A stretch of 63,649 nucleotides of DNA, filler included, from Reclinomonas americana ATCC 50394 (Eukaryota): NCBI GenBank assembly GCA_048213135.1. It is 7 parts of 4 records of this genome, joined end to end, with 100 filler letters (N's around TTAATTAATTAA, not from the genome) between each part and the next. Parts side by side here need not be neighbours in the genome. Positions count along the whole stretch, not along the records: positions 35,862 to 45,322 come from PS015087.1; positions 45,423 to 53,858 come from PS015087.1; 5 more parts are not named here. One strand, 5' to 3'. Positions 1 through 63,649 of this stretch are shown here, piece after piece; the first letter of the stretch is position 1, and every line of letters begins with the position of its first letter. Below the pieces are notes generated by a model. It saw only the letters and a program-made list of their open reading frames with translations. It was not told the origin of the DNA and did not search any database. Both the position numbers and the translations under genes were made by a program.

Positions 1-100
1 TCACTTCTCATGCCACTTCTCGCTGCATGCCTCCTTAATTGTCATCCCTCTATGCTCTTGGCTAACCTTCTTCCCCCCTTTTCCCCTTCCCCCTTTCCAG

Positions 101-231
101 CTCTGGTCTTCACGGTCGCCGGCGCCTCGATCATGACCAAGTGGGCTGTCGACAAGCACAAGCGCTACCTGTCGGAGTTCCCCGAGTACCGCAGCCTGCG
201 TCGCAAGGTCATCTTCCCGTTCATCTTCTAA
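101..231 (+). CDS. Last exon of a steroid 5-alpha-reductase / very-long-chain enoyl-CoA reductase (TECR/Tsc13-like) gene
   Basis: Branch point GCTAAC (61-66), a pyrimidine tract and CAG at 98-100 precede the exon. Peptide ...IMTKWAVDKHKRYLSEFPEYRSLRRKVIFPFIF* fits the family C-terminus (WA..KH..Y..EF..Y...RK..IPF). Confidence 0.8.
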
Positions 232-353
232 ACTGGTTGGAAGGGAGAGAGAGAGATAGATTTTGGTGTGACGGAGTGTATGTTGCTTACGAGAGCTCGT
301 TTTTCACTGAACAACCAGCGCTGGTTTCACGCACATCACCGTGATGCGCGAGC

Positions 354-905
354 TCACTTGTACTTGACAATCATCTCGCGCACCGCGTCCATGTTGGCGC
401 CCTCCACCGTCGCCACCTTCTTCTGATGCTTGAACATCATAAACACCTAATAGTTGCGCACAATAATCAATCAATAAACATCATTATTACACCGACAAGA
501 GAGAGTTTTCCGTTTCTCTCTCTCTTTCCTATGTGCGCAACTGGAGTCATGCTGACACCAGCACGCTCACAATAGTCGGCGAACTTGTCAGTGTCGATCT
601 TCAAAAACGTCACGTCGTGGAATTCCTCCGAGAGCGCTTGCACCGCAGGCGCACTGGCCACACACGGACCACACTCCTGCAGACACACTCATGGGCGAGT
701 CACCGCCACACATGTGCGCACAAAGACAGACAATGCGCGTGTCTCACCAGCGAGAAAAAGTCAAGCTGCGCGCGCGCGCAAAATATCGAAGTTGAGCGCA
801 CAACGTGTGAGGAAAAGAGCGCATGCGTGCACACGAAACGACAACAAGGTTGGCTGCAGTGCCGAGAATGCGCAGCTCGTCGATGCTCTCAATCGCGTGC
901 ACCAT
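354..905 (-). CDS. trx: Thioredoxin, 4 exons (about 905-840, 765-748, 676-542, 446-354), atypical ECGPC active site
   Basis: GT-AG splicing gives MVHAIESIDELRILGTAANLVV|LDFFSL|ECGPCVASAPAVQALSEEFHDVTFLKIDTDKFADYCERAGVSMTP|VFMMFKHQKKVATVEGANMDAVREMIVKYK*. This is a full ~103-aa Trx fold with DFF, CGPC, FLKID, cis-Pro and GAN motifs. Confidence 0.9.
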
Positions 906-1714
906 TTTCAAATTTAATTGTGATTATTAGAAAATGTCCTGCGCGACAGAACGTGCCAACAACGAGTCTGCCAACGCCGCGCTGATCGTCATGGGTATGA
1001 CACGCACGTGCGCAACAGCCTCCACACAGTTGCGATGATTTTTGCAAGCAGGGCGGTGTCGTGAAGTGTGTTGCGAACAGGACACGACGCTGTGGTGACG
1101 TAGAAGGCGCGTTTATAGAGCAGACGACCGCTGCAACTGTGCATGTATGTCTAGTACACATGCCTCTCTGCTCATCTCCGTCACCGCCTCGCTTGCAGCC
1201 TCGCGACGTCGCTGATGTCCTGCGCGCAGCTCTCAGCCTATATCGATTCTCACGCGCGTTGTTGTGCGTGTCTCTCTGCCTCCGACACACGCACACAGTC
1301 CACGCACGTGGACACCTTCAACGCAGCGAGGCAGCAACAACGCGGAGAAATAGTCTCCCTTTTTTTGCTTTGACTGAAAACANNNNNNNNNNNNNNNNNN
1401 NNNNNNNNNNNNNNNNNNNNNNNNNNNNNNNNNNNNNNNNNNNNNNNNNNNNNNNNNNNNNNNNNNNNNNNNNNNNNNNNNNNNNNNNNNNNNNNNNNNN
1501 NNNNNNNNNNNNNNNNNNNNNNNNNNNNNNNNNNNNNNNNNNNNNNNNNNNNNNNNNNNNNNNNNNNNNNNNNNNNNNNNNNNNNNNNNNNNNNNNNNNN
1601 NNNNNNNNNNNNNNNNNNNNNNNNNNNNNNNNNNNNNNNNNNNNNNNNNNNNNNNNNNNNNNNNNNNNNNNNNNNNNNNNNNNNNNNNNNNNNNNNNNNN
1701 NNNNNNNNNNNNCA

Positions 1715-4449
1715 ATGGCGATTGTGGGCGAGGAGGCCAACGAGCAACTGCGGTACACGCGCGAGGTGCACCAGCGTGATGCCAAGTTGAGTTGGAAGCT
1801 GCTCATACAAAGCCCATTGGTAAACACACGCGCGCTGACTCTGTGCATATTAGACATGGTGTCGCGCCACTCCCGTCAGCTCATCAGATGCGACGTGCTG
1901 CCGAGGAGACAATGCGACACTGGACGACACTGGTAAGTCGAAGCTCTCTCTCTGTGTTGTGTTACTCTCACTTACTTGTATGTGTGGCACAGCGTGATCG
2001 TCGCGAGCAGGTGCCAGTGAGCACGGAGCGCTCCAAAGTCAGCGTCCTGCGCAGTGAGATCCGCGAGGCACGTCGTGAGAAGCGCCGANNNNNNNNNNNN
2101 NNNNNNNNNNNNNNNNNNNNNNNNNNNNNNNNNNNNNNNNNNNNNNNNNNNNNNNNNNNNNNNNNNNNNNNNNNNNNNNNNNNNNNNNNNNNNNNNNNNN
2201 NNNNNNNNNNNNNNNNNNNNNNNNNNNNNNNNNNNNNNNNNNNNNNNNNNNNNNNNNNNNNNNNNNNNNNNNNNNNNNNNNNNNNNNNNNNNNNNNNNNN
2301 NNNNNNNNNNNNNNNNNNNNNNNNNNNNNNNNNNNNNNNNNNNNNNNNNNNNNNNNNNNNNNNNNNNNNNNNNNNNNNNNNNNNNNNNNNNNNNNNNNNN
2401 NNNNNNNNNNNNNNNNNNNNNNNNNNNNNNNNNNNNNNNNNNNNNNNNNNNNNNNNNNNNNNNNNNNNNNNNNNNNNNNNNNNNNNNNNNNNNNNNNNNN
2501 NNNNNNNNNNNNNNNNNNNNNNNNNNNNNNNNNNNNNNNNNNNNNNNNNNNNNNNNNNNNNNNNNNNNNNNNNNNNNNNNNNNNNNNNNNNNNNNNNNNN
2601 NNNNNNNNNNNNNNNNNNNNNNNNNNNNNNNNNNNNNNNNNNNNNNNNNNNNNNNNNNNNNNNNNNNNNNNNNNNNNNNNNNNNNNNNNNNNNNNNNNNN
2701 NNNNNNNNNNNNNNNNNNNNNNNNNNNNNNNNNNNNNNNNNNNNNNNNNNNNNNNNNNNNNNNNNNNNNNNNNNNNNNNNNNNNNNNNNNNNNNNNNNNN
2801 NNNNNNNNNTTGCAGCGTGAATTGGACGAGCAGCTGGCGGAGGCGCGACTGATGGACCGCGACCCGCAAAAGATCACCACGATACCGCAACCGTCGCCTC
2901 CGCCGGCGCCTTCGCATGGGAGCAGTCATCGCCATCATCATCATCATCAACGGCGGCGTGCTAGTGAGGACTCGAGTGCGCCCAAGATGGATCCGATGGC
3001 ACAGTCGCGGATGCTGGCCTCGTCCATGTCGGCGCGCTCGCCGACCTCGCTCAATCGGATTGGGTTCACGGAGTTGTTGCCGGGTGATTTGCAGCGTGGT
3101 GCAAGCCGCAGTGCGCGACTGGCGAGCTCGTCGGCGCGAGAGGAGTTCTCGCATACGCTCAAGTTGAGTGGTGGGAGGTTAGGGGGAAAGGGAGGAGGAT
3201 GGGAAGAGGGGAAGAAAGGGAAGGGAGAGGGACTGCTGAAGGAGTAGACAAGGGAAGCGAGATAGCAGCTGTGTGCAAGGAGAGAGGGAGAAGCAGAACA
3301 GCTACACAACCAGTCACCACAGAATATCAAAAGAAAGCACGCCATAGAAGAAGCTGTGCAAAAGCCGGGCACGGCGAAATAGGAGTGCAGGAGAAGATTG
3401 CCGATCAGCTGTTGTGTGAGTGGGTGTGAGACACAACGATGCAGGAAAAAAGCAGGGAGCTTGTCAGCTGCAGAACAATTGATATGTGATGAAGTGAGAA
3501 CACACAAGGGAAACAGAAGTATTAATGCACCGGCGATGGGCATGTAGCTGGATACGGTCACTGCTTGACACTGGAAGGAGGGAACACAAGAAAGCAGAGA
3601 AGAGGAAGAGCAAGCAGGCGTGAACGCGAAGGAGAGGTACATGCAGCTGGATAGTGTGACTACTTGACAGTGGAGGAAGGGCAAACAAGAAAGCAGAGAA
3701 GAGGATAAGAATTCTGGGGAGGGATTGTGACAGCGGAAGAGTGCATACGAGGAAACAGATGAAGCGGAAGAGTTCGCAATGATATGAACGCCAGAGAAGG
3801 ACACGCAGCTGGATACGGTCACTACTTGACAGTTGAAGAAGGGCATGCGAGGAAACAGAAAGAGTGAGCAATCATGTGAACGCGCTGGGGAGGAACATGC
3901 AGCTGGATGAGGTCACTCTGTGTCAGAAGAAGAGGAGCAACTATGTGAACGCACTGGGGAGGAACGCACAAGGCACTCTTTGACAGTTAAAGAAGGGAGA
4001 GCGTGCAGTAGTACTGCATGTCTGGCGGGTTGTGAGCATGTCTACCCACTGTATGAGCTTCGCGCGCTCGTGGTTGTCGGTACGATGGGTGGGTCTCTGA
4101 GCAGGAAGGAGAGGAGCCAATACTTGCTGCAGAAGAAGCTGTTTGAGATGAGACGAATTGTTGGAAGAGCACCTCCATCACTCGTCGCACAATCTCCCTC
4201 ACAGCGTGCTCCCTCTCTCTCTCTCCTTACCCTGCATCCTCTCATGAACCTTACTACGTACTACCGTACGGTTACGGTACCGTAACGTACCGTACGTTAC
4301 GTACGTACGTACCGTACCGTAACGTACNNNNNNNNNNNNNNNNNNNNTTTAAACGGTTTAACGGGTTAACGGTAACGGAACCGACCTACCCTACCTACCT
4401 ACCTACCGTCCGTCCGACCTACTACCTCCTCCTACCACACGTCGTCGTC

Positions 4450-4498
<49 letters not shown>

Positions 4499-5194
4499 AT
4501 CTCTCCATGTCAATCTCAGTGCGCCTCTGTACCGTCCTTCTCCTCATCACCCCCCTTCGCCAACATCGCAGGAGTCAATCCGCCAGTCACCGCTTCTCCC
4601 TCTCCGACGCCGACCTCCTCTTCATCCGGGAGAAGGAGACGGCCAAGCACTCGCAGCTGGGCTCGGATTTCGGGGCGACACCGCACCTCACTCGGCATCG
4701 GTCGCTGGAACTTGGCGTTACCGGCTCCTCCTTGTCACCCTCGTCGCCGTCGTCGCCGTCTGCGGTGCCGTCGCCCAACAATCGGGACAGCGCCAACCCC
4801 ATGGACACGTGGCGATCGTACAAGTCGAGCATGCCGTCGTCGACGCTGCCGAGAGTGCAGCGTGCTCCGCCGGCGGTCAGCGGCAGCCACTGTCCGGATC
4901 CGCGCTACGAGACTGTGGAGACCACGAGCAAGAGTTGCGATGCATGCCTCGTGTGTGTGTGTGTGGCCACCATTATGTGCAGAGTGCTCACCATCGCACC
5001 ACTCAGTGATTGGATGGGGAGTGGAGACTGCACCGCTGTCGCCCTCCAAGCACGGATTGCGGAATGTGGTGAAGGACAACTGGATCCGCTCGCAGTTGCG
5101 TCGCATTATCCACCCTTCCCCCTCGTGTCTCTTTGTCGTCACTCACATCACCCTTCTCCTCTTTTGCAGCGGCTACGTGTGCATTCTCAAATAA
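1715..5194 (+). CDS. Multi-exon uncharacterised protein with coiled coil and Ser/His-rich region; C-terminus resembles ciliary microtubule inner proteins (SPMIP1/ATP6V1FNB-like)
   Basis: Exons can be spliced: MAIVGEEANEQLRYTREVHQRDAK|HGVAPLP...HWTTL|RDRREQ...REKRR, then LQRELDEQLAE (in-frame join across the N gap), ...PDPRYETVETTSK|MIGWGVETAPLSPSKHGLRNVVKDNWIRSH|GYVCILK*. The family resemblance (TTS..IGW...HG...VKD.W/F.R..G) is by eye only. Confidence 0.45.
3500..3990. repeat. Degenerate intronic tandem repeat (core CATGCAGCTGGATACGGTCACTACTTGACAG, ~4 copies)
   Basis: The core recurs near 3541, 3640, 3804 and 3896 in purine-rich sequence. Confidence 0.6.
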
Positions 5195-5359
5195 GTCGTC
5201 CGCTCCGTCGTGTCGGGCATTGGTGCCGTCGTTGTACTTCTCTCTCTCTCCCGCTGTTCTGTCGTTTGAGTACGATTGAAAGTGAAGACCGTTTTGTTGT
5301 TGTTGTTGTGTTACACTTTCCTTGGGTCAAGGAAGAACAGCTGCGCACTCCATAGTGCA

Positions 5360-6562
5360 CTACGCATCGACTTCCGTCGACGCGCTCAGCACGGTCTCAC
5401 GTGCCACCGGCGCCACGTCCACACGCATCTGATCGTACGAAATGTAGTACTGCTTTGACGTCGTGTCGGTGCCGTCGTAACCCGTTGTTGCACTGTCGCG
5501 AGTGAAGGTGACGCGGTACTCGTCGGGATCCGTCTCGTACGTGGTGCCGTATGTCGATCTGCGAGAGAATTGTTAATCAGACAGAGGCATTCTGTGCATG
5601 CATCAAGCACCACGCACTTGTCAGACTTGCAGTCCACCAAACTGGTGGCCACGCTCACAAACTGGAAGGGTGCTGTCGGCGCTTCCGTGCTGGCTCGGTT
5701 CGGCGAGTTGAAAATGTCGGAGGAGCTGGGAATGGAGAAAGGATTGTGAGCAGGCGAGTGAATACGGAGGAGGCGATGGCGGAGGACGCAACGTGAGAGC
5801 ATGCGCACGGTGTTCACGACCCTTCAGTGATTGCTGTGTGTACGAGGAGGTGAGTGGGAAGCAGGAAGGGCGACACCAAGACACTCAGAACACACCTTCC
5901 ACGACGCGTATTCCACGGTGTTGGTGTCAAAGTAGAAACGGTCGCCTTGTGTCAAGTACGAGACGCGGGCGTTGCTGAGACGGAACGGGAATGACGAGGT
6001 CGAGTTGGCTTGCGAGACGTCGATGACAGTGACGCCACTCTGACCGAGGACCTCGATGAACGGGTGTACGGCGCCACCCATGCAGAAGGCAGTGTTCTCG
6101 TCGGGAGCGATGCCGATCTGCCGAGATGTGGGGTCATACAGAGTGCCATGCAAGCGACGACTCTCGCGACGAGAAACTCACCTTCTTGCCCTTCGGCAAA
6201 TTCTGCGTATCCCACAACAGACGCATGAAGCGACCTGGTTGGTAGCAGCGACATCAGAAACGAGCAGGAAGAGCAAACGATAAGGAGCAAGCAGGTTGAC
6301 AAGAGCTCTCTCTCTCTCTCTCTCTCCTGCTGTACCGTACACTCCGCCTTGGCCGTACAGCAGGGACAGCCGCCCAACCCCATGGACACGTGGCGATCGT
6401 ACAAGTCGAGCATCGCCGTCGTCGNNNNNNNNNNNNNNNNNNNNCGACGACGACGACGTACGTACGGTACGGTACGGTACGACGACGACGACGACGACGA
6501 ACGACGACGAGAAGAAGAACGAACGAACGTAACGAAGACGACGACGACGTACGTACGTACGA

Positions 6563-6623
<61 letters not shown>

Positions 6624-7498
6624 CCCCGCCTCACCCTGCCGCCCGCGATTCGAAAAGTGCGAATCCAACAGACCATGCCAGAAGTTGCCGAGGCCGCCCT
6701 CCGGCACGTACACCAGATCGTCGGGATGGTCATCCTTGCCGTACACGTGTGCGCCGTACGTGAACGCATCCCACGAGAGACCACCCTCAATCATCACACC
6801 GTCCGTCTGCGACGCAGTGCCGGCCGAGGTGCCGGCAATCACCGCGCCACCACCAAACCGAATTTGAATGGCCTCCAACACTGGCGACGGCTTACGGAGA
6901 CTCACGGGCTCCAAGAACAACGAGTCAGTGAGGCGCGCCTGGTCGCCACCGCCGAAAAAGTACAACAGGCACTGGTTCACAATGTCGACCACCGCCTGTG
7001 AACGAGAGAAACATCATGAGCGCCACACCAACGGATGCACAAATGCAGATGCAGGCAACAGAGACCGGATTGGAGTTGTTGGCCTTGTGGGCCACATCAA
7101 CAGGCACCCAGTGAAGGCGCTCCAGTGGCACATGGTACGTCTTGTTGAGCAAGTCACGATAGTAGACAAACGAGCCGAACGGATCATCGCTGGCACCCGG
7201 AAGAATGCACACACTGGCTCGGTCAGGGCCACCCACCAAGCCGAGAATGGTGCCATAGATCAGAGCATTGTTGTCATCCTGCCGCGTGCTGTGAGTCACT
7301 GTCTTTCTCTCACTCTTCCTCTTCTTCTTGCAACGTGAGACGAACCAGTCCGCCGCCCACCAGCACGAGTTTTCCCGCGGTTGTCGAGTCTGAGCAGGGC
7401 ACGGTTGCCGAGGATCCCTTGGAGGCGATGACCGCCAGCACGGCAAGGAGGAGCACTGCAGAGTACAGCACGGAGGCGAGCAACAGCACGAATCGCAT
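5360..7498 (-). CDS. cphE: Secreted cyanophycinase-like serine peptidase (family S51, CphB/CphE type), 8 exons
   Basis: Signal peptide MRFVLLLASVLYSAVLLLAVLAVIA. Motifs: GKLVLVGGGL, ILPGAS, FFGGGDQARL, nucleophile AVIAGTSAG, LLDSHFSNRGRQGR, GIAPDENTA, GVTVIDVS, SYLTQGD and the C-terminal ...YISYDQMRVDVAP. Exons 7498-7346, 7278-7066, 6995-6635, 6234-6182 and 6162-5896, plus three more to the stop at 5360, all join in phase with GT-AG ends. Confidence 0.88.
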
Positions 7499-7594
7499 TC
7501 TCGAGGTCGACCGTCGGTGTGTGCAAGAAGAGGAGTCCTGGAGGACCGTGTGTTGGAAACTCTGCGTATTGCATCATGACTTCATTATCGCTTC

Positions 7595-8686
7595 CTACCA
7601 GTGCGAGCCCGGATCACACATGTGTTGATATAACACGACCTCGGCCTCCTCAACTATAAAACATCGCAGCACCATCTCTGGCAAGCACCGCGAATCCGCT
7701 TCTGCGTCCTGCATCTCCTGTACCGCCAGCACGGCGGCTTTTGCAGAGTCCATCTCCCTACGAGCAAGGCCGCATGGCGTGGACCAAGCGAAGACCGTAT
7801 TGTATTTATCCTGACTTGCAATTGCGATGTGCTCGCCACACAAACTGACAGCGACAGAAGACATCGCTGCATTGTGGCGACTCCACAACCGGCGCACTTC
7901 TTCTCCACTTGCCAGCGACCACATGCGCAGCACTCTATCATGACCGCCACTCACAACGTGCTCGCCGTCGGGAGTGATAGCAGCACACTGCACCGTAAGA
8001 GTGTGTCCCTCGAACCGTCGCACTTCCTCACCACTCGCCAGCGACAACACACGAACTGTCTTGTCCTCACTCGCACTCACAACGTGCTGACCATCGGGAG
8101 TGACAGTCGCAGACCGCACCCACGCGGAGTATACCGCAAACCGTCGCAACTCTTCGCCACTCGCCAGAGACCACACTCGCACCGTCTTGTCGTTACCGCC
8201 ACTGACAATGTGCTGACTGCAGGGAGTGACAGCAACGGTATACACAGCTCGAGTATGACCCCTCAGCTGTCGCACCTGCTGTCGACTCTCCAGCGACAAC
8301 ACGCACACTGTTGTATCCCAGCTGCCACTCACAACATGCTGACCATCTGGAGAGACAGCGACAGCGCCCACCGCGTTGGTGTGCCCATTTGAGCGGTGAA
8401 CTTCCTCACCACTCGCCAGTGACCACACGCGAACAGATGTATCCCGGCTGCCACTCACAACGTGCAATCCATCGGGAGTAACAGCAATCGATGTCACTCG
8501 CTCAGTGTGTCCCCTCAACAAGCACACCTGTTTTCCGCTGGTCGCAGACCACACGCGCACAGTGCAGTCCCAACTCCCGCTGATGATGTGTTGACCATCT
8601 GGTGTGAATGCGACGGCGGCCACCACTGAAGTGTGTCTACGCAGGCGCATGGGAGGGAGAGTGGTGGTGGCGGTGGGGAGAGACAT
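7595..8686 (-). CDS. Intronless 7-bladed WD40 protein with conserved C-terminal tail (array 1, copy A)
   Basis: Seven GH...VAVTPDG.HVVSGS.D.TVRVW repeats. Tail STPCGLARREMDSAKAAVLAVQEMQDAEADSRCLPEMVLRCFIVEEAEVVLYQHMCDP. ATG at 8686 by homology with copy B. Confidence 0.92.
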   Translation of the reverse strand: MSLPTATTTLPPMRLRRHTSVVAAVAFTPDGQHIISGSWDCTVRVWSATSGKQVCLLRGHTERVTSIAVTPDGLHVVSGSRDTSVRVWSLASGEEVHRSNGHTNAVGAVAVSPDGQHVVSGSWDTTVCVLSLESRQQVRQLRGHTRAVYTVAVTPCSQHIVSGGNDKTVRVWSLASGEELRRFAVYSAWVRSATVTPDGQHVVSASEDKTVRVLSLASGEEVRRFEGHTLTVQCAAITPDGEHVVSGGHDRVLRMWSLASGEEVRRLWSRHNAAMSSVAVSLCGEHIAIASQDKYNTVFAWSTPCGLARREMDSAKAAVLAVQEMQDAEADSRCLPEMVLRCFIVEEAEVVLYQHMCDPGSHW

Positions 8687-8844
8687 GGATGTGCGATGGG
8701 GTGAGGGTGGGAGAGAGGGAGGTGGGGGAGAAGAGAGAGCGAGAATGCGAGTGTGCGTGTGCGTGCGCGTGATGAACGAAGGATGGTGACTGAGTGACAA
8801 ATGTCCTCGCATGACTTCATTCCACTTCGCATGCATCTCGCTTC

Positions 8845-9930
8845 CTACCACCTCGAGTCTGGGTCACACATGCATCGATGCAGCACAACTTCGGCCTCCT
8901 CAACTATAAAACATCGCAGCACCATCTCTGGCAAACAGCGCGAATCCGCTTCATCCTCATCCTGCATCTCCTGCACAGCCTGCAGGGCGGCCTTTGCAGA
9001 GTCCATCTCCCTGCGAGCAAGACCGCGAGGTGTAGACCAAGCGAGAACCATGCAACTTTCGTCCGCACTGGCGATGTGCTCGCCACACAAACTGACAGCG
9101 ACAGACCACACCTCTTGAACGTGGCCCCACAACTGCCGCACTTCTTCTCCACTCGCCAGCGACCACATTCGCAGCACTCTGTCATTACCGCCACTCACAA
9201 CGTGCTCGCCGTCGGGAGTGATAGCAGCACACTGCACCGCATGAGTGTGTCCCTCGAACCGTCGCACTTCCTTACCACTCGCCAGCGACAACACACGAAG
9301 TGTCTTGTCCTCAATCGCAATCACAACATGCTGACCGTCGGGAGTGACAGTCGCACATCGCACCTCCAGCGCATGTCCCACAAACCGTCGCAACTCTTCG
9401 CCACTCGCCAGAGACCACACTCGCACCGTCCTGTCATTACCCCCACTGACAACGTGCTGACTGCAGGGAGTGACAGCGACGGTAAGCACAGCTCGAATAT
9501 GACCCTTCAGCTGTCGCACCTGTTGTCGACGCGCCAGAGACAACACGCACACTGTTGTATCCCAGCTGCCACTCACGACATGCTGACCATCTGGAGAGAC
9601 AGCGACAGCGTCCACTGCGTTGGTGTGCCCATTTGAGCGGCGGACTTGCTCCCCACTCGCCAGCGACCACACGCGCACAGTGTTATCCCAGCTGCCACTC
9701 ACAATGCACAGGCCATCGGGAGTAACAGCAATCGATGTCACTCGCCCACTGTGTCCCTCCAACACGCGGACCTCTTCTCCGCTGGCCGCAGACCACACGC
9801 GCACAGTGCAGTCCCAACTCCCGCTGATGATGTGTTGACCATCTGGTGTGAATGCGACAGCGGCCACCACTCCAGTGTGCCCACGCAGGCGCATGGGAGG
9901 GAGAGTGGTGGTGGTGGTGGGGAGAGACAT
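8845..9930 (-). CDS. Intronless WD40 protein (array 1, copy B)
   Basis: 361-aa ORF, close paralogue of copy A including the intergenic spacer. Confidence 0.93.
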   Translation of the reverse strand: MSLPTTTTTLPPMRLRGHTGVVAAVAFTPDGQHIISGSWDCTVRVWSAASGEEVRVLEGHSGRVTSIAVTPDGLCIVSGSWDNTVRVWSLASGEQVRRSNGHTNAVDAVAVSPDGQHVVSGSWDTTVCVLSLARRQQVRQLKGHIRAVLTVAVTPCSQHVVSGGNDRTVRVWSLASGEELRRFVGHALEVRCATVTPDGQHVVIAIEDKTLRVLSLASGKEVRRFEGHTHAVQCAAITPDGEHVVSGGNDRVLRMWSLASGEEVRQLWGHVQEVWSVAVSLCGEHIASADESCMVLAWSTPRGLARREMDSAKAALQAVQEMQDEDEADSRCLPEMVLRCFIVEEAEVVLHRCMCDPDSRW

Positions 9931-10061
9931 GGATGTGCGATGGGGTGAGGGTGGGGAGAGGGAGGTGGAATGCGAGAGTGTGCGTGCGTGCGCGAGATGA
10001 ATGAAGGACGGTGATTGAGTGACGGATGTCCTCGCATGACTTCATTCCACTTCGCATGCTC

Positions 10062-11117
10062 CTACCACCTCGAGCCTGGGTCACACATGCAGCGATACAG
10101 TACGACTTCGGCCTCCTCAAACACGAAGCACCGCAGCACCATCTCTGGCAAACACCGCGAATCCGCTTCATCCTCATCCTGCATCTCCTGCACCGCCAGC
10201 ACGGCCATCCTCGCGCAGTCGAGCTCACTGCAAGCAAGACCACGCGGTGTGGTCCACACACGAACAGTTTCGTCCAAGCTGCTGCTGACAAGGTGCTTGC
10301 CGCAGAGACTCATAGCGATGAACGTGACCGCACTGCTGTGTCCTTCCAACTGCCGCACCTCGTCTCCACTCGCCACACACCACACTCGCATCGTCTTGTC
10401 CGCGCTCACAATGTGCCGACCATCTGCAGTAACTGCGACCGACGATACCCGTCCAGTGTGCCCCTCCAGTCGTCGCACTTCCTCACCGCTTGCCGCGCAC
10501 CACACTCGCACCGTCTTGTCATCACTTCCACTGACGACGAGCTGTCCATCGGGAGTGACGGCGACCGATGTCACCATGTCCGTGTGGCCCTCAAACCGCC
10601 GCACTTCCTCACCACTCGCCAGCGACCACATCCGCGCAGTCTTGTCATCGTAGCCCGCGCTCACCACATACCGATCATCGCGCGTGACAGTCACCGCTCT
10701 CACCATCCCCGTGTGCCCCTCCAGTCGTCGCACCTCCTCCCCACTCTCCAACGACCACACTCGCACCGTCTTATCGTGCCCGCCACTCACCACATGCCGA
10801 CCACTATGCGCAACAGCAATCGCCAGCACCCAATTCGCATGTCCCTCCAATCGACGCACTTCCACGCCACTTTCCAGCGACCACACACGCACTGATCCAT
10901 CCCATCCACCGCTCACAATGTGCAGGCCATCGGGGGTGACAGCCACAGACGAGACCCAATACGAGTGTCCCTCCAACACGCGCTCTGACAGAGCAGACCA
11001 CACGCGAACAGTGCAGTCACGGCCTCCGCTCACAATGTGGCGGTTGTCGGGTGTGATGGCGACGCAGAAAACCCACGAGTTGTGCCCCAGGAGGCATTTG
11101 GTGGCGCGCAAGGACAT
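10062..11117 (-). CDS. Intronless WD40 protein (array 1, copy C)
   Basis: 351-aa ORF. The propeller is more divergent, but the tail (CLPEMVLRCFVFEEAEVVLYRCMCDPGSRW) and 3' flank are near identical to copy B. Confidence 0.93.
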   Translation of the reverse strand: MSLRATKCLLGHNSWVFCVAITPDNRHIVSGGRDCTVRVWSALSERVLEGHSYWVSSVAVTPDGLHIVSGGWDGSVRVWSLESGVEVRRLEGHANWVLAIAVAHSGRHVVSGGHDKTVRVWSLESGEEVRRLEGHTGMVRAVTVTRDDRYVVSAGYDDKTARMWSLASGEEVRRFEGHTDMVTSVAVTPDGQLVVSGSDDKTVRVWCAASGEEVRRLEGHTGRVSSVAVTADGRHIVSADKTMRVWCVASGDEVRQLEGHSSAVTFIAMSLCGKHLVSSSLDETVRVWTTPRGLACSELDCARMAVLAVQEMQDEDEADSRCLPEMVLRCFVFEEAEVVLYRCMCDPGSRW

Positions 11118-11182
11118 TAGCTGAGGACAATGGCGACGTGCTCGCGCGCGTTACCTCCGATCTATCATTCTGCGTGCGAGAA

Positions 11183-11294
11183 ATGAGGTTCGTTGTAACC
11201 TCCACCTGTCTGCCTGTGTGTGTGCCTCGGAAGCTACGTTACTCACTGAGCTCTTTGTAAACGCGCAGCAAGAACGGCACACCAAGGGTTTGTT

Positions 11295-11393
<99 letters not shown>

Positions 11394-11839
11394 NNNNNNN
11401 NNNNNNNNNNNNNNNNNNNNNNNNNNNNNNNNNNNNNNNNNNNNNNNNNNNNNNNNNNNNNNNNNNNNNNNNNNNNNNNNNNNNNNNNNNNNNNNNNNNN
11501 NNNNNNNNNNNNNNNNNNNNNNNNNNNNNNNNNNNNNNNNNNNNNNNNNNNNNNNNNNNNNNNNNNNNNNNNNNNNNNNNNNNNNNNNNNNNNNNAACCC
11601 GCGTGCCCGCGGAGAACGCTGCAGTGGAGAGGGGGAACGGATGACATCGATGGAGACAACATCGAGTTGAATGTGGACGCGCGTGTGAGGAGAGGGGGGG
11701 GGGGGGGCAGACAAGATCGGGGGTATCTTGGCGGTTGGAAGCCTGCTGCAGTACTACAGACTGTCACGCGCTCGACAACGAAGTGGCGAAGTAGGGAGAT
11801 CGTCCTCCAAGTTCGCTGCGAGGACACACACGCACGCCG

Positions 11840-11917
<78 letters not shown>

Positions 11918-13279
11918 GCACACACACACATACACACGCACACCCGCACACACACGCTGGCACACAGGCGCACCCACCCATTCACTCACTCACTCTTCAC
12001 TCTCCTTCTCCCTCACTCACCCTTCACTCTCCTTCTCCCTCACTCACCCTCCCTCACCCTCTCTCTTCCCCCTTTCCGCAGCATCCTCCTCCCTGTCCGC
12101 GCACATCCCTGTCATGCGCACTCGTGACTGTCTGGTTGCGCGACTGCTGGGCGGCTTCACTCCGACTGCGGCGCAGGTTCCGAAGCAGAGTGTGTCGAAC
12201 TCGTCGTATGGAGCGTGGTCGCGGCAGTCGCCGTTGCCACCGAATCCGCACACGGAGTGGGAGACCATGCATCCGCATGACATGACCTTCCATCGGAAGA
12301 AGTATGGTGAGAAGGAGGGACAGGGATTGGTGTACACTGTCTGCTTCACGTGTCTTGTTTCAGGCCGTGCCTCTCTCTCTCTCTCTCACACACACACACC
12401 AGGAGTCTATACTTGTTTGTCTATACTTTTTTCTCTCGTTTCCAGCTTACTCGCTTCTCGCTGTGATTGCTCACGCTCTGCGACTCTTGCTATGCGTATG
12501 TCTTCCTTTCCCCGTCGTGCACGTACTCTTGAATTTTCTCGTGCAAGCTGTGCTTCTTACTCGTGGCTTGTGCTTCCTTGTCGCTGTTGCGCATATGTGC
12601 AGTTCTCTTCCTTCTCGCGCGCAGAATCTCTCAAACTCAAGCGTGTGCTTCCTTGCGACTCTTTGCTTGGCGCGTGTCCAATCCTCGTCTTTCTCGCTGT
12701 ACACGCGCTCCCATGAGGACGAGCTGTCGTCGTCGATTCTGCACTCCTCTTTCCTTCTCCCACACCCTTCTCATGTGCGCCTTTTTGTTTCTCATCTCTC
12801 TGCTTTGCACGTGTCCAGTCCTCGTCTTTCTTGCTGTACACGCGCTCCCATGAGGACGAGCTGCTGTCGTCGTCGATTCTGCTCTCCTCTTTCCTTCTCC
12901 CACACCCTTCTCCTTCTCTGAGTTCCACTTTATCGTGTGCGCCTTCTGTTTCTCATCTCTCTGCTTCGCGCGTGTTCATAATCCTCTTCTTTCTCGCTGT
13001 ACACCGCCTCTCATGAATATGAGCTGCTGTCATCGTCGATTCTGCTCTCCTCTTTCCTTCCTCCCTCTCTCTCTCTCTCTTTGCTTCGCCTCCCATGTTT
13101 TGCTCTCTCCTCCACTCCCCTTGCCTCTCTCCCTTCCCTTTTGTCCCCTTTCCCCCCTTGCCCTTCCCTCACCCTCCCCATTCTGCGCCTCAGAGATGAA
13201 GACCTTCATGGAGGAAACCTTCAAGTTCAAAGACTGCCTCAAATCGACGAGCGCCCCATCGGCACCCGGCAAGAAGTAA
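11183..13279 (+). CDS. Probable multi-exon uncharacterised protein
   Basis: Coding-like exons ...[43 protein letters not shown] (ends at GTGAGA) and CAG|..[27 protein letters not shown] (about 13194-13279). The 5' exons are tentative. Confidence 0.35.
12676..13060. repeat. Intronic tandem repeat, ~135-165 bp unit, 3 copies
   Basis: CTCGCTGTACACGCGCTCCCATGAGGACGAGCTG...TCGATTCTGC recurs at about 12693, 12830 and 12992. Confidence 0.8.
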
Positions 13280-13529
13280 CTGCTTCTCCTCCTTTCCCTT
13301 CTTCTCCATCCATCTCTCTCTGTCACATTTGAGTTCATATAATTATTGTCAAAACATTTGTTATATGTGTGTATTGGTACAACATTGGAGACAGAGGGTG
13401 AGAGAGACACACACAGACAGCAGGCGCACATGTTTTCTTCTAACATGCAGGCCATTCGACTGTAGTGCTCCTCCTCGTCCTCGTCTCACTCTACGTACTA
13501 CTAACTTCTCTCTAACTACTCGGTGGTGA

Positions 13530-15418
13530 TTAGCGCGGCAACTGCAGGTTACGCACATTCTGGAACTGCAACAGCTGCGGCGACGGTGGGTTGACGCTGC
13601 TGGGGCCGGCGGCGCCGTAGCCACCCATGCCCATGCCCATGCCCATGGGCGAGACGGCGGCGGAAATGTGGTCGGCCCACACGGCGGCCTGGCACGCCTG
13701 CACCGAGTTCATGTAGCGCGGCGCACTGGAGACGGCGCTGCTGCACGCGCGCTGCTGCGCGTGCATGTTGAGGTGGCTGTGCGCGTTGGAGGCACCGCCA
13801 GTGGCCCACGTCTCGCGGCTGCGCAGGTCGGCCAGCGTGTGACGCAGATCCTCGATGAGGAAACGGCACAGGTCGTCTTCGGCGCTGATCGATCGCTCAA
13901 TGCGGTCAATGGCCGCCTGAATAATGTCGCGGGCGTCACTGGCCTTGTTCGAGTCGGCCAACTTGATGGCGCGCTCCAGTGCCTCGGTGGCAATGGAGCG
14001 ATTGCGGTGCTGATCGACCAGGCCACTGTGCTCCAACAAAAAGTCGGCGGGGAACGAGTCGGGGCGGTGAATGGTGAGTGCCGAGGCGGTGTCGACCATC
14101 TGGCTGGCCAGCACGTTAAAGTACTCGGCGCGCACGTCGAACACGGGCCACGAATCTGCAAACAGCGCGAGTGAGCCCAAGGATGCCTTTGCGTCGTGTA
14201 CAAGTGTGCGTAAAAACAACTCACCACGCGGCTCGTGCACGGCCGGGATGCGCAGCGTGAACAGCAGGTCGCGAGCCTCCTCGGCGTACATGTCGCCGAG
14301 GTCGATCAGCACGGACTTGCCGCCGTCGAGCATGGTGGAGTGGAACTTGGTGTGCGACTTGAGCACGAGGACGCCTTCGGTGGTGCAGTTGAGGGTGACG
14401 GTGATGTTCTGCGCCACGACGCTCATGAGGCCGCCCAGCGCGGCACCAAACGCCGTCGAGATCACCTCGGCGTTCTCCACAAAGTTGTAGGTGCCATTGG
14501 CCACCTCGGCAATTGCGCGGAGCATGCTGGCGTTGTGGTCGGCGCCGTAGCCCATGGTGATGATGGTCGGTGCGGGATCGCGGTGCTGCGACAGCGCGCC
14601 ACGCACCGCCTCGCACAACGGACCCTCCTGCACGATGCCGTGGTTGGCGAGGCCGTCGGTGAACACAATGATGGAGGCCACGTCGTTGACACGGCCGGCC
14701 TGCAGCAGCGAGAGGCCGCGCAGAATGCCACCCGACAGGTTGGTCGAGCCACGTGGTCGGATGCCCTTGATGCCGGCCTGCAGACGGCTCTTGCCGGCCT
14801 CGTTGACCGCCATCAGGTCGCACACCGTCTCCACGCGATCGTCGAAAGCCACCACGGCCACTCGGTCGCGGTGAGTGAGTTGCGTCAGGGCGAATTCCAG
14901 CGTCGTGTGCAGCAAGTCCATCTTGGTCTGCCGCGAGGGAGAGAGTTTGCGTCAATATCGAAATCGAACAGCGGAGGAAGAGAGGGCGGACGTGCGAGGA
15001 CAAAAAAACTCACCAGTGCTGCGCCCTGCACGGCTGTGCTGCCCATGCTGCCGGAGCAATCGACGACAAACACCAAGTCAAGCGGCTTGCGCTCGCGGTC
15101 ACTGTCGTCTTGGGAGACGGGCGGTGCACGCAGTGAGACCACCACGTCCAGCTCTGTCTCTTCGGAACACCGCACGGCTTGCACGTCGGGTTGGCATGTG
15201 AGAGGGATCTGTGTGTACGCGCACAGTGAGCGGCGTGCATCAAAGAGGGAATGCACAGATGGGTCCATTCTCACCTGGCCTGGTCGTCGAACAAAGGTGC
15301 CAAAGGTTGCCGGCGCCTCGTCGGGATCGGAAGCAGGTGCCACGGGAGTCATCGGTGCATCAACGGTGGCCGCAGGTGCTGCCGCCGATGAAGGGAAGGT
15401 TGCGCTATCGTCGCTCAT
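13530..15418 (-). CDS. von Willebrand factor A domain protein (YfbK / Ca-activated chloride channel-homologue-like VWA plus C-terminal domain), 4 exons
   Basis: MIDAS motif PLDLVFVVDCSGSM, then DRVAVVAFDD, RGSTNLSGG, IIVFTDGLAN, TMGYGADHN..MLRAIA...GTYNF, LGGLMSVVAQN and LGDMYAEE. Introns at about 15274-15209, 15014-14928 and 14224-14157. Confidence 0.9.
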
Positions 15419-16007
15419 GATGGATGATGATGGGGGGTTGGGGGGAATGGGGTTGGTCTGCGCTCCGGAGAGAATGCAAATAATTGTTTGTCTGGAAGTC
15501 TTGTCGTCCACTTGTACGCTGGCAGGTGCAAAAATAGCAATCGGGATTGTCACAATCCAACTGCCGTTCGCGACGCCGATATCATCACGGTGGCATGGCA
15601 TGCGAGGTAACACACGCTACTACGCAAGCCAGTGTGGCCGTGGAGAAAGAGGAGCAGACTGCAAGCTGTGCGCCGCTTGTTCGGATTTGCATGATTCGGA
15701 CAAGAGTTCGAATCCACGTGGTGCGTGTGTCTCTCTCCCTCCTCTCACTGTCTCTCACACCCTTCCCATTCCATCCATCACCCTCTCTCAATCAGTGCCC
15801 TCTCTCTGTTGTTGTCATGTTCGGTACGTATCCGATCGTGACGAATCGCATGCCAAAAATGCACAATGAAACCTCAAAGCTCGCACGCACGCCAACACCC
15901 TTCCCGCAGCGTCTTCCTCACATCGCGTGTACCACATTAACAGTCGAGCTTACACTAATAACATATATGGATGGATGGATGACTAATGATACCTACTTCA
16001 AAACAAA

Positions 16008-19000
16008 TCACGCTTCCCGCTCGAAAAACTCAAACGGGCACGGATCGGTGCGGTCCTTCACATGCACCAATGCCTCGACGACCAGCGTGTCGTCCAGCAC
16101 AAAGTCTTGCAACACTTGCGTGAGCACAAACTTGCGATCGCCCCAGTCCTGCACCTCGCGCCAGAAGAACGTGCGGTAATCTCTGCGTTCACACACATGG
16201 CAATGAGCGGAAGGACATTCACAACAGACAGAGGACCAGCACACGCACCCATACAGCGAGCGCAGCACGTCCTCCTGGTTGATGAGACCCAACCGGAAGA
16301 CGGCGGGGAATCGGTGCGATCTCTGTGTCCTCGGAGCCTCTGCAGAAACGCACAACCATCTACAGTCAGTTTTTCCGCACACAACATTACTCCTCTTTTC
16401 CACACAAGCCACACTCACCAGACGGCATCAAGAAAATGCCCACGTGATTCTCCTGTCGCACCAGACGCATGCACCACGAGTACGGTCCAATGCGGAACGG
16501 CGGCGAATCGCAGTGCTGGCGCCGGTCGGGACCCAGCGACAACAAGCGCTCCGTGACATTCTTGCACACCCACTTCCACGACTGCAGATCCTCGTTCACC
16601 ACGCGCACGGCAAACACGCCGTCGTGCGACGGCAGCTGCTCCGAGATAAAGTACTCGTACGTGCGGTAGAACTGCTTGCAGAATTGCTCTGCAACAAAGA
16701 AAACAAATCGTCAGACGCGTGAGGCACACACAACAACAACACACACTCACTGAACCACTCACCAGGATTGCCGTACGGATTGCGGTAGCGTGCACCCTGC
16801 AGCTGAGCACAGGCGGCCATCACCTCCCGCACTTGCTCGTCCGAGGTGATGCCGTTGGGCATGATGCCAATCGCACGCACCAGCTCCACAAAGGTGGGAT
16901 CGCTGCGCAGGCGCTTGACCAGTCGCGAGACACGATCACGGCCATGCAGCTCCACAAAGATGCGCGACTGGCGTCGGTTGCCCACAGACACCATGCGCAG
17001 AGCCGCCAAGACGTGCTCCAACACCGGCACCGACGACTCGTTCTCCAGAATGTCCAGCAGAAGTCGCTGACCGTCACAAACACCAAAAGCATAGGCGTTC
17101 ATGCGGTGCACTGCAGTGGGCAAATAAGACAGACACAAAACGTTAGTCTCACAACATTACTTTNNNNNNNNNNNNNNNNNNNNNNNNNNNNNNNNNNNNN
17201 NNNNNNNNNNNNNNNNNNNNNNNNNNNNNNNNNNNNNNNNNNNNNNNNNNNNNNNNNNNNNNNNNNNNNNNNNNNNNNNNNNNNNNNNNNNNNNNNNNNN
17301 NNNNNNNNNNNNNNNNNNNNNNNNNNNNNNNNNNNNNNNNNNNNNNNNNNNNNNNNNNNNNNNNNNNNNNNNNNNNNNNNNNNNNNNNNNNNNNNNNNNN
17401 NNNNNNNNNNNNNNNNNNNNNNNNNNNNNNNNNNNNNNNNNNNNNNNNNNNNNNNNNNNNNNNNNNNNNNNNNNNNNNNNNNNNNNNNNNNNNNNNNNNN
17501 NNNNNNNNNNNNNNNNNNNNNNNNNNNNNNNNNNNNNNNNNNNNNNNNNNNNNNNNNNNNNNNNNNNNNNNNNNNNNNNNNNNNNNNNNNNNNNNNNNNN
17601 NNNNNNNNNNNNNNNNNNNNNNNNNNNNNNNNNNNNNNNNNNNNNNNNNNNNNNNNNNNNNNNNNNNNNNNNNNNNNNNNNNNNNNNNNNNNNNNNNNNN
17701 NNNNNNNNNNNNNNNNNNNNNNNNNNNNNNNNNNNNNNNNNNNNNNNNNNNNNNNNNNNNNNNNNNTCATCGTCGCTGTACAAGCAGTCGTCGGATATGG
17801 ATCGTCGTGGTCGCCGCGCAACGGTGGAGGGCCCTGCTGGTGCACGTCAAATCCGCAAGCGACGACGCAGTCGAGGTCAGCGGAGACGCGCCTCGTCTGA
17901 CGCCTCGTCGCCCGCCGGTATTCAGCAGCAGCAACAGCGACTGCAGCAACAGCAACGCCAGGTGACGGCCGCTGGTCGTCACATGGAGGGCTCGAGTGGA
18001 GTTCGTCACACGACCTCGTCGACGGCATCACCGGCCTCGTCGCGCTCCCCGTCACCCACCAGCTCGGCCACCTCGTCGACGGCGACTTCGTCATCGTCGT
18101 CTGGTCGACACCGCCGTCGCCGCCACTCGTCGCAACAGCAGCAACAGCAGCAGCACGGTGGCGGCTCAAGGCGGTCGCGACACGCCAAGCAGCAACAGGG
18201 TGGCAAGAGCAACAAGAAGACCATGGCGATTGAGGACGACGTGGCGCTCTTTGACAAGAATCTGCTGCTGCACGACTCGCTGTCGGGGGCCGGAGCAAGT
18301 GGAGTCGGCGGCGACGTGCCGCACAGTCCGGTGTCCAAGCGATCGGCGGCCGCCATGTCCGCCACCTCGCAGGGAGGCAGTGGTTATGTTCACCACTTGT
18401 CTGATGCGGAGCGGCGGGCACGCGACCAGCTGCGCGTGGAGGTTGCCCGTGCATTGCGCAATGCGCTGCACAGTTGCGTCACGAGGATTGGAATCTCTCT
18501 TTCTCNNNNNNNNNNNNNNNNNNNNNNNNNNNNNNNNNNNNNNNNNNNNNNNNNNNNNNNNNNNNNNNNNNNNNNNNNNNNNNNNNNNNNNNNNNNNNNN
18601 NNNNNNNNNNNNNNNNNNNNNNNNNNNNNNNNNNNNNNNNNNNNNNNNNNNNNNNNNNNNNNNNNNNNNNNNNNNNNNNNNNNNNNNNNNNNNNNNNNNN
18701 NNNNNNNNNNNNNNNNNNNNNNNNNNNNNNNNNNNNNNNNNNNNNNNNNNNNNNNNNNNNNNNNNNNNNNNNNNNNNNNNNNNNNNNNNNNNNNNNNNNN
18801 NNNNNNNNNNNNNNNNNNNNNNNNNNNNNNNNNNNNNNNNNNNNNNNNNNNNNNNNNNNNNNNNNNNNNNNNNNNNNNNNNNNNNNNNNNNNNNNNNNNN
18901 NNNNNNNNNNNNNNNNNNNNNNNNNNNNNNNNNNNNNNNNNNNNNNNNNNNNNNNNNNNNNNNNNNNNNNNNNNNNNNNNNNNNNNNNNNNNNNNNNNNN

Positions 19001-20430
19001 NNNNNNNNNNNNNNNNNNNNNNNNNNNNNNNNNNNNNNNNNNNNNNNNNNNNNNNNNNNNNNNNNNNNNNNNNNNNNNNNNNNNNNNNNNNNNNNNNNNN
19101 NNNNNNNNNNNNNNNNNNNNNNNNNNNNNNNNNNNNNNNNNNNNNNNNNNNNNNNNNNNNNNNNNNNNNNNNNNNNNNNNNNNNNNNNNNNNNNNNNNNN
19201 NNNNNNNNNNNNNNNNNNNNNNNNNNNNNNNNNNNNNNNNNNNNNNNNNNNNNNNNNNNNNNNNNNNNNNNNNNNNNNNNNNNNNNNNNNNNNNNNNNNN
19301 NNNNNNNNNNNNNNNNNNNNNNNNNNNNNNNNNNNNNNNNNNNNNNNNNNNNNNNNNNNNNNNNNNNNNNNNNNNNNNNNNNNNNNNNNNNNNNNNNNNN
19401 NNNNNNNNNNNNNNNNNNNNNNNNNNNNNNNNNNNNNNNNNNNNNNNNNNNNNNNNNNNNNNNNNNNNNNNNNNNNNNNNNNNNNNNNNNNNNNNNNNNN
19501 NNNNNCGACGACGACGAAGAGCCAGACGATGTCGACGCAGTGCCGTTGTGAGACGATGACGTGGAGGCGGCGACGGGGCGCGGAGGTGCGCCACCATCGA
19601 CGACCAGCTCCACCGCCATGGCCGCCACATCGTTGGCCACCGACACGGCCAGTGCTCCACTCTCGTCGTCCAGCAGCATGCGCGGGGCCCTGGTGCCGGC
19701 CACCGCTGCCGTGGACGACGCCGACGACATGTCGTCCTCCGCCTCCTCCGCCGTCATAATGCCGCTCTCGGCATCGTCGGAGTACATGTCGGCCGACGAG
19801 CTCGACGCCGTGGCTGCCGACGTCGGTGTGCTATCGCCAGCAGCATCAGCGGCCGCCGCCGCCGCCGCCTCCTCCTCCGCGGCATCGCGGACACCGTCGA
19901 TATCGCCCTCCGCCGCCAGCAGCACTCGGCCCATGCGCTGATGGTGGTGGTGGTGATGGTGGTGGTGAGAGCGGTGACGCCGTCTCGACTCTGGCCGAAT
20001 TCGCTTCGCTGACGACGACGACACCATCGCCTGAGCCGCCTCGCCCTCCAGCAAGCACCCGTCATCGTCCGCATCGTCGTCCACATCCTCGTCGCTGAGC
20101 GTCGACACTGCCGAGTTGCTGCGGTGGCGGTGACGACCGTGGTGGCGCCGGTGGTGGTGACGGTGGTGTCGACGGCGATGGCCGGTCTCTTCATCGTCGT
20201 CCTCCTCCTCCTCCTCCTCGCCCTCGTCATCTTCCTCTTCCTCCTCCTCCTCCTCATCCTCATCATCGTCAACACCCTCCACCTCCTCGTCATCGTCATC
20301 ATCCTCGTCGTCATCGTCGTACTCCACAATGTCTTCGATGAGGATGTGATCCGCCGCCGAGCCGCCCATCATCACCAGTGCCGTCGCCGACGCATGCGTG
20401 GCCAGCGATGCCACCGACATGAGCGTCGAA

Positions 20431-20477
<47 letters not shown>

Positions 20478-21451
20478 ACCAGACCGCACCGCCATGGCCG
20501 ACGACGGCCGCACCGGCGCCGGTGGTGGTCTCCGGTGCTGATATCTGTCGTCGCCCACCGCCGACTTGACCGCTGTCGACGAAGGCGGCGCCGTCGGCGG
20601 CGCCTTGTGCGGGTAATGCTGATGGCGGTGAATACGACCATCGCCGAGGGCACGCGAGTTGCGCGCCCAGTCCGTGAGTCCGCTCTTGACAATGATCGCA
20701 TCGTTGAAGCCGAGATCTGTTGACGCGCACGAGTTGAGCGACTGGCACACAAAGAGCGACTGGCGCACAAGGCACTCACCATCCAGCATGCGTCGTCCTG
20801 AGTTATGCTCAGCAGCAGCCGCGGCAGCAGCAGCAGCCGCAGCCGCCGCCGCTGCTGCTGATGAAGCGGACAAGGCGCAGATACGGGACAGCAGCTTGAC
20901 GAGACGCTCGACGCCACCGCTCTCACACAGAGCATCCTGTGCCGAGCACGACGTCGACAGCAGGTTGCTCAACGCACCGCCCACTGCCACGCGCAGCCGC
21001 GTGTCCTCACTGTCATTGTCGACCAGCTCCAACATGCGAAGAAGCGCCGCGGGAGGGATCACCTCGCCAGCATAGAAGCGTCGCTCTGTGTGTGAGAGAG
21101 ACAGTGAGTGAGACAGGTTATGGTAGAGAGAGTGATCAGGTGCGCGCGCAACGATATGTGAGGAGCCAGAGTTTGCGAGCCGCGGCAAGTCTGATCTCTG
21201 ACCACCGCTCCGCATCCTCCACTGTTGTTGGTGCTGTTGGCACAGTGGTGTCGTCCTCAAACAAGATCGCCAACTCTGCACAGACGAGGCGAGGAGAGTG
21301 AGACATTCTCTCTCCGTGTGACAAGAAGACAGAGAGTCGATAAGGAACAACTCTCTCTGGACTCACCGGGTATGCAAGTTGCGGCGGTGGAGGAGGAAGC
21401 CAGTGTGGAATCTGTTGCGCTCAGCAACAGTAGTGATGATGACGACTCCAT
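16008..21451 (-). CDS. Large ARM-repeat protein with long low-complexity (D/E, H, Q, A, S) insert and C-terminal MATH/TRAF domain; segment 17767-18505 appears inverted in the assembly
   Basis: ARM-like segments RVAVGGALSNLL...QDALCESGGVERLVKLL and LEHVLAALRMVSVGN. MATH motifs WKWVCKNV, DSPPFRIGPYSWCMRL, VGIFL, FRLGLINQ, DWGDRKFV and FVLDDTLVVEALV, split by GT-AG introns. Confidence 0.72.
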
Positions 21452-22291
21452 TGGCAAACGAGAGCGGGAGAGAGAGAGAGAGAGTGCGTGTCACGTGCAG
21501 TCGCGAGAGCCGCGCAGGATTTTCGCGAGGTTTTCGTGCGCGCCCGTAGAAATGCGATGCTTGCTCCTCGTGTGTGTGAGAGAGAAGCGTGTGTGTGTCG
21601 TGTGTGTGTGACGGAGTGTGTGTGTGAGAGGGAGAGGGGGCACAGTGACGATTTTTTGATCGAGGTGTCCCTTCTCTCGCACGACCCGTGACAAAATGGT
21701 TGTGGACGGAACAATCTGCTTCTTTCTGGACGACTCGGAACAACTCGCTTTTCTCACTGCCCGCAGTGCGCGTGCGGTGCGCGCCCGAGTGGTGGTGTGA
21801 CTCATTTGGGTGATACCAGCAGGTGCGAGGTGTGCGGGCCGGGAGAGGGAGGAAAGAAGTGATCGTGTCCGATGAAATCGAACGTTACGCGAAGAGAGTG
21901 AAGGCAAAACAACAACGATTCCCTGGGCCGCAACCGCCCACCGCGATCCGCACCAAAATGCACATGATTGCATGTTCGCAAGGTTCATGTTCGTGCGACA
22001 CAGGGAAGAATAAGTGGCGCTGCGCGTGGAGCCTTGATGATTGACAGCTAGGATACAGGGGCAATCCATGAGAAAAAGCAATGAGCTCTGTATTGCGTGT
22101 GCCGCGTCGACGCAGTAAAAGGCGAGTGTCTTTCATGCGCAGTCAGCCGCACACATGCGTTGTGCCTGCAAACTGTCTCGGATTCGACGCCTCACTATCT
22201 CAACACCAGTTTCGCCCGCTTGCGACAAAATTGTCTACTCGTTAGTTGTGTCTTTAATAAAAGTGGAAAGTAAAAGTTGTTGTTGTACACT

Positions 22292-25251
22292 TCATCGTGA
22301 GGGGCGGCCGTATCGTGCATTGCGCAGCCGTTGGGCTGCCTCCGACGCTGCCGCCGACGACGCAGAAGACGAGTTGGCGGCTGAGGCGGATGACGATGAC
22401 GATTGTGGTGGCGGCGGTGGGGCTGGAGGGCCAAGTGGATTGTTGGTGGACCAGTCGCTGTGGCAGGAAACAGAATGGTTAGAATCCAGGGAGAGAGGGA
22501 GAAGGAAGAGGGAGAAGAAAGGGAAGGAGAAGGGAGAATGAGACGAGTGCAGAAAAGGTGCCAGGCGAAGAGTGGCGATCACTGGTAGATGCTCATGTTC
22601 TGTTATGCAGAGCAGGGTGCGAGGCGAAGAGCGAGTCAAGAAGAGCTGACCACAAGACTCACCCGTCGTGCGACGCCGCATCATCCGGTATCTCCACAAT
22701 CCGATCGTGACCATACGGCGCGCCACCACTGTTGCCGCGATCCCAGCCACCGCCACCACCACCACCACCACCACCCCATCCTTGCCGCCCATCGCGTGGA
22801 ACGGCTCCAGGAGGCGGCATGGCCGAGTACGGATCAAACACTGCAGGTGAGAAATTGTGAGATGCAACGCAAGACAACTGGCTGGCTGAGCCGCATGAAC
22901 GCAACTGCCTGCGTTTCCATACATGGACGGCGGTGGTGGCGGAGGTCCATACGGGTCGAAACCACCACCACCACCAAATGGTCGTCCTCCCCTCTGCGTT
23001 GGATCCATGTACGGGTCGAATGGTGGCGGAGGCGGTGGTGGTGGTCCTCCCATGAACGGCGGTGGCATGCCGCCGCGTGATGGTCCATTGCCCCAACGAT
23101 CACTGCCAAGCACACAAAGAGAGATGAGTTGACAGCCGCCGCCAGACAAACCTGGCAAACAATCGCGTACCCGTAATAGGGATCCGGTGGCGCCATGTTG
23201 CCACCTCCACCGTACATGTCGTCCCACATCTGGGGTGGCGGTGGTGGCGGCGGCGGTGGTGGCGGACCCATTCCGCGCCCGTAGCCCGGCATCTCCTCAA
23301 ACGCACTGCCGAATGATGATGGCGCATACGAGGTAGTAACTGGCCGATAGCCATTCGCGCCCGGTGGCGCCGCCGCCGCCGAGTATCGCGGTCCTTGATC
23401 TGGCGGTCCATACGCATTGTGCGGCGGTGGCCCGCGGAATCGGTCGTTCTCGAAACTGGAGGACGACGAGGAGGCGCCGGTTGGCATGCCCATGGGGATG
23501 GGTCGCGGCAACGACTTGAACGGGTTGGGTCGCGCCAGCGCATTCTCCGCTGAGGGTGCTGGCGGCTTGTTGCGCGACACATTCTCCTGCGCGTCTTGCT
23601 CGCGACGAAGGCGCTCGTCGGCCGCCTGCCTCCTGTCTCGTCCGCTCTTGGCGGCGCCGTCGCCCTCTGGGTTGGTGGCGGCATACGGAGCAGGGGCGCG
23701 CGGACCAAACATGTTGCGCTCGCGGGTGGTTGGCGACGGTTCACGCGGCGGTTGCTGCTGTTGCTGTTGCTGTGAGCTGGGCGGAACATCTTCCGATGCC
23801 GGCCGATTGTTGTTGGAGTCGGCGTTGCGTGGCGACGTCGACCCCGGCTTGGAGAGTGACTCGAATTGAGCGCTGTTGGTCGCTCGAGGCACGGTGGGCG
23901 CCACCGGTCCCACCCCTTCAAACATGAGAGTGGGCGACGACGACGAGTCAGCCGGCCGCTGGTTGCTGCTGCTGCCCATGTATGTCGCGCGTGGAGCCTG
24001 TGGATCGGGTGCTGGGTCAGTGGCGGGGCGTGACTTGGCCGACGGCACGCGGTTGTAGCGGTTGCCTGTGGGTGGATGAATCAGCTACGAGAGAGACAGG
24101 AGGGAGGGGGAGAGGGAGTGAAGGAGTGGTGAAAACGCACCACCACGACTTGGCGGTCGATGATACGGGCTCTCGCGAACAGGTTCCACTGGCGACGCTC
24201 CGTCCTCCTGCGCATCCTGCACTCGCATGCCATCGCCGCCAAGATCCTTGACCGCACGCGCACGACTCGCCGACTCCTGCGCCCGTCTCACCGTGTCCGA
24301 CACGTCCACACTCGGTCGCAGCACTGGCGGCGATGCATTGCGGGGTTGCGCAGAGGCAGAACCACTATCGGAGCAAACAAGCACAGAGTGAGTGAGCCTG
24401 GTGGGGTAGGCAACCAGGAGGCTCTCCTTCTGCGCACCTGAAGGACTCGGTGGGCGTCTGGAACGCGGGACCATTGCCGTGCTGCAAACCAGTCAGCGAC
24501 AAGACAACCAAGAAGAAGACTGGGTGAGAAGGAGACGAAACTGACAGGTCCTGGTCTTGCTGCTGAGCGCGCGAACGCGGGGACGAGGGTTGTTGAGACT
24601 GAGAAGGTTGCGGTTGCGGTTGCTGCTGTGGAGGTGGAGCCTGAGGCGACTGCACCAACGGTGGTGGTTGCTGATAGACTGCTGCTGGAGGTGGTGGAGG
24701 TGGTGGTGGAGGCGCCTTTCGAGGACCCAGCTTCTCCTCCAGCTCATCTACACAGAAGCACGTGAGCAGCTGCGCAACACTCTCGCACTCCCTCTGTGGC
24801 CTCTCTCAATCATGACGCAACGAGGAAAGTACTCGAGTGCGCGATAGATCCACTTGAGTGCCTCCTCACTGGCCTTGACAAAGGCCGGCGAGAAGTCTTG
24901 TGCGCCCACACCGACCTCCTCCTTGAAGACCTTCTTCAGATCACTCTGCGCGCGCACACACATATTGTGTGAATTTGGGACGAAATCGATGGATGCTCTG
25001 CTGTGTCATCGCACCAACTGAGCACCGCCAATGAGCTGAATGAGATCGCTGAGTGCCAGTTCCAGGTCCTCAGCACGCTCACGAATGCGATCGACCATCG
25101 ATCCGCGTCCGAGCAGAACGCGAGTGCCTCGGCTTTCCCGCGCGCCTATTGTGGAGGGTGGAGGTTGTGGTTGTGCTGCTGCTTGATGCTCTGCGGCCGA
25201 TGGAGGCCGAGAGGTGTGCGCCCCTGCGGCAGTGGACGAGCAGGAGCCCAT
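22292..25251 (-). CDS. Multi-exon Pro/Gly/Gln-rich protein with a likely N-myristoylation/palmitoylation start (MGSCSS)
   Basis: ATG at 25251 gives MGSCSSTAA. Helical exons RIRERAEDLELALSDLIQLIGGAQL|SDLKKVFKEEVGVGAQDFSPAFVKASEEALKWIYRALE are followed by long PPPPP/DPY-rich exons ending ...RLRNARYGRPSR*. Confidence 0.55.
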
Positions 25252-25361
25252 GCTGTTGTTCTCCCGCACAAACGACCAACGACGATGACTTGGGACGGAG
25301 AGGGCAACGGGACATATCAAACTTCCAAGCTCGCCCTCCCTTGTTGCACATTCATTCATGA

Positions 25362-27714
25362 TCACTCCCTCTTCTTGTCACTCACGCCATTGCCACCCGC
25401 GTACCGACGATGCAGCTGCAGCACAAAGGCCGTCACGTCGGCGCCAATCTGCTGCCTCCTCTCTGCGTGCTGCTCGCCTTCGAATTCCGCTTCGTCGCCG
25501 TCCATGGTCAGCACCGGCTGCTGCGAGGCCACCCAGCGATCTTCGGCGGCACGCAGGGCGGCCTGATACTCCGCCGGCACCACCTCACCCGAGCGCGCTC
25601 GCTGCGCCATGCGACGCGCGCACTCGTCGAGACTCGGCCGCATGTGAATCACGCCGTCGAGGAGCGGCAGAGGGCGTCCATCGCTGACCTCCTCACGCTC
25701 CTTGAGCGCCTCCAGGAAGGCCAGCTGCGACGGTTCCAGCAGGCCGAGATCGCGTCGCACAGCGCCGAATACGTGCACGTCCGACTCCCACGAGCGCTCT
25801 ATGAACACCACGGGAACGCGGCCCTCGGCCAGCGCCGTGCGCGCCTGCAGATGCCACTCGTGCCACACTTGTCGCAGTGCGTCGACGCGCGTCGTGGTGC
25901 ACAACAGCTGCAGAGCGAAAGCGTGAGCCGCCGGCGCACGATAGTACGCCTGCAACGCCTCGGTCCACAGATACACCGGCTCCGGCAAGCACCCGACGAC
26001 GGTGATGGGCGCGCCGACGTGCTGCGGCAGCNNNNNNNNNNNNNNNNNNNNATGCGGAGGAGCGACGACTTGCCGGCACCAATGACGCCCTCCACGGCCA
26101 CCAACAGAAACGATCGTGCCGGCGGCTCCATCGCTCCGCGGCTGTGCGCGGCGATCTCTCGTGGGAGGCTCCACCGCGGATGCCACGCTCCGTTGGCCTC
26201 GTTGGTGAAGCGCACGTCGAATGTCGCCTCGTCCAAGTCGGTCTCCGTGGCGTGCTCGTCAGCCGCCGCCGAAGGCACCCACGCGCCGCGTTGCTGGCGC
26301 GCCGAGTCCGGCGTCGCAATGCGCACAGTGACCACCTCGAAGCCGGGGTAGCGGCCAAAGTACTCAAGCTCGTAGCGCATGCGCACATCGGCAATCACCA
26401 CCACCGGCTCGGTGGTGCGCTCCACGAGNNNNNNNNNNNNNNNNNNNNNNNNNNNNNNNNNNNNNNNNNNNNNNNNNNNNNNNNNNNNNNNNNNNNNNNN
26501 NNNNNNNNNNNNNNNNNNNNNNNNNNNNNNNNNNNNNNNNNNNNNNNNNNNNNNNNNNNNNNNNNNNNNNNNNNNNNNNNNNNNNNNNNNNNNNNNNNNN
26601 NNNNNNNNNNNNNNNNNNNNNNNNNNNNNNNNNNNNNNNNNNNNNNNNNNNNNNNNNNNNNNNNNNNNNNNNNNNNNNNNNNNNNNNNNNNNNNNNNNNN
26701 NNNNNNNNNNNNNNNNNNNNNNNNNNNNNNNNNNNNNNNAGCGTGCGTGGTGTGGCACTCGAACAGCTGGTCCGCCGCACTCAGCCTCTCGTAGAGCGCC
26801 GTCAGACCGGCCCGGTGATGCTCCTTGAAGGCACGATCGCGCACCAGACGCTCGAAATCCACCGACTCGGCCTCGGCGTACGCGCGCTTCGTGGCATCGC
26901 CAATGCGGAAGACGCGACACGCATTACGGCCCCACTGCGCCTCCAACTGGTGCGCCACGTAGTCCTTGCCAGAGCCGCGCTTGCCGCTGAGCAGCACCAG
27001 CAGCTGCTTGCGCGGACAGTGCACAGGCGCCGCCAGTGGATGCGCCGCCCCTCGCGGCGCCGTCTTCCACCAGCCCGCATCCGGAGCCTCCACCGTGTGC
27101 GCGAATGGCACAAACGACAACTCCGGCGACGAAAAGTTCACATCGTCCCCACCAGGCGCCGACTGCAGCCGCCGCGCAGCGCCCGTTCGACTGTAATAGT
27201 CACTCGCCGTCGCCCCATCGCCCGCATACCGCTGCGCGTCGGGGTGCGCCAAAAAGCCCCACAGACGCACACGATGACCACACACAAAGAGCGTCCACGC
27301 GTCGCCTCCAGGCGGCACCAGCACGCGATGATAGTGCGTCGGATCTAGCCAGTTGATGCTCGGCGCACGAAACACACGTCGCACACGCTCCTCCACTGGT
27401 GCATCTGCGCGTTTCACCAGCAGCTCCTCGTAGCCTCCGCACAGAATGAAGGAGACTCCCCACTGCCACGGATGATTGTGGAAACCGCGATCGGGGTCAC
27501 TGGCCACGAAGCGATGCAGCATCACATTGAGGCCGCCTGCGCGCGAGGCAAACAGGTGGTACCGCTCCAGAAAGGGCTTCCCGTCGGGTCCGCGAATGAC
27601 TTTGACGGGGAGGCGCTGCGCGAGTGACCACACGAGGAGGCGGCCGAATGCGCGCCACACCAGTGTGATGAAGAGGGCGAGGAGAAGGAGAAGGGAGAGG
27701 AGGAGCCAGAACAT
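25362..27714 (-). CDS. Fusion protein: N-terminal TM anchor + cupin (HxHPW) + animal-type phosphomevalonate kinase-like P-loop kinase + deoxynucleoside kinase
   Basis: TM segment MFWLLLSLLLLLALFITLVW. Cupin FLERYHLF..NVMLHRFVASDPDRGFHNHPW..SFILCGGYEE..HRV..WTLF..WGF. PMVK-like LLSGKRGSGKDYV..K..YA..DFERL..FKE..R / IADVR..RQQRG.W..ETDLD..FD. dNK VEGVIGAGKSS..EPV..W..YY..AFALQ..ERS..D..VF..C..R..RAR..E. Removing the two N gaps gives 975+377+670=2022 nt in one frame (673 aa plus stop). Confidence 0.85.
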
Positions 27715-28500
27715 TTGAAGGGAGAGAGAAATGCGTGTGCGTTCAAACGCACACGTTTATATTGTCCGACGGGGTTTGTTGAAGCCGCAGGACACGCACA
27801 CACAGGGGCGCCGTCTCGTCGCCCTTGATGCTCGACAACCTCGACAACTGCATCTGCGCCGTGTTACAACGAGCGCAGGGTTAACATGTAATTCCGAACG
27901 TTGGTACTTCTTGCATCAATGTTGTTTTTGTACATGTCGCACAAACCAGATCCTGACGCGAGATGGTGGAGGCTCACGAGCGCAAGGTGGAGCTGGTACC
28001 GCAGTTGCGCCATAAGCGCCATTGCCAGCAACGTCGACGGAGTCGAAGTCAAAGAAAGNNNNNNNNNNNNNNNNNNNNNNNNNNNNNNNNNNNNNNNNNN
28101 NNNNNNNNNNNNNNNNNNNNNNNNNNNNNNNNNNNNNNNNNNNNNNNNNNNNNNNNNNNNNNNNNNNNNNNNNNNNNNNNNNNNNNNNNNNNNNNNNNNN
28201 NNNNNNNNNNNNNNNNNNNNNNNNNNNNNNNNNNNNNNNNNNNNNNNNNNNNNNNNNNNNNNNNNNNNNNNNNNNNNNNNNNNNNNNNNNNNNNNNNNNN
28301 NNNNNNNNNNNNNNNNNNNNNNNNNNNNNNNNNNNNNNNNNNNNNNNNNNNNNNNNNNNNNNNNNNNNNNNNNNNNNNNNNNNNNNNNNNNNNNNNNNNN
28401 NNNNNNNNNNNNNNNNNNNNNNNNNNNNNNNNNNNNNNNNNNNNNNNNNNNNNNNNNNNNNNNNNNNNNNNNNNNNNNNNAGTTCATTGTTTGCACGCAG

Positions 28501-28764
28501 TGTCATCTGCTGTTCCACTTCGGCATGTCGGGCCACATCTCAGTGGTCAACGATGAGAGTGCACTGCCAAAGCATGCGCATTGCATGTTTCATGCAACCG
28601 ATGGCACCATTGTCGCGTTTCGTCTTCCTGCTGGTGCTACTTTTCTTTTTCCGAGGGTTTCTCACGTCGATCGTTGTCGCTGCAGCTTTGTCGATGCGCG
28701 TCGCTTTGGAGGGTGGGAGCTGGGCGAATTCAATACGCAGACGCGCAGTCCTGATCCGACCACG
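28501..28764 (+). CDS. NEIL1: Fpg/Nei family DNA glycosylase, NEIL1-like (internal exons only)
   Basis: HLLFHFGMSGHISVVNDESALPKHAHCMF...|FVDARRFGGWELG...RSPDP parallels NEIL1 LVFRFGMSG...LPRHAHLRF...FVDIRRFGRW...RGP. One GT-AG intron at about 28617-28685. Truncated by the gap and linker. Confidence 0.75.
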
Positions 28765-29038
28765 GTTTGACGAGGGATCAGTTGTCTCCTTCTTCCTCTT
28801 CCTATTCTTCGTGTTCTTGTTCTTCTTGTTCTTCTTCTCCATCTTTTGCTTCTTGTTCTTGTTGTTGTTGTTGTTGTTCTTCCTTCTTCTTATTCTTCCT
28901 CCTCCTCTCTCTTCTTCTCCTCCTCCTCCTCCCTCTTCTTGTTCTTGTTCTTCTCCCCTTCTCCTCCTCCTCCTCCTCCTCCTCCTCCTCCTCTNNNNNN
29001 NNNNNNNNNNNNNNNNNNNNNNNNNNNNNNNNNNNNNN

Positions 29039-29050
29039 TTAATTAATTAA
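29039..29050. other. Artificial six-frame-stop contig linker TTAATTAATTAA (also at 35806, 45367, 53903, 58661, 61581)
   Basis: An identical 12-mer flanked by fixed-length N runs occurs at six places. Confidence 0.95.
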
Positions 29051-29189
29051 NNNNNNNNNNNNNNNNNNNNNNNNNNNNNNNNNNNNNNNNNNNNAGGAAA
29101 TAGTACTTCCACAATGAGTACACCAAGAAACAGTGCATGCGAGAAGCATTTCACCATCCCGTCATGATGAACATCTTAACACAGCGCCT

Positions 29190-29872
29190 GTGGCACACAA
29201 AACGCACCCACAAACGACGGTTGTCGCAATGTCGCGCCGACCAGGCGGAGACCGTCAATGTCACTGGACTGCACCTGCAAGCCCTCCAGCGGCGACGCCG
29301 GCAACTCCATGTCGGTGATTTTGCAGTCTGCATCGCGGTGTGGGCGCGTGTGAGTGAGAGGGCAGGGAGAGACGGCATGAGCAGAGGAGAACCCCACCTG
29401 CCAGAATGCAAGTTGACAACACTTTTGCGTCTCCCGTGACGCGAATTGTCGACAGCTGGCAATTGTCAAAGGCAGCTCGGCCGCCAGCGCAGTTTTCGAA
29501 TGAGACATTTGTAAAGCGGCAGTCTGCGACACGCAGGCGGGCTCAGCAGGCATGAATACACACAGCGGCGGCACAAATGGAGGCTACCGGTGAAGATGGT
29601 ATCTGTGAAATCGCACTCGACAAAAATCACGTTGGTGAACTCGACGGCAGTCCATTTGGAGCCACGCAAGGAGACGCCCGTGAGGGTGCAGTCGGCCACT
29701 GGGGGGGATCAATTAGTGGCACAGCCAACGGGCAAGAACGAAGACAGGGGAAACAACAACTTGATCGACGTTACTGCCCAGAGAGAAAAAATGCATCCAG
29801 AGTGAACAGAAGACAAGCGAGGACGCAGAAATACAACCAAAGAGTGGGCAATAGAAGAGAGAGGAAGAGAGG

Positions 29873-29951
<79 letters not shown>

Positions 29952-29985
29952 CGAGAGAGACGAGANNNNNNNNNNNNNNNNNNNN

Positions 29986-30018
<33 letters not shown>

Positions 30019-30239
30019 AGGAGAAGGAGCAGGCGGATGACGACCAGCACCGGTGCGCCGCAGGTCAATCCGAAGAACCCGAATGCAACCGGCGGGAAGC
30101 GGCAAGCAGAGAGACAGAGAGAGAGAAGAAAAAGAAAAAGAAGAAGATGATGAAGAAGAAGACGAAAGAGGAGGACGACGACCAGCACCGGTGAATTGCA
30201 GTTCAACCCGTCAAACGCGAATGCAAGACGAGAACCGAC

Positions 30240-30276
<37 letters not shown>

Positions 30277-32820
30277 AGAGGAAGGCGAAGAAGAAGATGG
30301 AAAATAATGGCGAGGAGAAGGAGAAGAAGAAGAAAAATGCACAGTGCAGGATTGGTGATGAGAGAATAAGAATGCGCGATCCTTCCTCCTTTTCCTCCTC
30401 CTCACCCGTGCACTTGGTGGCCTTGTCCGTGCCGCCCCACACAGAGCTGGCGAAATTGCAGTTGGTCAGCGACCCGCTCGTCACGTCACACGCACGCCAC
30501 ACCGATTCCGCGGCATCCACGTGCTGCAAGGTGAGCTTGTCGGTCGAACACGCGTACACGGTCGTCTGTAGCGTACAATTGAGTACAGTGACGATGCGAG
30601 ATGGGAGACACACACGCAACTCGCTTGAACACGGCGCGATTCCAGGTGGAGCCGTCCAAGCTACACCGCTCCAGAGTGGAACCCACGAAAGCGGTACCAT
30701 ACGCCGAACCATTCGTGAAGCGACAGGTCAATAGCGAGCTCTGCCCACGCACGAAGAATGATGAGTCGTGTTTCTTCGCAGGTCCAGGGTGACAAATGTG
30801 GGTACCTGACTGAAATCGGTGCCGTCAATCGCACCACCGGTCAGATCCAGGTCCGTGAGCGTCAAGCCGGTGAGGCACAAGCCGACGGCTGATAATTGCT
30901 TGGGTGCCACGGTGCCTTGTCTCCTCTCTCGGACCATCTGCGCGTGAGGGGGGAGGTAATGAGGGGAAGGGGTGGGGGAGGGGAGAGGGAGAGGAAGAGG
31001 GGGAGGGTGAGGGAGGGGGAGGGAAAGTGGGAACAGGGTGTGTGTGAATGATTTTGAGTCTTTTCTCTGCGCTTCTCCACTCATGTCGAGCATCTTGCTG
31101 GTGTGTAAATGAGAGTGTGTTTGTGCGTCCGTCAATCAATTAGCATCCATAATCTCTGTGCGAGTGCGAGATATCGTGGCAGAGAGCGAGAACAAGAAAG
31201 GGAAGACAGAGTATGAAGAGTTACTGTGAGTGGGTGCGAGAGAAATGCCTGAAAGCTTGAGGCGCAATAAAAGGGCGACTGAAGGTGCGAGAGAGAGAGA
31301 GAGAGGAGGAATAAAGAGAGAGAAGAAAAACGAGGAAGAGCGAGAAATGGGTGGAAGTACCGGCGATTTTTGCGAGCTGTTCTCTTGCTATCTTGTTCCC
31401 ACTGCCTTACATTCCCTCTCTCGCGCTCTCACCAACAAGAACTCCTCGCGAGAAAACCCCGTGGCCTTGCGCATGGCATCGCACAGCGGCTCAACGCCCA
31501 GCTGGCTCGCCACGTCCAGCACACCTTTACCATCATAAGAGCGTGAGACATTAGAGGGGAAAGAATGTGACACGCCCATGCGACTCACCTTTTGGATTGA
31601 TTCCCCCATCACACACCACGCCTCCCGTGCGCAAAAAGTGCAACACCGGTCTAAAGTACACCGGATCCACGTCGAGAAAGAGCGGCGAGTCACCGGCCGA
31701 CGATTCGTGAGCTTGCACGAGGGCTGGCAGGGCTGACTCACTGGCCACGCCAGAGACGAGCACGTCCCGGGAGACTTGGAAGACGGTGCCGCCGACGTTG
31801 AGAGTGAGGCGCTGAAGGAGAGGGAAGAGGGCAAGGGCAAAGGGGAATGAGGAGTGAGGGAAGAGGGGAGAGAAAAGGGTGAGAGGGTTTGTGAAAGAGA
31901 GGGCGGCAGGAGAGATGAAAGAGAGGAGGAAGTGAAGTGAAGGAAAGAGTGGGATCACAAGGGGGGGAAGAAGGGAGAGAGGGGAAAGAAGGAAGGGGGA
32001 ATGAGCGAGGGGGTGAGAGAGAGACAGAGAGACAGGAAGTGAAGGAAAGAGTGGGAGAGGGAAGAGAGAATGGAGAAGAAGAAGACAGGTGGTGAAGGAA
32101 AGAGTGGGTTCGTGAGGAGGGAAGGAGGGACGGATGTGCATTGTGTGTAAGGACATGAGTGGAAGAGAGCGCGCAAGAGAAGAGAGGAAGGGCGTGCAGG
32201 AAAGAAGGGAAGCGTGTGCTTGTGTGTGAGAGAGAATGAGTGGACGAGAGCGAAGGGCGTGCAGGAGAAGGGAGGATCGCAAGGGTTTGCGTGAGAGAGA
32301 GACAGCAAGTGCAGACTGAGTGAGAGAATGAGCAGAAGAGGAGAAGGAAGCAGTAAAGAAGAGAAGTGTGTGTGTGAAAGCTGAGACAGTGATCAACGCA
32401 TGCATGCACTCTCTCTCTCTCTCTCAGTGTGACAGGGAGAGCAGCGAGTAAGAGTGGAGACAGAGAGAATGCATGCACTCACTCTCTCTCTCTCTCTCTC
32501 TCTCTCTCACGCACACACTCATTCACTCACTTACTCACAAAGTTATGACTGCACTCAATGCATTGTAATCAGTCTCTCTCTCTCTCAGTGTGACACAGAG
32601 AGCAGCGAGTAAGAGTGGAGACAGAGAACTCTGTGAGTGAGTGAGTGAGTGTGTGTGTGTGTGCGTGAGAGAGAGAGAGTGAGAGATGAAGTGAGAGTGA
32701 ATGCATGCGTTCCATTGCTTTCTCAATGCATTGTAATCAGTCTCTCTCTCTCTGTCTATCTCTATCAGTGTGACAGAGAGAGCAGCGAGTAAGAGTGGAG
32801 ACAGAGAACTCTGTGAGTGA

Positions 32821-32864
<44 letters not shown>

Positions 32865-32947
32865 TGAAGAGAGAGTGAATCCATGCGTTCCACTGCATTC
32901 TCACTGCATTGTAATCAGTCTCACTCTCTCTCTCTCTCTCTCTCCTC

Positions 32948-32983
<36 letters not shown>

Positions 32984-33186
32984 TCTCTCTCTCTGTGCAC
33001 ATCACTCACCGACTGCGCAGTGCTCGATCGCACCTGCACTCCCCACGACTCTGCGTGCACAGCCTCCACAGTTCCTTGTGAAGGAGACGCAGAAGGCACA
33101 GCAGACGGCGATGCGCTGCTGCTTCCGCGAGACTTGGAGAGGAGAGAGCGCGACTGAGGAGCAGCCGATGGTGGTCGCGCGCTCAT
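29190..33186 (-). CDS. BTB/POZ (T1-type) + pentapeptide-repeat protein, KCTD9-like, multi-exon, 3' end uncertain
   Basis: RLTLNVGGTVFQVSRDVL...LFLDVDPVYFRPVLHFLRTG...|GVLDVASQLGVEPL, then pentapeptide-like exons (LCLTGLTLTDLDLTGGAIDGTDFSQ; CTLTGVSLRGSKWTAVEFTNVIFVECDFTDTIF). First exon MSARPPS... at 33186 is tentative. Confidence 0.78.
32425..32930. repeat. Intronic minisatellite, ~160-180 bp unit, 3 copies with embedded microsatellites
   Basis: CAGTGTGACA.AGAGAGCAGCGAGTAAGAGTGGAGACAGAGA at 32425, 32586 and 32766. Confidence 0.85.
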
Positions 33187-34890
33187 TCTTCCGATTTCAG
33201 GCAGAGGACTTTTTGCAACGAACTTCGTGTGTCTGTGCGTCGACGTTGTCGCTGGTGACTGTGTTCTTGAGTCGTGGAATCAGTTGTTGCACGAGGCATG
33301 TGGTGGGGCAGAGAGCAACAGAGAGAGAGAGTTCAGTGAGAGACGTGCTCTGCACAACACAAAATCACTGTGCCTCGCGAAGACGCCCTCCATCGCTGTG
33401 TGCTCCAAGTGCTCCCGATGAGTAGCTGTGCGAATGCACGACCCAGGTGAGACAGCACGTGACGCGAGAACACCAAAAACTGCGACGCCGAAAGAGAGAG
33501 AGAGCGCCAATCGCTAAGTTTCGATATCGCTCGCGATATTGCAATACTGTACTGGCGTAGTGCACGCGAGACTCCTTGACGCCATGGATCAAGGTTCAAG
33601 AGAACGGTGAGAGGGCACGGGCGCGGAGATGGGTTTCGAGCAGGGGGCAGGGAGGTCTACAGAGCTTCGTAAACAAAGCGTTTTCAGCGCACGCGGTCGT
33701 GCACTTCGAATTCGGGAATAAAGCCAGGCACCCGTGGCTGGGATACGCGAGGCACGTGATTTCTTTGCATGCAGAGAAACGGCAGCGCAAATGTACGTAT
33801 ACAGACGTTTCGACTCTCACAAGAATCCTCCTACTGCCTCAAGACTGATGTTTTTGTTGATGTATTGGATATGGTTGACCTTGGTCATCAAGACAGCTGT
33901 TGCTTGTTTGTTGGTGAAGGAAATGTTGTCTTGTCTCTCACTCTCTCTCTCTCTCTCTCACTGTTTCCTTGGTGTCTCAGATTCTTGTTCTCACTCGATG
34001 GTCATCACCATACAGCTGTATTTGAGATAGACTCGCCACATGAAAGCAGCTTCCACTATTTCGCAGATCACTGTTTGCGTCTCACCTTCCAATGCATTGC
34101 ATTGGTATCTATTACGAGTCCCTTGCAGNNNNNNNNNNNNNNNNNNNNNNNNNNNNNNNNNNNNNNNNNNNNNNNNNNNNNNNNNNNNNNNNNNNNNNNN
34201 NNNNNNNNNNNNNNNNNNNNNNNNNNNNNNNNNNNNNNNNNNNNNNNNNNNNNNNNNNNNNNNNNNNNNNNNNNNNNNNNNNNNNNNNNNNNNNNNNNNN
34301 NNNNNNNNNNNNNNNNNNNNNNNNNNNNNNNNNNNNNNNNNNNNNNNNNNNNNNNNNNNNNNNNNNNNNNNNNNNNNNNNNNNNNNNNNNNNNNNNNNNN
34401 NNNNNNNNNNNNNNNNNNNNNNNNNNNNNNNNNNNNNNNNNNNNNNNNNNNNNNNNNNNNNNNNNNNNNNNNNNNNNNNNNNNNNNNNNNNNNNNNNNNN
34501 NNNNNNNNNNNNNNNNNNNNNNNNNNNNNNNNNNNNNNNNNNNNNNNNNNNNNNNNNNNNNNNNNNNNNNNNNNNNNNNNNNNNNNNNNNNNNNNNNNNN
34601 NNNNNNNNNNNNNNNNNNNNNNNNNNNNNNNNNNNNNNNNNNNNNNNNNNNNNNNNNNNNNNNNNNNNNNNNNNNNNNNNNNNNNNNNNNNNNNNNNNNN
34701 NNNNNNNNNNNNNNNNNNNNNNNNNNNNNNNNNNNNNNNNNNNNNNNNNNNNNNNNNNNNNNNNNNNNNNNNNNNNNNNNNNNNNNNNNNNNNNNNNNNN
34801 NNNNNNNNNNNNNNNNNNNNNNNNNNNNNNNNNNNNNNNNNNNNNNNNNNNNNNNNNNNNNNNNNNNNNNNNNNNNNNNNNNNNNNNNNN

Positions 34891-35436
34891 GTCACATGAT
34901 CGTTGAAGGAGTTGTCGCACAGCAGCGCCACGTACGCCGGGAATCCGCCCTTGCAGTCGGTTTCCGAGTAGAACACGACCGCGCCGCCGATCGGCAGGTG
35001 CAGGTTGGCGCGAGCGCTCTTGAATGCGCGATTTCCGATGGTGCCCTCCTGGTTCTGGCACTCCTCCGTCACGCTCCACGTCTCCGGTAGGGTGCCGTTG
35101 AGGTTGCACGTGTTGTTCTGCGAGAACACGAAGCGCCACGTATCGGTCTTTTGGCAGTAGAAGGCCAGGTTGTCCAAGATGTATGTCGTGAGCAGCGAGT
35201 CGGTGAGGTTGCCGTTGAACGCCGCTGTGTGTGGTCAGTCAGTGACGGGTGGAGGAGAAACGGGTGGGTGGGCATAGAGACACGCAACAATCCGGATCAA
35301 AATCGTTGGGTCCAGTGGGCCGGGCGTGATTGCTGAGCGCGTCGAAGCCGAGGGGTGAGGCGATGAATGCCGTCGCCGACGATGCGACAAAGGCCAACAC
35401 GATGGCGAGGAGCAGGAGTTGGAAGTTGCGGTGCAT
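34891..35436 (-). CDS. Secreted Cys-containing protein, possibly with a beta/gamma-crystallin-like Greek-key module (3' end in gap)
   Basis: Signal peptide MHRNFQLLLLAIVLAFVASSATA, several N-glycosylation sequons, and motifs FKSAR, VVFYSETDCKG and SFNDHV. Confidence 0.6.
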
Positions 35437-35861
35437 TTGTTTTTTCTGCCGCAAGGAGGGTGAATGAGGATGACAACAGAGAGAAGGGCAGAGAATGGAC
35501 ACGGAACTCTGACTGGTAGAAAGATGGGTGGTCTTGGCTCTGTTGCTGATGTGCAAAATGGGAATGGTGTATCAAGTTCATGCAGACGGCGACACGCCAT
35601 CACGCCCCGCGTCGATTCTTCCATCCGGACAAATGAGATGTGGCTGCAGTTTTAAACGCGTACGCAGAAACATCAAATTCTACGATTCTCCTGACTGGTG
35701 TGGTGGTGCTCTTGCGCACGCGTCCATGACAGATTCCTTTGAGCATGCTGCGCGAGGAAAANNNNNNNNNNNNNNNNNNNNNNNNNNNNNNNNNNNNNNN
35801 NNNNNTTAATTAATTAANNNNNNNNNNNNNNNNNNNNNNNNNNNNNNNNNNNNNNNNNNNN

Positions 35862-38101
35862 GCTGACGCTGCCGGGCGCGTCGACCAACTCCACCTCGGT
35901 GACGTACACCACGGCGTGCTTCTGCGATCAGTCGCAGGGGAACACGTGCGGCGCCGGTCAGTGAGCAAGGGCACAGAAGAAGTGAGGGAGAGAGAGAGGG
36001 AGGGAGAGGGTGTTTTTCCGGTCTCGTGGGAGGAGAAGGGGATAGAGAGGGGAAGGGATAGGGAGAAGGGAGAATGAAAGAAACGAGACGAGAAGGGAAA
36101 CGTGCGACTGTGTTTTTCGGGAACGGAGAGGGACGAACAGGGAGATGTGGAAGCGAGGGCGCATTGAGTGAGAGGAGTGAGAATTGAAGAATGTCTCATG
36201 CGTGCGTGTTGGAGAAAAAAACGAAGAACGAGTGGGTGCAAGAGCACCGAAGGCCCGCGAGCGTGATAGAAGAGAGACAGAGAGCTGTAGAGGGCTTGTG
36301 TGTGTGTGGAGACTGACACAAAGCATGTCTCTTCGTATGAGAGCACGAGTACAGGTGCGTAGCGTCCACGAGAACACACGCAGAATGGATGCGAGCGCGT
36401 GAGTAGGTGAAGACAAGGAAGAGACAGATGCGTGTAGGAAATGGTCTCTCGTGTTTCAATCTCGAGAATACATGCAGAGTGGAAGCGAGCGTGTAAAGAT
36501 TGAAGAAGGACACATGAACGAACGAAGAACGAGTGTGTGCAAAAAATTAGTCTCCACGAACACGCAGAATGGGAGACAAGTAAAGGGTGACGCGACGAAG
36601 AGCAATTGCGTGAAAGACAAAATGTCATCCATGATTCTATCTCGAGAACATACAGAGCGGAAGCAAGTGCGTGTGATAGGAAGAGAGAGATGCGTGTGTT
36701 CGAGAATACGATGAGTAAGAAGATGGTCTCCAGATTTCAATCTCGAGAACACACTCACAATGAGTGGGTGTGTGTGTGTGTGTGTGTGTGTGCGTGTCTT
36801 GTGGTAAAGACAGCGGAGATGAAAGAAACGTGCGACGAAGGAAGGGCCAGAAGCTTCCTCCAAGCAGGCACACGCGGATACTGTCACCACGTGTGATCAC
36901 ATCCACTTGGCAGCCGAGGCTCATGAAGGCGATGGTGGCGCCTCTATGCGACGGTACGTGCAGCTGGAGAGGCCTGCGCGAATCAAGTGAGAGGAGAGAT
37001 ACAAGAGAGGAGCCGAGGCGTGTGTGTACCTTCAAAGTGAAACTTGAAACACGTGGGCGAGATGATCTCCAGGCGACCGGGAATCTGCGTGCGTGTGTGG
37101 AAATCAGATGGTGGTGGAGGGAAGAAGCAGATGTAGTGAGCGAGGCACACGGACCCACGACGGTCGCCGATAGCCCGTGTGCGCAATCTGACCACGCCCG
37201 TCAAAGAATTCGAGTTGTCGCCCGCCCTCTGCCATGCGATAGCTGCTTTCGAAGGTGACCTGGGGGTGCGGTAGAGGATGAGGGGGAAGGGGGGAGAGAG
37301 GGGTAAAGGGACACAGAAAAGAAAAGAGCGCAGGGGCGCATGGGTGGATGGAGAGACAGCGAGGAAGAATAGGGGACAATGCGAAGGAGGGTAGAATGAG
37401 AAGATATGGCGCAGGGTGCAGATTATCTCGCGAGGAGAGCGGAAACCAGGGGGGTGCGGGAGAGGATGAGGGGGAAGGGGGGAGAGAGGGCAAAGGGAGC
37501 ATAAAAGAAAAGAGCGCAGGGGCGCATGGGTGGATGGGGAGACAGCGACGAAGAAGAGGGGACAATGCGAAGGAGGGTAGAAATGAGAAGATATGGCAGG
37601 GTGCAGATTATCTCGCGAGGAGAAAGAAAAAGCCAGAGGCATGGAGAGTGATGGAGTGCGGCGCAGCGAACTGACGAGAGGGAGAAGCAACTAGAAACGA
37701 GCAAGTACAAGAATAAACGATGGAAGGTGAGTCGAAGAGAGTATGAATGTAGATTGAAATCGACGGCGAGGGAGTGCAGACATCGATCTCACAAGAGGGA
37801 GGAATGGAAAGTTCGACGCAGCGCACGCGGTTATCGAAGCGGAAACAGGCAAGTGCGAGAGGATCATACGAAGAAAAATTGATTAGAAGAGGAATGCATG
37901 GAGTTACACAGACAACGCAGCAGAGGATAGACGGCGACGTGTGGAGCGCGAGGCACCTCTCTCTTTTAATCCAACCTTCGTGGCCGGCACATTGGGATCG
38001 CCGGTGATCTTGGTGGCCACCAGGCGACTCGCATTCGCATCGTCAGTCACCGCAATGATCTCGATGCCGTGTGGCCCGTAGTCGCCCTCCCACAGACCAG
38101 T
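35862..38101 (-). CDS. DUF3506 / cyclin-D1-binding domain protein (FBXO31/EXECUTER-type domain), partial multi-exon
   Basis: TGLWEGDYGPHGIEII...LVATKITGDPNVPATK|VTF...GRGQIAHTGYRRPSWV are the hallmark motifs of this domain. Confidence 0.8.
37262..37620. repeat. Intronic direct duplication, ~190 bp x2
   Basis: GGGGGTGCGG..GAGGATGAGGGGGAAGG...GCAGGGTGCAGATTATCTCGCGAGGAGA occurs twice. Confidence 0.8.
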
Positions 38102-38748
38102 CTGAGGAGGAGTGCAAAAGGGAGAGGGTGAGGACGGAGAGGANNNNNNNNNNNNNNNNNNNNAGGAGAGGAGAAGAGAGGAGAGGAGAGGAGAGGAGAG
38201 GAGAGGAGAGGAGAGGAGAGGAGAGGAGAGGAGACGAGACGAGAGAGGAGGGGAAAAGGAAGGAGAGGAGTGGAGGGAGAAGAGGGGAGAGGAATGCAAA
38301 GGATGAGGAGAGGAGAGGAGAAGAGGGGAGAGGAATGCAAAGGAGAGGAGAGGGACAGAACGGAGGAGAAGGGAGGAGAAGGGAGAATGAGTGCATGAAC
38401 GTGGGTGACGCACACAAGATTTGTGGAGATATCTAGAAATGCATCGTAGACAAGTGTCAACTGTGTGAGTGAGAGTGTGTTGCAACAGAGTGAAGTACGC
38501 ACAGGCGAGTCAGAGTGAGGGAAAGCATACGCATCACACACTCACACTCTCTCACTCTATCTCAGAGAGGAAGAAGAGGAAATGCAGAATGCAAATGTGT
38601 GAACACACGCATCACACACTCCACTCTCTCTCTCTCTCTCTCTCTTGTCTCTTTCAAGCATTCTCGCAATCAAACGCACAGTACGAGAGAAGAGGAGAGA
38701 GTGAATCGTGTGTGTCTCTCTCTGTGCGTGCTCTCTCTCTCTCTTCTC

Positions 38749-38792
<44 letters not shown>

Positions 38793-39829
38793 TCCTTTCA
38801 CTCCTGTCCATCACTTCTCATTCTTTCTCTTGCTCCTCACTTATGCCTGTGCAGCCCAGTTTCTCGTCTCTGCCTCGCTTGATTGCGTTGCCTTCACTCC
38901 TCTCTTTGCAGCTCAGTCATTCCTATCTTGTGTTCACTCCTCTCTCTTTGCCTCGCTGTCCTCTTCACTCCTTTTACTCCTGTCTCTCTCTTTCCTCCTT
39001 TCACTCCTTCCCATTCTCTCAATTCATCACCATCTCATTCTTTCTCTTGCCCTTCACTCTTGTGTCTCTGTATCTTCTCTTTCTTCTCTTGCCTCGCTTC
39101 CTTGCACTGCCTTCACCCCTCTCTTTGCAGCTCAGTCGTTCTCATCTTGTGGTCACTCCTCTCTTTGCCTTGCTGTCCTCTTCACTCCTTTTACACCCGT
39201 CTTCCACTTTCCTCCTTTCACTCCTGCCCTCATTCATTCGTCCTCTTGCCTCTCACTCTTGCCTGCGCAGTCCAGTTTCTCATCTCTGCACATTTTCTTT
39301 CTTCTCTTGCCTCGCCCTGTATCGCACTGCCTCCGCCCTCCCTTTGCAGCTCAATCATTCCAGTCTTATGTTCACTCCTTTCTCTTTTCCTCTGTCTGAT
39401 CTTCTCTTGCTTCGTTGCCCTCACTTCTTCCTCTCTTGTGCTGTCCTCTCCACTTCTTTACTCCTATCTCTTGCCTCCTTATATTCTTGCCTTTTTCGTT
39501 CTTCCTTCTCTCCCTCTCTTCTCGTGTCTTCACCACCTTCACTGCTCTCTTGCGCTGCCATTTTCTACTCTCGCTGTCCTCTCCACTCCTTCAGCTTCTG
39601 CGTTTCTCTTGCATCCATGCTGCATCTGCATTGACTTTCCTTCTCTTGCTTCGCTGCTGCCTCTCCTCTTCGTTTCTCTTTTTCTGTCTGTGCTTCTCCG
39701 TCCACTCTGTTCCCTGCTGCTTCAGCAGTCACACCTCGTTGCTTTCTCTCCCAGCCGCTTGCCTCCATTCTCCTCTCCTTCTCTCACTCCCTTGTTTTCT
39801 ACCCATTCACTCTCTCTCACTCTCTCTCT

Positions 39830-39952
<123 letters not shown>

Positions 39953-40366
39953 GTCTCTCTCTATCTCGTCTCGTCTCTCTCTCTCTACTCTCTCTCTCGT
40001 CTCGTACTTCNNNNNNNNNNNNNNNNNNNNNNNNNNNNNNNNNNNNNNNNNNNNNNNNNNNNNNNNNNNNNNNNNNNNNNNNNNNNNNNNNNNNNNNNNN
40101 NNNNNNNNNNNNNNNNNNNNNNNNNNNNNNNNNNNNNNNNNNNNNNNNNNNNNNNNNNNNNNNNNNNNNNNNNNNNNNNNNNNNNNNNNNNNNNNNNNNN
40201 NNNNNNNNNNNNNNNNNNNNNTCCGTCCGTTTCCGTTCCGTCGTCGTCTTCGTACGACGTACGTACACCACCTCGTCGTTCTTCTTCCTCCACCGCCGTC
40301 GTCTCCCTCTCTCTCTCTCTCTCTCTCTCTTCTTCCTACTACTCTCTCTCTCTCTCTCTCTCTTCT

Positions 40367-40409
<43 letters not shown>

Positions 40410-40521
40410 CCTGCTGCTCCCCGCTCCTTTCCCGACACGTTCCTCCGTTTTGTATGTTGTCTTCCTTCACTTTCTCTCCATACCTCCCTTTCTCACTCCC
40501 TCCTTCTCCCTCCCCTTCACA

Positions 40522-42498
40522 GCCCCACCACCACCCCCACCACCCCCACCGGCTGCCCCCGCTCCACCACCTGTCCCGGAGAAGCCTGTGGACCCGCGCG
40601 TGGCGCAAGATTTCCGCGTGCAGCTCGGCGTGCTGATGAATCTCATTCACGGACCGCTGCTGGCGAAGCGCGATCGCTTGCGCGTGCAGCTGCAGAGGTT
40701 GGAGGAGCGAGTGGATGTCGTGCATCGGCAGCGTGCATTGTGAGTCTCGTGTGAGGAGGGAGGGGAGCGGGAAAGGGGAGGGTGGAGGGTAAGGGAGAGA
40801 GGAGTGGAAGGCAGGGAAGAGGGAAGGAGGAAGGGGAGGTGGAGGGAAGGGAGGGACGGAAGAATGGGAGTGTGTTTCTGCGTCCTGTTTCACGGTCTTG
40901 CCAGGCTTGCGTCGCACAATTTCGAGTATTCAGCTGTCATGATAGATAGTCCGTGCTCGATTATGTCTGCGTCATGCTTGGTGTTCATCGTGATCGTCTG
41001 AGTCATGTCGCAGAAGCGTTGGATGTTGTTGTTTCTTCCGTGTTGCGCGGGAGTGGCACAACGTCTGATGCGATCGCCTGTTCAGTGATTTCTGTTGGTG
41101 TATTCATTCAGATGTGCGTCGAACTGTACTCCTCTCTGTCGTGTTTTGATGGCATTGTCTGTAGTCTTGCAGAGGGTGTTTCTACGTGTGTATCAACTTT
41201 GTTCAGCCTCTGACCTATGAGCAATGTCTGTAGTCTGCAGAAGTGTTGCTACATGTGTATCAACTTTGTTTTGCCTCTGATCTATGAGCAATGACTGTTG
41301 TCCTGCAGAGAGTTTCAGCTGCATGTGTATCTACTTTGTTCAGCCTCTGATCTATGAGCAATGTCTGTAGTCTGCAGAAGTGTTGCTACATGTGTATCAA
41401 CTTTGTTTAGCCTCTGCTCTACGAATTCTGAGTGATCTATGAGCAATGTCTGTAGTCTTGCAGAGAGTGTGAGCTGCATGCGTATCAACTTTGTTCAGCC
41501 TCTGCTCTATGAATTCTGAGTGTTACCTTGGGAGAGTTTTTCGCGTTCTTGGGAGAGTGTGTACGGGGGAATGATCTTGCTGCTTTTGGTCCTTCGGCTC
41601 AAGTCTTTGGAGGTTCAATCAACGCAGAACCCTCTGCATATGATAACGTTTTTCAGAATGAGCACAGAGTTTACGAGGCTGACTGGGGGTCGGAGGATGC
41701 AATCTGTCCCTCACTTTTCATTATCTCCTTCCGCTTCTCCGCCTCGTCTCATCCCTTGTTGCCTCCCCACAGAATTGAAGACGAAACACGCGCTGACTGC
41801 GACGGAATCATCGAGAGACTTCGCTGGCGTGAGCAGGAGAAGCGATCAGCGCTGGAGCGCGACATGCATCTGCTACATGTTTCGTCTCCACTCTGTCGCG
41901 TTCTGGTGCATGCTCGCTCTTATATCCAAGTACGCAGCGCGACCTCGATGAAATTCAACACTTTGCCGACTCCCTGTCATCCACATGGAACTCTCCTTCG
42001 CCCGCCATGGAAATGTTCCTTGCCAAGTATCATGTTGCGTCTCTCCTACAACCAAGGGCCGTTTCAACAGGCGTGGCTGGGCGTCCAGCACATTGATTTC
42101 ACTTACGCTTCGCTGCTCCTTCTCCTCCTCCTTCTTCTCCTTCTCCCTTCCCCCTATTGCAGGACTACGTGGCCGAATGTCGACGCCTCTGCGACAAACC
42201 CTTCCAGGAAGCCATCACCGTGGTGGCCGACGACCTGCCCCGCGAGGTGGCGCTGCGCAAGGCCCTCATGGAGTCATACTCGAGTCTGGTGGAGACGCTG
42301 GCGGTGAAGAATCAAATGGTGCGCTACCTGCTGGAGCAGCGCGAGGCGCAGACCACGCAGCAGTGGCAAACGACGGAGGAGATGAAGCGCGTGTTTGGCT
42401 CGGCGCAGCAGGAGATTCAGGAGTGGATTAGGTTAAATGAGAAGTTGTTGGCGGCCGGGGATGACAGTGGTAGCTATGATGAGTATGCGCGAATGTAG
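40522..42498 (+). CDS. 3' exons of an uncharacterised coiled-coil protein
   Basis: Spliceable exons APPPPP...LLAKRDRLRVQLQRLEER...|IEDETRADCDGIIERLR...|DYVAECRRLCDKPFQEAITVVADDLPREVALR...DEYARM*, with GC-rich coding bias and GT-AG borders. Confidence 0.65.
41156..41522. repeat. Minisatellite, ~67-70 bp unit, 5 copies with alternating A/B variants
   Basis: TGATCTATGAGCAATGTCTGTAGTC(T)TGCAG...GTGTATCAACTTTGTTCAGCCTC is repeated. Confidence 0.9.
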
Positions 42499-42668
42499 CA
42501 GCTAGAAGGTGGAAGGCTAATGTACTTTATTTCAACTTCTTTTATCTTTTCGCTCGACAAGAAGAGTGATGTGAGCACCAGAGTGCGCTGCTGCGCACGG
42601 TCGTCAGCTGCTGCTGCTGCTGCTGCATATAAGGCTGTTAAGAGGTGCTGCTCTCCAGCATTGCTCGT

Positions 42669-45013
42669 TCACTCAACGAGAAACACTTCGTAGTCGGCCA
42701 CTTGGAATGTCCGCGTTCCCATCAGTGTCTTGTTGTCCAATGCTCCGCCGTCGGTGCTCTGGTACGAGTTAGGGTTGCTGTGGCTCTCGCTGTTGCTGTT
42801 GCAATCGTCGTACAAGAGAAGGCTGTGTCCATGGCCAAAGATAGGTCCATATCCAGAGTTGTGAACAACGGCATTCTGTTTCTGATCTTCCTTGACTGCA
42901 AAGCGTCGTGCACTTGCACCACTCCACGATGCCGAAAACAAGAGGCTGGTGCCGGATGAATCGACGGCGTAAACGCCTGACGCAGGAGACTGCCACGACA
43001 CAGGTGTGTATCCGCCACACACTCGCCCCGTCGACGACTTGACCACTGTCAGCGTCGCTCTGCACACCAATCAGTCACCGACCACAACAAGCTCTATCTC
43101 CTCCCTTCAATCACTCACCCGCGATTGTCACATTTCTGATGGAATGATTCTGCCGCGAACCCATCTCGACTGCCCTTGAACAGCAACGTCAACTTGGGCA
43201 CCTTCCCGCCGCCTCGCGCTTGCTGAACCCACTGCAGCACCACTCGTCCATCCGCCGCACTCAGCAGATCGCTGTCGATGACCTTTCTCTCCAGCCGCTC
43301 TCGCTCCTCTCGTTTCCTGGCCTCGCGCTCCCGTTCCTCTCGCTCCCGTTCCTCTCGCTCTCTGGCTTGCCGCTCGCGCTCCTCCTGCTCTCTGGCCTGC
43401 CGCTCCCGCTCAGCCGCCTCTCGTTCCTGGATCGCACGTTCACGCGCCTCCAGCGGTTTGAGACGATCAAGCAGCTGCAGTCGACAACGCGACATTATTA
43501 GGACCGATGATCTTAAATAACCCGTACAAAGAGACCGCAGACCTCAGCAACACCTCGCTCGAGAGCTTCGCGCATGCGTCGCTCTGATCCAAGTTGCTCA
43601 CTTGCAGCCTGTTGCTCGCGAGTCAATCGCTCCTCAACAGTTAGTCTCGCATGTCGCTCATCAGCCAGTTGTTGGCGGCACTCGACAAGCATTCCCACAC
43701 AATCGACCAGTCGCTCATCGGCAGCTTGTCTTGCCTCTCTCTCCTGAGCCACCATCTGCGACAGCTCTCGCACTTGGCCACGAAGCTGTACACACAAACA
43801 CATGTCACAATAGCTGCATAAATCCACCGTCCATCATTCCAACTCACCTCTCGCAGCGGTTGCTCCACTCGCAACACATCACATACTCGCTCATGCTCCT
43901 CCCTCTCCCCACCAATTCCACGCCATCCGCACCCCAGTTCACCACCACGACACACTGTATGCTGCAGTCGACACTCCGTCTCTGCAACAACGAGAACAGC
44001 ACATCAGTCATGATACACACCTCTCTCCTCTCAAAGCACACTCACCAAGATGTCGCTGCATATCCGCCAGTGAGCACAGCTGCTGACACCCACGGGGACA
44101 CGCTCGCATGCACCCACTCCAGCTGTGCTCCACCATCTCGCTCAGTGCCAGTCGCATTCCACACCCGAGTGGACACTCGCGCAAGCATCCACTCCACTCA
44201 TGCTCCGCGGTGCGATCCAGTGTCATTTGCTGTCCACATCTCTCGCACGCATACGGACACTGCGACAGAGCATGTGTGCGGTAATAGTCGCCCACCGTCT
44301 GTTCATCCAGAGTGAGAGGACGAAGAGAAGGAAGATGAGAGAATGAGAGGCGGCGAAGAGAACGAGAAGACGCCATGAATGAGAGGAGGGCAAGGGAGGG
44401 AATGCAAAGAAAATGAGAGAACGACACTGAGATTGAGAGGGAAGGGAGAGAGAAAGACACCACAGAAGGGGAGAGGGATGGGCGACAACGTATACGGGAG
44501 AGGTAGAGAGGAGGCGAGGGAGTAGAAGTTGAAGAGGGAGGGAGAGGAACAGAGAAGAGAACGGAGAAGGAGGGGTGGAGAAAGGGAGGCAAACTGAAGC
44601 GAGGAAAGCACACGCAGGAAGGTACTGAGGGCATGGGAGAGAGTAACAGACGGAGTGTGCAAGATGGAGGGAGAAGGATAAAGAAACGCACAAACCATGG
44701 GGGCGTGGCACAGTGGGCATGTGACCTGTTGTGCCTCTCACAAGTCAACATCACTGGCGACTTGCATGCCGAGCGACAAAAGAACGCAACCTTCACATTG
44801 CCAAAGGATATGTGGTTCCGTCGTGAGGCCTCCTTCAACGTGGCCAGCGATGTGACTCCATCACCACACAGATCCACTCCAGCCTCCGTCACATGCTCAC
44901 TATGCCACACTTGTCAGGAAGCCAGCATGAAGCGGAGTGCTTTGCTTTCTCGCTCACCGACACAGGTGATGCAGCTCGCTGGCACACAGCACGAAATCCG
45001 GAGCACACAGGTC
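42669..45013 (-). CDS. TRAF-like protein RING-zinc fingers-coiled coil-TLDc, copy 1 (first exon missing at contig end)
   Basis: DLCAPDFVLCASELHHLCR|EHV..., VTCPLCHAPM, CPYACERC..H..CLRECPLGC..H..CPRGC..HL, coiled coil/ER-rich helix, then TLDc LTLLFKGSRDGF..FHQKCDNRG|ATLTVVKS..GGYT..W..GPIFG..YEVF*. Confidence 0.88.
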
Positions 45014-45239
45014 CTGCGCGATGCAGAGATCAGTGTCTCTCAATCAGGAAAGCAATGAGAGAGACAGAGACAAAGAGAGAGCATGACGTCGTGTATGTTG
45101 TTGCTGTTGTTGTTGTGCAAGCCATCATCATCTCACGGCACTGTCAGTGTCATCAATGCACACAACAGAGAGAGAGAGAGAGAGAGAGAGACAAGGACAC
45201 AGACCGCACATGTGTATGCACACGCACACACTGGGACAG

Positions 45240-45322
<83 letters not shown>

Positions 45323-45745
45323 NNNNNNNNNNNNNNNNNNNNNNNNNNNNNNNNNNNNNNNNNNNNTTAATTAATTAANNNNNNNNNNNNNNNNNNNNNN
45401 NNNNNNNNNNNNNNNNNNNNNNGAGAGAGAGAGAGAGAGAGAAAGACAAGGTGCACAGAAAATGAGAGACTGACACTGAGAATGAAAGGGACAAGAGAGA
45501 GAAAAACACCACAGAAGAGGAAAGGGATGGGCGACAACGTACGCGGGAGAGGCAGAGAGGAGGCGAGGGAGTAGAAGTTGAAGAGGGAGGGAGAGGAACA
45601 GAGAAGAGAACGGAGAAGGAGGGGTGGAGAAATAGGAGGCAAACTGAAGCGAGGAAAGCACACGCAGGAAGGCACTGAGGGCAAGGGAGAGAGAAACAGA
45701 CGGAGTGTGCAAGATGGAGAGAAAAGCACACCGAAACGTACAAAC

Positions 45746-46220
45746 CATGGGGGCGTGGCACAGTGGGCATGTGACCTGTGGTGCCTCTCACAAGTCAACG
45801 GCACTGGCGACTTGTTGACGAGCAATCCAAGAACGCAACCTTCACGTTGCCATACGATATGTGGTTCCGTCGCGAGGCCTCCTTCAGTGTGGCCAGCGAT
45901 GTAACTCCATCACCACACAGATCCACTCCAGCCTCTGTCACATGCTCACTGCGCGTCACACTGGTCAGGAAGCCAGCTAGGAAACACTACTCTCCTCCTT
46001 ATCACCCACCGACACAGGTGATGCAACTCGCTGGCACACAACACGAAATCCGGAGCACACAGATCCTGTGCAATGCATAGATCAGTGTCTCACAGCAGCA
46101 GGAATAGCAATGAGAGAGACAGAGAGAGAGAGAGAGAGAGTCGTATGGTGTTCCTGTTGTTGTTATTGTGTAAATCATCATCATCTCACGGCACTGTCTC
46201 TCATTGTCATCAATGCACAC

Positions 46221-46262
<42 letters not shown>

Positions 46263-46749
46263 GAGACACGACGACCGCACNNNNNNNNNNNNNNNNNNNN
46301 NNNNNNNNNNNNNNNNNNNNNNNNNNNNNNNNNNNNNNNNNNNNNNNNNNNNNNNNNNNNNNNNNNNNNNNNNNNNNNNNNNNNNNNNNNNNNNNNNNNN
46401 NNNNNNNNNNNNNNNNNNNNNNNNNNNNNNNNNNNNNNNNNNNNNNNNNNNNNNNNNNNNNNNNNNNNNNNNNNNNNNNNNNNNNNNNNNNNNNNNNNNN
46501 NNNNNNNNNNNNNNNNNNNNNNNNNNNNNNNNNNNNNNNNNNNNNNNNNACATCCTCCTCTCCCTCCTCTGAAGGAGGACGACGATGCACAGCGCGCACC
46601 ACACGAAACACGTATTGTTCCTCATCACTGAGTCGCATCACTTGCTGCTCGAGAACAATCTGTTCATCCGAGGCAGGAGGGGGAAGAGGAGGAGCAGAGG
46701 CCGAGCCCCTGCCTTCTCCACCACCCTCACGCACGTCCTCGAACCCCAT
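45746..46749 (-). CDS. TRAF-like RING-ZnF-TLDc family, 5' half of an additional copy (cut by contig end)
   Basis: MGFEDVREGG... start, RING exons and intron sequence are homologous but not identical to the other copies. Confidence 0.75.
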
Positions 46750-46911
46750 TCAACCCTGCGCTCTTCTCGCCTTGTGATGAATGACTGTCAAACGCCTGGC
46801 GTGTCCCGCATCATGATGGCCCATCAAGAGTCGTGAGAGCTGCAGAGCCTGCAGTTGCGTGCCAGAGAAGTTGCTGTACCTGCAGGAAGATCACTCTCCA
46901 TCATCGCGCAT

Positions 46912-49490
46912 TCATTCAACGAGAAAGACTTCGTAGTCTGCCACTTGGAACTGGTAAGATCCCATCAGTGTCGTGGTGTCCAATGCTCCGCCGTCGGTGC
47001 TCTGGTACGAGGCAGGGTTGCTGTAGCTGCTGCTGTTGCTGTTGCAGTTGTCGTACAAGATAAGGGTGTTGCCATGTCCGAAGATTGGTCCACATCCAGA
47101 ATTGTGAAGAACGGCATAATGTTTGTACTCAGCCCTCAGAGCAAAGCGTCGTGCGTTTGCGCCACTCCACGACGCGGAGAACAAGAAGCTGGTGCCCGAT
47201 GAATCGGCGCCCCAAGCACCTGACGTAGAAGTCTGCCATGAGACAGGCGTGTATCCACCACACACTCGTCCCGTCGACGACTTGACCACTGTCAGCGTCG
47301 CGCTGCACACAGCCGCTCACCAATCAATCACCGTGTGCAGCAAGCTTTCCATTCCTCAACCACTCACCCACGATTATCGCATCGCTGATGGAATATGGCT
47401 GCCGCGAACCCATCTCGACTGCCCTTGAACAGCAGCGTCAACTTGGGCACACTCCCACCACCACGTGCTTGCTGCACCCACTGAAGCACCACTCGTCCAT
47501 CCGCCGCACTCAGCAGATCGCTGTTGATCTTTCCATCCGCCCGCTCCCGCTCCTCTCGTTCCCTGGCCTCGCGCTCCCGCTCCTCTCGCTCCCTGGCTTG
47601 CCGCTCTCGCTCCTCCTGCTCTCTAGCCAGCCGCTCACGTTCAGCCGCTTCTCGTTCCTCAATTGATCTGACATGCACCTCCAGCGGTTTGAGACGATCA
47701 AGCAGCTGCAGAAAAACAGGAGACGGATGAGGGATGAGCGGTGTACAAGCTACATCCATCACAACAAACCTCAGCAACTCCTCGCTCGAGAGCTTCGCGC
47801 ATGCGTCTCTCGGATCCAAGTTGCTCGGTGCACACGACGAGCCGCTCCGTGCACACAGCAAGGCGCTCATCCGTCGCTTGCCTCGCCCGTTGCTCATCAA
47901 CCAGCAGCTGCTCAATAGCTTGCCTGGCCTCTCTCTCCTGCACCAGCTGCTCCCTGCTCTCTGCCACCATCTGAGACAGTTCTCGCACTCGGCCATGAAG
48001 CTGTACACACAAACACATGTCACAATAGCTGCATGAATCCATAGTCCATTACTCCAAACTCACCTCTCGCAGCGGTTGCTCCACTCGCAACACGTCGCAC
48101 ACTCGCTCATGCTCCTCCCTCTCCCCACCAATACCCCGCCACCCGCACCCCAGTTCACCACCACGACACACTGTGTGCTGCAGTCGACACTCCGTCTCTG
48201 CAACAACGAGAACAGCACATCAGTGTCATGACGCACCTCTCTCCGTCAAGCACACTCACCAAGATGCCGCTGCATGTCCGCCAGTGAACATCGCTGCTGA
48301 CATCCACGCGGGCACGCTCGCGTGCACCCACTCCAGCTGTGCTCCACCATCTCACTCAGCGCCATCCTCGCTCCACATCCGAGTGGACACTCGCGCAAGC
48401 ATCCACTCCACTCATGCTCCGCCGTGCGATCCAGTGTCATCTGCTGTCCACACCGCTCGCATGCATACGGGCACTGCGTGAGGCCATGTGTGCGGTAATA
48501 GTCGCCCACCGTCTGTTCATCCAGAGTGAGATTAAAGGCTGAGAGTAAGAGGGTGCGAAGAGAACGAGGGAAGACACCTGGAATGAGAGGGAGAGCAAGC
48601 GAGGCAGGGGGAAAGAGTGACAGGATGCAAAGAAAATGAGAGAATGACACTGAGAACGAGAGAGAGAGAGAGAGAGAGAGAAAGACACGACAGAAGGGGA
48701 AAGGGATGGGCGACAACGTACGCGGGAGAGGCAGAGAGGAGGCGAGGGAGTAGAAGTTGAAGAGGGAGGGGGAGGAACAGAGAAGAGAACAGAGAAGGAG
48801 GGGTGGAGAACAAGGGAAGCAAACTGAAGCGAGGAAAGCACACGCAGGAAGGTACTGAGGGCAATGGGAGAGAGTAACAGACGGAGTGTGCAAGATGGAG
48901 AGAGGAACAATAAAGAAACACACAAACCATGGGGGCGTGGCACAGTGGGCATGTGACCTGTTGCGCCTCTCACAAGTCAACGTCACTGGCGACTTGTATG
49001 ACGAGCAACCAAGAACGCAACCTTTATGTTGCCATACGATATCTGGTTCCTTCGCGGAGCCTCTTTCAGCGTGGCCAGCGACGTGACTCCATCGCCACAA
49101 AGATCCACTCCAGCCTCTGTCACGTGCTCACTGCGCGTCGCAGTTGTCAGGAAGCCAGCATGAAGCGGGGTGCTCTACTTTCTCGCTCACCGACACAAGT
49201 GATGCAGCTCGCTGGCACACAGCACGAAATCCGGGGCACACAGATCCTGCGCGATGCAGAGACCAGTGTCTCTCAATAGCAGGAAAAGGAGAGAGAGAGA
49301 GAGAGCGACGTCGTGTACGGTGTTGCTGTTGTTGTTGTGCAAGTCATCATCATCTCACGGCACTGTCAGTGTCAGCAATGCACACAAACAACAGAGAGAG
49401 AGAGAGAGAGGAGCATCGAATGCGGGCTCGTCGTGCATTGTCATCTTCTTTTTTTTCTTCTTCTTCTTCTTCTTCTTCTCTTCTTCTTCT

Positions 49491-49529
<39 letters not shown>

Positions 49530-49830
49530 TCATACACACACTCACCAAGCACACTGGGCACATATACTCGTCCGCCAATACTCGCGACTCTTGCGCCACT
49601 TGCTCCATCCACAAACGCGGTGGCTTCACATCCTCCTCCTCTCCCACTTCCGATGGACGTCGTCGATGCACAGCGCGCACCACACGAAACACGTATTGTT
49701 CCTCATCACTGAGTCGCATCACTTGCTGCTCGAGAACTGTCTGTTCATCAGAGGCAGGAGGAGGGGGAGCAGCAGCAGAGGCCGAGCCACTGCCTTCTCC
49801 CGCGCCCTCACGCACGGCCTCGAAACCCAT
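46912..49830 (-). CDS. TRAF-like RING-ZnF-coiled coil-TLDc protein, copy 2 (complete)
   Basis: MGFEAVRE...EYMCPVCL|DLCAPDFVLCASELHHLCR|EHVTEAGVDLCGDG (RING-like), TRAF-type zinc fingers, coiled coil, and TLDc ending FQVADYEVFLVE*. Confidence 0.9.
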
Positions 49831-49978
49831 TCACCCCTGCTCACTTCTCGCCTTGTGACAAATGAGTGTCTTTTGTGTCCTGCATCATGATGGCAACGTG
49901 AGAGCTGCAGAGCTGCTGCTGATGCGTGCCAGAGAAGTTGCTGTACCTGCAGGAAGATCACCCTCCAACATCGCGCAT

Positions 49979-52900
49979 TCACTCAACGAGGAAGACTTCG
50001 TAATCTGCCACTTGGAAGTACTGCGTTCCCATCAGTGTCGTGGTGTCCAATGCTCCGCCGTCGGTGCTCTGGTACGAGGTAGGGTTGCTGTAGTTGCTGC
50101 TGTTGCTGTTGCAGTTGTCGTACAAGACAAGGCTGCTACCTCCGAAGATTGGTCCACATCCAGAGACGTGATAAACGGAATGTTGTTTCTTGTCGTCCTT
50201 CAGCGCAAAGCGTCGCGCACTTGCACCGCTCCACGAGGCCGAAAATAACAAGCTGGTGCCGGATGGATCGGCAGCATAAACGGCTGACGCAGGAGACTGC
50301 CACGAGACAGGCGTGTATCCGCCACACACTCGTCCCGTCGACGACTTGACCACAGTCAGCGTCGGTCTGCGTGCAGTCACTCATCAATCAATCACCGACC
50401 ACAACAACCACTCCCTTCCCTCAATCACTAACCCACGATTGTCACACCGCCCGTGGAATGTGGCTGCCACAAACCCATCTCGACTGCCCTTGAACAGCAG
50501 CGTCAGCTTGGACACCTTCCCGCCTCCTCGCGCTTGCTGCACCCACTGCAGCACCACTCGTCCATCCGCCGCACTCAGTAGATCGCTGTCAATCTTCATC
50601 TCAGCCCGCTCCCGCTCCTCTCGTTCCCTCTCCAGCCGTTCTCGCTCCTCCCGCTCTCTCGCCTGCCGCTCGCGCTCCTCCTGCTCTCTGGCCAGCCGCT
50701 CGAGTTCCGCTGCCTCTCGCTCCTGAATCGCTCGGTCACGCACCTCCAGCGGTTTGAGACGATCAAGCAGCTGCAGACGAATACGACACGATTAGGACCG
50801 ATGATCTTACATGACCCATAGGTAATCATACCGCAGACCTCAGCAACACCTCTCTCGAGTGCCTCACGCATGCGCCGCTCCGATCCAAGTTGCTCAGTGC
50901 ACACAGCGAGCCGCTCCGTGCATACAGCAAGGCGCTCATCCATCGCTTGCCTCGCCCGTTGCTCACCAGTGAGCTGCTGGCGACACTCGACAAGCATCCC
51001 CACACAATCGACCAGTCGCTCATCGGCAGCTTGTCTTGCCTCTCTCTCCTGAGCCACCAGCTGAGATAATTCGCGCAATTGACTGTTAAGCTGGGGAATC
51101 TCTCGCACTCGACCATGCAGCTACGCACACAACCATTAACCATATCAGCTGACATGAATGGTATCTCCATCGTATCCTTCCAACTCACCTCACGCAGCGG
51201 TCGCTCCACTCGCAACACATCGCACACTCGCTCATGCTCCTCCCTCTCTCCAATAATACCCCGCCATCCACACCCCAGTTCACCACCACGACACACTGTG
51301 TGCTGCAGTCGGCACTCCGTTTCTGCAACAAGAGATCATTTCAGTGTCATGATACACACCTCCCTCCATCAAGCACACTCACCAAGATGCCGCTGCATCT
51401 CCGCCAATGAACACTGCTGCTGACACCCACGCGGACACGCTCGCATGCACCCACTCCAGCTGTGCTCCACCATCTCACTCAGCGCCATCCTTGCACCACA
51501 CCCCAGCGGGCATTCGCGCAAGCATCCACTCCACTCATGCTCCGCCGTCCGGTCCAGTGTCATCTGCTCTCCACACCGCTCGCAGGCATACGGACACTGC
51601 GTCAGAGCATGTGTGCGGTAATAGTCGCCCACCGTCTGTTCGTCCAAGCAGAGTGAGAGGACAATAAGAAGGAAGATGAGAGACTGAGAGGCGGCGATGA
51701 GAACGAGAGAAGACACCATACATGAAAGGAGGGCAAGAGAGGCAGCGAAAGATAGAAGGAGAGAATGTCATCGTGCAATGAAAATGAGAGAATGACGCTG
51801 ACAATGAGAGGGAAAAGAGAGAGAAAGACACCACAGAAGAGGAAAGGGATGGGCGACAACGTACGCGGGAGAGGTAGAGAGGAGGCGAGGGAGTAGAAGT
51901 TGAAGAGGGAGGGAGAGGAAAAGAGAAGAGAACAGAGAAGGAGGGGTGGAGAAATGGGAGGCAAACTGAGGGAAGGTACTGAGGGCAAGGGAGAGAGAAA
52001 CCGACGGAGTGTGCAAGATGGAGGGAGAAGGATAAAGAAACACACAAACCATGGGTGCGTGGCACAGTGGGCATGTGACCTGTGGTGCCTCTCACAAGTC
52101 AACATCACTGGCAGCTTGCATCAACAGACAACCACACGCAACCTTCACGTTGCCATAAGATATGTGGTTCCGTCGTGAGGCCTCCTTCAACGTGGCCAGC
52201 GATGTGACTCCATCACCACACAGATCCACTCCAGCCTCCGTCACATGCTCACTGCGCGTCACACTGGTCAGGAAGCCAGCATGAAAGCACTCTCCTCTTG
52301 CTCACTCACCGACACAGGTGATGCAGCTCGCTGGAACACAGCACGAAATCCGGGGCACACAGATCCTGCGCAATGCAGAGATCAGTGTCTCTCAATAGCG
52401 GGAATGGCAATAAGGGGTCNNNNNNNNNNNNNNNNNNNNNNNNNNNNNNNNNNNNNNNNNNNNNNNNNNNNNNNNNNNNNNNNNNNNNNNNNNNNNNNNN
52501 NNNNNNNNNNNNNNNNNNNNNNNNNNNNNNNNNNNNNNNNNNNNNNNNNNNNNNNNNNNNNNNNNNNNNNNNNNNNNNNNNNNNNNNNNNNNNNNNNNNN
52601 NNNNNNNNNNNNNNNNNNNNNNNNNNNNNNNNNNNNNNNNNNNNNNNNNNNNNNNNNNNNNNNNNNNNNNNNNNNNNNNNNNNNNNNNNNNNNNNNNNNN
52701 NNNNNNNNNNNNNNNNNNNNNNNNNNNNNNNNNNNNNNNNNNNNNNNNNNNNNNNNNNNNNNNNNNNNNNNNNNNNNNNNNNNNNNNNNNNNNNNNNNNN
52801 NNNNNNNNNNNNNNNNNNNNNNNNNNNNNNNNNNNNNNNNNNNNNNNNNNNNNNNNNNNNNNNNNNNNNNNNNNNNNNNNNNNNNNNNNNNNNNNNNNNN

Positions 52901-53076
52901 NNNNNNNNNNNNNNNNNNNNNNNNNNNNNNNNNNNNNNNNNNNNNNNNNNNNNNNNNNNNNNNNNNNNNNNNNNNNNNNNNNNNNNNNNNNNNNNNNNNN
53001 NNNNNNNNNNNNNNNNNNNNNNNNNNNNNNNNNNNNNNNNNNNNNNNNNNNNTCTTCTTCTTCTTCTTCTTCTTCT

Positions 53077-53110
<34 letters not shown>

Positions 53111-53429
53111 CCTTCACACACGCACTCACCAAACACACTGGGCACAGATACTCGTCCGCCAATACTCGCGACTCTTGCGCGACTTGCTCCATCCACACAC
53201 GCGGTGGCTTCACATCCTCCTCCCTCTCTCCTACTTCCGACGGAGGACGACGATGCACAGCGCGCACCACACGAAACACGTATTGTTCCTCGCTGTCGCC
53301 AGTGAGTGCATTCCTCACTCGCATCACTTGCTGCTCGAGAACAATCTGTTCATCAGAGGCAGGAGGAGGAGGAGCAGCAGCAGAGGCCGAGCCACTGCCT
53401 GCGCCCTCGAGCATGTCCTTGAAACCCAT
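49979..53429 (-). CDS. TRAF-like RING-ZnF-coiled coil-TLDc protein, copy 3
   Basis: Same exon structure from MGFKDMLE to the TLDc end QYFQVADYEVFLVE*. Confidence 0.9.
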
Positions 53430-53959
53430 TCACCCCAGCTCGTCGCCTTGTGATGAATGGAATTGAACGTGTCCTGCAATCGTCGGGCAAGCCAAGTTGC
53501 CTTTCCTTGTCGGCCTGGTGGCTTCCTCTTCTCGTAGAGCAAGCCACCTCGTCGGTACTCCACTGTGGGGGTCGAGAGCTGCAGAGTTGCATGGACAAGT
53601 TGTCAGAGAGGTCGCAGTGCTGTTGCTGCGCATGCTCTAGATCTCCAGAATCGCACTTCGAAGGTGCCATCCTTGTAGTGATGCCACACGACTCTCCTTT
53701 CATGCAGAGCACGCTCGGCACTCTCCAACTCTTTCCTCTCCCTCGCTCACCTCCTTGCGATCACTTCTGATACCAACACCTGCTATGTTTCTCGTTTCCT
53801 TTGTGGAATTCGGCGTCAAATCCATGCTTGTCACGAGCCGTGGTTTCTCTTGCAGAAANNNNNNNNNNNNNNNNNNNNNNNNNNNNNNNNNNNNNNNNNN
53901 NNTTAATTAATTAANNNNNNNNNNNNNNNNNNNNNNNNNNNNNNNNNNNNNNNNNNNNC

Positions 53960-54465
53960 CGGCGACCTCATCTCCTACATCAATCCCAATTTCACGCTGC
54001 CCAAGGATACCAGTCGCAAGTTGCCGGCCTTCAGCACCACCTCCCCGATGGCACACCAGCTGGCACGACCGGTGCCCGAGTTGACCACGGATCCCCACTA
54101 CGCCACGTGGAACCGAGGACTCGCACAGCCACCGGTTTGCATGCTTTGCTGTTTCTCCTTCGTCACTCTCCTCCTCTCTACCTTCTTCTCTGTTCCTTCC
54201 TCTCACTCTCTCCCCCCTTTCCTCGCAGAAACGTGACTTGCACGCACTCATGCGTGGTGTGGCCACGCTGCACCCCTTCAGCAACACCAATATCAGCGTC
54301 ACCTCCACTCTCAGTTCCACTCACTCACCACGCGCCGCCATGAGTCGCATCGCTGGCGGCCATCTCAGCCCACGCGGAGGCGCGTTTGGGCGAGCTGGCC
54401 CCATGCTGTCGCCGGTCTCATCGTCGGGCGGCCGTTCTCCCGGGCGATTCGCCGGTGGAGTGTAA
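53960..54465 (+). CDS. 3' exons of an unidentified protein
   Basis: GDLISYINPNFTLPKDTS...GLAQPP, then an intron (GTTTGC...CGCAG), then ...DLHALMRGVATLHPF...GRFAGGV*. Confidence 0.4.
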
Positions 54466-54624
54466 CACTAGAAAGAGGCGAAGAGAAAGAGAGAGAATGA
54501 GAGAGATGCTCTTGTCAGTTTTCCAGTTTGTTGTTCACCAACTTATGGGGTGCAAAAACACGAAGTTGGAGAGTTGTCCTCGTCCGCACACTCAATCGTC
54601 ATTCGTTCGTCATCGTCCGCGCGC

Positions 54625-55719
54625 ATGTCAACCACCGCACCCTTCTGCCACTCTCGCACCCTCCAGGGACACACGCACATGGTGCTCTCTGTCGCCATCA
54701 CTCCCGATGGCGAGCTCATCGTGAGTGGGAGCGCAGACAAGACTGTGCGAGTGTGGTCGGAAGAAAGAGCAGTGCACACAATGGAGGGACACAGCGGGTG
54801 GGTGTGGTCTGTCGCCACCACTCCCGACAGTCAGCATGCGGTGAGCGGAAGTCGTGACAAGACTGTGCGCGTGTGGTCACTGGCCAGTGGAGAGGAGGTG
54901 CGACGATTGGATGGGCATGATGCAGCAGTGCTGACTGTTGCTGTCACTCCTGATGGGCAGCACGTTGTAAGTGGCGGTGAGGACAACACCGTGCGGGTGT
55001 GGTCACTGGCAAGTGCAGAGCAGGTGCGACAGTTGGAGGGGCACACCGACGGGGTGTGGTCTGTTGCTGTCACACCTGACGGCGAGCACATCGTCAGCGG
55101 AAGTACTGACCGGACCGTGCGAGTGTGGTCACTGGCGAGTGGAGAGGAGGTGAGGCGGTTTGGAGGACCCAGAGACCGGATCACCGCCATTGCCGTCACT
55201 CCCGACAGCCAGCAAGTGGTGTGTGCAGCGCATGACAAGACGCTGCGACTCGTGTCGCTGGCAACTGGCGAAGTAGTGTGGCGCTTGAAGGGTCACGGTG
55301 CTGGAGTGCGAGTTCTCGTCATCACGCCCGATAGCCAACACATTCTCAGCGCCGATGGAGGGAGCCCGGTGCGCGTGTGGTCGCGGGAGAGCGGGGAACT
55401 CGTGCGGCAGATTGACGGGCAGTCATCTCTGACGTCGTGTGTCGCCGTGGCTGCGCACGGAGAGTGCGTTGTAGTCGGCGATATACACAACACGCTTCGC
55501 GTCTGGTCGACACCGAGTGGCCTGGCGCTTGCCGAAGCGCGCGTCGCCCGCCTTGCCATGCACGCCGTTCAAGAGCTGCAGCGCGAGGTGGAAGACGAGG
55601 AGTGGTGTCGGCGCTGTTTGGCAGAGATCGTGCTGCGGTGCTTCCTCGTCGAGGAGGCTGACGTGGTGCTGCATCGCTGCCTCGCCGATCCGTTGATGTG
55701 CTGGCGGAGGCCTAGGTGA
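54625..55719 (+). CDS. Intronless WD40 protein with conserved C-terminal tail (array 2, copy D)
   Basis: Seven WD repeats. Tail STPSGLALAEARVARLAMHAVQELQREVEDEEWCRRCLAEIVLRCFLVEEADVVLHRCLADP is homologous to the array 1 tails. Confidence 0.93.
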   Translation: MSTTAPFCHSRTLQGHTHMVLSVAITPDGELIVSGSADKTVRVWSEERAVHTMEGHSGWVWSVATTPDSQHAVSGSRDKTVRVWSLASGEEVRRLDGHDAAVLTVAVTPDGQHVVSGGEDNTVRVWSLASAEQVRQLEGHTDGVWSVAVTPDGEHIVSGSTDRTVRVWSLASGEEVRRFGGPRDRITAIAVTPDSQQVVCAAHDKTLRLVSLATGEVVWRLKGHGAGVRVLVITPDSQHILSADGGSPVRVWSRESGELVRQIDGQSSLTSCVAVAAHGECVVVGDIHNTLRVWSTPSGLALAEARVARLAMHAVQELQREVEDEEWCRRCLAEIVLRCFLVEEADVVLHRCLADPLMCWRRPR

Positions 55720-55917
55720 TTGCACCCGCACCAGTTTGGTGATCAGCTGCAAGGGTGAGGAATGAACGCCTGTAATGTTCACCAACGCAGCTCAGTGTTT
55801 CCGAGTTGGTTTCGTGTATAGCCTGCCGTTCTGCCGAGGGAGTCTGCTCGCAGAGTGTAATGCCAGGAAGTTAGAGAGTTGTCCCCGTCCGCTCTTCCTT
55901 CAATCATCTCGAGTCGC

Positions 55918-57003
55918 ATGTTGAGCGCACCCTTCTGCCACTCTCGCACTCTCCATGGACACACTCGCATGGTGCTCTCTGTCGCCATCACTCCCAATGG
56001 CGAGCTCATCGTGAGTGGGAGCGCAGACAGGACTGTGCGAGTGTGGATGAACGAAAGAGCAGTGCACACAATGGAGGGACACAGCGGGTGGGTGTGGTCT
56101 GTCGCCACCACTCCCGACAGTCAGCATGCAGTGAGCGGAAGTCGTGACAAGACTGTGCGCGTGTGGTCACTGGCGAGTGGAGAGGAGGTGCGACGATGGG
56201 AGGGGCATGATGCAGCAGTGCTGACTGTTGCTGTCACTCCCGATGGGCAGAGCGTTGTGAGTGGCGGTGAGGACAACACCGTGCGAGTGTGGTCACTGGC
56301 AAGTGCAGAGCAGGTGCGACAGTTGGAGGGGCACACCGACTGGGTGTGGTCTGTCGCTGTCACTCCTGACGGCGAGCACATCATCAGCGGAAGTACGGAC
56401 CGGACCGTGCGAGTGTGGTCACTGGCAAGTGGAGAGGAGGTGAGGCGGTTTGGAGGACCCAGAGACCGGATCACCGCCATTGCCGTCACGCCCGACAGCC
56501 AGCACGTGGTGTGTGCAGCGCATGACAAGACGCTGCGACTCGTGTCGCTGGCAACTGGCGAAGTTGTGTGGCGCTTGAAGGGTCACGGTGTTGGAGTGCA
56601 TGTTCTCGTCATCACGCCCGATAGCCAACACATTCTCAGCGCCGATGGAAGGAGCCCGGTGCGCGTGTGGTCGCGGGAGAGCGGGGAACTCGTGTTGCAA
56701 ATTGACGGGCATTCATCTCTGACGTCATGTGTTGCCGTGGCTGCGCACGGAGAGTGCGTTGTAGTCGGCGATATGCAGAACACGATTCGCGTCTGGTCGA
56801 CACCGAGCGGCCTGGCGCTTGCCGAAGCGCGCGTCGCACGCCTTGCCATGCACGCCGTTCAAGAGCTGCAGCGCGAGGTGGAAGACGAGGAGTGGTGTCG
56901 GCGCTGTTTGGCGGAGATTGTGCTGCGGTGTTTCCTTGTCGAGGAGGCCGACGTTGTGCTGCATCGGTGCCTCGCCAATCCGTTGATGTGCTGGCGGCGG
57001 TGA
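55918..57003 (+). CDS. Intronless WD40 protein (array 2, copy E)
   Basis: Near-identical paralogue in a ~1290-bp tandem unit. Confidence 0.93.
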   Translation: MLSAPFCHSRTLHGHTRMVLSVAITPNGELIVSGSADRTVRVWMNERAVHTMEGHSGWVWSVATTPDSQHAVSGSRDKTVRVWSLASGEEVRRWEGHDAAVLTVAVTPDGQSVVSGGEDNTVRVWSLASAEQVRQLEGHTDWVWSVAVTPDGEHIISGSTDRTVRVWSLASGEEVRRFGGPRDRITAIAVTPDSQHVVCAAHDKTLRLVSLATGEVVWRLKGHGVGVHVLVITPDSQHILSADGRSPVRVWSRESGELVLQIDGHSSLTSCVAVAAHGECVVVGDMQNTIRVWSTPSGLALAEARVARLAMHAVQELQREVEDEEWCRRCLAEIVLRCFLVEEADVVLHRCLANPLMCWRR

Positions 57004-57207
57004 TTGCACCCGCACCAGTTTGGTGATTTGCTGCAAGGGTGAGGAATGAACGCCTGTAATGTTCACCAACGCAGCTCAGTGTTTCCGAGTTGGTTTCGTG
57101 TATAGCCTGCCGTTCTGCCGAGGGAGTCTGCTCGCAGAGTGTAATGCCAGGAAGTTAGAGAGTTGTCCCCGTCCGCTCTTCCTTCAATTATCTCAATATC
57201 AAGTCGC

Positions 57208-58293
57208 ATGTTGAGCGCACCCTTCTGCCACTCTCGCACCCTTCAGGGACACACGCTTATGGTGCTCTCTGTCGCCATCACTCCCGACAGCGAGCTCATC
57301 GTGAGTGGGAGCGCTGACCAGACTGTGCGAGTGTGGATGAACGAAAGAGCAGTGCACACAATGGAGGGACACAGCGGGTGGGTGTGGTCTGTCGCCACCA
57401 CTCCCGACAGTCAGCATGCAGTGAGCGGAAGTCGTGACAAGACTGTGCGCGTGTGGTCACTGGCGAGTGGAGAGGAGGTGCGACGATTGGATGGGCATGA
57501 TGCAGCGGTGCTGACTGTTGCTGTCACTCCCGATGGGCAGCACATTGTGAGTGGCGGTGAGGACAACATCGTGCGAGTGTGGTCGCTGGCGAGTGGAGAA
57601 CAGGTGCGACAGTTGGAGGGACACACCGACTGCGTGTGGTCTGTCGCTGTCACTGCCGACGGAGAGCACGTGGTGAGTGGGAGTGGCGACAAGACCGTGC
57701 GCGTGTGGTCACTGGCGAGTGGAGAGGAGGTGAGGCGGTTTGGAGGGTTCAGAGACTGGATCTCCGCCATTGCCATCACGCCCGACAGCCAGCACGTGGT
57801 GTGCATAGGGCATGACAAGACGCTGCGACTCGTGTCACTGGCAACTGGCGAGGATGTGTGGCGCTTGAAGGGCCACGGTGCTGGAGTACGAGTTCTCGTT
57901 GTCACGCGCGACGGGCAGCACATTCTCGGCGCCGATGGAAGGAGCCCGGTGCGCGTGTGGTCGCGGGAGAGCGGGGAACTCGTGCGGGAGATTGACGGGC
58001 ATTCATCTCTGACGTCATGTGTTGCCGTGGCTGCGCATGGAGAGTGCGTTGTAGTCGGCGATATGCAGAACACGATTCGCGTCTGGTCGACACCGAGCGG
58101 CCTGGCGCTTGCCGAAGCGCGCGTCGCCCGCCTTGCCATGCACGCCGTTCAAGAGCTGCAGCACGAGGTGGAAGACGAGGGGTGGAGTCGGCGCTGTTTG
58201 GCAGAGATCGTGCTGCGGTGTTTCCTTGTCGAGGAGGCTGACGTGGTGCTGCATCGCTGCCTCGCCAATCCGTTGATGTGCTGGCGGCGGTGA
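57208..58293 (+). CDS. Intronless WD40 protein (array 2, copy F)
   Basis: Near-identical paralogue in a ~1290-bp tandem unit. Confidence 0.93.
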   Translation: MLSAPFCHSRTLQGHTLMVLSVAITPDSELIVSGSADQTVRVWMNERAVHTMEGHSGWVWSVATTPDSQHAVSGSRDKTVRVWSLASGEEVRRLDGHDAAVLTVAVTPDGQHIVSGGEDNIVRVWSLASGEQVRQLEGHTDCVWSVAVTADGEHVVSGSGDKTVRVWSLASGEEVRRFGGFRDWISAIAITPDSQHVVCIGHDKTLRLVSLATGEDVWRLKGHGAGVRVLVVTRDGQHILGADGRSPVRVWSRESGELVREIDGHSSLTSCVAVAAHGECVVVGDMQNTIRVWSTPSGLALAEARVARLAMHAVQELQHEVEDEGWSRRCLAEIVLRCFLVEEADVVLHRCLANPLMCWRR

Positions 58294-58462
58294 TTGCACC
58301 CGCACCAGTTTGGTGATCAGCTGCTGAGGAATGAATGCAGTGTTTCCAAGCTAGTTTCATATATAGCCTGCTGTTCTGCCGAGGGAGTCTGCTTGTGGAG
58401 TGTAATGCCAGGAAGTTAGAGAGTTGTCCCCGTCCGCTCTTCCTTCAATCATCTCGAGTCGC

Positions 58463-60420
58463 ATGTTGAGCGCACCCTTCTGCCACTCTCGCACCCTCAA
58501 CGGGCACACCCACGCGGTAATGTCTCTCGCAGTCACCCGCGACGGCCTCTCAATCGTCAGCACGGGCTGGGACAAGACTGTGCGCGTGTGGTCACTCGTC
58601 AGTGGCGAACAAGTGCNNNNNNNNNNNNNNNNNNNNNNNNNNNNNNNNNNNNNNNNNNNNTTAATTAATTAANNNNNNNNNNNNNNNNNNNNNNNNNNNN
58701 NNNNNNNNNNNNNNNNACCGCATGGAGGGACACACCGGGTGGGTGTGGTCTGTGGCCATCACACCCGACAGTCTCTCGGTGGTCAGTGGCAGTGCGGATG
58801 CCACTATCCGCGTGTGGTCGCTGGTGAGTGGCGAGGAGGTGCGACGACTGGAGGGTCACGATGGTTCAGTGATGTCAGTCGCCATCACCCCCGATGGCCA
58901 GCACGTTGTGAGTGGAAGTCATGATGAATCTGTGCGAATGTGGTCGCTGGTGAGTGGCGAGGAGGTGCACCGCTTGGTGGGGCACACGGGATGGGTGTGG
59001 TCTGTCGCGGTCACAGCCGACGGAGAGCATGTGGTGAGCGGGAGTGGCGACAAGACCGTGCGAGTGTGGTCACTGGCGAGTGGCGAGGTGCGACGACTGG
59101 CGACATTCACCGACTGGGTCACCGCCATGGCCGTCACGCCCGACAGCCAGCACGTGGTGTGCGCAGGGCACGACNNNNNNNNNNNNNNNNNNNNNNNNNN
59201 NNNNNNNNNNNNNNNNNNNNNNNNNNNNNNNNNNNNNNNNNNNNNNNNNNNNNNNNNNNNNNNNNNNNNNNNNNNNNNNNNNNNNNNNNNNNNNNNNNNN
59301 NNNNNNNNNNNNNNNNNNNNNNNNNNNNNNNNNNNNNNNNNNNNNNNNNNNNNNNNNNNNNNNNNNNNNNNNNNNNNNNNNNNNNNNNNNNNNNNNNNNN
59401 NNNNNNNNNNNNNNNNNNNNNNNNNNNNNNNNNNNNNNNNNNNNNNNNNNNNNNNNNNNNNNNNNNNNNNNNNNNNNNNNNNNNNNNNNNNNNNNNNNNN
59501 NNNNNNNNNNNNNNNNNNNNNNNNNNNNNNNNNNNNNNNNNNNNNNNNNNNNNNNNNNNNNNNNNNNNNNNNNNNNNNNNNNNNNNNNNNNNNNNNNNNN
59601 NNNNNNNNNNNNNNNNNNNNNNNNNNNNNNNNNNNNNNNNNNNNNNNNNNNNNNNNNNNNNNNNNNNNNNNNNNNNNNNNNNNNNNNNNNNNNNNNNNNN
59701 NNNNNNNNNNNNNNNNNNNNNNNNNNNNNNNNNNNNNNNNNNNNNNNNNNNNNNNNNNNNNNNNNNNNNNNNNNNNNNNNNNNNNNNNNNNNNNNNNNNN
59801 NNNNNNNNNNNNNNNNNNNNNNNNNNNNNNNNNNNNNNNNNNNNNNNNNNNNNNNNNNNNNNNNNNNNNNNNNNNNNNNNNNNNNNNNNNNNNNNNNNNN
59901 NNNNNNNNNNNNNNNNNNNNNNNNNNNNNNNNNNNNNNNNNNNNNNNNNNNNNNNNNNNNNNNNTTGGCGCTGCGACTCTTCTCACTGACAAGTGGCGCA
60001 GAAGTATGGCGCAAGGAGTGGCAAGCTGGTGGCGTACGGCTGCTCACCGTCACGCACGACGGGCAGCACATCCTCGGCGCCGGCGGAAGCAACGCAGTGC
60101 GCGCATGGTCGCGGGAGAGCGGCGAACCGCTTGCCGATCTTGACGAGCACTCGTCTCTGTCGTCGTCCGTGGCCGCGCACGACGACGGGTGCGTCGTCGC
60201 CTGCGGCTACATGCACGGCACGATTCGCGTGTGGTCGACACCGCGCGGCCTCGCTCGTGCGGAAGCACGCGTCGCTCGCCTCGCCATGCACGCCATTCAA
60301 GACGTGCTGCACGAGATGGAAGACGATTGGAATCGCGCTTGCCTGCCCGAGATCGTTCTGCGCTGCTTCCTCGTCGAGGAGGCCGCTGTGGTGCTGCATC
60401 GGTGCCTCACCGATGCCTAA
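58463..60420 (+). CDS. Intronless WD40 protein (array 2, copy G), split by a linker and an N gap that both close in frame
   Basis: ...SGEQV + HRMEGHTGW (GTG C|AC CGC) and ...CAGHD + LALRLFSL join with no missing residues relative to the paralogues. Tail ends CLPEIVLRCFLVEEAAVVLHRCLTDA*. Confidence 0.82.
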
Positions 60421-60660
60421 CAGAAGGCGAAGTAAACACGAGTGGAATCGCGATCGCAGAGATCGCCGATGTAGTGCTGCATCGCTGCCTCACTGATGCC
60501 TAGCACTGCACAGTTGGCGAAGTAAACACGATCGGAATCGCGCCTGTTTGCCAGAGATCGTTCTGCGCTGCTTCCTAGTCGAAGTATCCGACGTAGTGCT
60601 GCATCGCTGCCTCGCCGATGCCTAGCACAGCTGCACAGAGATGTCGAAGTAAACACGAGT
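60421..60660 (+). pseudogene. Two extra degenerate copies of the WD40 gene 3' tail
   Basis: GGAATCGCG...GAGATCG...GTGCTGCATCGCTGCCTC..GATGCCTAG is repeated, each copy followed by CGAAGTAAACACGA. Confidence 0.8.
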
Positions 60661-60839
60661 TGTCCTTCTCCTTCATTGTCACCGCTGCGATCGCAAGAGC
60701 ATGGATCTCTCGCGTTCCATCGCCCGCCACGTATTCCCCACCGTCACAGGTCACTCACACCTCCTTCTCCTCTCACCACGCAGCACTGACACCCCCTCAC
60801 ACACGCACAGGCCTCACACACCTGGTCGCCTCTGCCTCC

Positions 60840-61536
60840 ATGACCACTCACGCTCCTCGCTCACTGTTCCCTCCACACGCGCTCATTGGCATGGTGCACC
60901 TGCCTGCGCTCCCGGGGNNNNNNNNNNNNNNNNNNNNNNNNNNNNNNNNNNNNNNNNNNNNNNNNNNNNNNNNNNNNNNNNNNNNNNNNNNNNNNNNNNN
61001 NNNNNNNNNNNNNNNNNNNNNNNNNNNNNNNNNNNNNNNNNNNNNNNNNNNNNNNNNNNNNNNNNNNNNNNNNNNNNNNNNNNNNNNNNNNNNNNNNNNN
61101 NNNNNNNNNNNNNNNNNNNNNNNNNNNNNNNNNNNNNNNNNNNNNNNNNNNNNNNNNNNNNNNNNNNNNNNNNNNNNNNNNNNNNNNNNNNNNNNNNNNN
61201 NNNNNNNNNNNNNNNNNNNNNNNNNNNNNNNNNNNNNNNNNNNNNNNNNNNNNNNNNNNNNNNNNNNNNNNNNNNNNNNNNNNNNNNNNNNNNNNNNNNN
61301 NNNNNNNNNNNNNNNNNACGCCCATGAGCAGCTCATCAGTGGAGAGCATTGTGGAGCATGCGGTGCGTGAGGCGCGCTTTCTGGAGCAGTGTGGCTTTCA
61401 TGGGGTGCTGGTGGAGAACATGCATGATCGGCCGTATGTGATGCGCGAGGAGGTTGGGGCGGAGGTGGTGGCGGCCATGGCGGTGGCGGTGGCGGCGGTG
61501 AGGAGGGCGGTGAGGGTGCCGGTGGGGGTGCAGGTG
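60840..61536 (+). CDS. btpA: BtpA/SgcQ family TIM-barrel protein (5' part)
   Basis: LIGMVHLPALPG+TP...AVREARFLEQCGFHGVLVENMHDRPY...EVVAAMA..VRRAVRVPVGVQV are the family signature motifs. Confidence 0.9.
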
Positions 61537-61636
61537 NNNNNNNNNNNNNNNNNNNNNNNNNNNNNNNNNNNNNNNNNNNNTTAATTAATTAANNNNNNNN
61601 NNNNNNNNNNNNNNNNNNNNNNNNNNNNNNNNNNNN

Positions 61637-61689
61637 CCACTTTCAAGTCACTTCAACTCGACAAATCTGACTGTGAGTTTGCTTTCATG

Positions 61690-61720
<31 letters not shown>

Positions 61721-62240
61721 ACATTGTCCGCGCACATGAGCTGCATACAGCAGGCCACACGAAGCAAGACCACGCCTCCTTCAGGAGCACTTTCGACTCA
61801 CTTCAATTCGACACATCTGACAAAGTTGCGTGTTTGCAAGCCCTCTCTCGCTCTCTCTTCTCTTCGTTGTTTGCGCATGTGAGCTGCCGACAGCATGTCT
61901 CACAATGCAAGACCACGCATCCTCAAAACCACTTTCGACCCACTTCAACTCGAAAATCCGACAAACTATGCGTGTTTGCAAGCTCTCTCACTCGCTCTTC
62001 TCTTCTCTTCGTTGTCCGCGCGCATCAGCTGCACACAGCAGGCCTCTCGAAGCACGACCGCGACTCCTCATGAGCACTTTCGACTCACTTCAATTCGACA
62101 AATCCGACAAACTATGCGTGTTTGCAAGCTCTCTCCCTCTTCTCTTCTCTTCTCTACATTGTCCGCGCGCATCAGCTGCACACAGCAGGCCTCACAAAGC
62201 GTGCTGCGAAACCACTTTCACGTCGCACTTCAACTCGCCA
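61637..62240. repeat. Tandem repeat, ~140-150 bp unit, ~4 copies
   Basis: CACTTTCGACTCACTTCAA(C/T)TCGACAAATC(C/T)GACAAA...GTCCGCGC(G/A)CAT(C/G)AGCTGCA is repeated. Confidence 0.9.
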
Positions 62241-62278
62241 CTCCAACCAACCAAATCCCTTGTTTCACTTCGCTTATC

Positions 62279-62550
62279 ATGCGCACGCACGCGCAACCCA
62301 CGCACATGCACAAGCACAAGAAACACCACCATCATAAACATGAAGGCCACACGAGCGTCTCCGAAGAAGACGAGCAGCGGCGCGTGTCGGATTTGGAGAT
62401 GCTCAACGCCGTCAAAGTCGCCCGCCAGGAGCAGGCCATGAAGAAGACGCAGAAGACACAGAAGAAGAAGAAGGCTGCGGTACAAGTGACGGGCATGCTG
62501 GTGGATGATGGCGATAGCAGTGAGGAGGATGTGGATGAGGATGAGCAGAG
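62279..62550 (+). CDS. Possible exon of a His/Lys/acidic low-complexity protein
   Basis: HKHKKHHHHKHEGHTSVSEEDEQRRVSDLEMLNAVKVARQEQAMKK...DDGDSSEEDVDEDEQ ends at a GTTGCG donor. Confidence 0.4.
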
Positions 62551-63649
62551 TTGCGTTGCGCTCGTTCGTGTGTGTGTTCCCCTTTCTCTGTCTCGCACAC
62601 AAGAGGCGCGCGTGCTGCTCTGTGTCTGCATCTTGTGCGCGTGAGAGCTGCAGACGCGTTGTGAAGTGATTTTTCATGCATGCATGATTTCTTGTGTTGT
62701 CGGCTCTCTCACACACTTGCACGCACTCTTTGCTCCCTCCCTTCCCCCCCTCTATCTCTGTGTGCGTGCATGTCCGCGTTGCTTGCCTGTGAACTGCAGG
62801 CAGACACTTTCATACGCCTTTGTTTTCTTGCTCTTTTGCATCCGCGTGCTCGCTCTCTCGCGCGCACTCTTCACGCGTTGTGCGCGTGTGTCTGCGCGTT
62901 CTGCGTCTTCCTCTCCTTTCTTTGTGTTTTGTTTTGTTTTTTGGTTTTTTGTTGGTGCGTGATGTGAATGTGCACCAACGCGCACACAGACGCGCGCTCA
63001 CTTCCTTCTTTGCAATGCAGTGCGTGAGTCGAGGAAGCAGAGTGCGGCGATTGATCAGGCGTTGCGGCAGGCGAGCACGGTGTTGCCGCGGAGGATTGAG
63101 TTTCGATCAGTTGAGTTTTCTTGGTGATTGGCTGCCATTTCTCTTGTTATTCGTGTCGCTCTTCCTCCCTCTCTCTGTGCTGTTCTTCGTGCACTCTCTT
63201 GTCGTCCCTTGACAGCCAGCTGTTGCGCATCCCTCTTCAACCTCTTTATGCATCCATCTTGTTGTCGCGTTGTGCTGCATTCCTTCCTCTCCCTGCCACA
63301 CTCTCAAAGAGGAAGCAATGCATCATTCTCCTCTCCCTCTTGTCGCTCTCCTCCCTCTTTCGCTCTCCCCTCCCCTCGTTCACTCTCCTCCTCTCGCTCT
63401 CCTCCTCTCGCTCTCCCCCTCTCGCTCTCCCACTTTCGCTCTCTCCTCCTCTCGCTCTCCCCTCTCTCGCTCTCTCACCCTTCTCGCTCTCCCTTCTCAC
63501 TCTCCCCCTGCTCACTCTCCTGTCGTTCACTCTTCCCTCTTTCGCTCTCCCCTCTTTCGCTCTCCCTCTTTCTCGGTCTCCCTTTTTCTCATTCTCCCCC
63601 TCTCGCTCTCCTTCTCTCTCTCCTCCTCTCTCTCTCTCTCTCTCTCTCT

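Follow-up and report, generated by a model that had tools for sequence, protein, structure and literature searches.

The locus considered here, a tandem gene array of Reclinomonas americana ATCC 50394, encodes proteins built like TRAFs that end in a TLDc domain, which raises the question of what this domain does at the position where a TRAF carries MATH, and why it differs from one gene copy to the next. An earlier reading, made from the sequence alone, saw in it a diversifying recognition module that delivers targets, possibly from pathogens or prey, to ubiquitination. The account towards which we lean, with only a little more than even confidence, is that of a tandem TRAF-like family with TLDc at the MATH/WD40 position and with paralogues that differ through relaxed constraint, not through an arms race.

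Array layout and gene models

At least four gene copies lie in tandem on the minus strand at 42669-53429 of the window (the whole stretch of 63,649 nucleotides that was analysed), and a tblastn search of the entire window with copy-C exon peptides found relatives at 42672-53429 only, all on the minus strand. Three sets include TLDc exons (A 42669-45013, B 46912-49830 and C 49979-53429), and copy A' (45746-46749) consists of exons 1-4, with no TLDc exon visible. The sequence-only reading was thus correct in counting at least four head-to-tail copies as far as the RING exons are concerned (A, A', B, C), and the three TLDc domains visible agree with the three variants that it had quoted; the ends it assigned are exact, 42669 being the first base of the copy A stop codon and 53429 the A of the copy C ATG. 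In the following models, splice sites were placed solely by GT-AG conservation and codon-level constraint.

49979-53429, minus strand: copy C, complete, nine exons, 632 aa (1899 nt, open frame, all introns GT-AG); intron 1 includes the N gap 52420-53052
53429-53130, 52365-52310, 52251-52143, 52088-52050 and 51635-51383, minus strand: copy C exons 1-5
51322-51189, 51120-50839, 50770-50433 and 50366-49979, minus strand: copy C exons 6-9
49831-49978, minus strand: C-to-B spacer, from the C stop to the B ATG, 148 nt
46912-49830, minus strand: copy B, complete, nine exons, 611 aa, no gaps
49830-49546, 49246-49191, 49130-49022, 48966-48928 and 48512-48260, minus strand: copy B exons 1-5
48197-48064, 48000-47770, 47705-47368 and 47302-46912, minus strand: copy B exons 6-9
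46750-46911, minus strand: B-to-A' spacer, 162 nt
45746-46749, minus strand: copy A', 5' part, exon 1 from 46749, broken by the N gap 46281-46549
46065-46010, 45948-45840 and 45784-45746, minus strand: copy A' exons 2-4, the remainder being lost in the join 45323-45422
45323-45422: scaffold join, 44 N, TTAATTAATTAA, 44 N, with (GA)n on either side
42669-45013, minus strand: copy A, exons 2-9, 526 aa open frame, exon 1 lying beyond the join 45323-45422
45013-44958, 44899-44791, 44734-44696 and 44298-44046, minus strand: copy A exons 2-5
43981-43848, 43785-43543, 43474-43119 and 43059-42669, minus strand: copy A exons 6-9

Copy C has GT-AG borders at all eight introns, and A, A' and B retain each of these splice sites that falls within their sequence. 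A coding role for the stretch starting ECFHAGFL was rejected, since neither A nor B has it intact and a conserved AG acceptor follows it. The intergenic spacers are conserved from one repeat unit to the next, and an Rfam scan over 42000-54000 gave a single sub-threshold match, inside a microsatellite.

Exon 1 of A and the A' exons that follow exon 4 are hidden by the join at 45323-45422, which may conceal more copies as well. The block 46550-52419, free of N runs, holds the start of A', the whole of B, both spacers and C exons 2-9, with copy B and its two junctions entirely in gap-free sequence. Where A and A' can be compared, their exons differ by 3-7% and their introns by 10-31%, and A' is therefore a paralogue separate from A. 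Between copies, dS is 0.3-0.45, and pairwise DNA comparison shows that divergence along the repeat unit is a mosaic, which may be the trace of recombination or gene conversion. The array is best seen as a lineage-specific gene family, expanded by tandem duplication to at least four members.

Domain architecture

In each copy the N-terminal region is followed by a RING-like motif, then by five TRAF-type CCHC fingers and a coiled coil, and the protein ends in TLDc; the spliced models and the Pfam matches bear out the architecture claimed beforehand, with TLDc at the MATH position. In copy C the features are located as follows, with the TLDc equivalents of the other copies.

52143-53144, minus strand: RING-like motif (end of exon 1, exon 2 and exon 3; spliced translation)
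51189-52088, minus strand: five TRAF-type CCHC zinc fingers (exons 4-6; spliced translation)
50591-51120, minus strand: coiled-coil, E-R-rich helical region (exon 7 and the first 60 codons of exon 8)
49982-50590, minus strand: TLDc (last 52 codons of exon 8, intron 8 and exon 9)
46915-47525, minus strand: TLDc of copy B
42672-43276, minus strand: TLDc of copy A

The RING-like motif is split over three exons and is identified by its ligand pattern, C-x2-C-x10-C-x4-H-x2-C-x2-H-x8-C-x-D, not by a Pfam match or a fold; it departs from the consensus in the C3-to-H4 spacing of 4, in the His at ligand 6 and in the final C-x-D pair. The string quoted for it earlier, CPVCLDLCAPDFVLCASELHHLCREH..CGD, is present in the alignment. 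The possibility that CPLC, after a 39-residue insert, forms the final RING pair was rejected, since CPLC...H...C has the regular spacing of a TRAF finger and aligns with the zf-TRAF fingers.

The fingers are spaced C-x2-C-x12-H-x4-C, C-x2-C-x11-H-x4-C, C-x3-C-x11-H-x4-C (twice) and C-x6-C-x11-H-x3-C. This spacing, together with phmmer and hhalign, identifies them as TRAF-type, despite a direct Pfam zf-TRAF match of the isolated zinc-finger exon that stays under threshold (E=0.47). Among 1.84 billion representatives, a phmmer search with exon 5 retrieved only 12 matches, at 37% identity or less; 10 of the 11 scanned are zf-TRAF (PF02176) proteins (P0005, of 2717 aa, was left out), and none of the 12 has a TLDc. 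The hhalign comparison of the zinc-finger region with a zf-TRAF-only protein reached 93.9%. Scanning metagenomes with the zinc-finger alignment returned two weak loci (41% over 43 aa), both lacking TLDc, and the ESM Atlas provided family-level leads only, in TLDc and zf-TRAF clusters. The coiled-coil region that follows, about 160 aa rich in E, R, Q and L, has weak matches to Pfam coiled-coil families, and its length varies between copies through indels.

No exon matches MATH/TRAF-C in Pfam; the C-terminus is TLDc, exon 9 alone matching PF07534 at E=6.5e-11 (42.9 bits, cut-off 24.5) over profile positions 54-169, and exon 8 carrying on the profile at 24-51 (E=0.11 by itself). The array's own domain being split by an intron, its fold is predicted through a single proxy, the relative P0119, a full-domain TLDc 42% identical to copy B. 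The predicted fold of P0119 has a pLDDT of 97.1 (a first AlphaFold run with a 9-row alignment gave 46 and was discarded), and its 16 Foldseek matches against the PDB at E<=0.001 are all TLDc structures (OXR2, NCOA7, Skywalker, mEAK-7, Oxr1 and Rtc5p), the characterised ones sharing the same fold with TM 0.67-0.73. Single-sequence searches of solved structures gave no meaningful match.

Some clues concern the V-ATPase, which is bound by all five mammalian TLDc proteins (PMC8608904). The OXR1/NCOA7/mEAK-7 class is defined by its binding to subunits A, B and E. The GSRDGF motif, nearly invariant in the subfamily and invariant in A, B and C, aligns with Gly276/His277 of mEAK-7, which contact V-ATPase subunit B, the array domain retaining the Gly aligned with Gly276. 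Variable patch 1 aligns with the mEAK-7 Pro316/Gln317 loop, which touches subunit A; further mEAK-7 contacts are Tyr341, Thr354, Tyr367 and Lys384. Identity between the subfamily and the TLDc domains that bind the V-ATPase is only 15-22%, with weak profile matches (E=1.8e-4 to 0.017), and V-ATPase binding may therefore not transfer.

Variation among the copies

The two ends of the protein have diverged very differently. The zinc-finger exon had been called almost invariant, which holds for the protein (76 of 84 residues) and not for the DNA, which differs by 9-11% (dS 0.34-0.47, exons 5-6). Variable residues number 44 of 181 in TLDc against 16 of 197 in the RING and zinc fingers, and omega under M0 is 0.38 and 0.088, respectively (coiled coil, 0.185, in a range of 0.18-0.29). 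Purifying selection acts strongly on nearly every residue of the RING and zinc fingers, whose synonymous divergence is normal. TLDc has 3-5 times the replacements of the zinc fingers at equal dS: replacement counts differ (p=4.5e-6 to 2e-3) and synonymous counts are alike (p=0.23-1). As the dS of the N-terminal module equals that of TLDc, its constancy is due to selection and not to recent gene conversion.

Within TLDc, the patches described earlier are all found in the alignment (SPASGVYAV/TSTSGAWGA/SPASAVYAA, VKEDQKQNAVV/LRAEYKHYAVL/LKDDKKQHSVY, GHGHS/GHGNT/G-GSS and GTRT/GSYQ/GTQY), and their discreteness is upheld by the clustering of variable sites, which form 24 runs where 10000 permutations gave 33.6 +/- 2.4 (P=1e-4). 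Ten TLDc sites differ in all three copies, compared with one in the RING and zinc fingers.

These observations could be explained by a constant RING/zinc-finger/coiled-coil effector joined to a diversifying TLDc receptor, each paralogue having its own target ubiquitinated, as for TRIM5 or other immune E3 families. The excess of replacements at equal dS, their clustering and the all-different sites would fit such a system, as would the alignment of patch 1 with a ligand-contact loop of mEAK-7 and the tandem expansion with a recombination-like mosaic, typical of such families. In the same direction, the M2a fit places 3% of TLDc sites at omega ~18, and the last 30-codon window has a pN/pS of 1.82. 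However, M2a is not significantly better than M1a (lnL -1247.770 vs -1249.913, 2dlnL 4.29, p=0.12, at the low power of three sequences), and the array offers four visible copies only. The dN/dS per domain that the sequence-only reading had proposed, run on the copies of the window, lies well below 1 for TLDc (omega 0.30-0.43), while the changes are clustered and not scattered.

A separate argument comes from splitting the TLDc sites by an independent criterion, their conservation among 89 other members of the subfamily. The family-conserved sites, about two thirds, have an omega of 0.18, and the family-variable ones, about one third, an omega of 1.05, which is indistinguishable from 1 (2dlnL 0.02) rather than above it; this fits relaxed constraint at permissive positions. 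In this regard, the patches fall on columns that vary in all 89 relatives, and are thus generally permissive positions. Loops hold no excess of variable sites either (19 of 81 positions, against 13 of 59 in strands and 9 of 18 in helices; p=0.47). Although an omega near 1 for a class of sites can mask mixed positive and negative selection, the way TLDc varies among the copies resembles relaxed constraint, and diversifying selection is not proven. A diversifying module for pathogens or prey is therefore not borne out by omega below 1, the M2a test and the value at family-variable sites, and we regard the effector-receptor explanation as unlikely.

Discussion

In their order of domains, their five zinc fingers and a RING ending in Cys...Asp, the array proteins resemble TRAF2, TRAF3, TRAF5 and TRAF6, which have five zinc fingers and, in TRAF6, a C3HC3D RING. 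However, those proteins carry MATH/TRAF-C, and the absence of MATH with TLDc at the C-terminus makes the array proteins TRAF-like, in the manner of TRAF7, rather than canonical TRAFs. With TRAF7 they share a RING, TRAF-type zinc fingers and a coiled coil followed by a non-MATH C-terminal domain, which in TRAF7 is WD40 in place of TRAF-C, its coiled coil forming a trimer (PMC11216086). They differ from it by having TLDc instead of WD40, five regular CCHC fingers and atypical RING ligands, and the sequence relationship shown is at the level of domain families. At the other end, the array domain belongs to the same Pfam family as OXR1/Oxr1p, NCOA7, TBC1D24/Skywalker, mEAK-7 (TLDC1), TLDC2 and Rtc5p; besides the low identity, the partner domains are different, those of the characterised proteins being LysM/GRAM, TBC or EF-hand-like and never RING/TRAF (PMC9263379).

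Under the relaxed-constraint account, the coiled coil would oligomerise the proteins, by analogy with TRAFs, the RING/zinc-finger module would recruit an E2 and build ubiquitin chains, and the TLDc head would dock the complex on a partner. By comparison with the TLDc domains studied so far, all of which bind and regulate the V-ATPase, this partner would most likely be the V-ATPase or another conserved cellular complex. The paralogues would differ because structurally permissive positions are under relaxed constraint, with a degree of fine-tuning perhaps added.

The relatives of the TLDc domain open a broader perspective. Exon 9 alone as a protein query retrieved two (longer) and one (near) relatives, and a profile search was needed to reach further. 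The nearest TLDc sequences, about 37-45% identical to copy B (P0001, P0002, P0016-P0132; protist and metagenome data), belong to uncharacterised BTB/BACK-TLDc, BTB_2(KCTD)-TLDc, coiled-coil-TLDc and multi-TLDc proteins. Among the 120 closest, TLDc is the C-terminal end in 112, a BTB/BACK-like head whose profile matches the BTB-BACK of KLHL3, gigaxonin and KLHL11 is present in 58, and the RING/zinc-finger region in none; none of the 28 scanned has a RING or zf-TRAF Pfam match. In the BTB/BACK-TLDc relatives, TLDc likewise occupies the substrate-binding position of an E3 adaptor. It might be proposed that, in microbial eukaryotes, the GSRDGF-type TLDc serves ubiquitin ligases as a general substrate-receptor head and shares with MATH its two kinds of E3 scaffold (TRAF-like, as in TRAF; KLHL-like BTB-BACK or KCTD BTB, as in SPOP), and that it is diversifying in the array, with a different and possibly foreign target for each paralogue. 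We hold this proposal to be unlikely; if true, it would make TLDc a recognition module, beyond a regulator of the V-ATPase.

A further alternative is that the RING is degenerate and the proteins are non-catalytic scaffolds, oligomeric adaptors whose TLDc binds a partner such as the V-ATPase and whose zinc fingers bind ubiquitin or other proteins. TRAF1, which has no RING, and several other TRAFs are mainly adaptors, the ligand pattern described above is non-canonical, and the zinc-finger exon matches the ubiquitin-binding zf_UBZ family at E=1e-4, with 22.3 bits, under the cut-off of 25.6. On the other hand, omega in the RING-like exons 2-4 is 0.07-0.19, all eight putative ligands are invariant across A, A', B and C, and the C..D ending resembles a TRAF6-type C3HC3D RING, so that we find a purely scaffolding role improbable. 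It is highly improbable that alleles, overlaps left unmerged by the assembly, or pseudogenes account for the copies: the scaffold, a draft that has 30 N runs and, inside the array, an artificial linker, might invite this view, but the pairwise dS of 0.33-0.47, the gap-free block and the intron divergence of A and A' lead us to reject allelic or mis-assembled copies, a possibility the sequence-only reading had itself raised, and all frames are open, splice sites are conserved and omega is well below 1 in every domain.

A literature search found no RING-, TRAF- or BTB-linked TLDc protein ('TRAF' mostly matched 'traffic'). The combination of RING, TRAF fingers, coiled coil and TLDc is undescribed; it is not revolutionary and does not constitute a new class of system. 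It puts TLDc in the working position of a TRAF-like ligase scaffold; in the nearest relatives the domain follows BTB/BACK heads that are similar to Cul3 adaptors. Given an active scaffold, either a dedicated TLDc-guided ligase may control the V-ATPase by ubiquitination in some eukaryotes, or TLDc may recognise proteins more generally than is assumed at present. The array is also a compact natural experiment, in which a constant effector module and a variable head can be compared at equal synonymous divergence.

A tandem array of TRAF-like genes

Open frames were translated over 40-56 kb and the exon peptides of copy C were then mapped on the whole window by tblastn, which confined its relatives to 42672-53429, all on the minus strand. 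The gene models and their alignment confirm the array described in the sequence-only reading, with a RING-like motif, TRAF-type zinc fingers, a coiled coil and TLDc in tandem copies. The units, the spacers from the stop codon of one copy to the next ATG, and the artificial joins are:

49979-53429, minus: copy C, nine exons, 1899 nt, 632 aa, open spliced frame
49831-49978: spacer, 148 nt, conserved between units
46912-49830, minus: copy B, 611 aa, open spliced frame
46750-46911: spacer, 162 nt, conserved between units
45746-46749, minus: copy A', exons 1-4 only
42669-45013, minus: copy A, 526 aa without exon 1, open spliced frame
51636-52049, minus: intron 4 of copy C, 414 nt, CT-rich, the sole long intron, with equivalents in A, A' and B
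28995-29094, 35762-35861, 45323-45422, 53859-53958, 58617-58716, 61537-61636: artificial joins, each 44 N + TTAATTAATTAA + 44 N

The window, a draft eukaryotic scaffold, has 30 N runs. The six joins, in which TTAATTAATTAA carries stop codons in all frames, are artificial contig links, so that the pieces they connect have no established order or distance; the join at 45323-45422 takes in exon 1 of A and the remaining exons of A'. All eight introns of copy C are GT-AG, all splice sites are kept across the four genomic units when these are aligned, and introns other than intron 4 are typically 54-68 nt long. Space for both a terminator and a promoter is scant in the two spacers, and polycistronic or read-through transcription of the array is a possibility.

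Tight tandem gene arrays are unusually abundant on this scaffold. Single-exon WD40 beta-propeller genes form two more, one on the plus strand (54559-58290; three copies with ~90% protein identity, ~140-150 nt apart) and one on the minus strand (7598-11102; three copies, 52-54% identical to the plus-strand ones). An open frame at 13530-14951 (minus) combines a low-complexity, RSLD/CPSF6-like stretch with a von Willebrand factor A domain (VWA_3, E=2.8e-13).

Paralogy and mosaic divergence

A, A', B and C are real paralogues. Alleles or mis-assembly products, which the sequence-only reading had named as what would undo its proposal, are ruled out by three observations: the block 46550-52419 is gap-free and takes in the whole of B, both spacers, C from exon 2 to exon 9 and the beginning of A'; pairwise dS between copies is 0.33-0.47; and A differs from A' by 3-7% in the exons and 10-31% in the introns that they share, so that these two are neither alleles nor an unmerged overlap.

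Divergence is uneven along the unit: A differs from C by 3% and from B by 16% in exon 3, and by 21% and 52%, respectively, in intron 7, while A' and B differ by 2% in intron 3. We read this mosaic as suggesting recombination or gene conversion among the copies. Intron 4, which has no Rfam match, has diverged just 9-16%, below the dS of the adjoining exon (0.34-0.47); possible reasons are gene conversion, a conserved element or an effect of aligning low-complexity sequence.

Domain architecture

Exon 9 alone scores 42.9 bits against the TLDc profile PF07534, whose cut-off is 24.5, and the match to the profile carries on in exon 8; no exon has a MATH match. The proposed analogy, with TLDc at the MATH position of a TRAF-like scaffold, is supported; lacking MATH, the proteins are TRAF-like, not TRAFs. 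The RING-like motif, upstream of the zinc fingers and spread over three exons, has eight ligands (C-x2-C-x10-C-x4-H-x2-C-x2-H-x8-C-x-D) that are invariant in the four copies; it departs from the canonical RING in two spacings and one ligand and resembles the TRAF6-type C3HC3D RING. Five regular CCHC fingers follow in the spliced sequence, from CPLC in exon 4 through the exon 6 finger. Exon 5 alone is under the cut-off for zf-TRAF (E=0.47) and just under that for zf_UBZ. Its 12 phmmer matches among 1.84 billion representatives include TRAF-finger proteins in 10 of 11 scanned, hhalign puts 93.9% on its match to a zf-TRAF-only protein, and leads from the Atlas point the same way. An E/R-rich helical region (coiled coil) of ~160 residues, differing in length among copies, lies between the fingers and TLDc.

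Constraint on the fingers and variation in TLDc

Nei-Gojobori omega is 0.07-0.19 for the RING exons, 0.06-0.08 for the zinc fingers, 0.18-0.29 for the coiled coil and 0.30-0.34 for TLDc (exon 9 alone, 0.32-0.43). Maximum-likelihood codon models on a three-taxon star tree give M0 values of 0.088 for RING plus fingers, 0.185 for the coiled coil and 0.38 for TLDc. The finger exon is, as had been noticed, almost invariant between copies (76/84 residues). Since zinc fingers and TLDc are equal in synonymous divergence (Fisher p=0.23-1) and unequal in replacement counts (p=4.5e-6 to 2e-3), this near-invariance reflects selection and not recent homogenisation.

TLDc has 44/181 variable sites, against 16/197 in RING plus fingers, and they are clustered (24 runs versus 33.6 +/- 2.4, P=1e-4) in the very patches that had been listed, so its variation in discrete patches holds. 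By secondary structure, these sites show no loop enrichment (loop 19/81, strand 13/59, helix 9/18; p=0.47). P0119, our fold proxy, is a 172-aa TLDc-only relative, 42% identical to copy B and folded with a 96-row alignment; its model has a pLDDT of 97.1 and at E<=0.001 matches 16 PDB structures, every one of them TLDc (TM 0.67-0.73, identity 15-22%).

The earlier proposal was that TLDc, split here by intron 8, serves as a diversifying recognition module. Its omega does exceed that of RING and fingers; a class of sites with omega>1 is not significant among the three window copies (M1a versus M2a, 2dlnL 4.29, p=0.12). When sites were split independently, by conservation among 89 other members in the TLDc-subfamily alignment A2, the 108 family-conserved codons gave omega 0.18 (2dlnL of 32.5 versus omega=1) and the 59 family-variable codons 1.05 (pairwise 0.85-1.27; 2dlnL 0.02). 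Sliding-window pN/pS exceeds 1 (1.82) only in the last ~30 TLDc codons, which adjoin the GTRT/GSYQ/GTQY patch:

42672-42760: copy A
46915-47000: copy B
49982-50070: copy C

That value stems from low synonymous divergence (pS 0.08) in a sample too small to interpret. With three sequences, a mixture of sites including positively selected ones is possible. Most simply read, TLDc has a core under constraint and, besides it, permissive positions that are drifting; on present data the diversifying module, unproven as it stands, is less likely than relaxed constraint.

Relation to known TLDc and TRAF proteins

The V-ATPase-binding TLDc protein mEAK-7 contacts subunit B through Gly276/His277 and subunit A through Pro316/Gln317 (PMC9263379). 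The A2 profile aligns mEAK-7 residues 263-329, placing the conserved subfamily motif GSRDGF at Gly276/His277 and the variable patch 1 (SPASGVYAV / TSTSGAWGA / SPASAVYAA) at the Pro316/Gln317 loop; four further contact residues reported there fall beyond the aligned stretch. PMC8608904 reports V-ATPase binding for all five mammalian TLDc proteins, with conserved glycines critical. By sequence, the window proteins belong to the TLDc family, though far from its V-ATPase-binding members.

The nearest known design is TRAF7, whose RING, zinc finger and trimeric coiled coil are followed by WD40 repeats in place of TRAF-C (PMC11216086). Our literature search yielded no account of a protein that joins TLDc to RING, TRAF or BTB. 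Of 8000 candidates scored in a profile search, 1396 were TLDc relatives at E<=0.001, one relative cluster including an Ochromonas transcript. By blastp, none of the best 120 of these shares the RING/finger region, and none of the 28 scanned among them has a RING or zf-TRAF Pfam match; a KCTD-type BTB_2 is present in three of the 28. Among the same best 120, TLDc is the C-terminal end in 112, two or three TLDc domains occur in 34, and a BTB/BACK-like head is common to 58, the BTB/BACK part of the profile matching KLHL3, gigaxonin and KLHL11. In the closest subfamily, TLDc thus often stands where a Cul3 adaptor has its substrate-binding domain, and its position on the TRAF-like scaffold of the window proteins parallels this arrangement.
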